Origin: a virus
Direction: 5' to 3' (one strand)
Virus record (IMG/VR): IMGVR_UViG_3300029374_000001
Coordinates: 96,001-160,000 of that record
DNA: 64,000 nucleotides
Shown: one piece after another, positions 1 to 64,000 of the stretch
Layout of the letters: each line of letters begins with the position of its first letter
Position numbering within the stretch: the first letter of the stretch is position 1
Position numbers and translations under genes: made by a program
Notes under the pieces: model-generated
Databases searched by the model: none
The model's input: only the letters and a program-made list of their open reading frames with translations
Told to the model about the DNA's origin: nothing

Positions 1-57
1 AAAAGAACTTTATCAATTGTATAAGATTTCATTATATATAATTCTCCTTTATAAAAA

Positions 58-1803
58 TTAATCAAAATTTAATTTATAATCTGTTGGTTTAATATCAGAA
101 GCTTCTATAACTTTGTATTCTAATTTAGTAACTTCAAATTCATGGAAATAATTGATCTGTTTAAAGGCTGGTAGAAGAGTTTCCGTACCATTTTTACATA
201 CACCACACTGCGGTGCTTGAGAAGTTAAAATGGTATGAATAGAATAACTATTACCATTTGCTATCATTAGCATACATGCATGGTCGTATGTTCCGCTATT
301 TATTAACGCCCACAATTGAGGGAATGATGTTCGCATTTGAGCACTATTCATAAAGAATACTTTAAGCATGTCCATTTGATCTTTAGATATTTTAATTACG
401 CCAGCATCTCTATGATTCATGAGCACCAACGGAATTTCTAATTCATTAAACGTGTGATTATCTGCTTGATATGATGATGTGCCGGTTATTCTTAATTTAA
501 TATATTTTCCATTTAATTCTTCCGTATCTAATCCAGTATATAGTGTATCATCGCTTAAAGTTAATGGTTTCCATTCACTTACAATTTCATTTTTTTTTAC
601 ATCTACTGTACCATCACCAGGTTTAGTAATCGTATAATTAGAAATCAAATCAATTTCAATATGATATTGAGTATACTGAGTTTGATCAATCTGAGATTTA
701 ATAGAATCTAATTTAGCCTGATCTCCAGGAATAAGAATCGTTACTGTATCAGTATTTTCAAATCTGCTAAACCAATTTACAAATCGGGAATTGGTTAATA
801 ATTCCGTATTTTCGCTATTAAATACAATATATTTAAGTTTTGGACATTTGCAAATAGTATCACCATGCATACGATTAATGTCGATAATAAACGACCCACT
901 TAAATCTAAAACTTCCAAATTATTACAATAATTAAGCATCCGATCATAAGATTCTAATAACGATACATTAAACGTAGACATATCAATAGATTTTAATGAA
1001 CTACAACCATCAAACATATCATCTATTTCTTTTACTTTAGACGTATTTAATCCAGACAAATCAATTTTTTCTAGCATACTACATCCACCAAACATATTCC
1101 TCATAGATACCACATCAGATGTATCTACTACTATTTTTGGAATAGTAGTTAATTGCCTACAAGATTGAAACATATTATTCATGGTCGGGTCAAGACCTTC
1201 GTATTTACCTATGGCTTTAATTGTTGGATTTGTAATAATATTTTTGGTAGTTTTAGTTAATTCTGTAAGATTCGAAAATTCATCTGGGTACCAATCACTC
1301 ATATAGTCCTCAAAAGAGATTCTTGTTGCTTTTGTACCTGGAGTAACTTCTGTAATATGAATATCTCCACCAATTAAATAATCGTTAATATAATTATTAT
1401 CTTTATCCATAGTTATATCGTCAAACATACCAGCATCAGAATGTAGTTTTGCAGACCCCACGTTATATCCTTCCATAGGTTTAAGTTCAATAATAAAACC
1501 AATCAGCCCATTACTGGCATACAAATGATCCGCGTTATCGATTGATTTATAAGGTGATGTATCTATTCCGCCACCATCCAACTGATATTTAATATACTGA
1601 CCATGCATATTTGCTTGATCTGTAATAATGCTATACTGTTTATTTCTCAGACTTTTTAAATCAACATCACCACCGCTACTAATACTTCTAATCTTAGCCG
1701 GCATATCTTTAGGCATAATCAGATCAGTTGTACTTGTCTTTTCTCTAATAGCGTCGCCGATGTTTGTTAAAGTCTGCTCTTTAATTAAAGCTAATTCACT
1801 CAT
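58..1803 (-). CDS. BspA-type leucine-rich-repeat protein, putative receptor-binding/adhesin (tail fibre module)
   Basis: 581-aa ORF. The central region carries tandem repeats of about 22-25 aa of the DxS..MF.GC..L..IDLS type (SMRNMFGGCSMLEKIDLSGL, IDDMFDGCSSLKSIDMSTF, MLNYCNNLEVLDLSGSF), which is typical of BspA-like LRRs (LRR_5). The SD AAAGGAG lies about 10 nt upstream of the ATG. It lies immediately downstream of a small gene and the giant fibre gene on the same strand. Confidence 0.6.
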   Translation of the reverse strand: MSELALIKEQTLTNIGDAIREKTSTTDLIMPKDMPAKIRSISSGGDVDLKSLRNKQYSIITDQANMHGQYIKYQLDGGGIDTSPYKSIDNADHLYASNGLIGFIIELKPMEGYNVGSAKLHSDAGMFDDITMDKDNNYINDYLIGGDIHITEVTPGTKATRISFEDYMSDWYPDEFSNLTELTKTTKNIITNPTIKAIGKYEGLDPTMNNMFQSCRQLTTIPKIVVDTSDVVSMRNMFGGCSMLEKIDLSGLNTSKVKEIDDMFDGCSSLKSIDMSTFNVSLLESYDRMLNYCNNLEVLDLSGSFIIDINRMHGDTICKCPKLKYIVFNSENTELLTNSRFVNWFSRFENTDTVTILIPGDQAKLDSIKSQIDQTQYTQYHIEIDLISNYTITKPGDGTVDVKKNEIVSEWKPLTLSDDTLYTGLDTEELNGKYIKLRITGTSSYQADNHTFNELEIPLVLMNHRDAGVIKISKDQMDMLKVFFMNSAQMRTSFPQLWALINSGTYDHACMLMIANGNSYSIHTILTSQAPQCGVCKNGTETLLPAFKQINYFHEFEVTKLEYKVIEASDIKPTDYKLNFD

Positions 1804-1823
1804 TGACCATAATCTCCTTTGAA

Positions 1824-2114
1824 TTAATAACCATGCTCTTCAGCATTTTTAATAGTCGCCAAAACGGCTGCAATTTTAGAATCTATTTCAGACCTACTAT
1901 ATGTATATGCTTTGATTCCCTTAGACTTTACAGGATTATCTGAGTTATCTGTAGGAGCTTCATCAAATGATAATGCATTCTGTTTTCCATTTAATAGTCC
2001 ATTAACTTCTGTTTTACTATACACTTCAGATAACTTATTTTTTACATATGTTTTAATTAAACGAACTCGTTCTTTCTCGAGTTCCTTACGTACCAAATAA
2101 TATTTTTCGGCCAT
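1824..2114 (-). CDS. hypothetical small protein (fibre-associated?)
   Basis: 96-aa ORF with a strong SD (AAGGAGGAACTATTT-ATG). It is tightly spaced between the giant fibre gene and the LRR gene. Confidence 0.5.
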   Translation of the reverse strand: MAEKYYLVRKELEKERVRLIKTYVKNKLSEVYSKTEVNGLLNGKQNALSFDEAPTDNSDNPVKSKGIKAYTYSRSEIDSKIAAVLATIKNAEEHGY

Positions 2115-2174
2115 AAATAGTTCCTCCTTAAAATTACAACCAATTTTGATTTACTTTGATGTTGAACATCCAAT

Positions 2175-2210
2175 TTATATATCCATCCCTAATATAGGGA
2201 TGGATATATA
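2175..2210 (-). terminator. hairpin terminator downstream of the giant fibre gene
   Basis: Perfect palindrome TATATATCCATCCCTA-ATA-TAGGGATGGATATATA with a 16-bp stem. It lies between the stop of the 2223..8903 gene and the start of the next gene. Confidence 0.5.
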
Positions 2211-2222
2211 ACTATAAATTTA

Positions 2223-5200
2223 TTAAATTTCTATTGCAGTACTTACTGTAATCGTCATATCTTTTAGTATATATCCAGTTTGATCCACATTCAGGATGCC
2301 TGCTTTATATCCTGGATCGGGTGTAACTGTAATAGTATATGGTGTTCCAGAGTCTGCCATAAATACAGTATCATAATCTGTAGAATTGCATTGTACAACA
2401 ATCGTCTGATTTGGCTGCTGTACAATTCTTACCATATAGCTTCTAAGTTCAGCATCTGTAGCACTTAGAGTAATATCAGATGTGATATTATTCACTTCAT
2501 TCATATTGATCATACCAGCAACATAATGATCATTGATCGGTTCTACACGAGCTGTTATATTAGCATGTACAGGAACTCTGAAGTTATCTGTGTATTCTTC
2601 ACCATTATAAGTGGCTACAATCTTCTGATGATCATATTTTGTAATCTTAATCAAAGGTTTATTGATGATTGCTGCTGTTGCTTCAATATCAATATCATCA
2701 GATACTATCAACGTATTAGATACATTCAGATTGCCTGGTCTATAATCTACTGATGTAGAAACTATAGATACAGTCAACTGGCTTCCATATGGTGCCATAA
2801 ATGAATTGGTATAATTGATATTGTTGTAACGTACTGTAATGGTCTGACGTGGTGATTGATGAATTCTGATATTAAACTTCTTGTAGGTTGCTGGTTCCGC
2901 TGTAATATTGATAGACTGAGTGATCGGATTAACCATATCAAAGCTAATTGTACCAGATTTACTAATATTAGGTTCTCCTGGCTGATATCCATGATCTCCA
3001 ATAACCTTAATATAATATCTGCTGCCATTCAGTATATTGGCTAATTCTTTAGTTTCTCCAGCCAATGCAGTGCCACTTACGCTACCAGCTGTAAACGTAA
3101 TTGATTCATGCTGCGGAGCTGTAAGACGTACAATATATTTGTTTGGCTTAGCTTCCATAGCAGTAATTTCCGTATCAGAAGTAATAACAAATGTCGGTTT
3201 GACTGGTCTTCCTGCACTATATCCTAATTCAGGAATTACTTTAACTTGTACCTTGCTATAGATAGTAGTTGTAAATTCTGTCGTATAATCATGACCATCA
3301 TGATAAGCATGAATTGTCTGATTAGGCGTCTGAATAATCTTAACTTTATATTTTCTTATAGCTGCTGGTGTTGTAGTAACCATAAAGATTCTACCAGGCA
3401 ATAAAGTTACATTGTTCATTTTACCCCTACTCGGTACATTTAAAGTTCCTGGCTTATACGCTGTAGCGGATGTAACCGAAATAATATAAGAAGCATCCAT
3501 CGGTACGGTTTCTTCTACAGTTGTTCCAGAGGTAGCAATGACGATCTTATCATCATAAATAAACCGAATTGTTTCATTCTCTGGAGCTACCAAACGTACT
3601 GTACATGTTTCTATAATAACTGGTTTAGCTGAAATCTTATAGCTCTTATCAATAGTGATATGCTCTTCTTTCTTATTAATCTCTACATCATTAACGATTA
3701 ACGTTGTATCTGTATGATATCCGGGATCTACGGTTACTTTGAAAGTAACCAAAGTTCCTGTAATAACTTCGAAAGAGCTATCTACACCCAAGACTTCATC
3801 ATCATGAGTAGCTGTAATATGCACATGTTTAGGACAGCTTACATAGACATATTCCATCTCTGGAACAGCATCCGTGGCATAGACTTCCATGTCTTCATCT
3901 TGAGCATATCCATATCTTCTATTTAATCTTCCTGGAGTATAACCCGGAACTTTATCTAAGAAAGCATAAAATTCTTCTCCATATTTCAAAGTAAAAGTAA
4001 TATACTCTTCTGTAGCTATAGCTGGTCTATCTAAAGTATATCTATAGAGCTTATTGTCTTTTAAATCTTTAGATTTAAATCCCGTAGGATGATTAGCATC
4101 TATTGGTATAAACCGGAAAGATTCATAAGACTTATCATCTTCCATAGTGAATCCTTGCCATGTGGTAGCTCCAGCATCTGTCTTATAAGTATACCAGTAA
4201 GTCACCAATTTCTTATTAGTAAATTGATCTGCTTTTCTAGCATTGATTTCACCAAATGATACATTGGTTGTGTATACTTGTCCAGTAGATGTATATACTT
4301 GTCCAGTAGATGTATATACAGTAATAATCTGATTCTTAGGAACTTTTACTTTAACTTTAATTGTATTGGTTGTAGGTAAGTTATGAGCTTTAGCATATGG
4401 AATATATTTAGGATTAATAGAATCTTCTATTGTTCTATGCTGTTCTATATACTCCTTAAATCCAAGATGATCATAATAATGAGTACTTACATCCATCGTT
4501 GTGGTTTCTCTGAATCTGCTAATGTATTCATGCTTATTCAATCTAACCATCGTATCTGCACAGTCTATATATTTCAGAGTATTCATATATGGATCAGTAG
4601 CATCGAAGATAATATAGTCACTCTTAGAACGTAATACAATCTTATAGGACTTGAAGAATGTAATAATGGTAAACAGCATATCCAAGAAGAAATTACCAGA
4701 GATTCCTGGTAAATGATCAAAGATATTTCTGAATAAATCAGAATTGATATATTCTTCCAGAATATATACAATATCCGAAATACGTTCAACAATCTTCTCA
4801 TTTCTCATTGTCTTATCGGAAATATTCTTAATCTGCATATAGTCAGTATACAATTCATGATCTTTATACTTTAAGAATTCTGATAAACTATTGGCAATAC
4901 GAGTTTTTCCATCTACCTTAATCTTATAGTAGTCAAAGGTTTGTCTATAAGTCATTAAAGAATCAAATAATTTCTTCCAGATCTTATAGATATCTACATT
5001 CTGAGATCTAAACATATTTGCCACAATAAACAGGTAGATGTCTTTATTAGAAACTTTCTTTTTACCTGTTCTAAACATGTCTGCAATTTCATTCATAGAT
5101 TCGAAGACATTATTTTCTCCAGGCTTAATATCAAATTTCCATACTTTCTTAGTTCTATTTTTAGGCAATCCTTCTGCTTTATTAGCAGAATAGATAAAGG

Positions 5201-8200
5201 TTGTATCAAAATTGTCTGGGTCTCTTCTTTGTTCCCAGATCCATTCTTTTAATTTACCCATATCTGCTTTAAAGTTAAATCCTCTTACATAGAGAATCTT
5301 ACCTAAAGTATTAATGATCGTATCTTCTACTCCAGAATACAAATAAGACAATGCATTCATATAAGTAAACAAATAAGCCACATTAAAACTCTTATAAGGT
5401 ACGATAGAAGGAACTTGTACTTTCAACTTATCTTCTTTGAAGACATCGTCAAAGAAAATATTGTAGAAATAGCAAATATTGAAAGTCATCTCGGCAATAT
5501 CAAACACATAGTTTAATCCAAAATACTTAGTTCTTTCATAATTAAACTTTTTAGCTAAGATTTCTCTCTTAATCTTCTGATGATAAGCTGCGGTATCGTC
5601 ACTATATCCTACACCATCCCAGAAAGAATCTTCTATAGTTACGGTATCATAAGATAAGACATTTGTTTTCTTGATAATATTCTTATTAAAATACTCATCC
5701 TCAATAGGAACACCAATAAACTTCATATCTATATCTTTGGTATAGTCTTCTTCTATCGTATCGAATACAAATCGCTCATTCTGTAGATAAACAAAATGGA
5801 AGATGATCTTTTTATCTTCATTATGCTTGCCTACATCTCTGAATGTGAAATATCCAGAAATGATATCATACTCATTACCAGGAATTAAAGTTCCGTCACT
5901 ATACGTTACATAGGTATACCACCCATTTTCTTCAAACTTATCGAATGGATATGGAACTTTAATCTGCAAATCATTATTAACATCATTGACTGCAATAGGA
6001 TTGCTGTGCTTAATATAAACAGCCGTTTCATTAACATCTTCGTATCTGTTATTATAAACCCAAATAATATTAATGGTATCATCTTTCTTAACAACATCTC
6101 CACCAGTCAGTGTTAGTTTAGTATTAGTCAATTTATAATCATTCGATAATAGATCTGAATTATGGAAAACTAATGCAGACTGTCCAGTTTCTACATAATT
6201 GATAAACGGAGCGGTAATATCAAATTCTGTCTGTCCTAACTTGTCAGCCACTACATGAGTTTGCTTTAGCTCAATCATATCTTTAGAGTAATTATTCATT
6301 ACATAAGTAATATTAACAGATTGATTCTTATATGGTCTCTTACTTGGATTAATAATGCTAATCAATCCAGTATTAGAGACAGTATAATCTACATCTTTTC
6401 TTAAATAATTACCCAAGATATCTACAATAATTGCATTTTTATTTTCAAAGAAATTAGATTCTGGAAGATTAGCTTGGAATTGTCTATTCTTCACTCTATC
6501 TTCATAAACAGGAACAATCTTTTCAGAAGAAATTCTAATATTAGAATTATCTGGACCACCTACATAAGTGACAACCATCTTCTGTCCTTTATGTAACCCA
6601 ATAGCCTGATCTCTAATCGTTAATGTATCATTATAGATATCATATAAATCGGAGCTCAGCATATTTGGCTGGTTTCTTAGTGTTACATAGGCTTTATAGC
6701 CAATCTTAAAGAAATTCTTAAAAGGAGGATGTAGTTTAAATGTAACTTGGAAACCTGTATTAGCTGTAAATGTTTCTGTAGAATCTACAATTTGAATATT
6801 ATTAATGACTGAAGTATGGGAATAAATAAAGTAAGGAACGATTTTCTTGTTCTTATATTTAGCCACATTAGTAAACTTAATCAACCCAGGTTTATCTGTT
6901 CGATTCAATATATAATCAGACTCTGGAATAATAGTAGGTCTGATATCAGTTGTCATCAGAATAACATCATTTTCTTTTTCAAAATATTTTAAGAAAGGAA
7001 TTTGGTTATTGATCTGACATTCTCCAGAACCTGTAACGACAGTAGGAGAACCCAATTTAAACTGTGATAATATTCCTTCTCCCCAGATATACGCAATGGT
7101 GGCTTCATTGCTAGCATTAAAATTGCTTTTCAAAGTGATAGTTGAATTGGCTGCATCTATCGTATATTTATCTTCGGGTACTGGAGTATTGTCAATTATC
7201 AACAAAATTTTATTTTCATCAGCAAAATAAGTTGGATTGAATCTTTTATAAGCATTTAGAGTCATCTTACCAGAAGTAGAAATAATACACTTTTCTACTT
7301 TGGTATGAATAGCATGCTTTGTATCTATATATGGCTTAACAAATTCTGTATTATAATAGAAGTCAATATCAATTGTTGCATTATTTAATCCAGATTTCTT
7401 AAATGTAATCTTTCCATTATTAATAGTATAATCATCACCCCATTTTAAAGGAGCATTCTTATACCATAAGAGCATCTGATTTGTATTCGAAGTAAAGTTA
7501 GTAATCTTAACTCCTTTAAACATTGGATAGGGAATTGGATATTCTTTACCAGTCATTACATTTTTAATAGACTGATGTTCACCTTTAATAATAGAATTCA
7601 GATTAGAAGACTTCTTCTGCATCTGATTATATATTAAATCTCCCCATCGATCTATATTACGATCTCTAAGTATAAAGTATTTGAATACTTGTATATTTTC
7701 TGCTCCAAATAGATCGATAATATTTAACATACCCTGTGCACAAGATTTATACCGAATCAGACTATTAATATTCTTACACATGCGCCACTGATATTTCAGA
7801 GGAATTGTATTATAATACGGAATACCATACATCTCGAAAATATACTGGACAAAACGTTTATCAAATATATCTCTCTTAATAATATCTTCATGCACATTGG
7901 CTAATATATCGGTAATGGTCATAATCATGATCATCATGCCCATAAAATTGGTATAATAGTCAGAACCAATTTTCAAAGCTTCGCTGTACAAAGTACTCAT
8001 TACATATAATCTGTTTTCTTCATACTTTGTTTCAAACTTTTCAGATACAACCCCATTATCATCAATCTTAGGAATATAAAGCAACTGATATTCATAAGCT
8101 TTTCTAACTTTATATGGAGTTAATCCACAAGCAATATAATCTAAATAATCCGCATCTGGGTAATCTATTTTAATCTGGTCAAGAATACCTTTATGCTCAA

Positions 8201-8903
8201 GATATAAAATCTGTTGATGAGATAACTCATGTACATACGTAATGCCTTCATTGTTAATAAACTCCTGTATTCCATTCACATCAAAATATTCATAGTCCAT
8301 AATCGGAATACCATAGTCTCCGATATTAGGAAGACCACAGAGTTTACGATAGTAGTTATTCTGTTCATTATAATCTCTAATGAATTTCTTAGCAGCTGCT
8401 TGTGTGGCACTGTCTCGTAAGCTGTAATAAGCAATAACTTTATTATCAGCATATTCTTTTACTTTGTAATCTCTGAATGCTTCTGCTTTAGAGCCTGTAG
8501 TAACTCTAAATGTATCTCCTATTTTATGAACTTTATTTACTTCATCCGGAAGCTTATACCCTATAATATGATCATGAGCATCTTTCACAGGATCCATAAA
8601 AATAGATTCTTTAACATCTGGTATATTATTGCGGTCTTCTATACATTTACCAATTCTGGAATCTCCAACCATACCGATGCTTTTTAAGATTTCTTCATCA
8701 TAATCAAACAATTCAAATATAGCATTGCCCTCAATGCAGGCAATTAATGCATCCCCATTGAGCATACTCTGTTTAGTTTCATTTTGTAATGCTTCTTCTT
8801 CATTCTTAATGACAGAGTTGAATGCCAATAACTTGGAATAATACAACAGATAATCTATAGCCGGATTAGCCGTATATGTCTTATTTATCGTTAGATTACT
8901 CAC
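2223..8903 (-). CDS. giant tail-fibre/adhesin-like protein with C-terminal tandem Ig-like (beta-sandwich) repeats
   Basis: 2226-aa ORF with a GTG start 8 nt after AAAGGAG. The C-terminal third (low coordinates) holds at least six repeats of about 70-85 aa sharing Y.V.I.Q.PNQTI... and GY.PG.LNV-type motifs (e.g. DPGYKAGILNV, DYRPGNLNV, AYKPGTLNV). It also contains a 21-nt in-frame tandem DNA repeat at 4273..4320. Confidence 0.6.
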   Translation of the reverse strand: MSNLTINKTYTANPAIDYLLYYSKLLAFNSVIKNEEEALQNETKQSMLNGDALIACIEGNAIFELFDYDEEILKSIGMVGDSRIGKCIEDRNNIPDVKESIFMDPVKDAHDHIIGYKLPDEVNKVHKIGDTFRVTTGSKAEAFRDYKVKEYADNKVIAYYSLRDSATQAAAKKFIRDYNEQNNYYRKLCGLPNIGDYGIPIMDYEYFDVNGIQEFINNEGITYVHELSHQQILYLEHKGILDQIKIDYPDADYLDYIACGLTPYKVRKAYEYQLLYIPKIDDNGVVSEKFETKYEENRLYVMSTLYSEALKIGSDYYTNFMGMMIMIMTITDILANVHEDIIKRDIFDKRFVQYIFEMYGIPYYNTIPLKYQWRMCKNINSLIRYKSCAQGMLNIIDLFGAENIQVFKYFILRDRNIDRWGDLIYNQMQKKSSNLNSIIKGEHQSIKNVMTGKEYPIPYPMFKGVKITNFTSNTNQMLLWYKNAPLKWGDDYTINNGKITFKKSGLNNATIDIDFYYNTEFVKPYIDTKHAIHTKVEKCIISTSGKMTLNAYKRFNPTYFADENKILLIIDNTPVPEDKYTIDAANSTITLKSNFNASNEATIAYIWGEGILSQFKLGSPTVVTGSGECQINNQIPFLKYFEKENDVILMTTDIRPTIIPESDYILNRTDKPGLIKFTNVAKYKNKKIVPYFIYSHTSVINNIQIVDSTETFTANTGFQVTFKLHPPFKNFFKIGYKAYVTLRNQPNMLSSDLYDIYNDTLTIRDQAIGLHKGQKMVVTYVGGPDNSNIRISSEKIVPVYEDRVKNRQFQANLPESNFFENKNAIIVDILGNYLRKDVDYTVSNTGLISIINPSKRPYKNQSVNITYVMNNYSKDMIELKQTHVVADKLGQTEFDITAPFINYVETGQSALVFHNSDLLSNDYKLTNTKLTLTGGDVVKKDDTINIIWVYNNRYEDVNETAVYIKHSNPIAVNDVNNDLQIKVPYPFDKFEENGWYTYVTYSDGTLIPGNEYDIISGYFTFRDVGKHNEDKKIIFHFVYLQNERFVFDTIEEDYTKDIDMKFIGVPIEDEYFNKNIIKKTNVLSYDTVTIEDSFWDGVGYSDDTAAYHQKIKREILAKKFNYERTKYFGLNYVFDIAEMTFNICYFYNIFFDDVFKEDKLKVQVPSIVPYKSFNVAYLFTYMNALSYLYSGVEDTIINTLGKILYVRGFNFKADMGKLKEWIWEQRRDPDNFDTTFIYSANKAEGLPKNRTKKVWKFDIKPGENNVFESMNEIADMFRTGKKKVSNKDIYLFIVANMFRSQNVDIYKIWKKLFDSLMTYRQTFDYYKIKVDGKTRIANSLSEFLKYKDHELYTDYMQIKNISDKTMRNEKIVERISDIVYILEEYINSDLFRNIFDHLPGISGNFFLDMLFTIITFFKSYKIVLRSKSDYIIFDATDPYMNTLKYIDCADTMVRLNKHEYISRFRETTTMDVSTHYYDHLGFKEYIEQHRTIEDSINPKYIPYAKAHNLPTTNTIKVKVKVPKNQIITVYTSTGQVYTSTGQVYTTNVSFGEINARKADQFTNKKLVTYWYTYKTDAGATTWQGFTMEDDKSYESFRFIPIDANHPTGFKSKDLKDNKLYRYTLDRPAIATEEYITFTLKYGEEFYAFLDKVPGYTPGRLNRRYGYAQDEDMEVYATDAVPEMEYVYVSCPKHVHITATHDDEVLGVDSSFEVITGTLVTFKVTVDPGYHTDTTLIVNDVEINKKEEHITIDKSYKISAKPVIIETCTVRLVAPENETIRFIYDDKIVIATSGTTVEETVPMDASYIISVTSATAYKPGTLNVPSRGKMNNVTLLPGRIFMVTTTPAAIRKYKVKIIQTPNQTIHAYHDGHDYTTEFTTTIYSKVQVKVIPELGYSAGRPVKPTFVITSDTEITAMEAKPNKYIVRLTAPQHESITFTAGSVSGTALAGETKELANILNGSRYYIKVIGDHGYQPGEPNISKSGTISFDMVNPITQSINITAEPATYKKFNIRIHQSPRQTITVRYNNINYTNSFMAPYGSQLTVSIVSTSVDYRPGNLNVSNTLIVSDDIDIEATAAIINKPLIKITKYDHQKIVATYNGEEYTDNFRVPVHANITARVEPINDHYVAGMINMNEVNNITSDITLSATDAELRSYMVRIVQQPNQTIVVQCNSTDYDTVFMADSGTPYTITVTPDPGYKAGILNVDQTGYILKDMTITVSTAIEI
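4273..4320. repeat. 21-nt perfect tandem repeat (about 2.3 copies) inside the fibre gene
   Basis: tatacttgtccagtagatgta occurs twice consecutively, then a partial copy. It encodes VYTSTGQ VYTSTGQ. Confidence 0.8.
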
Positions 8904-9018
8904 TTAGAATGCTCCTTTCCTTACCCTTTGGATTATATTATTACTATGTAGTCAACCTCAAATTCTCATATTTATATTGATTCTAAGCCGTCATCTTAGG
9001 ACATTATATTAAATTATA

Positions 9019-9750
9019 ATGAAAGGAATATATGGAAATATGAACTCGAATATAGAATCGATTCTAGTAGAAAAAGAATTTCCTAACGTATTCTCATACG
9101 GCGGATTTAATCCTACCTTAGAATCTCCATCCTCTCCATTTTCCATATCATTTGCTCAAACAAAAGAAACTCTACAAGATGTAGATGTATATAGAAACTT
9201 TTTATATTCAGCGATTACCAGAGTAAGAACTTCTAATTTTTATAGACACTATAAAGCTCATCTGATTCAGATGGGTGTTAATCGCTGTCAATTGCATCCT
9301 CATATTACCGTTTCTTCTGATGGAGAAGATGATGTGGCTACTATAGAATTACATCACCATGTTTTGACTATATTTGATATAGCCTTAGTGATTACAGAAC
9401 ACATCTTAAATACATATGGATCTTTATCCAGTTTTGATTTATCAGAATTAATCAAAATGGAACATATGAATCATAATGTTGGTACAGTTATGCTGTGTAA
9501 AACATGCCATCAATTATATCATAACAATGAAAACTTTAAAGTTCCCTCTACATTAGGATTTGGTAAATGGTGGGAATTATTACAGAAATATAAATATGGG
9601 ATCACTAGAGATTTGGCTATTAAGATTTATTACATGTTAAAGAATGATCTTAAGAACGCTGATGATCGAGATCAAAAAATAAAAGAAATGTTAAAGATCA
9701 GAGACCAGATCATAGATTGGTCTTCTTATAATGAAACTTACTTTAATTAA
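9019..9750 (+). CDS. HNH (His-Me finger) endonuclease-like protein
   Basis: 243-aa ORF. It has the motif ELHHHVL...NHNVGTVMLCKTCHQLYH (HH ... N ... LCxxCH..H). It is a paralog of the 34104..34832 product. The start may instead be the downstream ATG at 9037. Confidence 0.5.
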   Translation: MKGIYGNMNSNIESILVEKEFPNVFSYGGFNPTLESPSSPFSISFAQTKETLQDVDVYRNFLYSAITRVRTSNFYRHYKAHLIQMGVNRCQLHPHITVSSDGEDDVATIELHHHVLTIFDIALVITEHILNTYGSLSSFDLSELIKMEHMNHNVGTVMLCKTCHQLYHNNENFKVPSTLGFGKWWELLQKYKYGITRDLAIKIYYMLKNDLKNADDRDQKIKEMLKIRDQIIDWSSYNETYFN

Positions 9751-9756
9751 ATGAGA

Positions 9757-9782
9757 ATCTCAGTACTATATAGTACTGAGAT
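9757..9782 (+). terminator. hairpin terminator
   Basis: Perfect palindrome ATCTCAGTACTATATAGTACTGAGAT, followed by a T-rich stretch. It lies just after the stop of 9019..9750. Confidence 0.5.
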
Positions 9783-9786
9783 CTTG

Positions 9787-9817
9787 TTTGTAATATAGTC
9801 CTATACATCTCTATAAT
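9787..9817 (+). promoter_or_regulatory. sigma70-like promoter (-35 TTGTAA, 18 bp, -10 TATAAT), a degenerate member of the TTTGTAAT family
   Basis: tTTGTAATatagtcctatacatctcTATAAT lies 20 nt upstream of the AAGGAGG SD of the 9837 gene. Confidence 0.5.
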
Positions 9818-9836
9818 ATATAAGGAGGTTTTATAT

Positions 9837-10505
9837 ATGAAACATTCTCTTGGATATAATTGGTTTTATAGGCATTGGTTTGCTATGAAAGAATGGTTTA
9901 AATTACAAATTCCAAAGTGTAAACAATTCTTAGCTTCTATGAAAAACTTAATAGACAATTTCATTGAAATATACAAAGCATACTCTTACGTCATTTTATT
10001 GTGGGTGTGGTGTATATCTGTACTGGTAAGTCCCGAAAACGTCTTATTTTCATCTTGTATGATCCTAATCGTGGCTCTACTAACGCTTTTAAATCATCAT
10101 TTTTCGTTTAAAGAAGAAAAGTTCTATTTAACCACAGATTTTTCTAAATCCATTCAAGAATTAGATGCATTAATTGCAGAATGTATTCAAGAATATTTAG
10201 TGATGAATGGAATGGGTTCCAAAACATTCTTTACTTCTAAAGAAGAAGATATGCTTCGTGATGAAACAACCAATATGGTGAGTGCCAAAATGAGCAAACC
10301 ATTATATGCTAAACTTTGTGCTTCTTATAATAAAGAAATTATTTACAACGTAATAGGTTCCAGAATATATATGATCATTATGAGATTTGTTACAGAGACC
10401 AATACAAAATCATCTGATAAAAATAAACCCAATCCAAATGTTCCCAGCCCACAACAAAATATTATCGATCAAATCAATAATGGCATCAATATAGATAACT
10501 TATAA
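9837..10505 (+). CDS. hypothetical membrane protein
   Basis: 222-aa ORF with a strong SD (TAAGGAGG). It has two predicted hydrophobic helices near the N-terminus (VILLWVWCISVLV, MILIVALLTLL). Confidence 0.5.
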   Translation: MKHSLGYNWFYRHWFAMKEWFKLQIPKCKQFLASMKNLIDNFIEIYKAYSYVILLWVWCISVLVSPENVLFSSCMILIVALLTLLNHHFSFKEEKFYLTTDFSKSIQELDALIAECIQEYLVMNGMGSKTFFTSKEEDMLRDETTNMVSAKMSKPLYAKLCASYNKEIIYNVIGSRIYMIIMRFVTETNTKSSDKNKPNPNVPSPQQNIIDQINNGINIDNL

Positions 10506-10511
10506 GAGATT

Positions 10512-10535
10512 CCCATAGAGCATATGCTCTATGGG
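10512..10535. terminator. bidirectional hairpin between convergent genes
   Basis: Perfect palindrome CCCATAGAGCATATGCTCTATGGG between the + strand gene ending at 10505 and the - strand gene ending at 10548. It belongs to the CCCATAG family. Confidence 0.55.
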
Positions 10536-10547
10536 ATATTCTATTGA

Positions 10548-11657
10548 TTATTCTGCATTACTTAATTTCTGATACAATTTATCAATACATGTATACAATG
10601 ATTTGAATAATTGTAATCTGGCTCCAGACGCATTCTGTAATCCTCCATAGTTTAGCATATAGAGATTATTATTCAAAGTATAGATAAAGAAGATATCATT
10701 ATAATCTGCAATAGACATAGTCATAGATAGTTTATACAGCATATAGATAAATGCTTTTCCCAGAATATCTTTATATGGAGTATATTTATCTTTCTGAGAT
10801 ATAATCATACGTTCAATATATTCTGGTATATGGTCTGCACAGGTAATGTTATTCTTTTCTTTGCCCGGTTCTAATCTATATCTAATAAATGTATTGATAT
10901 TTTCTAAAGATCTTTTGTATCTGACTTCATTGGTACAATTCTTAACCAATTGGTGGATATTATCAAAATGATCAATAAGATCAATTAATCTGGTTAAGAA
11001 TAAAGTATCTTTATAAGTCATTCTAGTTTCTATTTTCTTATCAGAAGTTAATATTCTTCCTTCATCTTCTGGCATAAGAATATATTCTGATACTTCTTCT
11101 GTATCTTCATTATATCCATACATTTTGTTATTGCTGTCAAAATAATGCTTAGATATCTGATCTGGATATGTTTTCTGTGATACTCTGGATACTTCTTCAT
11201 TGAAACGTTCTTGTTCCATATCCATATACATATTGTATGCTTTATAAATCAATTCTTTTTTAGCAATTTCAATACCAGATTCTTTTTGCTGTGTATTATC
11301 AGAATGAAGCAGATCTACGGTATCTTGTTCTAAATATTTGATATAATTATTAACGTTGAATTCTATTTTAGTGCTAGGATCATCTTCCTTTTCTACAGCC
11401 AATTGCTTTCCTATATTATAGAGGGTAATTTGATCTTCTGTTAATTTTGTTTTATCTTCTTCTGTCAGATCAGGAATATTAAAATTATTCAGATCTTCTT
11501 CAGAAATACTATCCTGAATCAGCTTATCTATTTCTTCATCAGTAGATAATTCTTCTTGTATTTTTTCTTTATCTTTTTCAAACTCTTCAATGAGTTCATC
11601 TAATTTTTCATTATTCTGTTGAATGACTGCTTCTTTTGATTTCTGTACATCATTCAT
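10548..11657 (-). CDS. hypothetical protein with a strongly acidic, coiled-coil-like N-terminal half
   Basis: 369-aa ORF. The first roughly 100 residues are very rich in E/D/K (scaffold-like or DNA-mimic-like). It is the last gene of the minus-strand operon. Confidence 0.5.
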   Translation of the reverse strand: MNDVQKSKEAVIQQNNEKLDELIEEFEKDKEKIQEELSTDEEIDKLIQDSISEEDLNNFNIPDLTEEDKTKLTEDQITLYNIGKQLAVEKEDDPSTKIEFNVNNYIKYLEQDTVDLLHSDNTQQKESGIEIAKKELIYKAYNMYMDMEQERFNEEVSRVSQKTYPDQISKHYFDSNNKMYGYNEDTEEVSEYILMPEDEGRILTSDKKIETRMTYKDTLFLTRLIDLIDHFDNIHQLVKNCTNEVRYKRSLENINTFIRYRLEPGKEKNNITCADHIPEYIERMIISQKDKYTPYKDILGKAFIYMLYKLSMTMSIADYNDIFFIYTLNNNLYMLNYGGLQNASGARLQLFKSLYTCIDKLYQKLSNAE

Positions 11658-11660
11658 AGT

Positions 11661-12455
11661 TTATTCTTCTCCTTTAACATATTGAGGATTGGTGTTATAA
11701 ATAACATTGTTTTTCTGTATTTCCAACTTAATGGCTGTAGAGAGAGAAGGATAAATCAAATCATTTTTAAGCAAAGGTTGTATCAGTACTTCAAATAAGT
11801 TAATATCTGGTTCAATATGCTGCATTAAATAATTCATTTCCATAATTTCTTGTGTAGAAGTATAGATATAAGACAATGTGGTCGCTGTATTAAAATCCAA
11901 TGCCGAAATAAATTTAATACATTGATCCAAATTCGCATTGATGATTGCCAACTGTTGATCTTCATAATGCTCTTTATTATATACTGTACTGATATCTTTA
12001 GACTTCTTTAACTTTGATAAATTTAATGCATTGTAGATATATTCTTTCTGACTGATAATAAAGTTGTATAAGAATCGGAATACATAATTATTATAATTTG
12101 TAATAAACAAATCAAATACAACTGTAGCCAAATAGAAAATATCCGTATCTGCTTCGTAAAAGAATTTAACTCCAGAATTTCTACTAATTCTGGATAAGAT
12201 CTCTTTATATGTATTGAGTCTGCATAACTTAATATTTTCTACATCTCCAGGATATCTATTTAATAAATCCCGGAAACCAATTTCTAATTCAGTAACAAAG
12301 TTATGCTTCGGTATTGTGCTAAATGAGTCAAAACGCTGTCTCATGAGATCGTCTGTTACATCAAATACGAAGTCAGTATTGAAGTTAGATAAAATAGTAG
12401 TGATTTCTCCTCCTGCTTCTAAATAATAAGCTTTATCAATTCCACTTGTTTGCAT
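11661..12455 (-). CDS. hypothetical protein
   Basis: 264-aa ORF separated by 3 nt from the downstream gene, consistent with translational coupling. Confidence 0.5.
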   Translation of the reverse strand: MQTSGIDKAYYLEAGGEITTILSNFNTDFVFDVTDDLMRQRFDSFSTIPKHNFVTELEIGFRDLLNRYPGDVENIKLCRLNTYKEILSRISRNSGVKFFYEADTDIFYLATVVFDLFITNYNNYVFRFLYNFIISQKEYIYNALNLSKLKKSKDISTVYNKEHYEDQQLAIINANLDQCIKFISALDFNTATTLSYIYTSTQEIMEMNYLMQHIEPDINLFEVLIQPLLKNDLIYPSLSTAIKLEIQKNNVIYNTNPQYVKGEE

Positions 12456-12584
12456 ATGTAATTTTCCTCCGGTAGTTTCCTACCTCCCATTATATAGTAG
12501 TACCATATTCAATCAAAAATAAAAAATAAAACAGTGCAGTAAGAGTCATTGAAACGACTCCCACATACTATCTCTTTGGAAGAT

Positions 12585-12610
12585 CACTATGAGTCATATG
12601 ACTCATAGTG
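12585..12610 (-). terminator. hairpin (internal operon terminator or processing site)
   Basis: Perfect palindrome CACTATGAGTCATATGACTCATAGTG immediately after the stop of 12615..13454. Confidence 0.4.
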
Positions 12611-12614
12611 TATT

Positions 12615-13454
12615 CTATCCAAAATATTTACTAGAAAATAATTGATACAATTTAACCAATACTTCATAGTTATATCCAATATCGATACTATAGACATCTT
12701 CTGTTTCCGATACACTCTGTAATCCATATTCTGTGTTCAAATGATGAACAGACAATAAAACTCTATACTTAGAAGAAGCGTTGAATTCTCTATAATACCC
12801 AATGGGCAATTCTCGATTTCTATACTTCTTCATAAAGTCTTTCAATTCAAATAAAACATAAGTGATATCAGAATGCTCTGCCATATATAACAGATTAGAT
12901 AAAAACTTTATCATATATTGATTATGAAGATCTTGATTAGACTTAGAGATTCCTTTGACAACTAAGAAGTCTTCTTCTTTCATAAATCCTATAGACTTCT
13001 TACCATATAATAGAACTAAATTATTTAGTCCTAAATTATAATAAGAGGTATACATATTCTTTAATAAGAATTGTACTTCTCCAAATCTCGTATGAGATAA
13101 ATGCTTATCCAATACAAAGACAGAATCCTTTCTTGTCATTAAAATATTATGAGAATCTATTTGATTAGACTCTATAATATTCTTTCTAGCTTGTAAGAAT
13201 CCATGATCCAATACTTCCAATAACTTCGCTGCACGAGATGATTTTCCCTTTTCTAATAATCTTCCAACCATAATTTCTCTATCTTGCTTGGAAGATTTTA
13301 ATAACAGATTGAAAATTTGATCGGATATTTCTTTGGCTTCATGTAAGATACTAATATTCGCATGCTCTATATCATACTCATAGATATATCTCCCAATAAC
13401 CAAACCAATAGAAGATGTATAGTTGGTATATTCATAGATAGCTTTATCTCCCAT
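12615..13454 (-). CDS. hypothetical protein
   Basis: 279-aa ORF in the minus-strand operon. Confidence 0.5.
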   Translation of the reverse strand: MGDKAIYEYTNYTSSIGLVIGRYIYEYDIEHANISILHEAKEISDQIFNLLLKSSKQDREIMVGRLLEKGKSSRAAKLLEVLDHGFLQARKNIIESNQIDSHNILMTRKDSVFVLDKHLSHTRFGEVQFLLKNMYTSYYNLGLNNLVLLYGKKSIGFMKEEDFLVVKGISKSNQDLHNQYMIKFLSNLLYMAEHSDITYVLFELKDFMKKYRNRELPIGYYREFNASSKYRVLLSVHHLNTEYGLQSVSETEDVYSIDIGYNYEVLVKLYQLFSSKYFG

Positions 13455-13968
13455 TGGACATATCCTCTATTTCATCCATATTGTTCACAATCATTTGCGG
13501 ATCCATCGTTTCCATAATATACCATCTCTTATCTGCATAAAAGATCGGATAATACATAGCTGGCAATTCATCATGAACTTTTGTATTCACTAAATCATCC
13601 ACATCGTATACAATAGTACATCTATAGCCATATCGGCTATAGATGTAAGCGATTATACATTCTACGACATTCGATGCAAATGTATTCTGAAGATCGGTTA
13701 ATATAACTACATCTGGATTATAGTAATTATCCATCATGATATCCATAATTGCCATATGAGCACCATATGTATTCATATATCCCATATAAGATCTTCTGAA
13801 TTGTTCCATATCTTGCTCAATATAAAATTTTTGTATATCTGGTGGAGGTAATATATCCGAGTCTATTGATGATCCTATGGAGATTGTTGATAAGAAAGAC
13901 CTATAGAAATACTTATCTGTATTATCTCTCACATACCTCCACAATGATTGATCTGCAAAATATATCAT
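13444..13968 (-). CDS. hypothetical protein
   Basis: 174-aa ORF. It overlaps its neighbours by 11 nt and 4 nt, consistent with coupling. Confidence 0.5.
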   Translation of the reverse strand: MIYFADQSLWRYVRDNTDKYFYRSFLSTISIGSSIDSDILPPPDIQKFYIEQDMEQFRRSYMGYMNTYGAHMAIMDIMMDNYYNPDVVILTDLQNTFASNVVECIIAYIYSRYGYRCTIVYDVDDLVNTKVHDELPAMYYPIFYADKRWYIMETMDPQMIVNNMDEIEDMSNGR

Positions 13969-14834
13969 TTCTTTTGTTCTCCCATTTGTACAAATGGCGA
14001 TTTCAATTCTTGATTATTCTGTTGTTGTTCTCGTTTACGGAAAGCAATATCTCTTGCTTTCTTAATATAAACAGCCATAGCCTGCGCTACATGTTCCGGA
14101 GCAATATTGATATAAGATGGGAAGTTTAATAATCCTCGAATAATATCGTCGTTCATATTTCCTTCCCTATAGATTTTATCAATCGTAAATTGACTGGGCA
14201 TAAGACCATCCGGATAATTCATAACAAATATATCAAATGGTGCATTACCCATATCATACATCAATTCGATCATCGCTCCCAATTGATATACGGTTGGCAT
14301 AGGCAATCCAGATTGTGGAATACTGATTTGTCCTATACGTAATCCATAATTGGATTGGATATATCCGAACAATACCCGACTAAAATCAAAACTGATTTCT
14401 TCATCTGGTGGAATAAAGAATAACAAATGTTTCCCATAAAATACAGCAGCTAAGATAGCCGATAGATTCTGAGCTACTACATAATCTGCATACAAATATT
14501 GATTATAGATATTTTCTGCATCTAATAATCTTCCATCTATATATGCACTGACAGAATCAAATGGTGGTAATAATACCGACATAAAAGATACCCTGTCAGG
14601 AAGTCTGTAATTTCCTGTACTGGGATCCATAATCTCATATCTTCTTCGATCATCGTCTATAATGATAATATTAAAATTAGGATTTGCTTGAGCCATATAC
14701 AGCTCTTCATAATTAGAGGTAAAGTATGTAGCTCCCCACATAGACATTCCTCTCCTTTCATAATAATCATATTTAACACTCATCATTATAATATATAACA
14801 AAAAAGAAATTTGAGGATGGTTTAATATCCTCAA
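13965..14834 (-). CDS. hypothetical protein
   Basis: 289-aa ORF with an ATGA overlap with the downstream gene. Confidence 0.5.
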   Translation of the reverse strand: MRILNHPQISFLLYIIMMSVKYDYYERRGMSMWGATYFTSNYEELYMAQANPNFNIIIIDDDRRRYEIMDPSTGNYRLPDRVSFMSVLLPPFDSVSAYIDGRLLDAENIYNQYLYADYVVAQNLSAILAAVFYGKHLLFFIPPDEEISFDFSRVLFGYIQSNYGLRIGQISIPQSGLPMPTVYQLGAMIELMYDMGNAPFDIFVMNYPDGLMPSQFTIDKIYREGNMNDDIIRGLLNFPSYINIAPEHVAQAMAVYIKKARDIAFRKREQQQNNQELKSPFVQMGEQKK

Positions 14835-14848
14835 ATTTCTCTTACTGT

Positions 14849-16555
14849 TTAGAACTCAGTGGACTTAGGTTTACTCTTAGTAGCAATAATATCTTGAGCC
14901 ATATCTGCTACAATCGGAGCTCCCAGGGTATTTGGATTATCAAAGGAAACTTTGCTGATATCTACAGTCTCTTGTTCATCAGGATTTTTGACAGGAATGT
15001 CTTCTCCCTCATGAGCCTGCGGATTCCATTCTTCTGAATTGGCAATATCTAATAAAGCATTTGCCAGCTCATCATTTCCTTTTTCAACGTCTTCTTTCTT
15101 TTCTTTTTTCTCAAATTCCTGAGATTTCTTAAGCTCTGCAAAGTAAGATCTGACTGCTTTCTGGAAAGTTCCATACATGGCATCTTCATTTACTTGCGGG
15201 AATGCTTTACTGATATACATATTAGTTATGTATGATCTCAGTTCATAGACGAACACTTTTCCATTAGGAACTTCAAACTCTTCGTCAATCTTGCGATCAT
15301 ACTGAATCTTATCGGCTGCAGGAAGCTTTCTTCTTTCGGAAGTCGGATTGCAAATAACCTTGATATCAATATAATCTGTCCAGTGATCTTGCATATATTC
15401 CGCAATATATTCTTCCATCATAATCGGAATACGGAAGGGATCAAAATTGAGTTCATTCCCAAGCTGCATCATAATGGGTTTCAGACGATCATCGATCAAT
15501 CTGAAATGTCTGAATCCTGGATTGCTTTCCAGCTTTGTATTGGGATTAGGAGATATACTCTTACGAGTTGGTGTTCTGCTATCTCCCATATACATACGAG
15601 GTGCCGGATTGTTTATAGGCTTTGGCTTTTCAGTTTTTACTCGTTCAATGATTTCTTCTTTGGCCACATAGTCTACCGATGCATTCGGACTAATAGGTCT
15701 GGTGTACTTCTTGTTACCGATGCTTACTTCTACAACGATTTCATCTCTGTTTTTTCTCATGACGCTTTTACCTCTCCTCTTAAATTTAAATACTTCAATA
15801 TGAGTGCCAACATCTTTTGCCGCATATCTCTGACCACATTTCTCACAATGTATGAAATTGAAACCATCTTCATAGACCAATTTACCATCACAAGGTTTGT
15901 GATCTTGTGTATACTTAATACAACGCATGCGACTCTTATTGATTCTATATAAATACGGATAATCCAATAGAACTGGGCCAAAGTTATGCCTCACTCCCCA
16001 ATTCATAAAGAAATCCGTACCAATATCTTCTAATACAAAACCCTTATTGACTAAATACGTAATTGTGTCATAAATCATAGATGCATTCTTGAGAAAGTCT
16101 TCCCTATTCATAATCGGTTTGACTCTCTCCGATAATGCAATCGTTCCACATGGTGTAACGTCGAATGTTTTAGGAACATACGGTCGTAAATACTTCTGAT
16201 TCTTGAATTCATCCAGATTATCCTTAATACCTACGCTATCAAGTCCAATCTTCAATAGAAAACTCGGATCATCTTTATGCGTATATATAACCCTATTTGT
16301 TCCTGCATACGATCGAATGAATCCTCTTGGATTCATAATCTGATCATAGATTGCCATACGTTCTTCAGCGGTTCCCTCACTATATGGAGGATATGTAGCT
16401 AACCGCCATAGAATATACTTATCTTCTTTAGTCAGATATGTATCGATGGGTGTATGTTTCATCTGCAGAAAGATCTGCAGATACGGATTGTTATATCCTA
16501 TACCAGAATCTTCAGCATAGGATATAACGGACGCAGACTTTCTTGTTTCCATCAT
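14849..16555 (-). CDS. hypothetical protein with an internal zinc-ribbon (C..C...HCEKCG) and a Lys/Glu-rich C-terminus
   Basis: 568-aa ORF containing PCDGKLVYEDGFNFIHCEKCGQRY, a likely four-ligand Zn ribbon. It has a 4-nt overlap with the upstream gene. Confidence 0.5.
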   Translation of the reverse strand: MMETRKSASVISYAEDSGIGYNNPYLQIFLQMKHTPIDTYLTKEDKYILWRLATYPPYSEGTAEERMAIYDQIMNPRGFIRSYAGTNRVIYTHKDDPSFLLKIGLDSVGIKDNLDEFKNQKYLRPYVPKTFDVTPCGTIALSERVKPIMNREDFLKNASMIYDTITYLVNKGFVLEDIGTDFFMNWGVRHNFGPVLLDYPYLYRINKSRMRCIKYTQDHKPCDGKLVYEDGFNFIHCEKCGQRYAAKDVGTHIEVFKFKRRGKSVMRKNRDEIVVEVSIGNKKYTRPISPNASVDYVAKEEIIERVKTEKPKPINNPAPRMYMGDSRTPTRKSISPNPNTKLESNPGFRHFRLIDDRLKPIMMQLGNELNFDPFRIPIMMEEYIAEYMQDHWTDYIDIKVICNPTSERRKLPAADKIQYDRKIDEEFEVPNGKVFVYELRSYITNMYISKAFPQVNEDAMYGTFQKAVRSYFAELKKSQEFEKKEKKEDVEKGNDELANALLDIANSEEWNPQAHEGEDIPVKNPDEQETVDISKVSFDNPNTLGAPIVADMAQDIIATKSKPKSTEF

Positions 16556-19155
16556 AGTATGGTCGGCCTCCTTACCCGTTTAAAGATCCTATCAATAAAC
16601 TTTTGTCTTCTTTCCTGTGTTTCATCATCAGGACATAGAATACCAGGTTCATTATAAGGATCGTCGGGATCGGATGGATTATACCATATCTCTGCTGCCG
16701 CAGGATCTAATCCATTAAACTTAACCGAATTCTTTCTACGATATTCCCAACCTGCTTTATATAAATCACTATTCGCATATGATGTATCCGGAGCACATTC
16801 GATATTAATCGGATCTTTTCTGATTTCATCATAATCTCTCATAGAATTTATATAACAAGCCAAGTCGAGTTTCTGCTGAGAAGTCAAATCTGGTCTGGAA
16901 ATAGCTCCTCCTGTGATTTGATTCATCCATGCATAATGATTAGCCATTGTTCTTTCTAGTACTTGCTGTCTGGTTAGAGTACTTGCAAAGAACTGATTAG
17001 TTTTGATCTCAGCCAATCTCGCCATACGATTAACATAAGCTGTCTCATAATCTTCTTCTTCCATATGGTTATGGCTTCCAAATGGAGAATTCCACCAATT
17101 AAAGAAAATTTCTTCGACTTCATTTAAATGATACTTCTGTCTAAAGAAACTCTTATAAATACAATAGTCCGCTAGACGAATCTGATTCTTCTCGTCTAAC
17201 CGACCAACCATCTTATTGATCAATCCATGAAGTTCATCATCTTTTCTTGGAATGATCTCTAAGTTATACAGATCTTTCAGATAAGCAATCTGTTCTTTCC
17301 CAGTCTTATCGAAAGGTATATGAGAGTAAACCTTCTTACAGCATTCTGGCAAAGTATCTATGACTTTATCCAAGACTCCTTTGATTTCTCCAGGAGCTGC
17401 TGGCTTAGGAACAGCCACAATCGTATGATTGGTATTATTGAACACAGTTGATTTATAGATTGCTAATGGATCAGCTTCTCTATACTGGAACAATTGAATC
17501 ATGCATTCTTCTTGTAGTACTTCCCAAGTTTTCAGATCCAATACATCTCTAAGATATCCAACAACATCAGCTACATATGTATTATATCTGGACAATTCTG
17601 TAGACAGATTAAAAGTATCATCCTTTTCAATCTGCTTTACACAATTCATAACCATATTTACATATTCTCCATCAGGTGTATTTCCCTGTGGAGGCAGTGA
17701 TGTCTTTTCCAATCGGTAATGAATCTCTTGGTGATCAAGATATCTTCCCAATTTGGAATCATAAATAGAATAGTGAGTATATCCATCATCATCCGTTTTG
17801 CTACGGATGAGTTCGTAATCTACTCCATCTTTCAAGATGTCTCGTCTCTTTGGTCTACGTGATTTTCTAAATTCATAATCCTTCTTCTTAAGCTCTTCTG
17901 CTTTATTCCACTCTTCTTCATTATGGCAGACATAAACAACAGGAAGCTCTCGACGTCGGATTTCTCTCTTTGTTGGATTCAGATATCTGGATCCATCATC
18001 ATAATATGTAGTTGGCAGACCATATCGATCAGGAACTCCTCCCATACCACTATATCCATAGCCTGGAATATATTCTGGCATAGCAGGCATACCCATTTGT
18101 CGATAATAGTCTTGATAATTACTTGCCCCATACACTCCCAGAATACTGCTGTTTCTTTGTTGTTCAGCAATCTCCTGTGGAGTGACTTCTCTATAATTTG
18201 TCTCTTTATTAAATGGACGACCCATCATAGCATCTCTTTGTACTTGATAGAGTCGTTGATTGTTCGCTAGTGCGGACTGAGTCTCATCTACTTCAAATAT
18301 GCTGTTTTGTAATCTATTCAGTTTTCTTGCATTGGTTCCAGGAGTGACTTCAGATTGTCTGCGTCTTTGTCTTTCTTCCATACTTCTTAGATTTCGACGT
18401 TCTTCTCTGTCTCTCTCCTGATATAGAATCTCTCTTTCTTGGTCTGATAGAAGATTTCCCTCAGAGTCTACCATACCCAAGTTCATAAGAGTTTCTAATT
18501 GTAACGGATCGAAGCGACCTTTAGCATCTTTGATCTTTTGTTCACGAACACGAGCGATTCTATCCAGTTCTTTTTCTCCTGCTTTATCTCGCTCATATTT
18601 CTGGTCATCATGTTCTTCCCCAGATATTTCATCTTTAACTCCGATATATTCGGACTTAGGACGAACATATTTCTCCCAATAAGGAGCTGCCATTGTGACC
18701 GGATCATTGATTTCTTTAGTAATCCCAGTATTCACTTTGGTAATCCATTCCCTAAATTTTGGATTCTCAAACTGAATACCCATTGGTCCTCTTTGTTGTA
18801 TATACTGAAGTCCTGGAGTATAATATCTTGCATTACGATTCATATTCCATGCGACTTCATATGGATCATATGGTTTTGGTCTAATCTTGCTTCCGTACCC
18901 TGTGTTTTCCCTATTTTTACGCAATATTCTTTTTTGTGCAATTGTATCATTCGGATGAATGGTTTCAAATGTCAAAGGAGATTTATCTGCTGCTAAATGA
19001 GCATACAAATCATCTTCTTCTTTTTGATAGATTTCTTGCAATTCATAGTTAGCTTGCTCAAAATCATATAAGTTTGTACTTGGTGTATGAAGTTGTTTAC
19101 GTTCTTTTACAATACGCTCAGGTACTGCATTCATTAACATTTCTGCAAAATCCAA
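16552..19155 (-). CDS. large hypothetical protein (867 aa), with a central region rich in charged residues
   Basis: Long ORF with no Walker A or other diagnostic motif. It follows the RNase H gene in the operon. Confidence 0.5.
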   Translation of the reverse strand: MDFAEMLMNAVPERIVKERKQLHTPSTNLYDFEQANYELQEIYQKEEDDLYAHLAADKSPLTFETIHPNDTIAQKRILRKNRENTGYGSKIRPKPYDPYEVAWNMNRNARYYTPGLQYIQQRGPMGIQFENPKFREWITKVNTGITKEINDPVTMAAPYWEKYVRPKSEYIGVKDEISGEEHDDQKYERDKAGEKELDRIARVREQKIKDAKGRFDPLQLETLMNLGMVDSEGNLLSDQEREILYQERDREERRNLRSMEERQRRRQSEVTPGTNARKLNRLQNSIFEVDETQSALANNQRLYQVQRDAMMGRPFNKETNYREVTPQEIAEQQRNSSILGVYGASNYQDYYRQMGMPAMPEYIPGYGYSGMGGVPDRYGLPTTYYDDGSRYLNPTKREIRRRELPVVYVCHNEEEWNKAEELKKKDYEFRKSRRPKRRDILKDGVDYELIRSKTDDDGYTHYSIYDSKLGRYLDHQEIHYRLEKTSLPPQGNTPDGEYVNMVMNCVKQIEKDDTFNLSTELSRYNTYVADVVGYLRDVLDLKTWEVLQEECMIQLFQYREADPLAIYKSTVFNNTNHTIVAVPKPAAPGEIKGVLDKVIDTLPECCKKVYSHIPFDKTGKEQIAYLKDLYNLEIIPRKDDELHGLINKMVGRLDEKNQIRLADYCIYKSFFRQKYHLNEVEEIFFNWWNSPFGSHNHMEEEDYETAYVNRMARLAEIKTNQFFASTLTRQQVLERTMANHYAWMNQITGGAISRPDLTSQQKLDLACYINSMRDYDEIRKDPINIECAPDTSYANSDLYKAGWEYRRKNSVKFNGLDPAAAEIWYNPSDPDDPYNEPGILCPDDETQERRQKFIDRIFKRVRRPTIL

Positions 19156-19184
19156 GTTTATTCCCCCTCACGATTTTACAATTC

Positions 19185-19907
19185 TTAGTCTTTGTTGATG
19201 AGCCGTGCATACTTACACATCACATCACTGGTTAAGAATCCCATGAATTGAAAATTTAAATGCGCATATTTCTCTTTGTCAAACTTTAGGCTGTCAAAGA
19301 CAACCTTTTTCAAATTATCCCTCGTCATATTATCGACAAACGTATTATAGTATGCCAGATAACATGCTATTTTCTGATCAATTGTACAATGGTTAATAAT
19401 ACTGAACTTATTAATCATATGAGTCAATTCTTTCGGTCTGCTCATATGAACATGAGCTTTGGTATGATATAGATTAATCGGAAGATCATTATCTACGATC
19501 ATACGCACAGCCGTTACAAACAGTTCTTTGTTAAGTATACCTTGGTTGGAGAATATCTTCACTTCACTATAGAATGATTGCGTCGAATTATTACTCCACC
19601 AATTGAATATCCACTTTCTTAATCCCAATATAGAAATCTCAGAATCTGAGAACAAATTGATTTGTGGCATATCCATGTTTTTCAAATTAAGCTGTCTCTT
19701 AATTTCAATAAGTGCACCCAGTGCCATAATAATAGCATACATTTCTCCGTAGTTTGAAGTTGTGTTATAGAAAATTCTATTGACAGATTTGATAATTTTA
19801 TTTTTATATACTATTGCATATCCTGGGGAACTTACTGTTCGATTATCGCTCTTTGTTGTACTGGCGTCAGTAAATACATCGAGCGAACCATCTAAGTTAA
19901 GTTCCAT
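19185..19907 (-). CDS. rnhA: RNase HI-like ribonuclease
   Basis: 240-aa ORF. It has the motifs VFTDAS...GYAIVY (the DxS/T carboxylate strand), a mid D/E (NLFSDSE) and a C-terminal HTKAHVH...D, which together match the RNase H fold catalytic layout. The SD AAAGGAGAA lies upstream. Confidence 0.55.
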   Translation of the reverse strand: MELNLDGSLDVFTDASTTKSDNRTVSSPGYAIVYKNKIIKSVNRIFYNTTSNYGEMYAIIMALGALIEIKRQLNLKNMDMPQINLFSDSEISILGLRKWIFNWWSNNSTQSFYSEVKIFSNQGILNKELFVTAVRMIVDNDLPINLYHTKAHVHMSRPKELTHMINKFSIINHCTIDQKIACYLAYYNTFVDNMTRDNLKKVVFDSLKFDKEKYAHLNFQFMGFLTSDVMCKYARLINKD

Positions 19908-19912
19908 TTACA

Positions 19913-20287
19913 TTATTTCTCCTTTCCTTCCTCTCTGGATAATAATATATCTTTATAGGTGGATTTATCCAGGTCTTCTTTCTTTAAAATATCTCCAAAC
20001 GCGTTCATCAATAGCGTTTGGTTGCTTTGTATTGCTACAAAATCATCCTCAGACATTGTAGCTAATTGATTTTTTATTAATGCGCTCATAATCATCAAAA
20101 ATTCATTAACGTCGTGAATAGAATGGAAGTAGCCGCCATAAGCAGCTACTTCATTTAAATCTATTTTATTATCTTTAACGTTTTCTTGATTCTTGATGAA
20201 AATAGCAGCTCGTAACTTAGGATTACAATCTTTGCATGTTTTCATAATTTCCATAGCAATAGATCCTAATAAAGCTCTATTTTTCAT
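19913..20287 (-). CDS. hypothetical protein
   Basis: The ORF track gives 19913..20326. I prefer the internal ATG at 20287 (MKNRALLG...) because it is preceded by AAAGGAGAAGATTAT, whereas the first ATG has no SD and overlaps the upstream gene. Confidence 0.45.
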   Translation of the reverse strand: MKNRALLGSIAMEIMKTCKDCNPKLRAAIFIKNQENVKDNKIDLNEVAAYGGYFHSIHDVNEFLMIMSALIKNQLATMSEDDFVAIQSNQTLLMNAFGDILKKEDLDKSTYKDILLSREEGKEK

Positions 20288-20300
20288 ATAATCTTCTCCT

Positions 20301-20486
20301 TTATATGGTCTCTTCTTTTTTACCATAATAATACTGCACCCATAGATACTGTTCTAAGGGCCATTTTTTAATTTTCTTTATTTTATTATATTTTTGCATA
20401 ATCTCGTTAGTAATTCTAAAATTTACAGTTTCTCCTGTTTTTGAATTAGTCAGAGTGAGCTCCTTTAAGAGTTTGTCTTTCTTCAT
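20301..20486 (-). CDS. small hypothetical protein (61 aa), first gene downstream of the operon promoter
   Basis: ORF with a weak SD (AAAGGATG). A promoter lies at 20537..20565. Confidence 0.4.
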   Translation of the reverse strand: MKKDKLLKELTLTNSKTGETVNFRITNEIMQKYNKIKKIKKWPLEQYLWVQYYYGKKEETI

Positions 20487-20536
20487 TCAATAATACATCC
20501 TTTCTTGTAATAAATTTTCATGAATTACTCATTATT

Positions 20537-20565
20537 ATAATATCTAATTAAAATTCAATTTGCAA
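20537..20565 (-). promoter_or_regulatory. sigma70-like promoter for the minus-strand operon (TTGCAA, 17 bp, TATTAT)
   Basis: Read on the minus strand: TTGCAAattgaattttaattagaTATTAT, about 45 nt upstream of the 20486 start. Confidence 0.45.
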
Positions 20566-20573
20566 AAGCATTG

Positions 20574-20597
20574 CCCATGAGCTATATAGCTCATGGG
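20574..20597 (-). terminator. hairpin terminator (CCCATGAGC..GCTCATGGG)
   Basis: Perfect palindrome CCCATGAGCTATATAGCTCATGGG, lying between the upstream minus gene and the operon promoter. Confidence 0.5.
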
Positions 20598-20621
20598 ATA
20601 CTTTTTAAGGAGTTAAAAAAA

Positions 20622-20732
20622 ATGACGAGGTTTTGCATGAAAATGAAAAAGTGTAAGGAGAGAATTAAGTTGATTGATATATACAATAGAATTCGATCAA
20701 AAGAATATAATAGACAACGGGAAGCAAGCTAG
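20622..20732 (+). CDS. possible small basic protein (36 aa)
   Basis: ATG 9 nt after TAAGGAG. It reads MTRFCMKMKKCKERIKLIDIYNRIRSKEYNRQREAS. It is the only plus-strand ORF in this interval, so confidence is low. Confidence 0.25.
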   Translation: MTRFCMKMKKCKERIKLIDIYNRIRSKEYNRQREAS

Positions 20733-20836
20733 GGAATCGCTTGAATTTAGATTATAGTTCTTTTGTTCTATGTATATATCAATCCTGAGCATATAAAACG
20801 TGTGAGGGAGGATTATATGCATCACTATAATGTTAT

Positions 20837-21358
20837 TTACTTTTCAAATGTTATATGCGAATTTATCAATTCATTATAATGCTTGTTGGATTCAATCATT
20901 GTATTTTCATAAGGAATGATAAATTTAATCTCTCCTTCTATTTCATCATAGATTGCTGTAGCAGTAGATACATGAACAGTCGATTTACTCATATTGGCTA
21001 AAGTATTCATAATATCATATGCCTTGGTATATTCTTCATCTATAAGTTTATTATAAAAAATATAAGCATTATGAACTTTATTATGGTCAAATACTTGGAA
21101 GCATCCGATATTCTTCATCTTACCCTGTTCTATAATCAGATTACTAAGCTCTTTTGTTATATAAAACTCAGGAACATGATCTTTTACATTCTTTGATGTA
21201 AAATTGGCGACATTAAAATCAATAAGAAGATTAATAACACGATTAAATGCAGCAGATATAGTTATATTGATAATAGACAAATCATCTATACAGCTTCCAT
21301 CTTTAATATTAATTGTTTTACAGAATTTTTCATCACAGATTCCATTGATTAGATTCAT
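20837..21358 (-). CDS. hypothetical protein (173 aa from the refined start)
   Basis: The ORF track gives a start at 21439. The internal ATG at 21358 (MNLINGICDE...) is preceded by AGGAAGGTGA, whereas the first ATG sits inside a terminator hairpin. Confidence 0.5.
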   Translation of the reverse strand: MNLINGICDEKFCKTINIKDGSCIDDLSIINITISAAFNRVINLLIDFNVANFTSKNVKDHVPEFYITKELSNLIIEQGKMKNIGCFQVFDHNKVHNAYIFYNKLIDEEYTKAYDIMNTLANMSKSTVHVSTATAIYDEIEGEIKFIIPYENTMIESNKHYNELINSHITFEK

Positions 21359-21399
21359 TATAGGTTCACCTTCCTGAGAGATAAAATAGATAGTATTAC

Positions 21400-21449
21400 T
21401 ATGAAGTTTAAAAAATAATAAAAAATAAAAGAGAGTCATTAAGACTCTC
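21400..21449 (-). terminator. rho-independent terminator (GAGAGTC-TTAAT-GACTCTC plus T-run on the minus strand)
   Basis: Hairpin at 21431..21449 followed, on the minus strand, by TTTTATTTTTTATTATTTTTT. Confidence 0.6.
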
Positions 21450-21457
21450 AGATATTT

Positions 21458-21610
21458 TTACCACTGAATATCATTGATTGTACACATCACGATAACCAGC
21501 AGCATAAGTGGATATGCATACACATTTTTAATCTGTGTCTTACCATTCTCATCTTCATAGAACGGTTTCCACCATTTCCAAGATTTTCTACGATAATATT
21601 TTTCGTCCAT
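21458..21610 (-). CDS. small membrane protein (50 aa)
   Basis: Not in the ORF track because it is under 61 aa. ATG follows AAAGGAGCGAATTTAAA. It reads MDEKYYRRKSWKWWKPFYEDENGKTQIKNVYAYPLMLLVIVMCTINDIQW, with a C-terminal hydrophobic helix. Confidence 0.45.
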   Translation of the reverse strand: MDEKYYRRKSWKWWKPFYEDENGKTQIKNVYAYPLMLLVIVMCTINDIQW

Positions 21611-21640
21611 TTTAAATTCGCTCCTTTTGAAATAATAAAA

Positions 21641-21826
21641 TTATCCGACTTTCCAATTCTTTCTTAACTTAGTTATTTCTTCTCTTAAAGAAATAGCTTT
21701 AGCTGACATAGGGTGAGCATGAAGCCGATTAATCAGTTTCAAATATTCATCCTCTTTGGAATGAATATAATCTTCCATCTCGGCTTTAACTGATAATACC
21801 GGAACACCTTCTCTAATGACTAACAT
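21641..21826 (-). CDS. small hypothetical protein (61 aa from the refined start)
   Basis: The ORF track gives a start at 21859 with no SD. The ATG at 21826 (MLVIREGVPV...) lies 6 nt after AAGGAGA. It is downstream of conserved promoter P1. Confidence 0.5.
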   Translation of the reverse strand: MLVIREGVPVLSVKAEMEDYIHSKEDEYLKLINRLHAHPMSAKAISLREEITKLRKNWKVG

Positions 21827-21898
21827 TGCCATTCTCCTTCCTGATACTTTCCGTATCATAGAAAATATATAGATTAATATTTACTTTCACTCATATAG

Positions 21899-21928
21899 TA
21901 TATAAGTTAAAATAAATTAGATTACAAA
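21899..21928 (-). promoter_or_regulatory. conserved phage promoter P1 (TTTGTAATCTAA extended -35, 17 bp, TATATA)
   Basis: The minus strand reads aaaTTTGTAATCTAAtttattttaactTATATA. It is one of four copies sharing an identical 12-13-nt upstream element. Confidence 0.6.
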
Positions 21929-22006
21929 TTTAGATTTCGTATAACTAGTTAGTAAGAAATCATGTAGTTTAGCTGCGAATGATTTCTTAGAGATATACTT
22001 ATCGTA

Positions 22007-22186
22007 CTATGATAAGAGTATATCTTGTGCTTTGACAAGATTACTTAACAAGGTAATCTTGAAAGCGAGAATACACTCGTGATTATCTGGCGTATCTTTA
22101 ATCAATTTTAGATTTTCTAAAGCATCTTTCAGATATCCAGAAAACCAAAGAGCATATTCTTTGGAATTAATGTCTTTAGTAATCAT
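22007..22186 (-). CDS. small hypothetical protein (59 aa)
   Basis: Not in the ORF track. ATG follows AAAGGAGAATACGT. It reads MITKDINSKEYALWFSGYLKDALENLKLIKDTPDNHECILAFKITLLSNLVKAQDILLS. It is preceded by a structured 5' UTR and promoter P2. Confidence 0.45.
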   Translation of the reverse strand: MITKDINSKEYALWFSGYLKDALENLKLIKDTPDNHECILAFKITLLSNLVKAQDILLS

Positions 22187-22300
22187 ACGTATTCTCCTTT
22201 CGAGGCTTATAAGATTACACAGCTATAAAATCTTATAAGTCATATATTTGATATGGGAGAGATAGCCGGTAACTATCTCTTCCCTCTATCAAATATATAA

Positions 22301-22330
22301 TATATGATTTAGAAAATCTTAGATTACAAA
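22301..22330 (-). promoter_or_regulatory. conserved phage promoter P2 (TTTTTTGTAATCTAAG, 17 bp, CATATA)
   Basis: The minus strand reads ttttTTGTAATCTAAgattttctaaatCATATA, about 110 nt upstream of the 22186 start. Confidence 0.55.
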
Positions 22331-22345
22331 AAACAAAAGTGTATT

Positions 22346-22369
22346 CCCATAGACCATATGGTCTATGGG
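22346..22369 (-). terminator. hairpin terminator (CCCATAGACCATATGGTCTATGGG)
   Basis: Perfect palindrome 17 nt after the stop of 22386..22907. Confidence 0.55.
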
Positions 22370-22385
22370 AATTATTTGTAAATTA

Positions 22386-22907
22386 TTATTTCAACCAGCT
22401 AGGAGCTGGAGCAAATACTTTAACACTTTCATATGCTTTCACATATGTTCTTCCGGAACTATAGATCTTAGTTCCATCTTTCTTTACTTCAACAACCTGT
22501 GGGAATGTTCTTTCTCCAGCAGGAATTTCTTTAAGAGCCACCGATACATTAGACTTTTCTCTTCCACCAAGAGGAAGTTTACGTCCTGTATGGATATAGG
22601 TATTAATAAATTCTTTGCTGAATTCGATCAAAGCTTCTGCTTCACTTTTTTTGAATTCATGTTCTCTCATTAAGCTCTGTGCTTCTGCCATTGGGATCTT
22701 TGCCGCCGAACTCATGACAGATGCACACATTTCTCTAATTTTAGTAGATGGGTTATATGTAGATTCTTTACCACTTACCCCATATAGGTCTACTTTGTAG
22801 GTTGTGTCATTCATCATTGCACGCATAACTCTAATTTCATCCTTATGAGATGTTGTGCAAGTTGTTCCTTTATTGATGATTTTTAACAACTCTGCTACTT
22901 TCTCCAT
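22386..22907 (-). CDS. hypothetical protein (173 aa)
   Basis: Strong SD (AGGAGG, 9 nt, ATG). Globular, with a basic C-terminus. I could not confidently recognise a family. Confidence 0.55.
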   Translation of the reverse strand: MEKVAELLKIINKGTTCTTSHKDEIRVMRAMMNDTTYKVDLYGVSGKESTYNPSTKIREMCASVMSSAAKIPMAEAQSLMREHEFKKSEAEALIEFSKEFINTYIHTGRKLPLGGREKSNVSVALKEIPAGERTFPQVVEVKKDGTKIYSSGRTYVKAYESVKVFAPAPSWLK

Positions 22908-22947
22908 TTATAAAATCCTCCTAACTTTATAAACACAAATCATAGAA

Positions 22948-23106
22948 TTATGATTTAGTTTTATCTAATTTAGTTTTTGCCATATCATCAACGATGGTAA
23001 TAGCATTCATTAGTTTTCTCTTTGTATGGATATATCTATATAGATAATCTTTTAATTCTTCTCTGGAGTATTTAGAAATTGTCTCTAAGAATTCTTCTTT
23101 TTTCAT
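22948..23106 (-). CDS. possible small protein (52 aa)
   Basis: ATG follows AGGTGATAACT. It reads MKKEEFLETISKYSREELKDYLYRYIHTKRKLMNAITIVDDMAKTKLDKTKS. Not in the ORF track. Confidence 0.35.
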   Translation of the reverse strand: MKKEEFLETISKYSREELKDYLYRYIHTKRKLMNAITIVDDMAKTKLDKTKS

Positions 23107-23242
23107 AGTTATCACCTATCCTATTACTATCTAAGTTCGTTGAGATATAACTTTTAAATTCTCAAAACGACAGCTTACAATGTAGTTATCGAACACTTAT
23201 ATAAATTTTCATATTATTTTCAAATGAAAGGATATGTGCTAT

Positions 23243-26200
23243 ATGGCAACATCTATTGAAAAACTTGTTCCTCTTCGTTTGATGAAGACCAAACTTAAAT
23301 ACCCTACAGATCTTAAAGATCGTTATAAGGGTAGTGTTGTCTTCTTACTGACAAAATCTATAGATGGTTCTATAGACTTCTTAAATACCAATCAGTTCTT
23401 AGTGAATAATAAAACATTCTTGTCTTATTATATAGAGAAAGACTATACGTTTTATTTAGAATCTGCCGAAGAACCAAGAGATCATATGGTTGATTCTGTA
23501 TTAGAATCCTCTATGGGAGAACTCAATACTCAATATAATAATATATATGTGAAATCTGATTCAGCTACCTCTTTCTATCCAGATGCAGCACAATTGATTG
23601 CTATGAATGAAGATTTCGGAATCAATCAAAATTATCCCAATATATTTAGACGATTCTTATATAACGAACGCATCAAAAATCAAAAAGAAGCTATGACTCT
23701 TTATAAGAAGATCAAAGCTTCTATTGATTGGATTAAGTATACATACATTAATCTTTCTATCTATAAAAGAAAGAACTTAATTGTCGATTGGTCATATTAT
23801 GCAAATCTGTTCTTTAAGAATAATGAATTATATATCAGAGATAAAGGAATTGATCTGTTACATCATATGATGACAAGATATCTGAATGATGCTAGATTAA
23901 CTAATGAAGGATATAGCAGAAAGACAGTTATTATTCCAGTCAACGAATGGTGCAATGGAATCGAAGATAAAGTATTATTTGACTTTACTAAAAATATCAA
24001 TCCATTCTCTATGATCTTCCGTTTAACCAAACAAAAGAAAATATTCCCAAATGAATGGGAAGGAATTGATTTTATCGTTTGCTCTAAGAATGCTTATTTC
24101 AAAATAGACTTAAATAATTTCAGCATCAAAGAACTGGTTAGGTTTGTATACTTAACCAAGAAGTTAATTGCTAATGAAATTGCCGATGCAGATACAACGG
24201 ATGATGAAGAAACCATTGTAACTTCCGGATTAACCCAGAATAAAGAATTGTCTGGTAAAGATACAGAATATGTAACAGTCAAAGTTTCTGATGATGAAAA
24301 GAAAGAAGAAATTGTTGACGTTGCTCCAGAGCATAAAGAACCTATCGTTAACCCTGATGAAGACTGGTTAAAATCTGTCGTTGCTGATTTAGATGAGAAT
24401 TCTAAAGATACAGTCAAGATCAATGAAGCTAGACAAAAACGTATGGAAGAATTAGACAAGACATACGATAATACAGAAATTCATGGTAAGAAAGTTAAAA
24501 CAATCTTAGAGAACTACTATACCAAAGACAGATCTTTGAAGTCCGAACCTATTCCGATTGACTCTATCAATGAAGAATGGAAAAATATATCTTCATTAAA
24601 CTTAGAGAAGTCATACGATATTGATGAAGATATTGTTGCTATTCTTAAATCATTCCGATATAAATCCAGACCATTATCTATTGTATCTATGAAGATGGAA
24701 GATACTTCGACCAATATGGACTATGTCAATACATTGACTGTAGTAATGGAAGATGCTTATGGAACCAGATCCACTATTAAATTGGATATTCCTAAGTTTA
24801 TCAATCATCGGTTTATGAAACTAAGAGGAAACTTAAAAACTATTGCTGGTCAGTTAATCTTAATGCCTATCATTAAAACAGATGAAGATACAGCACAGAT
24901 TGTTACCTCTTATCATAAGATCTTTATTTACAGAATCAATCCATCCAATGGTTCTAAATCAACCAAAGGGGTATCTAAGCTAACCAAAGCTCTAAGTAAA
25001 CTAAATACAATAACTTCTAAATTGGAAGTATTTGAAGGAGATAATAGTTTTATCTGTTCTAAATATGAATTGCCAATCGAATATAGAGATTTGGCTGGTT
25101 TGTATTCCAGAATCAATTTAGGAGATGGAAGTTATGTGACGTTTGATTATGATAAAGCATTACAGCTTCCTACTGATAATAAGTATGATCAAGCAAAGCA
25201 TATTATATTTGGCTTTGATAATAAAACTAAGAAAGCAGTATATGGAGATAAAGAAAGATTATCTTTTGATATTGGAAATTTCTTAGCTTCTAAAGATAAA
25301 GCTTTTGGCGATCTCTATGTAAGTACAGTACCGTCTAATAAACTTTCTTATTCTGAAGCATCTATTATGAATACGGATATTCCTGTAATTATTTTGATGG
25401 CTTTCAGTGAAGGTTTACAGAAAGCGATGGATAAATCTAAGATTAAATATCGCTTCTCTGAAAAGAGACCAAAAGCAACAGATACAGAATCTGTTATTCG
25501 TTTTTCTGATGGATACATCATATACAATGATGAACACCCAGAAGATTCTCTATTAATGACTGGATTGACTAAGTGTGATTTGAGTTCCTATTCTATTAAA
25601 GATATTAATAGCAAATCTATGTGGTTAGATATCTTGGATGACTTTGGCGGACGTATCAAAGCAGATGGTTTAGATAACTTCTATGATTGCGAATTTGACC
25701 CTATGTCTATTGATATCTGTAAGAGAAAGAAGATTCCCTATGATTATATAGAAGCTTTAGCCTATGCTAATAAACTCTTAGCTTCTACGGAATATAACAA
25801 GCATGCTGATATTTCTGGAAATAGAATTAGAACTAATGAAATCTTAGCAGGATACTTATATCAAGTATTGGCTAATGCCTATGGAGATTATGCCAGCAAG
25901 TCTAAGAGAGTGGGTAAAGGAGTTAAACTCTCTATTAAACAATCTGCGTTAATAGATGCTCTTATGAAAGATCCCGGATTCTCCGATTTATCTGTGTCTT
26001 CTCCTTTATTAGAAGCAGAAGCTGCTACATCTGCATCGTTTAAAGGATTGTCTGGTATGAATGCGGATAGAGCATATACCTTAGATAAACGAGTATATGA
26101 TGAATCTATGCTTGGTATTCTGGGAGCATCTACAGGGTTTGCAGGTAATGTTGGTATTACCAGACCAATGACTATCAATGCGTCTATTCAGAATAGCAGA

Positions 26201-27535
26201 GGATTAATGGATCCTAAAAGGCCAAAAGATCTGAATACATTAAATACGTTAACTATATATGAAGCATTGACTCCTTATGCTACTACCCATGATGATCCTA
26301 TTCGTACAGCTATGGGATTTGTTCAGACAGTTAAACACCAGATGAGAGTTAAATCTTCTTCTCCCAGTTTAATTACATATGGCATGGATGAAGCTCTTCC
26401 TTACTTTACAACCGATATATTCTCCCATAAATTCAAAGGAGTTAAAGGCAAAGTATTAGACGTCAATGATGAATTTATTATTTATGAAACTATTGATGAA
26501 GATGGAAATAAATCAAAAGAATTTGTTGATTTGTCCGATCATACAATGAAGAACTCAGATGGTGGTTTCTATGTCACAGTTAAATTAAAGCCACAGGTTA
26601 AGAAGGGTCAAACTCTAAAGAAGAATGATATCTTAGCCTATGACCCAACTTCATATTCTCCCACTGTAGCTTCTGATAAGAATTCTAAAAATATTGCTTA
26701 TAATGCTGGTACATTAGCAAAGATCGCTATTATGTGTACTGATGAAGCATATGAAGATTCTTCTATTATCAATACAAGATTAGTAGATGCATTAACTTCA
26801 TTCTATGTAGTAGAAAAATTGTGTTCTTTAGATGCACACTCTAATGTATTCTCTTTAGCAGAAATTGGTAAACCTATTCAAGAAGGATCTCCTTTAATTG
26901 TATTCCAGAATGCATTTGAAGAAGAAGATGCTAATAAACTTCTTAAGAATATCAATGATGAAGAATTAGATGCTATTACAGATTTTGGTCGTATTCAAGT
27001 TCATTCTAAATTAACTGGTATATTACAAGATATCAAGATTAGAAGAACATGTGAACTTTCCGATCTGTCTCCATCATTAAAGAAGATTGTTACTCAATAT
27101 GAAAACGGTATTAAAGCTAAAAAGAAAAAGCTCTTATCTGCTGGAGTAAATCCAATAGAAGTAGAATCTATGTTAGAATCTACAGAAAAGATGCTTCCTG
27201 AGGGTAAACTGAAAAACACACCAAATGGTGTTATGTTTGAATTCTATATCAAATGTAGAGATAAAATGGGTGTAGGAGATAAGTTAACCTATAATACAGC
27301 CATCAAAGGTGTTGTTAAGGATATTATACCAGATGGTAAAGATCCTTATACAGATTTCAGAAAGAATGAACCTATTGATGCTTTATTAACTTCTGCATCC
27401 GTTAATGCTCGTATGGTTCCCTCTGTTATGATCTCTGGGGCTTTGAATAAAGTCTTAATTGAATTATCTAGACAATGTAAAGAAAAGTTAGGTATTCAGT
27501 GGACTAACTTAGAAAACAAAAACAATTTAGATTAA
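23243..27535 (+). CDS. very large hypothetical protein (1430 aa), function unknown
   Basis: Long uninterrupted ORF. The ATG at 23243 is preferred because GAAAGGA lies 10 nt upstream. I found no Walker A, no polymerase A/B/C motifs and no RNAP DFDGD motif. It has an acidic stretch around residues 320-400. Confidence 0.6.
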   Translation: MATSIEKLVPLRLMKTKLKYPTDLKDRYKGSVVFLLTKSIDGSIDFLNTNQFLVNNKTFLSYYIEKDYTFYLESAEEPRDHMVDSVLESSMGELNTQYNNIYVKSDSATSFYPDAAQLIAMNEDFGINQNYPNIFRRFLYNERIKNQKEAMTLYKKIKASIDWIKYTYINLSIYKRKNLIVDWSYYANLFFKNNELYIRDKGIDLLHHMMTRYLNDARLTNEGYSRKTVIIPVNEWCNGIEDKVLFDFTKNINPFSMIFRLTKQKKIFPNEWEGIDFIVCSKNAYFKIDLNNFSIKELVRFVYLTKKLIANEIADADTTDDEETIVTSGLTQNKELSGKDTEYVTVKVSDDEKKEEIVDVAPEHKEPIVNPDEDWLKSVVADLDENSKDTVKINEARQKRMEELDKTYDNTEIHGKKVKTILENYYTKDRSLKSEPIPIDSINEEWKNISSLNLEKSYDIDEDIVAILKSFRYKSRPLSIVSMKMEDTSTNMDYVNTLTVVMEDAYGTRSTIKLDIPKFINHRFMKLRGNLKTIAGQLILMPIIKTDEDTAQIVTSYHKIFIYRINPSNGSKSTKGVSKLTKALSKLNTITSKLEVFEGDNSFICSKYELPIEYRDLAGLYSRINLGDGSYVTFDYDKALQLPTDNKYDQAKHIIFGFDNKTKKAVYGDKERLSFDIGNFLASKDKAFGDLYVSTVPSNKLSYSEASIMNTDIPVIILMAFSEGLQKAMDKSKIKYRFSEKRPKATDTESVIRFSDGYIIYNDEHPEDSLLMTGLTKCDLSSYSIKDINSKSMWLDILDDFGGRIKADGLDNFYDCEFDPMSIDICKRKKIPYDYIEALAYANKLLASTEYNKHADISGNRIRTNEILAGYLYQVLANAYGDYASKSKRVGKGVKLSIKQSALIDALMKDPGFSDLSVSSPLLEAEAATSASFKGLSGMNADRAYTLDKRVYDESMLGILGASTGFAGNVGITRPMTINASIQNSRGLMDPKRPKDLNTLNTLTIYEALTPYATTHDDPIRTAMGFVQTVKHQMRVKSSSPSLITYGMDEALPYFTTDIFSHKFKGVKGKVLDVNDEFIIYETIDEDGNKSKEFVDLSDHTMKNSDGGFYVTVKLKPQVKKGQTLKKNDILAYDPTSYSPTVASDKNSKNIAYNAGTLAKIAIMCTDEAYEDSSIINTRLVDALTSFYVVEKLCSLDAHSNVFSLAEIGKPIQEGSPLIVFQNAFEEEDANKLLKNINDEELDAITDFGRIQVHSKLTGILQDIKIRRTCELSDLSPSLKKIVTQYENGIKAKKKKLLSAGVNPIEVESMLESTEKMLPEGKLKNTPNGVMFEFYIKCRDKMGVGDKLTYNTAIKGVVKDIIPDGKDPYTDFRKNEPIDALLTSASVNARMVPSVMISGALNKVLIELSRQCKEKLGIQWTNLENKNNLD

Positions 27536-27573
27536 TACATTCTAATAACCAACTGAAGATAGCGAGTTTCTTA

Positions 27574-27599
27574 GGGTATACGGAATATTCCGTATACCC
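27574..27599 (+). terminator. hairpin after the 1430-aa gene
   Basis: Perfect palindrome GGGTATACGGAATATTCCGTATACCC 39 nt after the stop codon. Confidence 0.5.
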
Positions 27600-27802
27600 A
27601 TTCGCTCGTCAAAAGGCCGCATTTCATTTCTAACATATTAGTAAAGGCTTTTGTATCTCTGATCATACCCGTCCATATATGATTATATACAATTGTCTAA
27701 AATTTCATAAATTTCCTCTTCTTGAAAATTTGTTTTCTCCTTATAATTCACTGTACTTTCTCCGGTACAGTGAATTATACCGCCAATATTACAATAAAAG
27801 AT

Positions 27803-27825
27803 CCCATAGCTCCTATGAGCTATGG
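27803..27825 (-). terminator. hairpin terminator of the small-membrane-protein cluster (CCCATAGCTC-CTAT-GAGCTATGG)
   Basis: A 9-bp stem with a 4-nt loop, directly downstream of the 27833 stop on the minus strand. Confidence 0.5.
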
Positions 27826-27832
27826 AACTTAT

Positions 27833-27991
27833 CTATTTAACAAGTACGATAATTGCTCCTACAATAAATACAGAGCATATTAATCCTGCCATATATTCTG
27901 GCATAACAACACCTAAGATTACATTCATAAATATAGATACCAGAATAACCACTACACATAGTAATATCTTTATGATATTTCCTATTCCCAT
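27833..27991 (-). CDS. small hydrophobic membrane protein (52 aa)
   Basis: It reads MGIGNIIKILLCVVVILVSIFMNVILGVVMPEYMAGLICSVFIVGAIIVLVK. It continues a series of minus-strand small genes. I prefer it over the plus-strand track ORF 27822..28013. Confidence 0.4.
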   Translation of the reverse strand: MGIGNIIKILLCVVVILVSIFMNVILGVVMPEYMAGLICSVFIVGAIIVLVK

Positions 27992-28167
27992 AATTTACCA
28001 CCACACTTCATGATATCATAAAATGCATACAATGAGCTAACTAAGTAAACGACAAATAAACATCCTGCAATTCCATATCTGTCATACGTTAAGCAATATG
28101 CAGAACAACTTCCGCATATGATGGACAATAGAATGCAAAGTATGCTAACCAATATTCTACAATGCAT
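27982..28167 (-). CDS. small Cys-rich membrane protein (61 aa)
   Basis: AGGAGG SD about 9 nt upstream. Hydrophobic core ILVSILCILLSIICGSCSAYCL. Confidence 0.5.
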   Translation of the reverse strand: MHCRILVSILCILLSIICGSCSAYCLTYDRYGIAGCLFVVYLVSSLYAFYDIMKCGGKLWE

Positions 28168-28180
28168 AATTTATAACCTC

Positions 28181-28267
28181 CTAACCTATCCAGTTATAAA
28201 GTATATATAACAATAATCCGAAGATCATACAAGCACAGTATTCATTCGTATATTTATTATTCATCAT
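28181..28267 (-). CDS. possible micro-protein (28 aa, hydrophobic)
   Basis: ATGATG about 9 nt after AAGGAG. It reads MMNNKYTNEYCACMIFGLLLYILYNWIG. Confidence 0.3.
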   Translation of the reverse strand: MMNNKYTNEYCACMIFGLLLYILYNWIG

Positions 28268-28375
28268 AATAAAAATCTCCTTATGATTACATAGAAATAT
28301 TCAGAGCAATATAGTGTTCGGATATTGTCTACAAGAAAATGGACGGGCTATAAGGGTTATAAAAAATAAAAAAAT

Positions 28376-28406
28376 AAAGAGCTTTTAAAAGCTCTTTATT
28401 TTTTTA
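28376..28406. terminator. bidirectional rho-independent terminator
   Basis: AAAGAGCTTTTAAAAGCTCTTT flanked by A-runs upstream and a T-run downstream. Confidence 0.6.
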
Positions 28407-28601
28407 TTAGCGAAACAGATCAATTACAACAAATAGAGATATAATTGCTGCTTTCAAACCAAGAACAATACATGCTGCCCAATCGCCAAGTTTACATAAA
28501 ACATTAATACCCTGTTTATGAGCTTGATCATAGAAATGAACACACCAATCCAGATCAATCAATACGATTGCAATTAATACAAAATACTGCCACCATTTCA
28601 T
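28407..28601 (-). CDS. small two-helix membrane protein, holin-like (64 aa from the refined start)
   Basis: The ORF track gives a start at 28631 with no SD. The ATG at 28601 (MKWWQYFVLIAIVLIDLDW...) lies 7 nt after AAAAGGAGGA. It has two hydrophobic segments and is downstream of promoter P3. Confidence 0.5.
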   Translation of the reverse strand: MKWWQYFVLIAIVLIDLDWCVHFYDQAHKQGINVLCKLGDWAACIVLGLKAAIISLFVVIDLFR

Positions 28602-28670
28602 TTTTAAGTCCTCCTTTTGACTTGTTACCATTAGATGATATGATTTATCATTTCTTATTCATCTCTATAA

Positions 28671-28700
28671 TATATAATTTATCAAAAGTTAGATTACAAA
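28671..28700 (-). promoter_or_regulatory. conserved phage promoter P3 (TTTTGTAATCTAAC, 17 bp, TATATA)
   Basis: The minus strand reads catTTTGTAATCTAActtttgataaatTATATAttatagagatgaa. It is near-identical over about 45 nt to P4. Confidence 0.6.
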
Positions 28701-28724
28701 ATGTCTATAATACCCACCTTTATA

Positions 28725-28835
28725 TTATTTAAAGAGCATATCTTCTAATAAAACACCATTGATAATATCATATGCCATAATAGCCCACATAATAGCTAAG
28801 ATGGCTACAAAGATATAACTCATCTTCTTTTTCAT
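28725..28835 (-). CDS. possible small membrane protein (36 aa)
   Basis: ATG 8 nt after AAGGAG. It reads MKKKMSYIFVAILAIMWAIMAYDIINGVLLEDMLFK. Confidence 0.35.
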   Translation of the reverse strand: MKKKMSYIFVAILAIMWAIMAYDIINGVLLEDMLFK

Positions 28836-28864
28836 TGTATGTACTCCTTTTATGAAATTCTATG

Positions 28865-29734
28865 TTAAAAAGTATTTGTTTCTGTCATGATATTTTCTAT
28901 ATGAATCTTTAGACTATTTGTCGATTCATCATAGGTAAAATAAAATAGATATCCATTTCTGGTAAAGAATTTAAAATTTTCTATATGCGCATGAGCGATA
29001 TGAACGTCATTAAAATCCTTCACATCAGATTCTCTTAATTTAAAATGAGAAAAAAGCTCTCTAATTCTTTCGAAATCTTCCTTAGTTGTAAATCTTTCGA
29101 TAATATGCATCCCAAACCCCTTATATCCAATAGGTTTGAACACCCCATCATCGTCAAATTCGATTCTATACACTTCTCCCGTGTACTTATACGTGGGCAG
29201 CACAGATTTCTCTATTAAATCGTAAAAATGGTGAATTTCGGAATGATCATTACTATGAAGAAGTTCATCTAAAAGATCGGACGTTAATATATCATATGAG
29301 TTTATCACAACTTCATTCATGATATTTTCCAATAAATCGTCAGACTTTACGAAATGAAAATCTTCATCAAAGTTTCCATTTTCTATATTTCTTTCTTTTT
29401 CTATATAAGGCGGAATGGTGTAAAACTCCATTTCATTTTCGGAATCATATAAAATATCCCAAGTTCTATTACTATAAATGGCCGTTATGACTATACTAAA
29501 CTCTTCTTTATATTTCTCATATCCATTCATTAATGTAAAAAAGTCCGGAATGCTATAAGAAAAAAGTACAATATGATCTTCTTTATGATTTTCGGAACGA
29601 AAGATATCTTCTAATTTATTCATAAGATCAAAATATGTAACGCATATATCATATACTTTTCCAAGTCTATTAAGAACTAACTTATTATTTTCAAAAAATT
29701 TCGGTAATACAAAAAGCTCAATCTTAGTCATCAT
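28865..29734 (-). CDS. hypothetical protein (289 aa)
   Basis: ORF with SD AAAGGAGAACTATG. It is the first gene transcribed leftward from the divergent non-coding region. Confidence 0.55.
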   Translation of the reverse strand: MMTKIELFVLPKFFENNKLVLNRLGKVYDICVTYFDLMNKLEDIFRSENHKEDHIVLFSYSIPDFFTLMNGYEKYKEEFSIVITAIYSNRTWDILYDSENEMEFYTIPPYIEKERNIENGNFDEDFHFVKSDDLLENIMNEVVINSYDILTSDLLDELLHSNDHSEIHHFYDLIEKSVLPTYKYTGEVYRIEFDDDGVFKPIGYKGFGMHIIERFTTKEDFERIRELFSHFKLRESDVKDFNDVHIAHAHIENFKFFTRNGYLFYFTYDESTNSLKIHIENIMTETNTF

Positions 29735-29883
29735 AGTTCTCCTTTTATAAAAAACGCAAGATAATCATTCTAAAAAACTTAGAATGATTATTCAAGTGTC
29801 ATCATATCTTCCAAGATTAAAAAAACGCCATATGATTTCTCCATAAATTATAAAGGAGTTTTATATATTTATCATTCGCAATA

Positions 29884-29968
29884 TTCAAAAATTTTCAAAA
29901 AATTCGGAAAGGCGATAATCTTCCTATAATTTTTCGGAACATTTTAAACTTTCAAAAACTTCGAATAC
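29884..29968. repeat. iteron-like direct repeats TTC(A/G)(A/G)AA(A)
   Basis: TTCAAAAA occurs three times, TTCGGAA(A/C) twice and TTCGAATA once, within 85 nt of non-coding DNA. Confidence 0.5.
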
Positions 29969-29985
29969 CTAGCTAACGCCTTTAC

Positions 29986-30016
29986 GAAGTATATGGGGCT
30001 ATCGCCCATATACTTC
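29986..30016. repeat. palindrome GAAGTATATGGG-gctatcg-CCCATATACTTC
   Basis: A 12-bp perfect inverted repeat with a 7-nt spacer in the non-coding region. Confidence 0.6.
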
Positions 30017-30388
30017 TAAAACATATCTCTTATATCTTTTAATTTTATTCTTTATTACAGCGCTCCGCTCCCTCTTCGTAGTTGGATAGCGGAACGCTTA
30101 TATTAAATGGAACTCTATATGCTTTCTTTATAATTTTTATAATAATTTTAAAATTCCAAGTAATTCTTTTAAAACTTGGAATAATTACTACTTCTATTTA
30201 TCTTGGAAAATATATACTAACTTCGTTATTTCTGTTGGAATAAGAATACATTCCTGATTTTTAAATAATTTCTTCAGTTTTTCTTTTTTTTTTAATTTAT
30301 TGGTAAATTTTAAACTATCATTTTAATTTTAAAATTGATACAACATATTTGTAATTTTGAAAATTTTGCTAAAGACTATAATGGCCAT

Positions 30389-30606
30389 AAGACCTCTATA
30401 GGCTCAACGGAATACCACGTACATTAAATACCGAATCACTCGCCTACGGCTAATCACAGATAAAGCTCAGCATCGCGCAATCCGCTTCCCTGCTCCTTGT
30501 CGCTCTGCCATATGGTTTCGTTCCGGACTTCCCCTGAAACATATCCTCGCTGCCTCGCTCGGATACCCGTCCTACACTCAACTACCCTCCGGGGGAGGGG
30601 GTTTTT
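30389..30606 (+). ncRNA. candidate small non-coding RNA spanning the GC-rich, pyrimidine-skewed island
   Basis: A perfect TATAAT lies at 30377..30382. About 215 nt downstream is the hairpin CCCTCC-GGG-GGAGGG followed by TTTTT (30585..30606). The interval is about 52% GC in a roughly 30% GC genome, is strongly C/T-rich on the plus strand, and has no credible ORF or SD. Confidence 0.25.
30585..30606 (+). terminator. GC-rich hairpin plus T5, an intrinsic terminator
   Basis: CCCTCCGGGGGAGGG with a 6-bp G/C stem, followed by GGTTTTT. Confidence 0.55.
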
Positions 30607-30694
30607 AGGGGGAGGGGGGAAATTTTTTAAAATTAAAATATAACTAAACATATTTTAAGTCGATTTTTGATAATTTTTGAAAAATATACGCAAA

Positions 30695-30724
30695 TTGACA
30701 TCTGAGTATAGACTCAGATGTGAT
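30695..30724 (+). promoter_or_regulatory. promoter (TTGACA, 18 bp, TGTGAT) with an overlapping operator-like palindrome
   Basis: Consensus TTGACA at 30695..30700. The palindrome CATCTGAGT-ATAG-ACTCAGATG at 30699..30720 occupies the spacer. It lies 30 nt upstream of the AAAAGGAGG SD of the kinase-like gene. Confidence 0.45.
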
Positions 30725-30755
30725 TTCTATTGTTAAAAGGAGGAATTGATAGTAT

Positions 30756-31526
30756 ATGAAAAGCTTGTTGATAGGATTTGAGGGATTAGATGCCAGCTAT
30801 AAACATACTAATGCGGAAGCATTGTATGATCATTTAACAGATGTATATGATAAAGCCATTCGAGCAGATCATTTAAAAATAGAATTGGTTTCTTTTCCAA
30901 GATATAAACATGCCTCCTCTTGGTTTGTCAGAGAATATTTAAATGGTCATTACAATCGTTTTATGATGGATTATGATCAGGTTATATTTCCCAGGCAGTC
31001 TAAGTTGAAACAAGTATCTATGTTTTTCTTGGCAGATATGATTGACTGGTATAGTGATGCATTAAGACGAGGGTTATTTATTAAGAATCATATTATTATC
31101 TTTGATCGCTATATATATTCTATGATGTATTACTTAATTCCAGAGATCTATGCTAAGAAAGAACATCATTATCAAAACTACTTCGAACGATACTTACATA
31201 CCATCAGAGAGAATCCAATGTATGAAGTATTGCCTAAGGTAGATATCTTACTAAAGATGATTACTTCTCCTGATGCTATAGAAAAAGGAATTAATAAAAG
31301 AGGAAGAACCAAAGATAGATATGAAAAGAACCTACAGTATCTGAAAGACGTCAATACATTCTTCAATGGATTAGATTTAAAAGAAGATCTGAATAATACC
31401 AACTATAAAGGATTGAAACACCAATTCGAAATCGATACGGTAGATAAAGATCCAGAAACTATATTTAACGATATATTAAAGAAGATCAATCCAATAGTCA
31501 ATCGATTTGATAAACGAAAGTGGTGA
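30756..31526 (+). CDS. thymidylate/dNMP kinase-like protein with a non-canonical P-loop
   Basis: 256-aa ORF. It carries TMK-family landmarks: LIGFEGLDASYKHT at the P-loop position, but reading GxxxSYKH instead of GxxGxGK[ST]. It also has FFLADM (a LFxADR-like motif with R changed to M), a retained DRY motif (IIIFDRYIYSMMYY) and a C-terminal lid region. The SD is strong. Confidence 0.6.
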   Translation: MKSLLIGFEGLDASYKHTNAEALYDHLTDVYDKAIRADHLKIELVSFPRYKHASSWFVREYLNGHYNRFMMDYDQVIFPRQSKLKQVSMFFLADMIDWYSDALRRGLFIKNHIIIFDRYIYSMMYYLIPEIYAKKEHHYQNYFERYLHTIRENPMYEVLPKVDILLKMITSPDAIEKGINKRGRTKDRYEKNLQYLKDVNTFFNGLDLKEDLNNTNYKGLKHQFEIDTVDKDPETIFNDILKKINPIVNRFDKRKW

Positions 31527-31532
31527 TAAAAT

Positions 31533-32021
31533 ATGGAAGAACAAGATAGACCTTGTATAGGATTAATATTTGATGCAAGTTTTTTAATATGGGATGTATT
31601 AATTCCTATGGGAATTATTTATACGATATTAAACAGAAATCGGAATGCTAAGTTTGTATATGGTGGATTACCAAGACTCTGTATGCATGTAGAAGATTAT
31701 GCACAAAGTTTAAATATTCCAAAAGATCGATTGATTAAATTAGAGATGGATACATGTGTTAAGAGACATCTGCTTACTCAAACAAAAGAAGCAGAATGGT
31801 TTTCCCAATTATTGGCTTATCATCCTGGAAGAATATATTGCTTTAGAGATAATACACATTCTAATGCAACAGGTGTAATGGTTATGCATGCTGTACGTCA
31901 GAATATTCCTGTTATAGAGATAGACAATCATGGTAATAAGAGACAAATAACTAAAAATGCTCCCAGCGATCTTAATATTATTTATGCTCGTAAAGCAGGA
32001 AGGATTCCATACGATGTTTAA
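31533..32021 (+). CDS. hypothetical Rossmann-like protein (possible SLOG/DprA-like or nucleoside deoxyribosyltransferase-like fold)
   Basis: 162-aa ORF between the kinase-like and ThyX genes. The C-terminal segment NATGVMVMHAVRQNIPVIEID resembles the terminal strand-helix-strand of DprA/LOG-type Rossmann domains. I consider this assignment weak. Confidence 0.45.
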   Translation: MEEQDRPCIGLIFDASFLIWDVLIPMGIIYTILNRNRNAKFVYGGLPRLCMHVEDYAQSLNIPKDRLIKLEMDTCVKRHLLTQTKEAEWFSQLLAYHPGRIYCFRDNTHSNATGVMVMHAVRQNIPVIEIDNHGNKRQITKNAPSDLNIIYARKAGRIPYDV

Positions 32022-33321
32022 TCCAATGAAATTAAAAGAAGTTTTTCATAAGAAACCATCTGATCAAGATATAATCAATGCTGTTCATGCTGATGAATCA
32101 AATATGTTCTTTGAAGTATTGAGTATTTCTGATTCTGCTTACTTATGCTCTACTGGAGCTAAGACGTGTTATAATTTAGAGACAGCTAAAGAATATACAA
32201 AGAACTTAGAACATATTGCCAGAATTATGGGATATGGTCATGACTCTATATCTGCTCATTCCAATATGATCATTAAATTGAATATAGAAGCAGATGATAG
32301 AGAGCATATGAATTTGTTACCCATTTTATTTGCATTACCAGCTATGAAGTATATGAATATTGCTATTCTTCCATATAAGGAAGATTTACCAGGAACTAGA
32401 CACAGTATTCAATTATTGATTTCTGGATCTGTTAGAGCATTCAGATACTTCATACAAAAATTCAATGACACCTATATAGAAAATAATGGGTATAATACCG
32501 ATCTCTATGAGGTCATGAAGCAATGTATTTATCAGTCTTTTGAAAAAGAATTCTTTGTTGATTTCATTAAGGCTGGACTATTAGATGAGAAGCAGTTTGT
32601 TTATAAAGCACAAATGAAATTGATTGTGTCTGAAGATGAACATGGAGATGAAGTGGCCGATGTAGGAACAGAAGCAGTTCATCAACCTGTATTGTCTACG
32701 AATATGGTAGATATATTGTATAGAGATAATATCTATGATCTATATTCTCATCTTTTATCTAATGGAGCAGATCCAGATAGATTATTAGACTGCTTATTAG
32801 AAACTTGTATCGTTACTTTAAGACTAAAGAATTATTCTAGAGCTATATCTCAGCAGATTAATAGACATCAGTCTGGTATATCTCAAGAATCTCAGAGATA
32901 TGTAAACTATAGTGAATCTCAGTTTATTGATCCTTTGCATTTTCATGATAATATAGAAGATCAGAATAAAGAATATTCTATCGATTTTATGGGGTCTACA
33001 TTTAAAGGAACCATGAAAGAATTGGGACAATCTTTGATTGCTATTTATCCACAGTTGAAAGAACAGGGATTACAGAATCAGGATGCTCGTGCTATTCTGC
33101 CTATGAATTCTGAGACTAAAACAATCCATACATTTACCTATAAGAATTTACTCCATTTTATTAAGTTAAGAGACTCTCAATTTGCTCAGCAAGAAGTTAG
33201 ACAAATAGCTAGAGATATAAAGTTACTCTTATTTAGTAAGGATGAATATCTTTCTATGGAATCTACAGAAGTTAGAGACTTCTTAAATTCTAAGATGTTA
33301 GAGTTGACTAATCATAAATAA
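32014..33321 (+). CDS. thyX: flavin-dependent thymidylate synthase ThyX family protein, 435 aa with a roughly 170-aa insertion
   Basis: Start at 32014 (AGGAAGGATTCCATACG-ATG), overlapping the upstream stop. N-terminal GAKTCY...IMGYGHDSISAHS matches the ThyX start (R.CY...HGHESVLEH). The hallmark motif SRAISQQINRHQSGISQESQRYVNYS matches SRAxxHELVRHRIASYSQESQRY. C-terminal ARAILPMNSETKTIHTFTYKNLLHFIKLRDSQFAQQEVRQIA matches the ThyX C-terminus (LP...T...N.R.L.HF..LR....AQWEIR). Confidence 0.75.
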   Translation: MFNPMKLKEVFHKKPSDQDIINAVHADESNMFFEVLSISDSAYLCSTGAKTCYNLETAKEYTKNLEHIARIMGYGHDSISAHSNMIIKLNIEADDREHMNLLPILFALPAMKYMNIAILPYKEDLPGTRHSIQLLISGSVRAFRYFIQKFNDTYIENNGYNTDLYEVMKQCIYQSFEKEFFVDFIKAGLLDEKQFVYKAQMKLIVSEDEHGDEVADVGTEAVHQPVLSTNMVDILYRDNIYDLYSHLLSNGADPDRLLDCLLETCIVTLRLKNYSRAISQQINRHQSGISQESQRYVNYSESQFIDPLHFHDNIEDQNKEYSIDFMGSTFKGTMKELGQSLIAIYPQLKEQGLQNQDARAILPMNSETKTIHTFTYKNLLHFIKLRDSQFAQQEVRQIARDIKLLLFSKDEYLSMESTEVRDFLNSKMLELTNHK

Positions 33322-33406
33322 TCAAAGTCTATATATCTCTACACATAGTAGTAATGAAATTTACAAGATGCTTTAAACTATTTTTTAAACTATAAGGAGA
33401 ACTAGT

Positions 33407-33889
33407 ATGCACAATATCAAAAGATTTGCCGATTTTTCTAAAGCTGTTGAAGAAATTATGAGTATTGTACCCGGTCTGACTTTCTTTTTTACACACACAG
33501 ATGAAGATGGCCGGCAGTCTGATTTATGTAAAGAACCAGATCAGGTTGTTCGAAACATATTTAACGATTTGATGAATGATTATCCATCCATACAGGATTT
33601 AGAATATCCAAGAACAGTAGCCTTCTCTATCTCTGCAGATGAAGTAGGTTATAAAACAAGAGGTCCGATAGCATTTGGATGGAGAAATATCATTTCTGAT
33701 CATAATACGTTGGAATATAGTTTTCGAATCAGTATATTCAGCAATAGCTTGGGAGCTAAACATTTAGAAGCAGAACTGAATAAGTTAGGATGGGTCCAGA
33801 AACCATATACTCACTTAGCACATGCTTCCAAATCCTATAGCGAAAAGAAAAGCAAATCTCAGATTCATGCAGAAAAGTCTGCTCAATAG
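33407..33889 (+). CDS. hypothetical protein (160 aa)
   Basis: ORF with SD TAAGGAGAACTAGT-ATG. Confidence 0.5.
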   Translation: MHNIKRFADFSKAVEEIMSIVPGLTFFFTHTDEDGRQSDLCKEPDQVVRNIFNDLMNDYPSIQDLEYPRTVAFSISADEVGYKTRGPIAFGWRNIISDHNTLEYSFRISIFSNSLGAKHLEAELNKLGWVQKPYTHLAHASKSYSEKKSKSQIHAEKSAQ

Positions 33890-34044
33890 TTATTCATATT
33901 TCCAACTATAAATACACCATATTTTAAGCATCTTGTAATTCATCGCATAATAAAGTCTTGATATATGAGTGACCGAATGATTTCATTGGCATTAACGCAT
34001 TAAGAATCCTATATTTCAGGATTTTATTATGGAGGAATAGAATT

Positions 34045-34070
34045 CAGACTGTAGCATATGCTACAGTCTG
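34045..34070 (+). terminator. hairpin (CAGACTGTAGCATATGCTACAGTCTG)
   Basis: Perfect palindrome. A second, smaller hairpin AATCCTATATTTCAGGATT lies about 20 nt upstream, at about 34003..34025. Confidence 0.45.
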
Positions 34071-34103
34071 CTATTTCATCGAAACATCATATTACAAAGG
34101 AAG

Positions 34104-34832
34104 GTGAATAGTATGGCTCAAAACCCAGATTATAACAAGCCTACAAATAATCCTAAAGTAGAAGAGATAGATATTACATCTATTCCTGAATTTGATATAA
34201 AAGATTGGGATTTAGATAATCCCAAAGCTTATTTGCGCTTTATTACAAGAATTGAACGTATTTGTAGAAATTCGTTTGAATACAAGCAGTTCATTAATTT
34301 CTTAAGAGATAATGCTGGATTCAATAAATGCAGTATTATGGAAAATGTATCAAATGAAGAAAATAGAGCAATCAAAATTCATGTTCATCATTATCCGCTA
34401 ACATTATATGATATTGTATGGACTATTGCAAATAAACATAAGATGAATCACGAATCTATGGATGAAGATATGATTGCTAAAGAAGTCATGTATAATCATT
34501 ATACTCTTCATGTGGGGTTGATTCCATTATCTGAATCTGTTCATGAGATGAATCATAATAGCAGAATCTTTATTCCTACATGGGCTGTTTTAGGAAAATG
34601 GAGAACATTTGTAGAAGAATATAAACAATATATGTCATCCGATACTCTATCTAACTTAGAGAAGTTAGATGAGCTGAGCCAAAAATATAATCATGCAGAC
34701 AATACCGAGATACTGGATTCTGGATATGTTCGTCTCAAGATTGACGATCCAGATTATCAAGCAACTACAAAAGAACTTTATGATCATATTAACAAAACTT
34801 TAGATGAAATTAAATCTAAACAAAAACAATGA
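34104..34832 (+). CDS. paralog of the 9019..9750 HNH-like protein, with the Cys ligands lost
   Basis: 242-aa ORF. It aligns along its length with the 9019 product (FITRIERICRNSF / AITRVRTSNF; IKIHVHHYPLTLYDIVWTI / IELHHHVLTIFDIALVI; VLGKWRTFVEEYKQY / GFGKWWELLQKYKYG). The HH dyad is retained, but LCKTCHQLYH is replaced by LSESVHEMNH. Confidence 0.5.
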   Translation: MNSMAQNPDYNKPTNNPKVEEIDITSIPEFDIKDWDLDNPKAYLRFITRIERICRNSFEYKQFINFLRDNAGFNKCSIMENVSNEENRAIKIHVHHYPLTLYDIVWTIANKHKMNHESMDEDMIAKEVMYNHYTLHVGLIPLSESVHEMNHNSRIFIPTWAVLGKWRTFVEEYKQYMSSDTLSNLEKLDELSQKYNHADNTEILDSGYVRLKIDDPDYQATTKELYDHINKTLDEIKSKQKQ

Positions 34833-34837
34833 TAAAT

Positions 34838-34861
34838 CTGAGACTACTTGCGTAGTCTCAG
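34838..34861 (+). terminator. hairpin terminator (CTGAGACTAC-TTGC-GTAGTCTCAG)
   Basis: A 10-bp stem 6 nt after the stop codon, followed by AAATTTATGTTCT. Confidence 0.55.
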
Positions 34862-34967
34862 AAATTTATGTTCTAAACTAACATGTTTAGATGTGTTTGG
34901 GATATGTAAAAATGAGTATTAGACGTTTATACACTATCTCTCGTATAGATATATATAGAAAATATCC

Positions 34968-34998
34968 TTTTGTAATCTAATATTTTTGAAATTATATA
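34968..34998 (+). promoter_or_regulatory. conserved phage promoter P4 (TTTTGTAATCTAAT, 17 bp, TATATA)
   Basis: ccTTTTGTAATCTAAtatttttgaaatTATATAttatagagatgaaataag, upstream of the small membrane ORF and the tape-measure-like gene. Confidence 0.6.
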
Positions 34999-35229
34999 TT
35001 ATAGAGATGAAATAAGGGAAGTAGGGAATATCGTTATTGGTGTCTCCGTCGCCAATACAATCAGGCCTATGAAACTTATTTCATGCTCCTTAAAGAGATT
35101 ATGGAGAATTGTATTATATTGGATGCCTTTCGTCGTGGGGTAATAACTGGTATAAGACAGTTCTCTATAATCTCAACTAATTTATATATTTCACAAAAAT
35201 TATTTTTATATATCAAAAGGAGAAGTATT

Positions 35230-35346
35230 ATGAGTTTCAGTACCGAATGGGTAATTAGATATCTAGTATCTGTATGTATAGCATGTGTGTTATTTGCTAT
35301 TCCATTTATGATTGAAGTATTGGTTTTACGATATTTCTTTCGATAA
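35230..35346 (+). CDS. small membrane protein (38 aa) preceding the tape-measure-like gene
   Basis: ATG follows AAAAGGAGAAGTATT. It reads MSFSTEWVIRYLVSVCIACVLFAIPFMIEVLVLRYFFR. This is the refined start within the track ORF 35083..35346. Confidence 0.4.
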   Translation: MSFSTEWVIRYLVSVCIACVLFAIPFMIEVLVLRYFFR

Positions 35347-35443
35347 AATAAAGAGTATAATCTCTTTTATTTTTTGTCTAAAACTCTATACTTACAAGCC
35401 AGAACATACCATTAAACGTTCATATATGAAAGGAGGAATCATT

Positions 35444-38400
35444 TTGCCAAAATTACCTATAGTAAAAAATTACTTAAAGAATGTAGCTAAATCTGTTAAG
35501 TATGTTGCCATTAATGAAGTACGAGAAGCATTTCCAATGCCATTTAGTATGGCAGAAGCAAATGCTGATCTGACTCATGAAGCCAGAGCTATGTTCAGAA
35601 ATAAAGGCAATATCAAAAGAGTACAAAACCAATTCTTACAGAGTGATGTATTTAAAGCTGGTAATGAAATTTACAGAAACAGCATGAGCTCTATTAAGAC
35701 TGGTAAGTTCTATGATAAAGCCAGATCTGATAAAGCAGATAATGCATTCTTTAAGAAAATGATGGGTGGAGAAGATTTTGATTTTGATCTGAGTGAAGAT
35801 ATCAACGATGTTGATACCGAATCTCAAGATGATAGTCAGGCTTCTCTGGACAGTTTAGGTGATGATTTAGATAATCTTGGATTAGGAATTGATTCCAGCT
35901 TAAAGACAACTGCATCTGCTATTTCTGCTACTGTTATGGATAGTGCTAAGTATACTTCCGAAACAGTGAAGAATACAGCAGCTATTTCTTATATGCAGTC
36001 TTTAAGAACGATGAAAGTATTAGAAGCGGGATTTTCTTCCGTCAGTGCCGGAATGAAAAATATCATTAAATTTCAGAATGAACGCTTAAATACCCATATC
36101 CAGAATGCAACCAAATTCTTTGATACTTCTACCAATCTTTTAACAGAGCAGAATGCTATGATGAAAGAAATGCTGGAGATGCAAAGAAATCTCTATAACT
36201 CAACCAGAAATGGAAATATTAATAGAAGAGAATCTCATAATGCATATAATGATATTATGGGATTTGGTGGTGCTTTTGATGCCAAAAAATATCTAAAGAA
36301 TATCAAATCTAATATAATTAATTCTGCCGAGTTCTCTCCTTTCCAAATGTTATGGGATATGAAAGATCTATTGATGGCAAATCCATTAGAGTTCGTTGTA
36401 TCTGGTACCCTAATTAATTTAATGGGTGGAGATAAGGTTAAGAGACAATTAGGCAAACTTCAAAAGACTATGAGTGGTCTATTTGGCCATTTCTTAAACC
36501 AGATGGACAAATGGTCTAATGAAGGTGGTATTAAAGGTTTCCTAGGTTCTATATTAGGGATTAATCAATCTGAGAAAGCCAGAGTTGACACAGCAAATTT
36601 TGAACGTGGAGCTATGCAATTTAATGGCATTGCTCAGAAAGCGATCACTGATGTAATTCCAGGATATTTAGCTAGAATCGAATCTGCTTTAACCGGTCAA
36701 GAAGAACGTTTCTATGATATGAAGACTGGTCGGTGGACAAATGTAACCGGAATACACAAACAGTTTAGTTCCAGATATCATTCATCTGATAATGCTGGTA
36801 TGGATGAGATTACCAATGTATTTAAGAAAGTATTGAGCAATACAGATCTTAAGAATATCAATGGTAATTCTTATTCTCAGGAAGAAGTTTCTAAAATTGT
36901 TAATGTAGTCTTAAATGGTATATTGAAAAATAATGGTTCATATAAAGATTTTGATAATGCCAAAGATTTCTTTAAACAGTTTGGATATACAACAGGAAAC
37001 TCTAAGAGAGATAATAACCTGGAAGATTTTGTTAGAGCGATTGCTATTAACTTAAATCATTCTACCCGAGCTGGATTGGTTCATGATATCCGATCCGCTA
37101 AAGGTGCTAAGAATAACTTAGCCAATGATATATCTAATGATCCATATGATTTGATGAGAAAACTCATGGATAATGGATTAGGTGGATGGAAATATGCAGA
37201 TCGAGCTGTTGATGATTTATCTTATGGGTACACAGATTCATATGAAGAACGTATGTATAGTGGTGGAACTGGTGGTAGAGGGCGTCGTAATAAGAGAAAA
37301 GCACAAAAGCTGTCTCCTGGACCTTCATTAACTACTAAATATGTAGCTCCGACTTCTGTAAAGAAAAACGACTTCAATGTGTTTGCTACGTTTGATATAG
37401 ATGATATCAATGCATTCCCAGAAGGCAGAGATCTAATCAAATATATAACAGACCTGGATCATGTAAGTTCTATTAGCGGTATGAATAAATCTGTAATTAA
37501 TTTTATTAATAAGATTACAGAATTTGGCATATCTAGCTATCCTAATAACTCTTTTGAAGAGCTGATTTATTATGTATTGAATGGTGGAGACGAAAGCTTT
37601 AAAGCTATAAGAAAAGCGGCTACATCATTTTATGCTTTACCTATTCCGGTCAGAGTATTCTTAGAAGAGTTATATTATAAGATTCATCCAAAAGATAAGA
37701 TTACCTCCAGTGAAATGGCAGCCAAAGAAGCTGCTAAGGATGATGATTATGAAAATAATAGTAAGACTTTAGGCGATTACAAAGGTAATGGTTTCTTAGA
37801 TAAACTGAAACGTGCAAAAGGCTTTGATAAGTTTGGTGTTATCAAAGCATATACACAAGACCTAGCCAAAACCCCAATGCATGCCATGGCTGGTATTATC
37901 GCTAAAGTAGACAGTTTAATTTATACAGCATTCTTTGGGGATAAGAGAGTCAAAGATGCTAATGGAAAAGAAATCACTGGATTCATTCAACGTATTGGTT
38001 ACGAAATCGGTACTACCTTTACTAAAGCTAGAGATTGGTTGAAAGAGAAATTATTTGGAGAAGGCTTTGGACGTAAGTTTAGAGAAGGAGCCACACAATT
38101 TGGTCAAAGAATGTTTTCTGGAATTAAGAGTTCTTTAGGATCATTCTATAATGAAGTTGTAGGTTCTGAAAATGCGGCCGATGATGTGATCAGCAATCAG
38201 GACGCTTCCAAAATCAATCTTCCTGGGAAAGCAAAAGGTATGGGATATGTTCCTCATACTGGATTATATATGCTTTCTAGAGGTGAAGCTGTTGTACCAT
38301 CTAAAGATAATCCAGATAATCCATTTAGAGGCTCTGCTTCTATAGCCAGAGATATGGCTAATGAAAAAGCTGTTGGAGCCAGCATGGGCATTAATGTTGT

Positions 38401-41400
38401 TCATGGATATGGTAAAGGAACTGGAAAACGTAAATTAGCTAAAGCTAAAAAGTTATCTAGCGCTGATACAGAAATTCATGCTACCAATGTAGTTGTTTCT
38501 GCAGATGGAGAAGGATCTTCTGAAGAAAATAAGAGTATATATAGTAAAGCTTGGGAATCTTTAAAGAAACAATATCCTGCTGCTCTTGGTGAAGGTACAG
38601 CAACAGCTTTAGTGGGTGGATTAATTGGTGGTCCGTTTGGATTATTGATTGGTGCCGGACTAGGTGCTGCTAATAATATACTGAAAAGTAATGAAGCAGC
38701 TAGCGAATTGTTATTTGGAGATACCAAGAAACTTAGTATATATGGTAGAATAGGAGGAGGGCTAACTAAACTTCTTCCTAAATCTATGCTTGCTAAAATA
38801 GAAAAAACTAAGAAAACGGCTACTGATATAAAGAACTTTGGTATTGGTGGTGGTGTACTTGGATTGGCTTCTGCTGCTCTTGGTGGACCGGTAGGTTTAC
38901 TTGGCGGTATGATGATTGGTGGAGCTGTAGGTTGGCTTCGTAACAATGCAGAATACCAAAATAAAATGTTTGGCAGAACCATATTCTCTAAAGATAAGTT
39001 TAATTTATCTAAATGGCTGAAAGAACATCCTAAACTTAAGAAAATGGGTATAGGTGGTGTAGTAGGCGGATTTATTGGTGGACCATTTGGTATACTTGGT
39101 GGTATGGCTGCTGGTGCTGCTATAGACTACGTTTCTAATTCCACCAAATTCCAAGACTTCTTATTTGGACCTCGTAAAAAAGACGTTAATGGTAGAGATA
39201 CCAATGAACGCGATTTCGAATCTGGGTTCTTAGGTAAGTCTTTGAATAAGATGATTGCTCCTATAAGAAATTTTGGAGATAAATTTGCAGATTATGTTAG
39301 AGAAGGTTTTGTAGAACCTATGCAAAGAGCTATAGTTCCTGTGGGTAAAGCGATGCAAGTAGGAACTAAAAATACATATAAACTAGTAGAAAGAATAATG
39401 AGTACCATATTTAGTCCTAAGTTAAAATTACCATTCTGGAAAAACTTTGGTAGATGGATGGAGACTAATAAGAAATCTAAATTACTAACGGGTATGCTTG
39501 GTGGTGGTGCTGCCGGATATATGACTGGTGGTCCATTGGGAGCTATTCTCGGTGGTGTATTAGGAGCCGGAGCTCATTATACTGGCGTAGATAAATGGAT
39601 GGTTAAAGCAGGAGCGTGGTTAGGAAAACGTCCTGGCTGGTTATTGGATAAAGGAACTAATCGTCTAAATAAATGGCTGATTAATAGTGGCAATGCAGAT
39701 CATATGACCGCTAAAGAGCGTATTAATTTTATGGATACTCATGGGTATTCATATACAGGTTCTAAAGGTCAAGCCATGCAATCTAATGATCGTCTTATGA
39801 TGGATTCTTCTTTAGCTGAAATTAAAGTCATGAAAGATTATGTAGACTTAATTCAAATGGTTAAGTCTGGTAAGAAAATGACTAAAGAAAAAGTTGCTGC
39901 TAAAGTTATTAAGATGATCAAAGATTCTCCATTAGATGATCCAAGTCAAAGAGAAATTGTTGATTTAATTAGAGGCATTCAGGAAAATTCTACAGATAAG
40001 GCAGCAATATCCGCTTCAGTATCCAGTATTATTGGAATTATTAATGAATCTGATATTCCTGATCATAAGAAACAAGATCTGATTTCTAAAGTGCAAGATG
40101 TCGTTCCTTTGGTTGCTCAAATTGGAGCAGTATCTGAAGAAGCTAAGAAAAGAATATCTAATATTAAAGGAATAAAATATACAACTAAGAAAGGTAAGAC
40201 TGGATATTTTAATTTAGACGCATATGAAGGTGATCTTAGTAAAGCATCTTCTTACCTGGAAAAAGAAGCTAAAGCTAAAATAGAAGCCGGAGATACCAAA
40301 GAAAATGATCCAGAAGTTATGCTTTTAGATGAGTCTAAGATTCAGAATCAATTGACTAGAGAATCTAATGATCTTTTAAGAGTTATTGCCCAATTAACTG
40401 CTGGAGAAAAAGTCGATCTGAATGGTATTGGTAAATATAGTAGTTTCGGTTTAGCTACAAGCGCATCTGCATCTGGTGTAGAAAGCGGAACTAAAGTTAG
40501 ATCTGATTTAGATGCTATTGGGCGTATGCAAACTGTTATTGACTTTAATAGAAAATTCAATACAGTCTTTGATGCTACAAATGATGATGTTTATAAAAAG
40601 CATTTCTCTAATAAAAATAATTTAGAGTTTGTTATGAATTATAGTGGCCATATATCACCACGTATGGCTAACTATATTCGTATGCTTCCTTCTAAAATTA
40701 CTAAAGAAGAATTTGAAAGACTTGTATACATAGACAACCATACATCTATTTCAGAACAAAGTATGGATATGGTGGCCGCTGTTCTTCGTCTTAAAGATAG
40801 TGAATGGAAGAATAGAATTAAACCATTGGCTAAACATGGATTCCCATTAACTGGAAGCTTACAGCAGATCATAGATATGGATAAAGAAGATTATGATCAT
40901 ATGCTGAAAGAATTTACGGTTGCTCATAAAGCTATAGAATCCACTGAACTTGGTAAAACGGTTACTCAAGAAGATTGGGTTAAGAATCATAAAGATATCA
41001 ATCGTTTTAATACTGGGCAGCATAGTCGAATTACATTATTCAATGATCAAAATTCTACTACAAAAACTGGATTGAGTGGAGCTGCAGCAGGTATGTTCTT
41101 AGATCCTACTGGCGTTTCTGCTGTAGCGGCCGCTGCTATGTATGCGCTACAGAAAATTATACCTAGTATGGATTTCTTCCAGACTCACAATGCTGGAGAT
41201 CATGCGCAAGAATTAGCAGAAACCATTAAGGGTAAAGCCAGAGGTGGATATATTTCTAAATCTGGTTTATATATGCTATCTAAAGGTGAAGCTGTCCGAG
41301 GCTTTGCTGGTGGAACATCTACTGGTAAAGTCATTGAAATGGTTGATGGTCATCCTAAAGAATTTAAATATACATCTGAAGGCAGCTTAGAAGAAACCAA

Positions 41401-44293
41401 CTCTAAGATGAATAAGGATGCTAATGAAGCTATTGCTAAGAAAGAATCTAGATGGGACGATGTACTTGGCTATTTCAAGATTAAGTATAAGACTCTTAAA
41501 GAAGAAACTAAAACTAAAGGCAGAAACTTATTGGGTAAAGCTAAAGGATTCTTAAAAGGTGGATTGATGGGAGCTCTTGGAGATCTCTTCAGAGCTTTAG
41601 ATCCCACTGGCGGATTAGCAACCGATGCACTTGGTTCTGCAGGAAGCTGGATGTGGCGTGGAGCTGGTAGATTAGCCAGAGGTGCTGGTCGATTTATAAG
41701 TAAAGCTGCTAAATTCTTACCAGGTAAATTTAGAGTACTTGGTGGAGTATTAGGCGGATTGGTTGGAGCTGGAGCAGAAGAAGCTGCTATTGCTAAAAAA
41801 GTAGAAACTGCTGAAAATGCTGTTCCTGAATCTGCCGAAGAACCAATTCAGTCATTTATTGCTAAGAAACTGGCTGGTATTAGTGCAGGTATCATTGGAT
41901 TGGCTGGAACTGTAGCCGGTGCTGGTAGTTTTGGCGGAGGTGGTCTCGGAGGAGCAGCAAACCTCGCTGCCGATGTAGCTATGACGGCGGCCGGAAGTAA
42001 AGCTTTATCCAAAGGAGCTAATGCAATCAAAACCAGTACCAAAGTCGCCAGTACAACTACTAAAGCTGCAACAGAATCTGCCGAACATACTGGATTCCTC
42101 GGTAAAGTGGCTGGATATGTCAGAAGTGGTTTGAGTAAAATCTTTGGTGTTGTTGCTAAACTCGTACCAGACAATGTCGCTAAAGTTCTTCCCAGATTAG
42201 GAGAAACGATTGGTAAAAAGATTATGAGTAAATCCGCCCTTCCAAATTTGGGTAAATTAATTGCTAAATTTGTTGGTGGATCTATACCATTCTTTAATGT
42301 AGCTGTCGGAGCATGGATAGCCGGTAATGCTATATTAGACTATAACAATGGTTGTGATAAAGCCGAAGAAATTGCTGGAAGACCATCTGATGGTAGTGAA
42401 ATTGGAGACGGCATAAAATGCATGTGTGGTATCTCCAATGCTATTTCGGAATTCCTTTGTGGTTTTATTTCTCCTCAAACAATCTTCCGTATGATGAATA
42501 GTGTAGCCGGAACCGAAGCTAAAGATTACGTAGACCCAACCAACCCCAGTCAAGCTATGAAAGATAATCAAGATAATAAAGGCTGGGGAGAAACAATAAT
42601 AGACAAAGCTAAAGAGCTCGGATCAAATATATATGATTCTGCTACGAAAATGGTTAGTGGTGCATATAATTGGTTTAAAGATGGAGTTACTAATCTCTTT
42701 GGTGGAAATAAAGATACGTCTAAACCGGGTACCGGTGGCCTATATCCTGGCAGATCTCCGTATTCTCATAACACTAAACCTGCATCTAGATTTGGAAGAA
42801 ATATTCCAAATAGAGTTCCCTATGGTGTTGGTGGCGGAGAAGGAATGGATAATAAATCTGTTATTTGGAATTATCTCAAAGGACTTGGTTTAGGATCTAA
42901 TGCCATTGCTGGTATTATGGGTAATATGGAAGCCGAATCTTCATTTGATCCTACGATTGTTGAAGGTGGTGGACATGCTCAGGAAATAACCGTTAATGGT
43001 AGTACTGGTTATGGCCTTTGCCAATGGACATCTGCTGATAGACAGCAAGGTCTCGTAGATTATGCTAAATCTAAAGGAACTTCTACAAGCGATATCAAAA
43101 CACAGTTAGATTATATGCTTATGGAAGCTGAAAGAGATAATCCCGGTTTAATTCAAAGAATGAATGCGGCTAAGAGTCCTCACGATGCTGCTATATTATT
43201 CCATAGAGAATTTGAACGTTCTGCTGATGATTTAGGAATGGAATCTCGTAGAGGTCGTATGGCCGAAGCTGTTGCTAATGATTTGGGTGGCGGTAATTTC
43301 TTCTCTGGCGCTTGGAAAGGAATCCAAAATGCTTTAGGTTTTGGCGGTAATGGATCTTCACAAGGCCAACAACAATCTGGAGATGGTGGCATCTTTGGAA
43401 TGATCAACGACTGGTTCAAGCAGCAGATGGGTCAATATGACTTCTTGTTTGGATCTGATTCTTCTGCTGGTGGTAGCAGAGGAGGCGGAAGCGGCGGTAA
43501 TGGTGGCGGTGGTGGATCTTTTGGATCTCCGCTTGGAAACGCTGGAAATGTTGAAGGCGGTTCTGCATTATCATACGTTCTGAACGGAATCAAAGCACAG
43601 GATCCTGGTGCTCAAATCACTGCTCCATACGCTGAAGCAAATCACTTTGGTCATGTTCATGGTGGTGTAGATATTGGCGCCAATGCTGGGACTAAGATTC
43701 CTTCACCAGTTAATGGCGTCGTTGTAGACAATAATAGAGTATCTGGAAGCGGATATGGTAATTATATTCAGATCAAAGATGATAAAGGAAACTTCCACCT
43801 ATTCCCACATATGGACGTTCCATCTACATTGTCTGAAGGTACTCGAGTTCATGTTGGAGATTATGTAGGTACAATAGGATCTACTGGTAACTCTACAGGT
43901 CCTCATTTACATTATCAGATTGATCCTCCATCTAATGAAGGAGCGTCTTCTGGTGGAGATCATATCGATCCTGGTTCATACCCCGGACCAACTCCGAGTG
44001 CTAACCAGATGGCTATTGATCTTGGTGCTAATAAAGACTTGGATCGAGCTATTGGTGGACCTAACCCTGGAGATGAACTGAAAACAGATTATACAGATCA
44101 GTTAAATCAGGTTATCCAGTTATTAGGTGCTATCTTAGCAGCTATTCAGGCTACTGGCGGTGCTGGTAATCCAACTCTTGTTGCAGCTGGACCTGGTATT
44201 GATCAAGCAGTAACCAATAAGATTCTTTCCTCTACTCCAACACAAAGTATTGCAAAGATTCTTTCCTCTATGATTGGTTTATCTAAACACTAA
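35444..44293 (+). CDS. tape-measure-like giant virion protein (about 2950 aa) with lysozyme-like and peptidase M23 domains
   Basis: Long ORF. The track start at 35312 overlaps the upstream gene, so I prefer the TTG at 35444, 6 nt after AAAGGAGGA; an ATG at 35426 precedes the SD. There are repeated Gly-rich hydrophobic segments (GGLIGGPFGLLIGAGLGAANN, GGPVGLLGGMMIGGAVGW, GGFIGGPFGILGGMAAGAAIDY) typical of Firmicutes phage tape-measure proteins. A tail-lysozyme-type motif is present (GLGSNAIAGIMGNMEAESSFDPT...GYGLCQWT). The C-terminal M23/LytM signature is HFGHVHGGVDIGA...GNYIQIKDDKGNFHLFPHMD...GSTGNSTGPHLHYQI (HxxxD ... HxH). Confidence 0.65.
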   Translation: MPKLPIVKNYLKNVAKSVKYVAINEVREAFPMPFSMAEANADLTHEARAMFRNKGNIKRVQNQFLQSDVFKAGNEIYRNSMSSIKTGKFYDKARSDKADNAFFKKMMGGEDFDFDLSEDINDVDTESQDDSQASLDSLGDDLDNLGLGIDSSLKTTASAISATVMDSAKYTSETVKNTAAISYMQSLRTMKVLEAGFSSVSAGMKNIIKFQNERLNTHIQNATKFFDTSTNLLTEQNAMMKEMLEMQRNLYNSTRNGNINRRESHNAYNDIMGFGGAFDAKKYLKNIKSNIINSAEFSPFQMLWDMKDLLMANPLEFVVSGTLINLMGGDKVKRQLGKLQKTMSGLFGHFLNQMDKWSNEGGIKGFLGSILGINQSEKARVDTANFERGAMQFNGIAQKAITDVIPGYLARIESALTGQEERFYDMKTGRWTNVTGIHKQFSSRYHSSDNAGMDEITNVFKKVLSNTDLKNINGNSYSQEEVSKIVNVVLNGILKNNGSYKDFDNAKDFFKQFGYTTGNSKRDNNLEDFVRAIAINLNHSTRAGLVHDIRSAKGAKNNLANDISNDPYDLMRKLMDNGLGGWKYADRAVDDLSYGYTDSYEERMYSGGTGGRGRRNKRKAQKLSPGPSLTTKYVAPTSVKKNDFNVFATFDIDDINAFPEGRDLIKYITDLDHVSSISGMNKSVINFINKITEFGISSYPNNSFEELIYYVLNGGDESFKAIRKAATSFYALPIPVRVFLEELYYKIHPKDKITSSEMAAKEAAKDDDYENNSKTLGDYKGNGFLDKLKRAKGFDKFGVIKAYTQDLAKTPMHAMAGIIAKVDSLIYTAFFGDKRVKDANGKEITGFIQRIGYEIGTTFTKARDWLKEKLFGEGFGRKFREGATQFGQRMFSGIKSSLGSFYNEVVGSENAADDVISNQDASKINLPGKAKGMGYVPHTGLYMLSRGEAVVPSKDNPDNPFRGSASIARDMANEKAVGASMGINVVHGYGKGTGKRKLAKAKKLSSADTEIHATNVVVSADGEGSSEENKSIYSKAWESLKKQYPAALGEGTATALVGGLIGGPFGLLIGAGLGAANNILKSNEAASELLFGDTKKLSIYGRIGGGLTKLLPKSMLAKIEKTKKTATDIKNFGIGGGVLGLASAALGGPVGLLGGMMIGGAVGWLRNNAEYQNKMFGRTIFSKDKFNLSKWLKEHPKLKKMGIGGVVGGFIGGPFGILGGMAAGAAIDYVSNSTKFQDFLFGPRKKDVNGRDTNERDFESGFLGKSLNKMIAPIRNFGDKFADYVREGFVEPMQRAIVPVGKAMQVGTKNTYKLVERIMSTIFSPKLKLPFWKNFGRWMETNKKSKLLTGMLGGGAAGYMTGGPLGAILGGVLGAGAHYTGVDKWMVKAGAWLGKRPGWLLDKGTNRLNKWLINSGNADHMTAKERINFMDTHGYSYTGSKGQAMQSNDRLMMDSSLAEIKVMKDYVDLIQMVKSGKKMTKEKVAAKVIKMIKDSPLDDPSQREIVDLIRGIQENSTDKAAISASVSSIIGIINESDIPDHKKQDLISKVQDVVPLVAQIGAVSEEAKKRISNIKGIKYTTKKGKTGYFNLDAYEGDLSKASSYLEKEAKAKIEAGDTKENDPEVMLLDESKIQNQLTRESNDLLRVIAQLTAGEKVDLNGIGKYSSFGLATSASASGVESGTKVRSDLDAIGRMQTVIDFNRKFNTVFDATNDDVYKKHFSNKNNLEFVMNYSGHISPRMANYIRMLPSKITKEEFERLVYIDNHTSISEQSMDMVAAVLRLKDSEWKNRIKPLAKHGFPLTGSLQQIIDMDKEDYDHMLKEFTVAHKAIESTELGKTVTQEDWVKNHKDINRFNTGQHSRITLFNDQNSTTKTGLSGAAAGMFLDPTGVSAVAAAAMYALQKIIPSMDFFQTHNAGDHAQELAETIKGKARGGYISKSGLYMLSKGEAVRGFAGGTSTGKVIEMVDGHPKEFKYTSEGSLEETNSKMNKDANEAIAKKESRWDDVLGYFKIKYKTLKEETKTKGRNLLGKAKGFLKGGLMGALGDLFRALDPTGGLATDALGSAGSWMWRGAGRLARGAGRFISKAAKFLPGKFRVLGGVLGGLVGAGAEEAAIAKKVETAENAVPESAEEPIQSFIAKKLAGISAGIIGLAGTVAGAGSFGGGGLGGAANLAADVAMTAAGSKALSKGANAIKTSTKVASTTTKAATESAEHTGFLGKVAGYVRSGLSKIFGVVAKLVPDNVAKVLPRLGETIGKKIMSKSALPNLGKLIAKFVGGSIPFFNVAVGAWIAGNAILDYNNGCDKAEEIAGRPSDGSEIGDGIKCMCGISNAISEFLCGFISPQTIFRMMNSVAGTEAKDYVDPTNPSQAMKDNQDNKGWGETIIDKAKELGSNIYDSATKMVSGAYNWFKDGVTNLFGGNKDTSKPGTGGLYPGRSPYSHNTKPASRFGRNIPNRVPYGVGGGEGMDNKSVIWNYLKGLGLGSNAIAGIMGNMEAESSFDPTIVEGGGHAQEITVNGSTGYGLCQWTSADRQQGLVDYAKSKGTSTSDIKTQLDYMLMEAERDNPGLIQRMNAAKSPHDAAILFHREFERSADDLGMESRRGRMAEAVANDLGGGNFFSGAWKGIQNALGFGGNGSSQGQQQSGDGGIFGMINDWFKQQMGQYDFLFGSDSSAGGSRGGGSGGNGGGGGSFGSPLGNAGNVEGGSALSYVLNGIKAQDPGAQITAPYAEANHFGHVHGGVDIGANAGTKIPSPVNGVVVDNNRVSGSGYGNYIQIKDDKGNFHLFPHMDVPSTLSEGTRVHVGDYVGTIGSTGNSTGPHLHYQIDPPSNEGASSGGDHIDPGSYPGPTPSANQMAIDLGANKDLDRAIGGPNPGDELKTDYTDQLNQVIQLLGAILAAIQATGGAGNPTLVAAGPGIDQAVTNKILSSTPTQSIAKILSSMIGLSKH

Positions 44294-44308
44294 TATACTA
44301 TAATATGC

Positions 44309-44338
44309 TTGGGAAGCTCAAATATTTGAGCTTCCCAA
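44309..44338 (+). terminator. rho-independent terminator after the tape-measure-like gene
   Basis: TTGGGAAGCTCAAATATTTGAGCTTCCCAA followed by CATTATATTAATTTTTT. Confidence 0.6.
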
Positions 44339-44380
44339 CATTATATTAATTTTTTACTGAGAGAAAAGAAAGGAGTAATC

Positions 44381-46522
44381 ATGCAGCTGATCGTAAAATC
44401 AAACTCATTAGATATACATGAAGATTGCAACTTTTCCTCAAAAGTTATACATAAACTAAGCAAAGATGATCCCATTATCAAATTAGCTAATGTAGGATTA
44501 TGGATGAAAATATCATATAAAGAATATACTGGATGGGTATATCCATTTAATTCTAAAGATGGGTTTTGTATTGTAGATAAAGATCTTATTAAAGAGAATT
44601 CTATTAAAGTAGGATCTGTATGCACAATCAAATCTAATACAGGAGACTTAGTCACATATAGGGATAAACATAAACGAGTCTTAACGGTTGTAGAAGATAA
44701 GACCAGTTTATATTTTTCTATTGTAGGGGAAGCTTCTAATGGATATGTATATATTAGAAGCAGAACTTCTGATAAGCAATACGAAGTTAAGAAATCAGAT
44801 ATCACTATTATAGAACAAAAAGCAGACCATAAATTTTACAGTTCTAACGCTGCTGAACCAAATGGTGGCGGTGGAGGTAAAATACCAGAAGATAAATCGG
44901 TTACTACTAAAGCGGCTGATTTTTTTAATCAACGGTTTTCTAATAGTGATATAGAAAAAATTCAAGATTCTGTAAACAGCTATTTTTATTCAAAGAACTC
45001 TGAATCCTTAGATAATGTGGTCACTTTAACTAAGATTAATTTGAATTCGCTTAGATCTATCTTTGGTATGCCCTATCAATATCTTCCAGTAGCTGATTTA
45101 AGAGTAAAAAGTACCGGGGTAGGATATGAATCATCCACTACTCCTTTAACAGATATTGCTGCTATAGGTATTAAATATAGAGAAAAGATTTTATCTCGTA
45201 TGCCATTCTGTATCTTCATGCCCGGTATGGTTGATTTCATGCCTAATTATAATTCTGCTGAAAAAGAGGATATATTGAAAGGCGTCGTTGATGAAAATAG
45301 TACCTGGAATGGTTTAAGAAAAGTTGCTGAAGGAAAAACCAGAGGTTCTTATTATAACTTTTATCCTGCATATTCTTTATACTATAGATACGTGAATGCT
45401 ATTTGTAGAATGGCTGCTATCTTTATGGGTGTAGGAGATCGAGTTGTATATGGAAATACTCCTCTCAGCAAGTTTGACTGGAGATCATTATCTCCAGACA
45501 CAATTTCTAAATCTTCTTTTTATCATGGCTCTGTTTTGTACTATCTGAATACAGAAAACCAGATATCAGAAAGTTTCAGCAACTCTACTACACAATCTCA
45601 ATTAGCACAAAAAACAAATGCGGTATCCGAACAAGCCAGAGAATTAATGTTCCTATCTAATACGGCAGTTGATGTAACTGCAGCCGCTTCAAAAGTAGCT
45701 AGTAGTGCTGTTAGCTCTGGGCTAAATAATACACAGCAGTTGTTTGAGAATATCAAAGCCAAAGTAGGAAGCGGTATGAGTTCTTCTCAGGGTGCTGTAG
45801 CCGCTATATTGAATGGATTGCATAATACTATCGCTGGTTCTAAAATGTTATTCCCAGAACTTTGGCAAGATTCTCAGTTCAGTAGAGATTATTCGGTCAA
45901 TGTTAAATTTGGGTCTCCAGATAATGACCCATTATCTATTTATCTGAATATTATTGTTCCACTAATTCACACGGTTTGTTTAGCAGCTCCTAAATATACT
46001 GGCCCAAATACATATACTGCTCCATTTTTGGTTAGAGCATTCTATCAAGGATTCTTTAATGTAAATATGGGTATTATTACAGATCTTTCTATTACTAAAG
46101 GTAATGAAGGTGCTTGGACATATGATAACGTTCCAACTACATTAGAACTTCGTATTAGTATTAAAGATCTTTTTGGAACTAACTTTATGAGTATGGGACA
46201 GAATGAAAATAATATGGATCTGAATGTACTATCTAATCAACCATTTGTAGATTATATAGCTAATACTTGTGGTATTAATATAGACGAACCGGATTATCCA
46301 AGAGCATGGAAAATGATGAAGATGATCCTTAGTCCCGAAGCTAAGGTTAAAGATACAGTTCGGTCTGTACGGGAAGCGTTCTTTGAAACTTATACACAAG
46401 CAACTGCTCGTACATATGGTTCTATTATTGGATTGCATCCTGGAAATATTCGATTGTTTGATCTTGTTACTATTGGTACGGGTCAAGCCACTCAAGCTAT
46501 ATTAAATAAGATAAATAAGTAA
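44381..46522 (+). CDS. virion-associated protein with two N-terminal SH3b-like cell-wall-binding repeats, a Gly5 linker and a large C-terminal domain
   Basis: 713-aa ORF with a strong SD (AAAGGAGTAATC-ATG). Residues about 20-150 form two roughly 65-aa repeats with the SH3b-type pattern (..LANVGLWMKISYKEYTGWVYPFNSKDGFCIV.. and ..VGSVCTIKSNTGDLVTYRDKHKRVLTVVEDKTSLYFSIVGEASNGYVYI..), followed by NGGGGGKIPEDK. It sits immediately downstream of the tape-measure gene, which would fit a distal-tail or tail-associated protein, but that is an inference. Confidence 0.55.
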   Translation: MQLIVKSNSLDIHEDCNFSSKVIHKLSKDDPIIKLANVGLWMKISYKEYTGWVYPFNSKDGFCIVDKDLIKENSIKVGSVCTIKSNTGDLVTYRDKHKRVLTVVEDKTSLYFSIVGEASNGYVYIRSRTSDKQYEVKKSDITIIEQKADHKFYSSNAAEPNGGGGGKIPEDKSVTTKAADFFNQRFSNSDIEKIQDSVNSYFYSKNSESLDNVVTLTKINLNSLRSIFGMPYQYLPVADLRVKSTGVGYESSTTPLTDIAAIGIKYREKILSRMPFCIFMPGMVDFMPNYNSAEKEDILKGVVDENSTWNGLRKVAEGKTRGSYYNFYPAYSLYYRYVNAICRMAAIFMGVGDRVVYGNTPLSKFDWRSLSPDTISKSSFYHGSVLYYLNTENQISESFSNSTTQSQLAQKTNAVSEQARELMFLSNTAVDVTAAASKVASSAVSSGLNNTQQLFENIKAKVGSGMSSSQGAVAAILNGLHNTIAGSKMLFPELWQDSQFSRDYSVNVKFGSPDNDPLSIYLNIIVPLIHTVCLAAPKYTGPNTYTAPFLVRAFYQGFFNVNMGIITDLSITKGNEGAWTYDNVPTTLELRISIKDLFGTNFMSMGQNENNMDLNVLSNQPFVDYIANTCGINIDEPDYPRAWKMMKMILSPEAKVKDTVRSVREAFFETYTQATARTYGSIIGLHPGNIRLFDLVTIGTGQATQAILNKINK

Positions 46523-46537
46523 ATTAAACAAAACATA

Positions 46538-46567
46538 ATCTTGAAGAGCATTAATGCTCTTCAAGAT
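46538..46567 (+). terminator. hairpin terminator (ATCTTGAAGAGCATTAATGCTCTTCAAGAT)
   Basis: A 13-bp stem 16 nt after the stop codon. Confidence 0.55.
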
Positions 46568-46590
46568 TTATAGTATCAGGTGGTAGATAT

Positions 46591-47298
46591 ATGAAGAAAC
46601 GCAATCAGAAAATGAAAGAATACGAATCTAAGTATTCCAAAATACCCAGAGATTATAACGAACGTTTAGCTTGGATGTATGATAAACTTCATATCAATTC
46701 AGTTAAAGCAGATACAGTCATAGCCAATTATAATACAATGAAAGATATATTGTATTATAAACGATACAAAGTCATTCTGTATGAAGTTCCAGAAGGATCT
46801 CCCAGACCCAGAATGAGATTAATTAATAGAAAAAACTTTGCTAATATGGCTATGAAGAACTCTAACTTTATTCAAGTCTATTCTCCTGTGGGAGCAGAAG
46901 ATAATAAGTTTATGAAGAAATTAGTATCCAACCAAGAGTTCAATCAATTACATCATTTGATTTATACTCCCTGTATTGTACATTATGAGGCTTATTTAAA
47001 GACCCCCAGTACATATAATGCAGTCGATACATATTTAGCCGAATTAGGAATTCATAGGCCCATAAACAAGCCTGATTGGGACAATATAGGAAAGAAATAT
47101 TGTGATATGACCAATGAGAACTTATGGGTGGATGATAGGCTGGTCATTAAAGGAACAGTAGAAAAATATTATTCTATATTGCCTAGAATAGAAATTACGA
47201 TTGATTATCTGAATATGCTTACCAATAGTAAGCAGGCAGAATCGATTAGTAAAGCTTATAAAGGCGATATTCGATATTTTGGTGATGGTAGGTGTTAA
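46591..47298 (+). CDS. hypothetical protein (235 aa)
   Basis: ORF with SD GGTGGTAG. It is followed by an overlapping-start gene. Confidence 0.5.
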   Translation: MKKRNQKMKEYESKYSKIPRDYNERLAWMYDKLHINSVKADTVIANYNTMKDILYYKRYKVILYEVPEGSPRPRMRLINRKNFANMAMKNSNFIQVYSPVGAEDNKFMKKLVSNQEFNQLHHLIYTPCIVHYEAYLKTPSTYNAVDTYLAELGIHRPINKPDWDNIGKKYCDMTNENLWVDDRLVIKGTVEKYYSILPRIEITIDYLNMLTNSKQAESISKAYKGDIRYFGDGRC

Positions 47299-47299
47299 A

Positions 47300-47689
47300 A
47301 TGAATTGTGATAGTGATAATCTTCATGATACAATATTGAATGATTCTAAGAAATACAACCGGCTTGGCTGTATAGAATATAAATTAGAAGAAATTGATTT
47401 CTTTAATAAAGAACGAGTCGATAGACTAATGGAAATTATTAAAGAAGATGAAAAATTAAAAGATATGGTGATAGATATTAAAGTTCTTCCTCATCACAAG
47501 ATATGGTTTATGATTGATAAATCTTATAATGAAAGAGAACTCAATTATTTCCCTCTTATATCTGCATGTATTAAAAAACTCTTAACGGAAAATAAAGAAT
47601 TCTTAATGGATAAATTAGGATCACAAGATGCAGTAAGACTTGTGTTCGATAGTATTATTCTCTTATGCCAATTTGTATGTATAAAATAA
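47300..47689 (+). CDS. hypothetical protein (129 aa)
   Basis: ATG at 47300, 6 nt after AGGTG and 1 nt after the upstream stop. The track ORF 47279 start would overlap. Confidence 0.5.
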   Translation: MNCDSDNLHDTILNDSKKYNRLGCIEYKLEEIDFFNKERVDRLMEIIKEDEKLKDMVIDIKVLPHHKIWFMIDKSYNERELNYFPLISACIKKLLTENKEFLMDKLGSQDAVRLVFDSIILLCQFVCIK

Positions 47690-47701
47690 AAAGCAATAGA
47701 T

Positions 47702-47729
47702 ATCCATAGACTCATATGAGTCTATGGAT
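47702..47729. terminator. bidirectional hairpin between convergent genes (ATCCATAGACTCATATGAGTCTATGGAT)
   Basis: Perfect 28-nt palindrome of the CCATAG family between the + gene ending at 47689 and the - gene ending at 47742. Confidence 0.6.
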
Positions 47730-47741
47730 AATTTTATATGT

Positions 47742-48647
47742 TTATTTCAATGAACTAATATATGCGTCGATAACAGATTCATCGATCTTTACTAAACCAA
47801 GTACGTTGGCAGTTTCCATAACTGTATAGATAGATGCAGTATCATCAATGATCTTATCCATATTAACGTCACCAGATTCTAAGAGATATTTGTCTTTCAG
47901 ATCTGGATTGGTCATAGCTGCATTGGTAAGAGCTGTAACCATAGCTTCAAATATGGACATTGGAGCATTTTTAATACGGGATACTTGAAGCTTAGCATTT
48001 TCTTGTGCTGTCTTAGCATCCTTTTCTGTCGTATCTTTCTTACCTACAAAGTCTTTAACGTTTGTATAGATCTTCTTAATACGATCTGTTGCATTGTTTC
48101 TAGCATCTATAAAATTGGTTGTTGCTTTTTCTACACGGTCAGCAATATTCTGACGAATCTTATCTGGAGTCAGTTTAGCAATATCGTGATCCAGATTCTT
48201 CATCAAATTATCTGTAATGGTAGATTCTACAGCTTCATTGTATCCTTTAATCTTATTCAGATTAGCATACTGAAGTCTTGCTTCTGAGATATATTTGTCC
48301 ATCAGATATTGATAAGTTGCTTCTATATAAGTAGCCGGTTTGATTGGCTTATTATGTAATTCGTTCCTTTTCTTTTCTACTAATTCGTTGATGAATGCTG
48401 TACCAACTTTCTTGGATTCTTCCCCAAGTCTGAGTTTATCTGCAGCAGCTTCAAAGTTTTTATAAAGAGCTTCTTTGGTTAATGCTGCATCTCTATCAGA
48501 TTCTGTAGGAATATATTTTGCAATACGGTTAGCATCTGCCGATGGAGCATTTACCATCTCAGGAGAATTCGGATCCATACCAGCCATAAGTTTGCTGTCC
48601 TGAGCATTGATCTTTTTCATTGTATCAATTGTTTTTGTCAGATTCAT
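47742..48647 (-). CDS. hypothetical alpha-helical protein (301 aa)
   Basis: ORF, the last gene of a three-gene minus-strand operon. Confidence 0.5.
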   Translation of the reverse strand: MNLTKTIDTMKKINAQDSKLMAGMDPNSPEMVNAPSADANRIAKYIPTESDRDAALTKEALYKNFEAAADKLRLGEESKKVGTAFINELVEKKRNELHNKPIKPATYIEATYQYLMDKYISEARLQYANLNKIKGYNEAVESTITDNLMKNLDHDIAKLTPDKIRQNIADRVEKATTNFIDARNNATDRIKKIYTNVKDFVGKKDTTEKDAKTAQENAKLQVSRIKNAPMSIFEAMVTALTNAAMTNPDLKDKYLLESGDVNMDKIIDDTASIYTVMETANVLGLVKIDESVIDAYISSLK

Positions 48648-48668
48648 AGTCTTATATTCTCCTTTCTT

Positions 48669-49751
48669 TTAGAATAATGATGGCTGTCCATCTAAATCGC
48701 TCGGATTATCAACTTCATCTTTAGTAATCTTCAGTTTAGAATCTTTTTCAAGCTGTTTATATACATTCTTCTGAGCTGGTACATATTTAACAGCCAACAT
48801 ATCGGCCATTTTACCCATACGATTAGCCCATTTTCTCTGGTTATCGGCAACTTCTTTATAGTCAACTTCTCCAGTATTTCTCATAGAACGAAGACGAATT
48901 TCGTTGGCCTTAAGAAGTTCTTCCTGTACAGAGAACCAGTCAGACAGATGAGCTCTGAAAGAATAGAAGAGATAAGAAAGATCTCTAAGGATTGGGAGTA
49001 CAACCATAGCTACAATTCCAACCAGTCCTACGATAGCCATAGAACCAATAGTAACAGTTGTATTCCATACACCAGTTCCGATATCTTTTGCTACATCTCC
49101 AATACCTTCCTGTACATTAACCATCTCATAAGATTCGTGTCTTGTTTTAGCTGTAACAAGAGCTTTGAATGCTTTATCGATCTGGCCTTTATCAACAGCA
49201 GCATTGAATTTAACCAATTCAGAGTGAACCAAATAGAATTTGGTTTTATAAGTCTGTAAGTTGGTAATTTCTAATCCTACTGTAGAATTCGGATTCTTAA
49301 TGAACTCTACACATACGGTTGTCATAAACCCAATATCAGCAATAATGGCCAGAAGAATAGTGTCATAGAAGTATTTAACCAGTGGCACATTATTTCTGAA
49401 TGCAGAAGTAAATAAAGGTCTAAGCTCTTCTACATTCTTCATAGCTCTGGCAATTTCATTGGTTTCTTCAATGCCATTACCACTTTCCTGAGCAATCATA
49501 ACCAATGTTTCAATACATTCTTTGGTCTGTTTATAATTCTTCATTCTGGTGACGTCTCCACCAGATCTTTCAATTTCCTTGAAATCCATATCTTCGAGTT
49601 TATTGGTGATCATTTTATAAAGCCGATTAGCCAGAATAACAATGGCATTCTTTTGTTCAGCTTCATTAAATGAATGAACTGTTTTGAATACTTCCAAGTC
49701 ATGCATATCCAATGCTTCATTGAAAATTTCAAGAACTCCAGTCTTTAACAT
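48669..49751 (-). CDS. hypothetical protein with a C-terminal transmembrane segment (360 aa)
   Basis: ORF with the hydrophobic stretch VTIGSMAIVGLVGIVAMVVLPIL near the C-terminus. Confidence 0.5.
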   Translation of the reverse strand: MLKTGVLEIFNEALDMHDLEVFKTVHSFNEAEQKNAIVILANRLYKMITNKLEDMDFKEIERSGGDVTRMKNYKQTKECIETLVMIAQESGNGIEETNEIARAMKNVEELRPLFTSAFRNNVPLVKYFYDTILLAIIADIGFMTTVCVEFIKNPNSTVGLEITNLQTYKTKFYLVHSELVKFNAAVDKGQIDKAFKALVTAKTRHESYEMVNVQEGIGDVAKDIGTGVWNTTVTIGSMAIVGLVGIVAMVVLPILRDLSYLFYSFRAHLSDWFSVQEELLKANEIRLRSMRNTGEVDYKEVADNQRKWANRMGKMADMLAVKYVPAQKNVYKQLEKDSKLKITKDEVDNPSDLDGQPSLF

Positions 49752-49763
49752 CGGAAATCCTCC

Positions 49764-51119
49764 TTATCTATTAACCATCAGGTTAATAAGTTTCTTATAT
49801 TGACTCTTATCTTCTCTTTCCAAAGAAGTATAGGATAATACTTCAAAGTTTGTTGAATTGTCATCAAACAACATCTTTACTTTTTCTGTAACATCGTCCG
49901 CAATGATGAATCCCAAGCAGCTGTATTCACTCATAACATTCAGCATGTTATAAGGTCTGCATCTGAAGTTATAATCTTTTTCCAACAGATTTTCTGTATC
50001 AGAAGAAATAAGAAGTGTGGCAATAGCTGTACCAGAACCATTAGCAGAATCAAAGAACCGATTCTTTTTATTAACAATAGCTCTACGTTCAAGCATCTTC
50101 CAAAGAGGAGTTGAAGAGTTTCTATTGCTGAATGTATCTAATTTTGCTCTATCTACAGCAAACATGAAATCTTTAATCATAGAGAGTTCACCAGTTGTAG
50201 CTCTTAACAGACTAAAGATAACGTTGTTATCTCCATTCTTCATGATGATACGATCTGCCATATCGGCCTGAGATACATAGACCAATTTAGCCTTTACACC
50301 AATAACTGCATCTCCAGCACTCTTTTCATCTTCTCCAGAACGGAAATGAATAATCAGAAGTGACGGAACTGCTTCATTAGATTTTTTAAGTTCTTGATTA
50401 AATTCCTGATCCTGGATTTTAGCACTACCAACATATTGAGCTTCTCTTCCAGATGAAGAAGAAGATCCTTTATTTTTCATTGATTTTTTTAAATCATCGA
50501 TTTTTTGCTGAGAAGATCTAAATCCAGTATGCATTGAATTTGGAGCCATAACTGGTCTATGAAAATCTATAAGATCTTGAGCTGTTGCTCTGCCTTTATA
50601 TACAAACTTTTCTTCTAATGCTGGTTCTAATTCAGAATCCAAATAAATTCCATTGTGCTTCATAGACTCGGTCAAAGCTTTATTGATTGCTTCGATATCA
50701 AGTTCAGCACTCATTCCATCGGCAGATTCTTTATAAGGTCTGCTATCCATTTTATTAATAAAAGAAAGAATGTCATCAGAGGTCAAGTTCTTATGAACTT
50801 TACCGATAAAATCAAAGGCATCCTTGTTATTGCTAATATTAATAGCAGAAAAAAGCATTTGCAGAAGCCCGACCATCTTTCTTTCTACAGCTTTGGCAAC
50901 CATAGATGCAGTTGAAAGAGGAACAGACTCATCTACAATAATTGGAAATGTAAGTACAAGATTAGAAGTCGCTTTAGTAATGCTGGAGAAATATCTGGAG
51001 TTCTTAGCAGTCAGAAAGTTTTTGCCAGCTATATTATCTAATCCACCATCGCCAATCAAGTCAACGATATCCTTAATTACACCTTCATGGATACCATTAG
51101 TATTCTTGAGTTGTATCAT
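49764..51119 (-). CDS. hypothetical protein (451 aa)
   Basis: ORF with SD GGAGGTTTTATA-ATG. Its upstream region contains a cluster of TAGATTAC-type repeats. Confidence 0.5.
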   Translation of the reverse strand: MIQLKNTNGIHEGVIKDIVDLIGDGGLDNIAGKNFLTAKNSRYFSSITKATSNLVLTFPIIVDESVPLSTASMVAKAVERKMVGLLQMLFSAINISNNKDAFDFIGKVHKNLTSDDILSFINKMDSRPYKESADGMSAELDIEAINKALTESMKHNGIYLDSELEPALEEKFVYKGRATAQDLIDFHRPVMAPNSMHTGFRSSQQKIDDLKKSMKNKGSSSSSGREAQYVGSAKIQDQEFNQELKKSNEAVPSLLIIHFRSGEDEKSAGDAVIGVKAKLVYVSQADMADRIIMKNGDNNVIFSLLRATTGELSMIKDFMFAVDRAKLDTFSNRNSSTPLWKMLERRAIVNKKNRFFDSANGSGTAIATLLISSDTENLLEKDYNFRCRPYNMLNVMSEYSCLGFIIADDVTEKVKMLFDDNSTNFEVLSYTSLEREDKSQYKKLINLMVNR

Positions 51120-51179
51120 TATAAAACCTCCTATGTATATTGATTTACTTAGATGTCAAAAACAAAAAATAAATACCCT

Positions 51180-51273
51180 CTAAAGATTACCGACAGTATT
51201 TAATCTAATGTAAATTCGATCAAATACCATAAATGCACTTAATAGATTACCTTAGTACACCGGTAATCTTTAG
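51180..51273. repeat. 13-bp inverted repeat CTAAAGATTACCG / CGGTAATCTTTAG separated by 68 nt, with additional (A/T)AGATTA(C/T) direct repeats
   Basis: The arms lie at 51180..51192 and 51261..51273. AATAGATTACC is at 51241 and TAATAGATTAT at 51301. Confidence 0.6.
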
Positions 51274-51317
51274 CTTTTATAAAATAATCTGATGAATCTC
51301 TAATAGATTATTTTATC

Positions 51318-51608
51318 TTATAAATCCTTCGAATTCTTAACAAATGTTATGGCATCGATGAGTTTACGATTTATTTTTACATCACCCTCAATAGCAGTGA
51401 CTTTCTGATCTAATTGATCTATTCGTTTATTCATATCATTTATAACTCCATAAGAATATTGAAATTCTTTGCTTGTATCGTCAACAATTGCTTGAACGAT
51501 ACCTAGTATATCGTTTGTCAATTCAGATGGATTTTGATTTGCTTTTTCTAACAATTTTTGTTCAATTTTTCCTTCCCAGTTATACACATAAGGAACTACG
51601 ACTTTCAT
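51318..51608 (-). CDS. hypothetical small coiled-coil protein (96 aa)
   Basis: ORF with SD AGGAGG(TTTATTAAGT)ATG. Confidence 0.5.
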   Translation of the reverse strand: MKVVVPYVYNWEGKIEQKLLEKANQNPSELTNDILGIVQAIVDDTSKEFQYSYGVINDMNKRIDQLDQKVTAIEGDVKINRKLIDAITFVKNSKDL

Positions 51609-51715
51609 ACTTAATAAACCTCCTTATTATAACTTCAGATCTATAATATATAACTAATGATTCTTTTAATACCACAGGCAAAACATTAAAGTAACATAGA
51701 GGAGGGTCGACATAT

Positions 51716-52948
51716 ATGCCAAACGAAAGACAAGGACAGATCGTCATGAAGCGAGAAAAGAACGCCGATGGACTAACATACAAAGATTCTGATAAAGTAG
51801 TTGAATCATCTAAAAATATTATCGATCCGTTTACGGAAAAACAAACCAATATCATTAATGGTGGAGAACATACTAGCGAATCTCAATTATTATTGAGATT
51901 GTTGCATTCCAATGGAATTTATAGAAGAGAAGATTTTGATGACTTTAATACTTTCTATATATTCCCAAGAAATGATCCCTATCGTATGATGGGCACCACC
52001 AGAGAATATGTCTTTATTACTAAACCAGACTTACATATCTTTGGAACCAGACAAAATCCAAATGATCCTGTTATTAATACAGACATGAATGAACTAAATC
52101 CTGAATTACGATCGATTGTATTTTTCAGAGACTTAATAGAACGAAATTATGGAGATACTGTATTATCTTCATTACAACATGGAGTAGGTCAAAATGGATC
52201 AAAATATATTTCTCCATTTGTTAATTTGCTATCAAATTATAAGACTTCAAACTTAGACCTGTCAAATATCTCTGTTGGGGATGAAGAATCTGCAACCAAT
52301 ATTTATAACACTCGTATGTTTTATAGAAAACCATCAGATAGTGCAGATGAAGATAATGAATTCAATATTGAATTCAAAGATAATCGCTTCTTAGATTGCT
52401 ATCTGTGGTTTAAAGCATATGACCTATATGAACAGATGAAATATCATGGACAAGTTACTCCAACCAATGTAGATTATACGTGGTATAAAGTATTATCTGA
52501 TCAAATGACAGTCTTTAAATTTATTGTAGGAGAAGATGGAGAATCTATTGTATACTGGGCTCAGTTGTGGGGCTGTTATCCTAAATCTGTCCCCAGATCA
52601 TCATTCTCTGATATGCCTACAGATGGTCAAATGAAATTTACTGTAGATTGGAAAGCAACATTCCAACAGGATATGGATCCTGTAAGCATTACCCATTTCA
52701 ATTATATTATAGATGCATCTATGTTGCCTGGTAAACAGTATGCAGAAATTCCGTTGTTTGATTACATGAATGGACGAGTAACAGGAGAATCTGCTTTATT
52801 TCCAAGAATTATAAAAACAACAGGTACTACAATGACGCACACACCATATCTGTTGAAATGGTTTGGAGATCCACAAGATATTATAGAATATCATGATACG
52901 AGTAAACCGAATCTGGAAGTAGAACCAGATCGTCGTATTGGTATTTAA
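51716..52948 (+). CDS. hypothetical protein (410 aa), possibly structural
   Basis: ORF with SD GAGGAGGGTCGACATAT-ATG. It is the first of two coupled plus-strand genes. Confidence 0.55.
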   Translation: MPNERQGQIVMKREKNADGLTYKDSDKVVESSKNIIDPFTEKQTNIINGGEHTSESQLLLRLLHSNGIYRREDFDDFNTFYIFPRNDPYRMMGTTREYVFITKPDLHIFGTRQNPNDPVINTDMNELNPELRSIVFFRDLIERNYGDTVLSSLQHGVGQNGSKYISPFVNLLSNYKTSNLDLSNISVGDEESATNIYNTRMFYRKPSDSADEDNEFNIEFKDNRFLDCYLWFKAYDLYEQMKYHGQVTPTNVDYTWYKVLSDQMTVFKFIVGEDGESIVYWAQLWGCYPKSVPRSSFSDMPTDGQMKFTVDWKATFQQDMDPVSITHFNYIIDASMLPGKQYAEIPLFDYMNGRVTGESALFPRIIKTTGTTMTHTPYLLKWFGDPQDIIEYHDTSKPNLEVEPDRRIGI

Positions 52949-52960
52949 AGGAGGATATAC

Positions 52961-55855
52961 ATGTCAGAATCTCTGATTAATATAAATCCTGCAGATTTGC
53001 AAGATCCAAAAGATTCTATTATTATCAAAGAAGATACAGAGGGTACAGTATCTACTAATATCTATGAACTGGCTAAATTTGTAGATTCTTTGAAAGCAAA
53101 ATATATAGATATTCCGGAAGATACTCTGACAATGGGTATCTTTGGATATATTTCGGAATTAGGCTCTAATATTTTAGAGAATGCGGCTATTATGTCAGCA
53201 GAATATGCAAATGAAGCAATTCCGACCAGAGCAAAGTTTGATCGAAATATTATTTGCCATGCTTTGACATTAGGTATCAATAAGATTAGAGCTACACCAG
53301 CTAAGATGGATGTTTATCTGGGTATTCCAGAAGATAGACTCTTAGAAAATATGGTCAATGATGAGTTCATCATTGATAAGAATTTTGAGATTAAGATTGG
53401 TAATACAGAGAATAACGTTACGTATAATTATCGTCTAGATTATGATATTAAGATCAGACGTAATAAATTACCAAATGGTAAGTTTGTATACACTGCAACT
53501 CATTTAACAGATACGGAATATTCCACTGGAATGGTTGCTACTAATGAAATCTCCGATATAACCAATCCTTATTTACCGGCTATTGGAAATATCAGTATCA
53601 GCAATACCAATATATTACTAATTACTACAACAATCAGGCAATTAGATCATACTGTTATTTCTAAGAAGATTGTTACGACCAATCCATTAGAAAGTAAATC
53701 TATGACTTTTACTTTCAATGATCAGATTTCTTATTTTTATATAGAAGTTGCAGAGCAAACGGAATCTGGAGTTGTTACTCATTATTTGAAGTGCTTGTAT
53801 GATGGATTATATAATACAGAAGATGAATGGGAATATTGTAACTATCAGTATGTGGATGAATCTACCATTCGGGTTACATTCAATAGAGATTCTTATCAGC
53901 CAAGACAGAATGCAGATGTAAGTATTCATGTATACACAACTAAGGGAAGTGAATGTAACTTCGCTTATAAGCAGAATACTGTATTAGATATGGTATCTGA
54001 ACGATATGCATATAATAATATCTACATGGTTGTTATGCCTAACTCTAATTCAGACTATGGTGTAGACAGAAAAACAATGGATGAACTCCATGCTATGATT
54101 CCTAAGCAGATGCTGATGAGAAATAGTATTTCTACTTATACTGATCTGAATAACTTCTTCAACGTATTGAATACAGATACTATTCGACTTTACTTCTTGC
54201 AGAAAGTTCATAATCAATTACAGCGATTATTCTTCTGCTATATGCTGATGAAAGATGAGAATAAGAATATTATTCCTACGAATACAGCAGATGTAAAGAT
54301 TTCCAGAGATATGTTTAACAATATCAATAGAGAAAACTTTATATTACCTGCTGGATCTATTTTCTATTTGAATGGAAGTTCTTCAGAAGCCATTGGTCAA
54401 CATGTAACCAGCGAGATGAGTGATAATAGTACACTGGAAGCTAAAGAAAGTGCTGGATTCTTATATATGAATCCATTCTTAACAGTCATCAATAAAGATC
54501 CATTTGTTCTGAATTACTATCTGAATATTTTGGATTATTCTAAGATGGTTGGGTTTGATTATATCAATGATAAATCAGAACTACAGTTTATCTGTTCCAG
54601 TACATCGACAAATCCAGTGAAAGTTAAGAAACCATTCTATCCTTCTTCAGAAAGAGATACTTATTCTATAGAAGTATTATTGACACAGAATATCTCTACT
54701 GATTTTGGATTGGTTACTACGGATGAAAACGGTCATATTATTAAGAATGATATGAAAGTTATTGGCGTAGTTTATCAGAAAGATATCAATGGTCATTACA
54801 TTCCATTCAGATATATGAATGGTGTATTGGAAGATGGAGATTATGACAATATTAACTATAGTTATACCTATAGATTTAATCTTCATACCAATAACGTAAT
54901 CAATAGAGACATCAAACTCTGTATAGACAAAGGCTTATATTATGCCAATACAACAACGGAAGCCACTACATATCTTCCGAATAATATTAAGTTTAAGATC
55001 TTTGTTTTGGCTAAGTTTGATCAGCAATATGGAGATCTTCAAGCTAATAATGAGGACGAAGATGATATCTCTGCCATTGTTCCGGGATTATCATCTACGG
55101 CTTCTTCTGTTGGATATACGCTGTGTAATATCTATGAGGTTAGTACGGGCTTAGACTTATTCATAGATTATACTAATATGATGGAATCTTATGTAGACTT
55201 GTCCAAAGCCTCTAATGGTGATTTAGACTTCCATGTAAAACGTATGCCTTTGGTTAGACATGGTTATTTCTGGGATTATGGTAAGAAGTCTTCTACTAAT
55301 ACTGCAGAAAATAGGTCGCCTTCTGGCTTACAGGAAAGAGTATCTACGTTTATTAAAGTATTAAATTATAGAAGATTATATATTCAGTCGTCTCTTTTTT
55401 TATTAGAAGATTCGTTTGGTATAGACTTCAAGTTCTTTAATACTTATGGACCATCTAAATTGTATAATGTAAGGTATTTAAATACGGCAGAACCAATAGA
55501 TAGAATTAATATTAGTCTGAAATTTGAAGTTAAGTATCAGACGGCAGCGGATCAGAATTGTAAGAATGATATTATCAACTATATTAAAGAATATATGGAA
55601 AATATCAACTATATCTCCGATCTTCATATGCCTAACTTAATTACAGCTATTAAGAATAAATTCTATAAACAGATTGTCTATATTAAGTTTGTAGGATTGA
55701 ATAACTATGGCTATATGTATCAGAGTATATATAAGAATACAGAGAAAGATGATTATACATACTCAACCACTGTACCTGAGTTTATTTCTATCAATATTAC
55801 TAAAGATACACTTGGTAATGATATCCCAGATATTCAGATTGAAGCAGCTGATTAA
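52961..55855 (+). CDS. large hypothetical protein (964 aa), possibly structural
   Basis: ORF with SD AAAGGAGGATATAC-ATG. It ends at a bidirectional terminator. Confidence 0.55.
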   Translation: MSESLININPADLQDPKDSIIIKEDTEGTVSTNIYELAKFVDSLKAKYIDIPEDTLTMGIFGYISELGSNILENAAIMSAEYANEAIPTRAKFDRNIICHALTLGINKIRATPAKMDVYLGIPEDRLLENMVNDEFIIDKNFEIKIGNTENNVTYNYRLDYDIKIRRNKLPNGKFVYTATHLTDTEYSTGMVATNEISDITNPYLPAIGNISISNTNILLITTTIRQLDHTVISKKIVTTNPLESKSMTFTFNDQISYFYIEVAEQTESGVVTHYLKCLYDGLYNTEDEWEYCNYQYVDESTIRVTFNRDSYQPRQNADVSIHVYTTKGSECNFAYKQNTVLDMVSERYAYNNIYMVVMPNSNSDYGVDRKTMDELHAMIPKQMLMRNSISTYTDLNNFFNVLNTDTIRLYFLQKVHNQLQRLFFCYMLMKDENKNIIPTNTADVKISRDMFNNINRENFILPAGSIFYLNGSSSEAIGQHVTSEMSDNSTLEAKESAGFLYMNPFLTVINKDPFVLNYYLNILDYSKMVGFDYINDKSELQFICSSTSTNPVKVKKPFYPSSERDTYSIEVLLTQNISTDFGLVTTDENGHIIKNDMKVIGVVYQKDINGHYIPFRYMNGVLEDGDYDNINYSYTYRFNLHTNNVINRDIKLCIDKGLYYANTTTEATTYLPNNIKFKIFVLAKFDQQYGDLQANNEDEDDISAIVPGLSSTASSVGYTLCNIYEVSTGLDLFIDYTNMMESYVDLSKASNGDLDFHVKRMPLVRHGYFWDYGKKSSTNTAENRSPSGLQERVSTFIKVLNYRRLYIQSSLFLLEDSFGIDFKFFNTYGPSKLYNVRYLNTAEPIDRINISLKFEVKYQTAADQNCKNDIINYIKEYMENINYISDLHMPNLITAIKNKFYKQIVYIKFVGLNNYGYMYQSIYKNTEKDDYTYSTTVPEFISINITKDTLGNDIPDIQIEAAD

Positions 55856-55866
55856 ACAAAATAGTT

Positions 55867-55890
55867 CCATGGAGTCATATGACTCCATGG
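55867..55890. terminator. bidirectional hairpin (CCATGGAGTCATATGACTCCATGG)
   Basis: Perfect palindrome between convergent genes, followed by AATTTTTATT. Confidence 0.6.
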
Positions 55891-55898
55891 AATTTTTA

Positions 55899-58448
55899 TT
55901 ATTGATTACGATGGTTTTTTAATCGGGTATAAGAATCCTGGATAGATTGTGCAGAGTCAACAATTTCTCCAAGAGATTTATTGGATAATCCTAGTGGATT
56001 TGAATTATAAGCTTTCAGAATCTTGCTGGAATGATTCATCAATAATTTGATTTCGTTTTGATAAGAGAATTTCTTACCATTCTTAGATTCTTCAGATATC
56101 TTGGCCATATCTAAACGAGTAGAGATAGTAAAGACATCTCCCGAACGAATGAAATAATCGATCTTCTTTGTCAGTAAGAATGTACCATTATTTTGGGAAT
56201 GTGCATCATAATTATTGACTACATATCTCTTGTTAGGAGTTAGTATGGTAGTATCCATATCGGTTTTAGTAACGGATAACATATTGGCATGATTTTCAAT
56301 ATCTGCTTTTAAGTTCTTAACCATATTGGCGTTATCATTACTAAGCCTGACTATCTTAGTTCCTGTGCCTGCAACTTCTCCTTTATCATCTTTGGTCAAA
56401 TTTAGATCTACGTTGAAATTGGATAATCCAAGCATGCCAATCTTAGAAATATCTTTAACCATATTGATGTCTTTTTGGAGATCTTTAATAGAGTTAATAG
56501 AGAAGTCTAATGATTTAATATCATTTTGAATATTCTTAGCAGATTCTACAATCTTATCTAATGATTTCTTAGCCGTTTTACCAATATTAACTAAGCTATC
56601 CCAAGTTCCTGTAATGGTAGACTTGATGTCTGTTTTAAAGTTAGACATTGCTTTGATCTGAGGTTCTATATTAGCTACTAATGAAGAGACGGCTGTATTA
56701 GCAGATTTATAATCAGACAATGTTTTTGCTAGTGATTCTGCTGATTGATCAATACTGTTCTTAGAAGTTCTTGTACTGGCTATCCATCCTGGGAATGGAT
56801 TATCTTCTACTTGTTCTCCTTGTAATCCCATAGCCGTTAAATACTTAGAATAGAATCCAGAAGCTTTTTCCATAATAATAGCACTAGCTTCTGCATAATT
56901 AGATATTTCATAAGCATCATTTACTTTAGGAATCAGATTTTTGTTTACTTCATTACTATGAGAAGCTATACCTGATTTCAGATGAAGTACGTTATCAAAG
57001 ATGGAAGATAAGTTATCTGATAAATTAATTGGAGAAATAGAATTAATCATACTGGTGATAGATGTAGAACCATGCATGACTCCAATTAATTGAGAAGTTG
57101 TCTGCCCATATATTCCCGGAATCTTATCTACAACAGATTTATGTGATTTGATTTTGCCTTTATATTCTATAAGCTTAACGATCCATTCGTCACATTGTTT
57201 ATCGGATATTAGCTTTTCTCCAGGACCATTCTCAGAAGGAAGCGTTAATCCCTTCATATATCTGATTTTGTCTACAGCATAGTCTATATTCTGAGGTACA
57301 GTTGTTGCTGTAGGGACAAAATATGGATTCATAACTCCCGATGCTGCATTGTTTGTATCCACAAAATCTATACCAGCCGGATGATCGATTTGATATTTGA
57401 TAGCATTTACATTATCGATCAATTTTCCTTTATAGTCAGTCAAAGCACTGCTTATAGGTTTAACTTGTTGTGTGGCTTTCTTAACTATTCCGGTTAGTTT
57501 ATCTTTCGCACTATTAATTTCCTGAATAGCTTGGTTAACTGTATCTAAGAAACGTATTGTATTCTTAATTCCAGGATCGATTATAGATTGAATTTCATTG
57601 TACATTTTTTGTGTATCTGTATCTACAGTGTAATAGCTATCATTGACATGGATTCCTATATAATAACATCCTTTTTCAGAATCTTCTGTGATTCCTTCTT
57701 CTATAGATGGCCCTTCATCTACTGGAATGATATCAAATAATACTGTATCGTATAGATCTCCCTCTTTAGGAGTTCCTTCTCCAGAACTGTTCATCAAATA
57801 AACACATCCAGGATCAATATAGAATCTGTATGGTGTGTCATAGAATACTTTGATATCATTTAAGAATTGAATTGTTTTGGATAATGATTCTTGAGGGGGT
57901 ACAATAAGCTGATCAATATTATCATTATAAGTAAATGTATCAATCAGATATGGATATTGCTGTAAGTAATAAGCTACAGCATTCATTCTAGTTGTATTAA
58001 CCAATGTAGTATTGGCTGTTTGTTTATTGGTCTCTATACATTCGCTAAACATTAATCCTATCGTAAATGTCTGTAAGACTTCTTTCTTATTGGGTTCATC
58101 GGTATTTTTATAATCCAATTCTTTATTGTAGTTGATGTCTTGATCGATGAAGTAAGACATCTTACCAGTATATGAAGTTAATTGCTTTAATTTTACTCCT
58201 GTATCATTCTTCTCAGACATCTTATAGATATACATGAACATATGGGCAGTCTTAGCATGTTTAATTACTTTATCCATATAATTCTTATCTATAGTGATAT
58301 CCGCATAGATAACAGGCATATTGGTTTCTTCATAATCATTGATGATGGTCATGTTATTAATATGAGCGTCATCTATTTCGAAGCTATCGTTTGTTCCATT
58401 ATCATCGCTGTCCATCCATTTCATATTAATAGAGTATTCACATCTCAT
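55899..58448 (-). CDS. large hypothetical protein (849 aa), Asn/Ser/Thr-rich
   Basis: ORF with SD AAGGTGAGATAATCAT-ATG. Confidence 0.55.
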   Translation of the reverse strand: MRCEYSINMKWMDSDDNGTNDSFEIDDAHINNMTIINDYEETNMPVIYADITIDKNYMDKVIKHAKTAHMFMYIYKMSEKNDTGVKLKQLTSYTGKMSYFIDQDINYNKELDYKNTDEPNKKEVLQTFTIGLMFSECIETNKQTANTTLVNTTRMNAVAYYLQQYPYLIDTFTYNDNIDQLIVPPQESLSKTIQFLNDIKVFYDTPYRFYIDPGCVYLMNSSGEGTPKEGDLYDTVLFDIIPVDEGPSIEEGITEDSEKGCYYIGIHVNDSYYTVDTDTQKMYNEIQSIIDPGIKNTIRFLDTVNQAIQEINSAKDKLTGIVKKATQQVKPISSALTDYKGKLIDNVNAIKYQIDHPAGIDFVDTNNAASGVMNPYFVPTATTVPQNIDYAVDKIRYMKGLTLPSENGPGEKLISDKQCDEWIVKLIEYKGKIKSHKSVVDKIPGIYGQTTSQLIGVMHGSTSITSMINSISPINLSDNLSSIFDNVLHLKSGIASHSNEVNKNLIPKVNDAYEISNYAEASAIIMEKASGFYSKYLTAMGLQGEQVEDNPFPGWIASTRTSKNSIDQSAESLAKTLSDYKSANTAVSSLVANIEPQIKAMSNFKTDIKSTITGTWDSLVNIGKTAKKSLDKIVESAKNIQNDIKSLDFSINSIKDLQKDINMVKDISKIGMLGLSNFNVDLNLTKDDKGEVAGTGTKIVRLSNDNANMVKNLKADIENHANMLSVTKTDMDTTILTPNKRYVVNNYDAHSQNNGTFLLTKKIDYFIRSGDVFTISTRLDMAKISEESKNGKKFSYQNEIKLLMNHSSKILKAYNSNPLGLSNKSLGEIVDSAQSIQDSYTRLKNHRNQ

Positions 58449-58477
58449 ATGATTATCTCACCTTCTTATACAAAAAA

Positions 58478-58500
58478 TAAATCGTGCATATGCACGATTT
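58478..58500 (-). terminator. hairpin (AAATCGTGCATATGCACGATTT)
   Basis: Perfect palindrome overlapping the stop of the 58499..59653 gene. Confidence 0.45.
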
Positions 58501-59653
58501 ATAATTCTTCCAAGTTTAATGGAGACTTGGCAAAGTATCGATTATTGATTTCTTGAATAGACTCTTTATCGTTGAGCTGTTCTAAGAACTTACGTTCTTT
58601 AGATTCTGGTAATGTTTTATAGAGTTTGTACTGATATCCTAAGTCGATTGCTTTATAACGATTCAGAATCATTTCTTTTGTGATATATTTCTTAGATTTT
58701 TTATGTGTACAAATCTCATACCATACATCAGGATCATGTTCACATCCCAAAGGGATCTGATCAGCCATCTTTAGAACAGTCTTAATTGCGTATAAGCTCG
58801 TAATAGAACGTCTCGGTATACCCCTAAGAGCCATAGTGAAAGAAATTGTCTGTTGATTGATTTTAATATCTGTCAGATTCAACTTAGTGATTTCATAACA
58901 ATATGCTTCTACACAATTATGGATATTATATGAGAACGTTTTATTCAAAGTGGCTGTCGGTCCTAAATCTTTTCTCAGAATAACCGCACTTCTGCTGAAT
59001 TGCGGTAACTGGTACATCATCTGAGAATTAGATATAATTAAATTTGGGTGTCGTCCTACATAATGATTCTGTATAAAATCATGAATCATTACGGAGGATT
59101 CTACAGATCCTTCTTTTAAGAATACATCTGGTATATAAGGAACTAATACTCTAACCAACTTCATATTATTTTGAATACGTTCCCACATAAAGGGATTGGC
59201 TTTCTTTCTATTCTTATAATATGCATTATATTCTGGTAAGAATTTAGTAGTGTTTTCAGAATCATTTGTTGTATAGATCAATACAATATTTGAGTACATT
59301 CCGTGTACGATTTTAAAATATCTTCTGATATGGGCAGCATAGTTAATAATAGATGCTGCTATAGAATATGGATCATTGATCTTTTTATATCGTAATCCAA
59401 TCATAAGAAACTGATATACATCTATAAATACGTTTATGGTTTGACTATAATTATCATTTGCATATTCATTTGAGATTATATTTCTGAGTTCATCGTATGT
59501 GATAAATTGCCCATATAGACTATGCTCTATAGGATAATTATCAAAAGATGTATAAATCATGAGTTGATCAACCCCAATGTTTCCAACGCTTATGACCTTT
59601 CCAATATAAAGTACATTGCTTGATAGCACTAAAGCAATCATCACAAATGCCAC
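58499..59653 (-). CDS. T4 RNase H / FEN-family 5'-3' exonuclease-like protein
   Basis: Similar to T4 rnh. INVFIDVYQF matches ICLIDFSQI (first Asp). IVLIYTTNDSENTTKFLPEYNAYYKNRKK matches IVLCIDNAKSGYWRRDFAYYYKKNRGK. LVPYIPDVFLKEGSVESSVMIHD...NLIISNSQMMYQL matches MPYIVMDIDKYEADDHIAVL...ILIISSDGDFTQL. The real start may be the ATG at 59563 (MIYTSF...), which would avoid the 85-nt overlap with the upstream gene. Confidence 0.55.
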   Translation of the reverse strand: MAFVMIALVLSSNVLYIGKVISVGNIGVDQLMIYTSFDNYPIEHSLYGQFITYDELRNIISNEYANDNYSQTINVFIDVYQFLMIGLRYKKINDPYSIAASIINYAAHIRRYFKIVHGMYSNIVLIYTTNDSENTTKFLPEYNAYYKNRKKANPFMWERIQNNMKLVRVLVPYIPDVFLKEGSVESSVMIHDFIQNHYVGRHPNLIISNSQMMYQLPQFSRSAVILRKDLGPTATLNKTFSYNIHNCVEAYCYEITKLNLTDIKINQQTISFTMALRGIPRRSITSLYAIKTVLKMADQIPLGCEHDPDVWYEICTHKKSKKYITKEMILNRYKAIDLGYQYKLYKTLPESKERKFLEQLNDKESIQEINNRYFAKSPLNLEEL

Positions 59654-60041
59654 TAAACATTAGTTTGGCCGGTGAGTTTACCGATCTTCCACAAATGACA
59701 CAATTATGAGGAAGTTCTTCTGCTCGGTTCATTCTATCTATACAGGACTGGCAGAATGGTGCTCTCATTTCTTCTGGTTTTGCTGAAGTATCTCGTTTAC
59801 AAATGAGACACTTATAATACCAGAGTTCTACTCTTGGAGGTTTATGGTTATCCATGACACAGGTTTCAAAGATACAACGTCCTGCCGTATCTTTAAATTT
59901 ACATTCATATTCGTCGGCATGTCTGCACATTTCAAACTGTTCATAAGGCCCAGGCCCGGTATCACCCTTCATCTCATCATTGTTTGATGGATCAGACGAT
60001 TTAAATCCGGTTGACTTTAATACATCATCTGATAGAGCCAT
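59568..60041 (-). CDS. Cys-rich zinc-finger protein (157 aa)
   Basis: Multiple CxxC pairs (CLICKRD, CQSCIDR, CVICGRS, CDDC), consistent with two or more Zn-binding modules. Confidence 0.5.
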   Translation of the reverse strand: MALSDDVLKSTGFKSSDPSNNDEMKGDTGPGPYEQFEMCRHADEYECKFKDTAGRCIFETCVMDNHKPPRVELWYYKCLICKRDTSAKPEEMRAPFCQSCIDRMNRAEELPHNCVICGRSVNSPAKLMFSGICDDCFSAIKQCTLYWKGHKRWKHWG

Positions 60042-60062
60042 GCTATTCCTCCATTCTATATA

Positions 60063-60437
60063 TTAGGATAATATATCTTTAGGGTCGATATATTTATTAG
60101 AAGATTTTGCTTTGGATGGCTTACCTAAGCTCTCCAAGCTATCTTTAAAATCATTTCTGAGACTGATTGTTTCTAAGATATCCTTGGTATGTCCATAACC
60201 TTTTTGTAATAAGACGGTAAGTAAGTTATGGGGTCCTTCTTCTGTTAAGAATGTTACACCTTTGAGTGGAGTTTCTTTGGCAATATCAATAACCCATTTT
60301 CTGAGTTCCAATTTCTCTTTACCATTTTCACCCCAGGCCAATTTACGCAGTAAGATAACCGAGTTACCTTTTGAATCTACAACTTCATCAATATCTCCGA
60401 CTTTGTAAGAAAAACTTTTGTCCATTTTATTTTTCAT
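60063..60437 (-). CDS. PC4/YdbC-like ssDNA-binding protein (124 aa)
   Basis: SFSYKVGDIDEVVDSKGNSVILLRKLAWGENGKEKLELRKWVIDIAKETPLKGVTFL resembles the PC4-like beta-sheet core (bacterial YdbC/DUF3276 pattern: f.l.kn.r.v.v.e..G...vdiR.w.......e..ptkKGisL). SD AAAGGAGGAATTCGAAATT-ATG. Confidence 0.45.
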   Translation of the reverse strand: MKNKMDKSFSYKVGDIDEVVDSKGNSVILLRKLAWGENGKEKLELRKWVIDIAKETPLKGVTFLTEEGPHNLLTVLLQKGYGHTKDILETISLRNDFKDSLESLGKPSKAKSSNKYIDPKDILS

Positions 60438-60481
60438 AATTTCGAATTCCTCCTTTGAATTATCATAGTGTCAAACTACGT

Positions 60482-60515
60482 AAAAAATAAGAGAGGAGCA
60501 CTAAGCCCCTCTCTT
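60482..60515 (-). terminator. rho-independent terminator (AAGAGAGG...CCTCTCTT plus T-run on the minus strand)
   Basis: An 8-bp stem with an 11-nt loop. The plus strand shows A7 immediately 5', which reads as a T-run on the minus strand after the hairpin. Confidence 0.6.
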
Positions 60516-60555
60516 ACCTTATTTTAGTCAATTCGAATTTACTAAAAGTCTTGGA

Positions 60556-61299
60556 TTAGTAGTTGATGTATCCGTTGTTGTTTCCAACAATGATATTTGT
60601 TTCTTCTGCAATTGCTTTAATTTCAGAAGCATTGAACTGACTAATCTGAATCAGCCAGGATGCCATCATCTGGTTACCCTGCAGAGGACGAATTGCCATA
60701 GCATCATATACAAAATGATCGCCTTCATCATTGTCTTTTCCGAAGATCAGAGTCAGCATACGACGAAGATCGAGTGTTACATATACAACACCATTGAAGA
60801 TACCACGGAACGGATCCACTTCATAAGTAGAATCGGAAGATACCAGATTCCAAATCGGTTCATATACTTCTTTTCCATCTTTACGTACATTTCTGAATAC
60901 AGAAGTATTGTTATCGAGATGGGTCGGAATCAGTCTCTGCAGAACAGATTTTGCTTCATCGGTGAGATCATAATTTCTCATAGAATCTGCACGTCCATTA
61001 ATGGATTCTACAATGGACAGAGCTGCTTTTTCTTTAGACATAGATTTTACGAATGCAACTTTTCCATCCGGAATATCTCTTTCTTCTACAAAACGGAATG
61101 CTACAGAAGTAGACAGCTGTCCATTAGGCTGAATACCAATCTTTACACCATTGATACAGGGTGTAATTGCTCCGAAGACTTTAGCAATCATCCGAGATAA
61201 TTTACTGGATGTTATAAGCTTGCTGGTTACATTACCAACAAAGTCACTTTTGACGATGTTAAGCTTTACAACATTTTCCTTCTTAACTTCTTCACTCAT
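60556..61299 (-). CDS. hypothetical protein (247 aa)
   Basis: ORF with SD AAAGGAGGAGAACAA-ATG. Confidence 0.5.
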   Translation of the reverse strand: MSEEVKKENVVKLNIVKSDFVGNVTSKLITSSKLSRMIAKVFGAITPCINGVKIGIQPNGQLSTSVAFRFVEERDIPDGKVAFVKSMSKEKAALSIVESINGRADSMRNYDLTDEAKSVLQRLIPTHLDNNTSVFRNVRKDGKEVYEPIWNLVSSDSTYEVDPFRGIFNGVVYVTLDLRRMLTLIFGKDNDEGDHFVYDAMAIRPLQGNQMMASWLIQISQFNASEIKAIAEETNIIVGNNNGYINY

Positions 61300-61433
61300 T
61301 TGTTCTCCTCCTTTGAGAAACAGTGTTAAAACAATTTTAATGATACGATTATCATTACGATATTGTTTTAACTAAAATAATATTTGAAACGCATAAAGCG
61401 TCTCATACCTATAATATATAATTTAATATAGAT

Positions 61434-62504
61434 TTAACGGAATCTTGATAAGATTCGATTTTGCTCATCTATACTAAATGCATCATTAATGGAATCTTTA
61501 TGGACTCCATTGGAATTATATATAAAGATGTATAATGCGCCATCTATCGTATTCCGAATTAACGTATACTTATTGGCTATACTGGATAGATCAATATCAT
61601 ACCAATATCGATACATAATAATGTCTTTTACATTATATCCAATTGTATTTCGCAATAAAGTATATAGGGCTTTATCATTCATCATATACGTCTTATCATA
61701 AGGAGATGCTTCATCTTTTTCTTCTGCTAAGACTTTTGTTTGAAATTCCATATTGATGATATTGTTAGAACAATCAACAATAAATAGAAAGTTAATAGCT
61801 TCTAAGAATGTTTTCATATTCATATATTCAGATATATCAACAATACCATTCGTTTCATGCTTAAGTAGCTCTGCTACTTTTTGTAAACAAGCATTGTACT
61901 TATTAATTTCATACTTCCCTAATAAAGGGATAATAGTATCTATCGTATCATCAAAGTATAACATAATGAATCGATAATGTTTTAGATTGAATTCATGATA
62001 AGGAATCGTTTCCATAAACTCTTCTATCTCATACGGATCATAGTTATAATAGTCCTGAATAACTCCAGATTGTAATAGAATATCAGAAACCATTTTCTTA
62101 TCTTTAGGATTTCGAAAAGCATCTTTATATTCCGTAGGACACTTTTGATACTCTTTCATAATTTCGATAGGATGGATGACTGTAGTTACTCCATCATAAT
62201 TCGAATAAGCACTTTCTTCATTGGATGAATATTCTATATAGAGATCATCCATACGAAGTTTACTATTAGCTTGTAAAATTCCTATCTGCAGTAATCCAGT
62301 AGGAATCAATCTTGTATATTTTCTGTTTAATAGTTCTATGGATAAAGTATAAATTTCTTTAGTTCGTTCGTCTTGTACTGTCACTTTGCGTCTATTTCTG
62401 TCTATAATACGAATCATATGATCTTCTGTAAACCATCTGGTTCCAATATTATATAAAAAGTTGTATCGAGTTTTACCTGTTCTACAACGAACCTGTTCCA
62501 GCAT
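61434..62504 (-). CDS. hypothetical protein (356 aa)
   Basis: ORF with SD AAAAGGAGAAAAGT-ATG. Confidence 0.5.
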   Translation of the reverse strand: MLEQVRCRTGKTRYNFLYNIGTRWFTEDHMIRIIDRNRRKVTVQDERTKEIYTLSIELLNRKYTRLIPTGLLQIGILQANSKLRMDDLYIEYSSNEESAYSNYDGVTTVIHPIEIMKEYQKCPTEYKDAFRNPKDKKMVSDILLQSGVIQDYYNYDPYEIEEFMETIPYHEFNLKHYRFIMLYFDDTIDTIIPLLGKYEINKYNACLQKVAELLKHETNGIVDISEYMNMKTFLEAINFLFIVDCSNNIINMEFQTKVLAEEKDEASPYDKTYMMNDKALYTLLRNTIGYNVKDIIMYRYWYDIDLSSIANKYTLIRNTIDGALYIFIYNSNGVHKDSINDAFSIDEQNRILSRFR

Positions 62505-62528
62505 ACTTTTCTCCTTTTGAAATAATAG

Positions 62529-62557
62529 TGTACTCCAAGCTATATAGCTTGGAGTAC
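62529..62557 (-). terminator. hairpin terminator (GTACTCCAAGCTATATAGCTTGGAGTAC)
   Basis: Perfect palindrome after the stop of 62590..63894. The minus strand then reads TTTATAG followed by CACTATTATT. Confidence 0.55.
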
Positions 62558-62589
62558 TTTATAGTTCATTTCATTATAATAATATATAA

Positions 62590-63894
62590 TTACAGATTCG
62601 TTTTGAAAGTTAGCAGTTTCTTGATCCAATCATATGCATGGCCTAATGTATAATTAGAGAACTTAACTTTATCATTATTAAAAGGAGAATCTTGATAGGT
62701 CTTGATAATATCAAAATCTGGTTCTTCTTTCAATACAATTTCAGAATACTTATTGATATCGTTTAGTATCTTAGAACGAGCTTTGTTTAGTGTTCTGATT
62801 TCTGTAGGCTTGGTTTTTCTATCATGAATCTTCTCTTCCAAGAGTATATTCATATACCAAAGTTTACAGATACAGTACTTCATTCCAGTTGTATTCTTAT
62901 TTTTCTCATACATCTTAAGAGCTAAATGAGTTCTGGAATATTCTCCTTCAAAATTAATTCGTCTTCCTTTAGAGATTAAGAGATCTCCATCTTTATTAAA
63001 TTCTACGGGGAATTCGTTGGTCATAACTGCTTCTAACATAGACGATTTGAATGGGATCTTCATCATCTTTTTGTCCAGATAATATCGGAAATATTTGTAT
63101 CGGTTGTTTAATGAGAAGAACTCTCTAAATCCGCCCATATAGATTTTATATAAGAACAGATGTATCGGAATATCAATCTTATACTTTCTATATAGCTCTA
63201 CTATAATAGCATTCAGATATAACTTAAGAGCTCCTATATTATTAATATCTATCTTAGCAAAGCCAGTATTGTATAGCGTATCTTGGGTTACGCCTTTAAG
63301 TATATCATATTTAGGAATCTCAAAGACAATAAACTTTGTAGACTCTGGTAAAATATCTATTCTTTTATTGAATGTGTATACTTTATTATTCTGGTCTATA
63401 CCAATTTCTATAGCATTTTTAGTTTCGTTAATTGTCTGAACTAGATATAGCCGTATAATATATTGGTTATCTCTATTTAACTCGCAGAATAAAAAGTAGG
63501 AATCGGGTGAATTGTATTCTGGGCTGATATTCTGTTCACTTCCAGATAAAGACTTCATATAATCCATTACATTGATAATATGAACATGATCGATAATCTG
63601 ACTCATATATTTATATGCGCCTTGTTGTATTTTAGCCAGCTTATCTAAAGTTATGGAAATTTCAGGACTCCATCCCAATTCAATCTGGCCCTGTTTATCT
63701 CCCTTTGCCTTGAGATCCAAAATCACATCCATGTACGAATTTCCATATTTAGTTGCATAGGATGACATATTTTTTCCAGTAATATATTCGTTCCATTTCT
63801 GCCAGAAATCATAAGAGATTACATCAGTTTTTCCATATTTTGGTTCTCCATTAGAATTTAGATATAATATTTTTGCATCTTCTGATCTAAACAT
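62590..63894 (-). CDS. hypothetical protein (434 aa)
   Basis: ORF. The upstream region runs off the window. Confidence 0.5.
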   Translation of the reverse strand: MFRSEDAKILYLNSNGEPKYGKTDVISYDFWQKWNEYITGKNMSSYATKYGNSYMDVILDLKAKGDKQGQIELGWSPEISITLDKLAKIQQGAYKYMSQIIDHVHIINVMDYMKSLSGSEQNISPEYNSPDSYFLFCELNRDNQYIIRLYLVQTINETKNAIEIGIDQNNKVYTFNKRIDILPESTKFIVFEIPKYDILKGVTQDTLYNTGFAKIDINNIGALKLYLNAIIVELYRKYKIDIPIHLFLYKIYMGGFREFFSLNNRYKYFRYYLDKKMMKIPFKSSMLEAVMTNEFPVEFNKDGDLLISKGRRINFEGEYSRTHLALKMYEKNKNTTGMKYCICKLWYMNILLEEKIHDRKTKPTEIRTLNKARSKILNDINKYSEIVLKEEPDFDIIKTYQDSPFNNDKVKFSNYTLGHAYDWIKKLLTFKTNL

Positions 63895-64000
63895 GGGACA
63901 CTGACAATTATAATTGGTAAAGATATTTTCTGACTTATATTCTGATTCTAAATCTTCTTTAATAATATCGGTATGATAATCTAAATCAAAATCAGAAGCA

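What the first reader, a model, noticed from the sequence alone, without database searches (positions are those of the whole stretch)
21899..34998. Family of near-identical extended promoters: TTTTGTAATCTAA, 17 bp, TATATA
Four intergenic sites (21899..21928 -, 22301..22330 -, 28671..28700 -, 34968..34998 +) share an identical 12-13-nt element, (T)TTTGTAATCTAA. Its TTGTAA core sits exactly 17 bp upstream of TATATA or CATATA, and each site is oriented toward a downstream gene. Two copies (P3, P4) are near-identical over about 45 nt, including the sequence after the -10 (ATTATAGAGATGAA). Two others (P1, P3) sit the same about 66-70 nt upstream of their start codons. A degenerate fifth copy (TTTGTAATATAG..TATAAT, 9787..9817) precedes the 9837 gene, and GTAATCT cores recur in the 51.2 kb repeat cluster. 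Conservation this far beyond a generic -35 hexamer points to recognition by a dedicated factor (a phage sigma or activator) that defines a temporal class. The genes served are small proteins, a holin-like protein and the tape-measure gene.
Basis: seen in the sequence. Interest (0 to 1): 0.6.

Follow-up and report, generated by a model that had tools for sequence, protein, structure and literature searches.

The report
Jumbo-phage early promoters with upstream box
The four repeated sites are most likely early promoters read by a giant phage's own injected RNA polymerase, and they carry an extra upstream 12-base box that, in the related model phage AR9, marks the genes switched on first.

Summary
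TTTGTAATCTAA occurs four times (0.04 expected), always intergenic and always pointing at a small gene.

The window is a distant AR9-like jumbo phage. It has a fused vRNAP beta gene, AR9 synteny and AR9-type late motifs (AACA-N6-TA) in front of structural genes.

The core also occurs without the box at five or six further credible sites in the window. The box is therefore a discrete upstream element at -40..-29, always 12 nt from the core. It was found in 35 loci of one uncultivated phage lineage.

AR9 has an equivalent box, ACCGTATTAAAA, at the same position in 9 of about 39 early promoters. In published RNA-seq these are the "pre-early" genes (5/20-min ratio 1.18 against 0.21, p=3e-5).

It is not a sigma-70-type -35/-10 promoter, it does not serve the tape-measure gene, and the fifth copy and the 51.2 kb "cores" are not members.

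Verdict: a new variant of a known promoter kind.

The parts
21917..21928 (-). P1 upstream box TTTGTAATCTAA (-40..-29)
   Evidence: Exact match. It lies 12 nt upstream of the core.
21888..21904 (-). P1 core TATATACTAT (21904-21895), then 6 nt, then predicted start G at 21888. It serves a 61-aa ORF at 21826-21641.
22319..22330 (-). P2 upstream box. It is preceded by a bidirectional terminator hairpin at 22343-22372.
22290..22306 (-). P2 core CATATATTAT (22306-22297) and predicted start G at 22290. A 5'-terminal hairpin spans 22290-22250. It serves a 59-aa ORF at 22186-22007.
   Evidence: The fold has z=-4.5 and pairs from +1. The hairpin shows compensatory changes across paralogues.
28689..28700 (-). 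P3 upstream box
28660..28676 (-). P3 core TATATATTAT and predicted start G at 28660. It serves a 64-aa two-helix membrane protein at 28601-28407, followed by a terminator at 28408-28365.
   Evidence: The terminator fold has z=-7.1.
34969..34980 (+). P4 upstream box
34993..35009 (+). P4 core TATATATTAT and predicted start G at 35009. A 222-nt leader follows, then a 38-aa membrane peptide at 35231-35346.
35342..35378 (+). Terminator-like hairpin plus U-run. It separates the P4 cassette from the giant tape-measure-like gene.
   Evidence: Sequence. Fold is -8.3 kcal/mol, z=-3.4.
62572..62588 (-). Core-only early promoter (no box) upstream of the 356-aa gene
61404..61420 (-). Core-only early promoter upstream of the 247-aa gene
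51636..51652 (-). Core-only early promoter upstream of the 96-aa gene. The arrangement parallels the AR9 early promoter before gp213.
14781..14797 (-). Core-only early promoter
9806..9822 (-). Core-only site with the same 17-mer as P3/P4. It is conserved in four relatives.
20530..20546 (-). Probable core-only early promoter with a one-mismatch core, TAGATATTAT-N6-G
23234..27535 (+). Virion RNA polymerase beta-like subunit (1433 aa). It is the presumed reader of these promoters and is itself preceded by a late-type motif at 23192-23203.
   Evidence: phrog_3148 at 1e-128. About 30% identity to AR9/PBS1, Staphylococcus and Listeria jumbo phages. It matches AR9 gp188 and, via PBS1 genes 78/80, gp077, both annotated as virion RNAP subunits.
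35403..35414 (+). AR9-type late promoter motif AACATACCATTA, 30 nt before the giant virion gene. Similar motifs lie at 44337-44348, 46532-46543, 51682-51693 and 2152-2163(-).

Best explanation
The four sites are early promoters of an AR9-like jumbo phage. They are read by the multisubunit RNA polymerase that the phage carries in its virion and injects with its DNA.

Anatomy: a 12-nt upstream box TTTGTAATCTAA at -40..-29, a T-rich 12-nt spacer, the 10-nt core TATATATTAT at -16..-7, six bases, then the initiating G.

The core plus G is the general early promoter of this phage. It also occurs without the box, usually with just AAA at -31..-29.

The box is a discrete add-on, present or absent, that defines a subclass. 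Each box promoter heads a compact cassette: often a terminator, then the promoter, a 5'-terminal RNA hairpin, a strong ribosome-binding site and a small, often membrane, protein gene.

I infer by analogy that the box gives a second contact for the injected polymerase or a factor travelling with it, so that these cassettes fire first ('pre-early'). The analogy is AR9's equally placed box ACCGTATTAAAA, whose promoters are the ones that peak 5 min after infection.

What is shown and what is inferred:
- Shown here: the sequence anatomy, the statistics, conservation across the lineage, identity of the core to mapped AR9 promoters, and the AR9 box-kinetics association.
- Inferred: that the virion polymerase uses these sites in this phage, that the G is +1, and that the box acts by recruitment.
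For: Counts in the window:
- Box: 4 copies against 0.04 expected.
- Core+G: 8 exact copies against 0.42 expected. Seven of the eight are intergenic and five lie 28-222 nt upstream of a same-strand gene.

Match to AR9:
- AR9 early promoters are AAATATATATTAT-N6-G, with the G mapped as TSS by dRNA-seq and primer extension. They are active without protein synthesis and are attributed to vRNAP (PMC5312081).
- The window encodes a vRNAP beta homologue and shares AR9 synteny: tape measure, virion protein, RusA, and the gp212-214 block.
- The AR9 late motif AACA-N6-TA is depleted overall in the window (29 against 63±8.6). Yet 9 of 29 copies lie within 5-120 nt upstream of gene starts (p=2e-6). Five of these genes have AR9 orthologues, and all five are late in AR9.

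Box behaviour in the lineage:
- 35 loci of one uncultivated jumbo-phage lineage carry box-N12-core, 9 and 7 copies on the two largest contigs.
- The Hamming distance of -40..-29 to the box is bimodal: 0-2, or 4 and above.
- Observed variants change only positions 1, 2 and 12 of the box.
- The 9-mer TGTAATCTA lies exactly 12 nt from a core in 48 of 48 distinct promoter contexts. It is never free-standing in intergenic DNA.
- Spacers and downstream genes differ widely between copies.

AR9 parallel:
- Nine early promoters carry ACCGTATTAAAA (0-2 mismatches) at the same -40..-29 position, with the same 12-nt gap.
- The 5/20-min FPKM ratio of their first genes has median 1.18, against 0.21 for 28 box-less promoters (Mann-Whitney p=3.4e-5).
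- All five first genes that peak at 5 min are box-positive (Fisher p=2.5e-4).
- The difference holds against box-less promoters with no late boost (p=6e-4).
- All eight genes the authors called 'pre-early' lie in box-positive operons.

Support for G as +1: the P2 and P4 transcripts fold from +1, and the 5' hairpin keeps pairing through compensatory changes in 5 of 10 pairs.
Against: - No transcript data exist for this phage. The TSS, the timing and the polymerase used are all inferred.
- The lineage loci were retrieved with an exact box, so box invariance there is partly by construction. The window itself and the flanks of those loci are the unbiased sample.
- Sequence similarity between the two boxes is weak: 6 of 12 letters (nnnGTAnTnnAA), not significant in AT-rich DNA. 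The parallel rests on position and spacing.
- The AR9 association comes from one RNA-seq experiment with three time points. It could reflect mRNA stability or shut-off rather than recruitment.
- The AR9 chloramphenicol test used only box-less promoters (P087, P104).
- A ThyX-like gene suggests this phage may not have uracil DNA as AR9 does, so its transcription biology may differ.
- 100 kb of Listeria phage LPJP1 has the core but no clear discrete box.
Confidence: 0.6

Rival explanations
1. The core is a virion-polymerase early promoter, but the box is an operator for a separate phage-encoded DNA-binding regulator rather than a polymerase contact. The regulator could be an early repressor that shuts these cassettes off after the first minutes, or a co-injected activator.
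For: In AR9, box-positive transcripts fall between 5 and 20 min while other early transcripts rise about five-fold. Active shut-off would produce this. The box is present or absent as a unit and is lineage-specific, as expected for a co-evolving protein-site pair.
Against: The box is asymmetric, with no dyad. It lies at an absolutely fixed 12-nt distance from the core in 48 of 48 contexts and never occurs alone in intergenic DNA. This looks more like a composite promoter read as one unit. Box-less promoters keep AAA at the place where the box ends, which suggests a graded polymerase contact.
Confidence: 0.22
2. These are host sigma-A/sigma-70-type promoters (-35 TTGTAA, 17 bp, -10 TATATA) used by host polymerase at the start of infection.
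For: The TTGTAA-17-TATATA geometry is present at all four sites. TATTAT at -12..-7 relative to the G also resembles a -10 hexamer (read from the sequence).
Against: - TATATA lacks the invariant final T, and TTGTAA is 21 nt from TATTAT.
- Conservation covers 12+10 nt plus the +1 G, far beyond the hexamers.
- The same core without any -35-like sequence recurs at five or six further credible sites.
- The AR9 equivalent box ACCGTATTAAAA has no -35 likeness.
- The generic sigma-70 scan did not list these four sites among its 60 strongest matches (16 weaker not shown) and found fewer matches than shuffles overall.
- Transcription in jumbo phages that encode their own RNA polymerases was shown (in phiKZ and relatives) to be rifampicin-insensitive.
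Confidence: 0.05
3. The box has no function of its own. It is carried along because whole promoter cassettes were recently duplicated or shuffled by recombination, like the promoter/stem-loop cassettes of T4-type phages.
For: P3 and P4 are about 85% identical over about 47 nt. Many box promoters sit next to terminator hairpins and small variable ORFs, and some head a 57-60-aa paralogue family.
Against: - Spacers, leaders and downstream genes have diverged widely while the central 9 nt of the box never vary.
- Spacing is invariant.
- An equally placed but different box exists in AR9 and tracks expression kinetics.
Confidence: 0.08

Closest known systems
Early (virion RNA polymerase) promoters of Bacillus phage AR9/PBS1: AAATATATATTAT-N6-G(+1) (Lavysh et al. 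2017, PMC5312081)
   Same: - Identical 10-nt core TATATATTAT, the same 6-nt gap and the same initiating G.
- The phage encodes homologous vRNAP subunits and shows gene synteny with AR9.
- Late genes carry AACA-N6-TA.
- A subset of about 9 promoters per genome has a 12-nt box at -40..-29, exactly 12 nt upstream of the core.
   Different: - The box sequence differs: TTTGTAATCTAA against ACCGTATTAAAA.
- AAA at -19..-17 is weaker here (AAT/AAAT).
- Proteins are only about 20-35% identical.
- vRNAP beta is a single 1433-aa protein here but is split in AR9.
- The published AR9 consensus does not include the upstream box. The AR9 paper's text does not mention it and no phage paper in the held library carries either box sequence. 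The 2016 AR9 genome paper could not be read.
phiKZ / 201phi2-1 early promoters (Chimalliviridae vRNAP)
   Same: AT-rich conserved promoters for an injected multisubunit polymerase. Conservation is reported at -10, -20 and -30 (PMC11512511), so upstream contacts are not unprecedented.
   Different: In those phages the extended conservation is described for the early class as a whole. Here the upstream box is an optional, discrete module that splits the early class. The sequences are unrelated.
T4 middle promoters with a MotA box (recalled from general knowledge, not tested)
   Same: A phage-specific box about 12 bp upstream of the -10-like element takes the place of a -35 element and defines a temporal class.
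   Different: T4 uses host polymerase with sigma-70, AsiA and MotA. Here the polymerase is phage-encoded, and no MotA or AsiA homologue was sought or seen.
Promoter-early stem-loop (PeSL) cassettes of T4-type phages (recalled from general knowledge)
   Same: Repeated early promoter plus hairpin units that flank small variable ORFs.
   Different: A different polymerase and a different motif. A recombination role was not tested here.

Membership tests
AR9-type jumbo-phage vRNAP early promoter | Conserved AT-rich element (A)AATATATATTAT centred near -10 | tested here: met
   TATATATTAT is exact in P3 and P4 and has one mismatch in P1 and P2. It is compared with the AR9 Table S2 sequences.
AR9-type jumbo-phage vRNAP early promoter | Conserved G (the TSS) 6 nt downstream of the element | tested here: met
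   G is present at that position in 4 of 4 box sites and at all 8 exact-core sites. That it is the real 5' end cannot be tested here.
AR9-type jumbo-phage vRNAP early promoter | Phage encodes a virion multisubunit RNA polymerase | tested here: met
   The 1433-aa beta-like protein matches AR9 gp188 and, via PBS1 genes 78/80, gp077, both annotated as virion RNAP subunits. Packaging into virions was not testable.
AR9-type jumbo-phage vRNAP early promoter | Motif over-represented, intergenic and co-oriented with downstream non-structural genes | tested here: met
   Exceptions are the antisense or in-gene sites at 9822 and 23547.
AR9-type jumbo-phage vRNAP early promoter | Early transcription that is independent of host polymerase and of new protein synthesis | not testable with these tools
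   Requires infection experiments.
Sigma-70/sigma-A -35/-10 promoter | -10 hexamer with invariant A at position 2 and T at position 6, placed 17±1 bp from a TTGACA-like -35 | tested here: not met
   TATATA and CATATA lack the final T. The better hexamer TATTAT is 21 bp from TTGTAA. None of the four sites appears among the 60 matches listed by the generic scan.
Sigma-70/sigma-A -35/-10 promoter | Conservation confined to the two hexamers | tested here: not met
   12+10 nt plus the +1 G are conserved.
'Pre-early' box subclass of AR9 early promoters (defined here from AR9 data) | Discrete 12-nt box at -40..-29 with a fixed 12-nt gap to the core | tested here: met
   Window and lineage. AR9.
'Pre-early' box subclass of AR9 early promoters (defined here from AR9 data) | Transcripts peak at the earliest time point | not testable with these tools
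   Shown only for AR9, by re-analysis of Tables S2 and S4.
'Pre-early' box subclass of AR9 early promoters (defined here from AR9 data) | Box sequence homologous to ACCGTATTAAAA | tested here: inconclusive
   6 of 12 identical (G-37, T-36, A-35, T-33, A-30, A-29). This is not significant in AT-rich DNA.

The most novel reading that the evidence does not exclude
Virion RNA polymerases of AR9-like jumbo phages recognise bipartite promoters. The core at -16..-7 is read together with an upstream module ending at -29: a minimal AAA in ordinary early promoters and a full 12-nt lineage-specific box in a conserved immediate-early regulon of about nine cassettes per genome. This would imply a sigma-like two-point recognition device, either a polymerase domain or a co-injected specificity protein, in an enzyme for which no promoter-specificity subunit is known. 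It would also explain the 'pre-early' class that was left unexplained in AR9.
Probability: 0.35. Interest if true: 0.65.

Novelty: new variant of a known kind. Interest (0 to 1): 0.5.

Why it matters
How the injected multisubunit polymerases of jumbo phages find their promoters is still open. They have no sigma homologue, and no specificity subunit has been identified for the virion enzyme (reviews read).

A discrete, rigidly spaced upstream box that splits the early class offers a concrete, mutable handle on that question. It reappears, with a different sequence but at the same position, in the culturable model phage AR9, where it tracks the unexplained 'pre-early' kinetics.

It also flags the first-expressed genes in an uncultivated phage lineage recovered partly from Human Microbiome Project assemblies. 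These are small membrane and other small proteins, plausibly host-takeover or anti-defence functions.

Tried and rejected
- No megablast match of the region in the phage collection.
- No tRNAs and no Rfam families.
- The generic sigma-70 scan gave fewer hits than shuffles and did not list the four sites among its 60 strongest matches.
- PHROGs and Pfam gave nothing for the small ORFs served by the box promoters.
- Third-lineage tests. Fusobacterium phage JD-Fnp7 (whole genome) and Staphylococcus phage S6 (first 50 kb) show no TATATATTAT-N6-G family. Listeria phage LPJP1 (100 kb) has the core, and about half the sites have TTAAA(C) ending at -29, but there is no clear discrete box.
- A literature string search for either box found only unrelated primer matches. 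The 2016 AR9 genome paper was not available.
- The idea that TTTTG of the box is merely the U-tract of an upstream terminator was rejected. P1, P3, P4 and the AR9 boxes have no hairpin upstream.
- The idea that the 51.2 kb GTAATCT repeats are extra boxes was rejected. They are stem arms with no core.
Full report
**1. Observation**

TTTGTAATCTAA occurs exactly four times in the window: 21917-21928(-), 22319-22330(-), 28689-28700(-) and 34969-34980(+). Shuffles give 0.04 expected. With two mismatches allowed the count is no more than chance (27 against 24), so the family is the exact form.

All four copies lie in the 9.6% of the window that is intergenic (p=8.6e-5). Each faces a downstream small ORF.

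**2. What the '-10' really is**

Aligning the sites shows that conservation continues past TATATA. Each site has a 10-nt core (TATATATTAT twice, CATATATTAT, TATATACTAT) followed after six bases by G.

The exact pattern TATATATTAT-N6-G occurs 8 times in the window against 0.42 expected. Seven of these are intergenic, and five lie 28-222 nt upstream of a same-strand gene. Six of the eight have no TTTGTAATCTAA; four of those six head a nearby same-strand gene, one (9822) sits in an intergenic gap facing an opposite-strand gene, and one (23547) is antisense inside a gene and may be chance. A further one-mismatch site lies at 20546.

So there are two tiers: a general core, and a core preceded by the box. 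The box lies exactly 12 nt upstream of the core, at -40..-29 if the G is +1.

**3. Identity of the genome**

The 1433-aa ORF at 23234-27535 is a phage multisubunit RNA polymerase beta subunit (phrog_3148, 1e-128). Its closest relatives, at about 30% identity, are in AR9/PBS1, the Staphylococcus S6-like jumbo phages, Listeria LPJP1 and Yersinia phiR1-37.

Against AR9, tblastn matches its N-terminal and middle part to gp188; its C-terminal part matches PBS1 genes 78/80, the counterpart of AR9 gp077. Both are annotated as virion RNAP subunits.

Gene order matches AR9 in two blocks:
- tape-measure-like giant protein, virion protein, RusA;
- the gp212-gp214 block.

The window is therefore a distant, uncultivated member of the AR9-like jumbo phages, which carry a virion RNAP (vRNAP) for early genes and a non-virion RNAP for late genes.

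**4. Match to mapped AR9 promoters**

Lavysh et al. 2017 (PMC5312081) mapped 41 AR9 early promoters by dRNA-seq and primer extension. The consensus is AAATATATATTAT-(6N)-G(+1). These promoters are active without protein synthesis and are attributed to vRNAP. The window's core, gap and G are the same.

The AR9 late consensus AACA-(6N)-TA/G also behaves as a functional signal in the window:
- It is depleted overall (29 against 63±8.6).
- Nine of the 29 copies lie within 5-120 nt upstream of same-strand starts (p=2e-6).
- The genes they precede include vRNAP beta (23234), the giant virion protein (35444), 44381, RusA (46591) and 51716.
- The AR9 orthologues of these five genes are all late.

The two-promoter logic of AR9 is thus conserved. 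The four sites belong to the early class.

**5. The box is a discrete promoter module**

A scan of IMG/VR for box-N12-core found 35 loci. All but one (L024, which lacks the +1 G) belong to one phage lineage, with 9 copies on a 260-kb contig, 7 on a 216-kb contig, and others on HMP-derived contigs.

The box promoters head many unrelated genes:
- membrane peptides of 31-64 aa;
- a 57-60-aa paralogue family;
- proteins of 61, 117, 125, 161, 210 and 291 aa.

Their spacers differ widely.

Among non-redundant core-bearing sites, the Hamming distance of -40..-29 to the box is bimodal: 0-2, or 4 and above. Variants change only positions 1, 2 and 12 of the box. The exact-box class is inflated, because the loci were retrieved with the box. 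The window itself and the flanks of those loci are unbiased, and they show the same present-or-absent pattern.

The invariant 9-mer TGTAATCTA lies exactly 12 nt (measured from the end of the 12-nt box) from a core in 48 of 48 distinct contexts. The few other intergenic copies have degenerate cores at the same spacing, and the only free-standing copies are in coding DNA.

Box-less promoters frequently carry AAA at -31..-29, where the box ends in TAA. This holds here, in other uncultivated jumbo lineages that share the same 17-mer core, in AR9 and in Listeria LPJP1. The box looks like an elaborated version of a general upstream contact point.

**6. The AR9 parallel**

I extracted the annotated early promoters of AR9 (NC_031039). 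Nine carry ACCGTATTAAAA (0-2 mismatches) at exactly -40..-29, again 12 nt from the core. Distances are again bimodal, with none at 3.

The paper's main text does not mention this box. A string search of the held literature found no phage paper containing it. The 2016 genome paper could not be read.

The authors noted, without explanation, a 'pre-early' group peaking at 5 min: g048, g109, g111, g120, g169, g235, g289 and g292. All eight lie in operons headed by box-positive promoters.

I compared the first gene after each promoter, using their Tables S2 and S4:

| Measure | Box-positive | Box-less | Test |
|---|---|---|---|
| Median 5/20-min FPKM ratio | 1.18 (n=9) | 0.21 (n=28) | Mann-Whitney p=3.4e-5 |
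| First genes peaking at 5 min | 5 of 9 | 0 of 29 | Fisher p=2.5e-4 |
| Ratio against box-less genes with no late boost | as above | n=7 | p=6e-4 |

Several AR9 box-positive genes encode small membrane proteins, as do P3 and P4 here.

The two boxes share only nnnGTAnTnnAA (6 of 12), which is not significant on its own. The parallel rests on position, spacing, copy number per genome, and present-or-absent behaviour.

**7. Cassette anatomy**

- P2, and most box promoters in relatives, directly follow a GC-rich terminator hairpin.
- The predicted transcripts start with a 5'-terminal hairpin. P2 and P4 pair from +1. Across paralogues, 5 of 10 stem pairs show compensatory changes.
- A strong AAAGGAGG ribosome-binding site and a small ORF follow.
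- The P3 gene ends at a strong terminator (28408-28365, z=-7.1).
- P4 serves a 38-aa membrane peptide (35231-35346). A terminator-like hairpin follows (35342-35378, z=-3.4). The giant gene then starts at 35444 behind its own late motif.

**8. Items in the finding that fail**

- The 'fifth copy' (9787-9817, +) is the reverse-strand flank of a minus-strand core, TATATATTATAGAGATG at 9822-9806. That core is conserved in four relatives and has no box.
- The 'GTAATCT cores' near 51.2 kb are arms of a strongly conserved, stably folding intergenic structure.

**9. Mechanism and rivals**

Best explanation: these are vRNAP early promoters, and the box is a second, rigidly spaced recognition module that marks a pre-early subclass.

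Rivals:
- The box could be an operator for a separate regulator. The AR9 decline after 5 min fits this. The fixed spacing, the asymmetry of the box and the absence of free-standing copies count against it.
- A host sigma-A promoter is unlikely. TATATA lacks the invariant T, conservation far exceeds the hexamers, the core works without any -35-like sequence, the AR9 box has no -35 likeness, and transcription in related RNAP-encoding jumbo phages such as phiKZ is rifampicin-insensitive.
- Pure hitch-hiking with duplicated cassettes does not explain an invariant box within diverged spacers and different genes.

**10. Novelty and verdict**

The promoter kind is known. The vRNAP early promoters of phiKZ-like phages are even reported as conserved at -10, -20 and -30.

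The new points are:
- a discrete, optional box at -40..-29 that splits the early class;
- its occurrence in a previously undescribed lineage;
- its link, by re-analysis, to the pre-early kinetics of AR9.

I rate it a new variant of a known kind, of moderate interest. All functional statements for this phage remain inferences from sequence and from AR9 data.

Noticed in passing
window, whole; examples 23192-23203, 35403-35414, 44337-44348, 51682-51693 (+), 2152-2163 (-): The AR9 late-promoter consensus AACA-N6-TA is strongly depleted in the window (29 against 63±8.6 expected). Yet 9 of the 29 copies lie within 5-120 nt upstream of same-strand start codons (p=2e-6), mostly of structural genes whose AR9 orthologues are late. 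This looks like selection against spurious late promoters.
   Followed up: yes
L097-L102 (Bacillus phage AR9, NC_031039), e.g. record 39456, 39708, 56759, 85574, 94727(-), 139406, 201697, 213850, 251030(-): Nine AR9 early promoters carry ACCGTATTAAAA at -40..-29. They head all eight genes that the AR9 authors called 'pre-early'. The 5/20-min FPKM ratio is 1.18 against 0.21 for box-less promoters (p=3e-5). The box is not mentioned in the paper's text.
   Followed up: yes
window 51119-51318 (minus strand): The 200-nt intergenic stretch between the 96-aa gene and the 451-aa virion-protein gene is almost invariant in five relatives, while the adjacent coding sequence diverges. It folds into a hairpin plus a Y-shaped element closed by a perfect 13-bp stem (-42.5 kcal/mol, z=-4.6), followed by a U-run. 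There is no Rfam match. AR9 has an early promoter with a 340-nt leader at the orthologous place. This may be a conserved attenuator or small RNA.
   Followed up: partly
window 22250-22290 (-), 35009-35082 (+); alignment A1 of relatives: Predicted early transcripts begin with a 5'-terminal stem-loop. Its loop is hypervariable, and its stem is kept through compensatory changes in 5 of 10 pairs.
   Followed up: partly
window 9806-9822 (-) and 9019-9750 (+): An exact-core early promoter on the minus strand is separated from the 2226-aa virion-protein gene (start 8903) by an oppositely oriented HNH-like gene (phrog_12252). This gene is a paralogue of 34104-34832 and matches AR9 gp241. It may be a mobile endonuclease gene inserted between a promoter and its gene.
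   Followed up: partly
window 23234-27535 (+): The virion RNAP beta subunit is one 1433-aa polypeptide here. In AR9 it is split into gp188 (N-terminal part) and gp077 (C-terminal part, fused to an HD domain and interrupted by introns).
   Followed up: partly
window 31957-33321 (+) and 30756-31526 (+): There is a ThyX-type thymidylate-synthase domain (Pfam Thy1, 4e-30) and a weak deoxynucleoside-kinase-like protein. This suggests thymine or a modified base rather than the uracil DNA of AR9/PBS1.
   Followed up: no
L048, L056, L081, L085, L091; L038, L066, L094, L095; L055; L114-L115 (Listeria phage LPJP1): The same TATATATTAT-N6-G core occurs in other uncultivated jumbo-phage lineages (contigs of 180-340 kb) and in LPJP1. 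It often has (T/C)AAA ending at -29 and a 5' hairpin, but no TTTGTAATCTAA box.
   Followed up: partly
L003, L008, L013, L016, L017, L018, L022, L032 and window 22007-22186: A family of 56-60-aa proteins ending ...L(L/S)NLVK(A/T/I)QD.IL.. sits behind box promoters in several copies per genome. No database family was found.
   Followed up: no
window 23531-23547 (-): An exact core+G lies antisense inside the 5' part of the vRNAP beta gene, 416 nt upstream of the next minus-strand ORF. It could be chance (0.4 expected per window) or an antisense or long-leader promoter.
   Followed up: no

Follow-up and report, generated by a model that had tools for sequence, protein, structure and literature searches.

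A conserved hairpin and G-quadruplex-forming cluster in the non-coding control region of uncultured jumbo phages

Introduction

The CSB II element of human mitochondrial DNA consists of an interrupted G-run (G5AG7 to G6AG8) followed by T-tracts, and its G-quadruplex (G4) terminates transcription and anchors the R-loop used for priming. In herpesviruses, whose packaging machinery is related to that of tailed phages, the pac1 site contains a T-rich core between G-runs able to form G4. Replication origins of the iteron/AT-rich type are represented by lambda ori, SPP1 oriL and the iteron plasmids, and those of the transcription-primed type by ColE1, T4 oriF/oriG and the T7 primary origin; we know of no counterpart in any of them of the G4 cluster described below. 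For mitochondria and eukaryotic viruses there is ample documentation of functional G-quadruplexes, but for phages, to our knowledge, hardly any. In jumbo phages that encode their own RNA polymerases (RNAPs), origins of replication and other cis-elements acting at the genome level are essentially unmapped. A full-text literature search for 'G-quadruplex' with 'jumbo phage' gave nothing relevant.

The late promoters of phage AR9, which are used by its non-virion RNAP, have the consensus 5'-AACA-N6-T-A/G(+1) (PMC7598289). The DNA analysed here, a window of 64,000 nt, came from an uncultured jumbo phage (∼260 kb, 33% GC) with AR9/PBS1-like multisubunit RNAPs, whose RNAP-β was only ∼30% identical to those of PBS1/AR9-type phages. 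A preliminary description of the window had proposed that positions 29735–30755 contain a replication origin, a packaging site or physical genome end, and/or a small structured RNA. All elements listed there were found again to within a few bases, and the interpretation as a whole was supported in part. From a comparison of the window lineage (lineage A) with five others belonging to its clade (B, C, D, G and H), the interval is best explained as a conserved non-coding control region of these uncultured phages. Its functional core would be the right half, with three or four TTGGAATA-type iterons, an AT tract, a promoter motif, a ∼250-nt transcript and a hairpin–G4 element.

Results

The control region and its neighbours

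The control region (29735–30755, 1021 nt) is non-coding and has been described as the largest intergenic region. It had been called the only long gene-free interval; the gap is indeed long, with the caveat that 27536–28864 and 21440–22385 also contained no ORFs of at least 100 aa. The flanking genes diverge from it as proposed. The left one (28865–29734, minus strand) encodes a 289-aa protein, which showed no family match in Pfam and PHROG searches and for which the AF2 model (pLDDT 41) was unusable. The right one (30756–31526, plus strand) is dNK-like and belongs to a dNK-like/ThyX nucleotide-metabolism operon. That ThyX is present speaks against plain dU-DNA.

The cumulative GC skew had its minimum at the locus, yet the skew tracked gene orientation throughout the window. 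The minimum was fully accounted for by gene orientation, and is therefore uninformative on an origin. The 1021-nt interval matched none of 50,697 phage records in a blastn search, and in a tblastn search of the same records with the long ThyX, no cultured relative covered more than 48% of the protein. The synteny was not shared by PBS1. Scans of metagenome, viral and genome collections with dNK-like and ThyX alignments returned only lineage-A/B contigs or added nothing.

A hairpin and G4 cluster conserved in six lineages

The most distinctive part of the region is a G-run element on the plus strand (CCCTCCGGGGGAGGGGGTTTTTAGGGGGAGGGGGG, 30585–30619), in which a hairpin (CCCTCC-GGG-GGAGGG, then GGTTTTT; 30585–30599) runs into a cluster of the form G5AG5-T5A-G5AG6 (30591–30619), a canonical G4 motif. 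The 3' arm of the hairpin is the first of four G5–6 runs, in agreement with the four runs of at least five reported before; the terminator previously placed at 30606 corresponds to the hairpin with its following T5. The element contained 4 of the 7 G/C runs of at least five in the window, and the four-run G4 pattern, found once in the window, was not found in any of 200 shuffles of it. In G4-aware folding, the G4 dominated the minimum-free-energy fold (–51.6 versus –14.2 kcal/mol), and a quadruplex was predicted in all six lineages. The lengths of the homopolymers adjoining the cluster varied among near-identical genomes.

Like a Rho-independent terminator, the segment at 30585–30606 shows a 6-bp GC stem, a 3-nt loop and a T5 tail. 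The same was observed in lineage B, while lineage D had no immediate U-run. It differs from such a terminator in that the tail sits among extra conserved G-runs, and with one such element per ∼64 kb it cannot be what ends transcription throughout the genome.

The hairpin and the G4 cluster (at least four G-runs) were found exactly once per locus in all six lineages, on either strand, and a C-arm/G-run hairpin analogous to that at 30585–30599 was present in each of them. The module was always located in the intergenic region between the RNAP-β gene and the dNK-like/ThyX operon, in genomes of 25–33% GC with ThyX identity down to 40%. In lineage G the whole unit is inverted and faces the leftward gene; in lineage H it points into ∼800 nt of non-coding repeats, which are followed by a convergent gene. 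The RNA body could not be aligned between lineages A/B and lineages C, D, G or H, and the 3' G-cluster was the conserved part. The exact 16-mer TTTTAGGGGGAGGGGG was present at 93 loci in IMG/VR, all of them in unrelated phages except the lineage-A contigs; because ∼46 occurrences are expected by chance according to our own estimate, the 16-mer itself is no family marker.

The left half of the region is lineage-specific

The conservation of the module was not shared by the principal features of the left half. The TTC(A/G)(A/G)AA (TTCRRAA) direct repeats at 29884–29966 on the plus strand do form a local cluster, as had been noted, with five same-strand copies in 74 nt (29884, 29894, 29903, 29933 and 29951) versus 77 copies in 64 kb on both strands. 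This cluster was observed in lineage A only, and the A–B identity of the zone (0.32–0.42) was under the third-codon-position level of 0.58. The 12-bp palindrome (GAAGTATATGGG..CCCATATACTTC, plus strand) was found where it had been reported, with arms at 29986–29997 and 30005–30016. Its sequence was unconserved, and at its place lineage B had a different GC hairpin with a T-run (GGGCGGTTCCCGCCC). On this comparison, the TTCRRAA repeats and the 12-bp palindrome are lineage-specific.

Two other features of this half were retained to some degree. The hairpin that had been placed at 29763–29795 has perfect 13-nt arms (29761–29773 and 29779–29791) and is located on the minus strand, ∼27 nt upstream of the start codon of the 289-aa gene; read on that strand, it is followed by a T-run and then by an RBS. 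It was retained in lineage B, where an insertion was matched in both arms (ATAAATCATTCTAA / TTAGAATGATTTAT). The second, imperfect palindrome (AGCGCTCCGCT..AGCGGAACGCT), previously put at about 30060–30100, was located at 30059–30098. Its A–B identity was ∼0.6, and a box inside it, GTAGTTGG(A)TAGCG, was kept in lineages A, B and C.

Iterons, AT-rich tract and promoter motif

The iteron zone (30158–30307, plus strand) contains TTGGAAWA boxes at 30176, 30203 and 30235, an inverted TTCCAA at ∼30155–30160, and a TTGGTAAA box at 30300, 42 nt before the promoter motif. TTGGAAWA occurred three times on the same strand within 67 nt versus 14 times on both strands of the 64-kb window. The TTGGAATA-type direct repeats (30176–30242) were conserved in four lineages (A, B, C and D), where they have the core GGAATA in common, and in lineages A, B and C one iteron box was always located 40–42 nt ahead of the AACA motif. 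Lineage D had four CTTGGAATAATA boxes, three of which were inside ∼40-nt repeat units, plus one ATTGGAATAAC box. Lineage H had GGAATACGA boxes and further repeats, in a gene-free region of 1.84 kb.

The AT-rich tract adjoining the repeats (30255–30340, with a T10 run) was 88.4% A+T. A tract of over 90% A+T had been claimed for 30255–30380; the tract exists, but the value over that range was 85.7%. As in the iteron/AT-rich origins, three to five direct repeats lie beside an AT-rich tract, and both the repeats and the tract were conserved in lineages B, C and D. The proposed architecture of iterons and an unwinding element is therefore supported by the TTGGAATA-type boxes, but not by the unconserved TTCRRAA repeats that had been taken for the iterons.

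An AR9-type late-promoter motif, AACA-N6-T-A(+1), was found at 30342–30353 on the plus strand, with a predicted transcription start at ∼30353. The motif was 3-fold enriched in the intergenic DNA of the window and was located just upstream of many genes. By this enrichment and placement, AACA-N6-TA can be regarded as a true promoter type of the window genome, and at this locus it is predicted to fire. The sequence AACATATTTGTAAT at the promoter was identical in lineages A and B, and lineage C had AACATAAATTTAAT. An AACA-N6-TR motif was present 130–263 nt upstream of the G-cluster on the same strand in five of the six lineages (A, B, C, D and the inverted G); upstream of the cluster of lineage H, neither a strict nor a relaxed AACA promoter was found. 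The location of a phage promoter motif beside repeats, in the largest intergenic region, resembles that in the transcription-primed origins. The TATAAT noted before at 30377 (30377–30382, plus strand, within ACTATAAT) might be an alternative –10-like element. Elements like ACTATAAT occur upstream of other genes, and the TATAAT was only partly retained in lineage B, as TATATA.

The predicted transcript and its C-rich body

A non-coding transcript of ∼250 nt (30353–30606, plus strand) was predicted between the promoter motif and the hairpin. It would be C-rich and G-poor, with a conserved core at 30475–30575. No other stretch of the window was as GC-rich as the island at 30426–30620 (0.61 per 120 nt). 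Its reported C/T-rich bias was observed (C:G = 58:26 and C+T = 62% at 30426–30584), but its GC content was 56% rather than ∼52%. The A–B identity of the core was 0.82–0.90 versus 0.58 at third codon positions, indicating that the core is under purifying selection. A protein-coding island was rejected: a 65-aa ORF on the minus strand is interrupted in lineage B, and the open plus-strand frames were considered a product of base composition. The A–B substitutions were spread across codon positions 1, 2 and 3, the indels shifted the frame, and there was no codon periodicity.

The promoter motif and the terminator-like end of the suggested small structured RNA were conserved, but structure was not detectable. 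Single-sequence folding of the island (both strands, three lineages) gave z-scores of +0.37, –0.03, –0.33 and –1.62, which provide no evidence for a compact structured RNA. With Rfam, no match was obtained over the 64 kb at the gathering threshold, and the matches on 29700–30800 at E ≤ 10 were at chance level (E ≥ 0.7). ARAGORN found no tRNA or tmRNA. RNAalifold on lineages A and B, a comparison limited by too few alignable lineages, gave a single compensatory pair (G-C to A-U).

These data bear on the possibility that the locus encodes a stand-alone, C-rich and largely unstructured sRNA of ∼250 nt acting in trans; it might, for instance, titrate a protein or base-pair with purine-rich or Shine-Dalgarno-like sequences. 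The hairpin and G4 would then serve only as terminator and 3'-end protection. The bracketing of a GC-rich island by a promoter motif and a terminator-like hairpin/U-run in an AT-rich genome is in line with this, as are the ORF-free core with 82–90% A–B identity, the occurrence of the unit in either orientation, and the compensatory base pair. However, the conservation of the 3' G-cluster together with an unalignable RNA body is the reverse of the usual sRNA pattern, and neither a significant fold nor an Rfam match was observed. Between the island and the remaining window sequence, only complementary 10–13-mers at chance level were found (the best being 12–13 nt at E ≥ 0.2), and an sRNA would leave the iterons and the repeat expansion of lineage H unexplained. 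We consider an sRNA rather unlikely.

The right edge and the dNK-like gene

The cluster is separated from the promoter/5' UTR of the dNK-like gene by an AT-rich spacer (30620–30697, A–B identity ∼0.7). It is followed by a hairpin with a 10-bp stem (ACATCTGAGT-ATAG-ACTCAGATGT, 30698–30721, plus strand), ∼20 nt before the RBS of this gene. This hairpin overlaps a GACA-N6-TA promoter-like motif (AACA in lineage C). It showed an A–B identity of 0.95 and was conserved in lineage C, and in contig L124 an AACA motif was found at the equivalent site.

The proximity of the operon raised the question of whether the module is a cis-acting leader or insulating terminator, which would attenuate or block transcription into the dNK-like/ThyX operon (or into the leftward gene in inverted lineages), with alternative folding into hairpin or G-quadruplex as a possible switch. 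In lineages A–D the cluster has a promoter on one side and the dNK-like gene on the other, all on one strand, and the cluster of lineage G faces the leftward gene. Moreover, G4 and hairpin are mutually exclusive in A and B, and the C-rich segment CTTCCCCTGAAA is able to pair with TTTTAGGGGGAG. In lineage H, however, the unit has nothing to lead into, so that a simple 5' leader is excluded there, and a promoter-like motif and a 5' hairpin apparently belong to the dNK-like gene itself. A co-transcriptional switch would also be hard to time, because the hairpin and U-run are transcribed before G-runs 3 and 4 emerge, and no ligand-binding fold was evident. A leader or insulating function is quite unlikely.

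Contig ends at the cluster

It was observed that ∼9 independent assemblies from four lineages, one of them the 253,886-nt scaffold_12 of ERZ28568301, break inside the 30–40-nt cluster; contigs L003, L004 and L099, for instance, start inside it. For actual G4 folding of the cluster, these breaks are indirect evidence. Such breaks might mark a packaging or genome-end signal, in which the G-runs/T-run/G-runs would be recognised or cut by terminase in the manner of herpesvirus pac1, as a pac site or a terminal-repeat boundary. The order G5AG5-T5A-G5AG6 does have the pac1 form, with a T-rich element between G-runs able to form G4, and a late-type promoter upstream would suit the timing of packaging.

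In contrast to a single cleavage position, the contig ends at the cluster were scattered over 7–10 nt, and the left and right contigs of one sample joined seamlessly with an 11-nt overlap. About 12 contigs spanned the site, including ∼260-kb ones that carry it internally at differing coordinates (about 147 kb and about 75 kb). Scattered ends, overlap and spanning contigs together make a non-redundant cos-type end unlikely, and a cohesive-end (cos) site was rejected, as complete-length contigs carry the site internally. Contigs also broke at a palindrome and in the AT tract, where contig L007 ends at 30293; homopolymer-length polymorphism and loss of G4 fragments in PCR or sequencing may be alternative causes of the breaks. 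In contrast to pac1, neither a pac2-like partner nor a fixed cleavage position was found for the site, and there was no terminase gene in the 64-kb window. Of the packaging-site proposal in the preliminary description, the accumulation of contig ends in the G-cluster held, whereas a fixed cos-type end did not, and a packaging signal appears very unlikely.

Discussion

The function of the module is probably the start of DNA replication or a DNA mark for another genome-level process. Among the systems described, CSB II is close to it in form. In both cases a G-run interrupted by a single A (G5AG5/6 in the phage, G5AG7 to G6AG8 in mtDNA) is located on the non-template strand, ∼100–260 nt downstream of a promoter (a promoter motif in the phage), and is followed by a T-tract; both elements reside in the main non-coding control region and show variable homopolymer length. 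The phage element differs from CSB II in having two tandem G5AG5 units and a C-rich arm that forms a canonical hairpin, its polymerase would be a multisubunit RNAP rather than a T7-like one, and iterons are present at the locus. The resemblance is one of form at the sequence level, and implies no homology.

By analogy with CSB II, we tentatively read the locus as a transcription-primed origin, that is, as a non-coding transcription unit stopping at a hairpin/G-quadruplex beside iterons and AT-rich DNA; this reading is possible rather than probable. Transcription from the phage promoter would run into the hairpin and U-run and then into the G-cluster. As the G-cluster is on the non-template strand, the G-runs would also be present in the RNA. 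The transcript would be stopped at the hairpin/G-cluster, and a G-quadruplex, formed either by the RNA or as an RNA:DNA hybrid (R-loop), would anchor its 3' end. With the stop at a fixed site, AT-rich DNA around it and the iterons alongside bound by a phage protein, DNA replication would obtain a primer or an opening in this way, as it does at mitochondrial CSB II, ColE1 and T4 oriF-type origins.

Several observations count against priming. Unlike the iteron and transcription-primed origins, the locus has no DnaA boxes within 29735–30755 and no identifiable initiator gene next to it; no recognisable initiator, primase or polymerase gene adjoins the control region. The module was absent from three related lineages (L120/121, L122/123 and L125–127), and in lineage H the iterons are placed differently with respect to the G-cluster than in lineages A–D. 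In addition, the AACA motif is of the AR9 'late' type, whereas one would expect a primer for replication to be made at an earlier stage of infection. The RNA:DNA hybrid formed by the pyrimidine-rich body of the transcript would also be weak.

More broadly, the clade may use the hairpin and G4 cluster as a transcription-coupled genome-level signal, either an R-loop/G4 priming site convergent with CSB II or a pac1-like site, a possibility that we hold with low confidence. If true, it would be the first bacteriophage G-quadruplex cis-element backed by deep conservation, within the limits of our literature search. The four-run cluster persists at 25–33% GC while the proteins have diverged to ∼40% identity, and it always follows a C-arm hairpin. 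Since the element systematically breaks short-read assemblies, fragmented 'genomes' of the clade could be joined at this site. The ∼35-nt element offers a precise and mutable target for studying G4 function in a phage, and the region can be taken as a candidate origin in a clade that lacks cultured members.

The phage and the genes flanking the intergenic region

The source of the window is an uncultured jumbo phage of ∼260 kb, since near-identical contigs of 259–261 kb occur in IMG/VR and ENA (together lineage A). The GC content of the window was 32.8%. It encodes an RNAP-beta-like protein of 1433 aa, which was assigned to phrog_3148 and had its top cultured matches in PBS1/AR9-type Bacillus phages and in Staphylococcus and Listeria jumbo phages at ∼30% identity, as well as RNase H, RusA, virion proteins and, in ORF 35312–44293, a 2993-aa tape-measure/lysozyme/M23-peptidase (lysin) protein. 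The intergenic region (29735–30755) lies between a 289-aa gene on the minus strand (28865–29734) and a plus-strand operon consisting of a dNK/thymidylate-kinase-like gene (30756–31526), a 162-aa gene and a ThyX gene with a ∼280-aa N-terminal extension (31957–33321). More than 100 metagenomic homologues of the long ThyX, of 430–470 aa, were found, and the contigs carrying them reach 286 kb; matches from cultured phages covered at most 48% of the protein. Two paralogous genes of PHROG 12252 (9019–9750 and 34104–34832) were observed 25 kb apart. Further gene-poor intervals were present at 27536–28864 (1.3 kb) and 21440–22385 (0.95 kb), in which all ORFs were ≤74 aa; small genes of 37–116 aa were called at the lineage B counterpart of the former.

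Sequence features and conservation of the intergenic region

All features listed in the preliminary description were present, with coordinates correct to within a few bases. The AT tract, described as over 90% A+T, measured 86–88%. The island (30426–30620) was indeed GC-rich and C-skewed (C:G of 58:26), at 56% GC rather than the ∼52% reported, and no other stretch of the window had a higher GC content. Besides the island, GC-rich sequence was confined to several segments of 47–57% GC with positive GC skew at 38808–44090, inside the lysin ORF. Four of the seven G/C runs of ≥5 in the window fell inside 29 nt, and the G-cluster (G5AG5-T5A-G5AG6, 30591–30619, plus strand) is at the end of the island. 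The TATAAT was found at 30377–30382, with conservation that was only partial. Strong local enrichment was observed for the TTCRRAA cluster and for a TTGGAAWA cluster that the description had missed.

Lineages B and C were found by searching with the flanking proteins. The dNK-like and 289-aa proteins of lineage B were 72% and 58% identical to those of lineage A, respectively, and identity for lineage C was ∼40%. A search with the long ThyX widened the clade to lineages D (contig L119, 52%), G (L128, 46%) and H (L129–133, 40%). The locus was not found in any cultured phage. The order RNAP-beta, intergenic region, dNK-like gene, ∼160-aa gene and long ThyX was constant across lineages; the element was absent from three related lineages examined (L120/121, L122/123 and L125–127). 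In lineage G, the nucleotide-metabolism region contained a YafQ-toxin-like gene (PF15738; L128 7926–8207).

The two flanking genes gave an A–B baseline of 58% identity at third codon positions. Identity was 25–50% in the left half (29875–30054), ∼70% in the iteron zone (30175–30274), 78–80% in the promoter zone (30315–30394), 82–90% in the island core (30475–30575) and 95% in the hairpin before the dNK-like gene (30695–30734). Given the low identity in the left half, the TTCRRAA repeats and the 12-bp palindrome located there are lineage-specific; at the position of the palindrome, lineage B had another GC hairpin, with a T-run. It was demonstrated by comparison of the sequences that the putative cis-module is conserved and that its hairpin-G4 end is unique.

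Promoter motif and iterons

The late-promoter consensus of AR9 is 5′-AACA-N6-T-A/G(+1) (PMC7598289). In the window, the AACA-N6-T-R motif, usually as AACAT, had a ∼3-fold higher density between genes than within them, and was found directly 5′ of many genes, among them that for RNAP-beta and those starting at 34104, 44381, 46591 and 51716. Examples are located at 23192, 27632, 34083, 44337, 46532 and 51682 on the plus strand, and at 61367, 20834 and 2163 on the minus strand. AR9 reads this motif on a deoxyuridine template, yet the window phage encodes a ThyX homologue, so its DNA may contain dU, dT or a modified base. The copy at 30342–30353 lies inside the 14-mer AACATATTTGTAAT, identical in A and B, and its lineage C counterpart was AACATAAATTTAAT. 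The motif was located 130–165 nt 5′ of the G-cluster in lineage D and ∼180–210 nt before it in the inverted lineage G, where motif and cluster are both on the minus strand; it was not found upstream of the cluster in lineage H.

Both divergent genes had a conserved perfect hairpin (30698–30721 and 29761–29791) 15–27 nt 5′ of the RBS. Because the right hairpin overlaps a GACA-N6-TA motif (AACA in lineage C), a transcription start was predicted in its loop. Hairpins paired with an AACA motif in a similar way were observed at ∼34050–34095, 44300–44350 and 46532–46575.

Three TTGGAAWA boxes were located inside 67 nt (30176, 30203 and 30235), compared with 14 in the whole window on both strands, and equivalent boxes were present in lineages B and C. 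One TTGGWAW box was positioned 40–42 nt 5′ of the AACA motif in A, B and C. Lineage D had four CTTGGAATAATA boxes, three of them within ∼40-nt repeat units, and one ATTGGAATAAC box. The 1.84-kb gene-free region of lineage H (L131 1837–3680) contained four GGAATACGA boxes, at least eight GTTTATAA boxes in both orientations, ∼93-nt tandem repeats (about 1990–2230), a ∼30-nt palindrome (about 3091–3120) and a G5/C5/G5 segment (3181–3218). The Logan contig L130 starts within the corresponding copy of this palindrome, which is perfect in L130.

The hairpin-G4 cluster

With a G-cluster defined as at least four G-runs of at least four bases and loops of ≤9 nt, exactly one was found per lineage in six of six, each time within the same intergenic region; 200 shuffles of the window yielded none. 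A C-rich arm just 5′ of the cluster pairs with the first G-run(s) in every lineage: CCCTCC with GGAGGG in A, CTCCTTCC with GGAAGGGG in C, CCTTACCC with GGGTAAGG in D, GAATCCCC with GGGGATTC in G and CTTTCCCTC with GGAGGGAAAG in H. The pairing was preserved though the arm sequences varied, and the exact 16-mer TTTTAGGGGGAGGGGG was common to A, B and C. The cluster was on the same strand as the dNK-like gene in A–D and on the opposite strand in G and H. With G4 terms in the folding model, the predicted quadruplex was dominant in each of the six lineages; for A and B, the quadruplex and the hairpin were mutually exclusive, with the quadruplex prevailing. The G5AG5 cores did not vary among near-identical genomes of lineage A, and the adjacent T, G and A homopolymer lengths occurred in five combinations among eight contigs.

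The same 17-mer TTTTAGGGGGAGGGGGG was observed in an unrelated family of phage contigs of ∼42% GC (L024, L028, L029, L031, L036 and ∼30 more IMG/VR loci, e.g. L084 2522–2537). In this family it is located ∼25 nt 5′ of a minus-strand gene start, with the complementary CCCCCCTC ∼35 nt downstream. Its match to the jumbo-phage element may be due to chance.

Coding and RNA identity of the island

A protein-coding island was ruled out, because its comparison revealed no ORF common to the lineages and no third-codon-position bias of substitutions. A small structured RNA had been proposed; Rfam and ARAGORN gave no match and the fold energies were indistinguishable from those of shuffled sequences, so the "structured" part of this proposal was not borne out. 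The A/B alignment contained one compensatory pair only, and the island body of A/B was not alignable with C, D, G or H. The island appears to be neither a known nor a compact RNA. The module differs from typical small RNA genes in that its 3′ G-cluster is conserved and its body is not. The reading as a simple leader of the dNK operon was rejected, because the lineage H module faces non-coding repeats.

Contig breaks at the cluster

About nine independent assemblies of lineages A, B, C and H ended within the cluster, including a 253,886-nt scaffold that stopped between G-runs 2 and 3, and ∼12 contigs crossed it. A unique physical genome end at the cluster was disfavoured by several findings: the break positions were spread over 7–10 nt, left and right contigs from one sample shared an 11-nt overlap (GTGGGGGTTTT), more breaks occurred in the AT tract (30174 and 30293) and inside a 30-nt palindrome, and the site was at varying internal coordinates in ∼260-kb lineage-A contigs. 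The breaks are probably mainly technical, caused by a very stable G4 or hairpin and by homopolymer heterogeneity. The cluster may be a pac-type end with terminal redundancy. It would also fit a herpesvirus pac1-like element, to which the contig ends are the one observation pointing: pac1 is a T-rich element between G-runs that forms a G4 (PMC13595911, PMC13386867), a definition that covers the phage motif as well.

A possible replication origin

The leading, tentative reading is that the module could be a transcription-primed replication origin, because of its CSB II-like form and the iterons. At CSB II, transcription is terminated by an RNA or hybrid G4, which also holds the priming R-loop in place (PMC3488243, PMC4176368, PMC5027508). 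The phage element resembles mitochondrial CSB II in layout: a promoter motif is followed after 130–260 nt by G5AG5/6 and a T-tract on the non-template strand, and the element is in the main non-coding region and adjoins an AT-rich tract. Against an origin, no initiator gene was identified near the locus, no DnaA boxes were present, GC skew was uninformative, the promoter motif is of the late type, and the module is missing in three related lineages.

Full-text literature search found nothing relevant linking "G-quadruplex" with "jumbo phage". G4-based cis-elements are already known; what is new here is a putative one that is deeply conserved in the control region of a phage, is fused to a hairpin and breaks assemblies.
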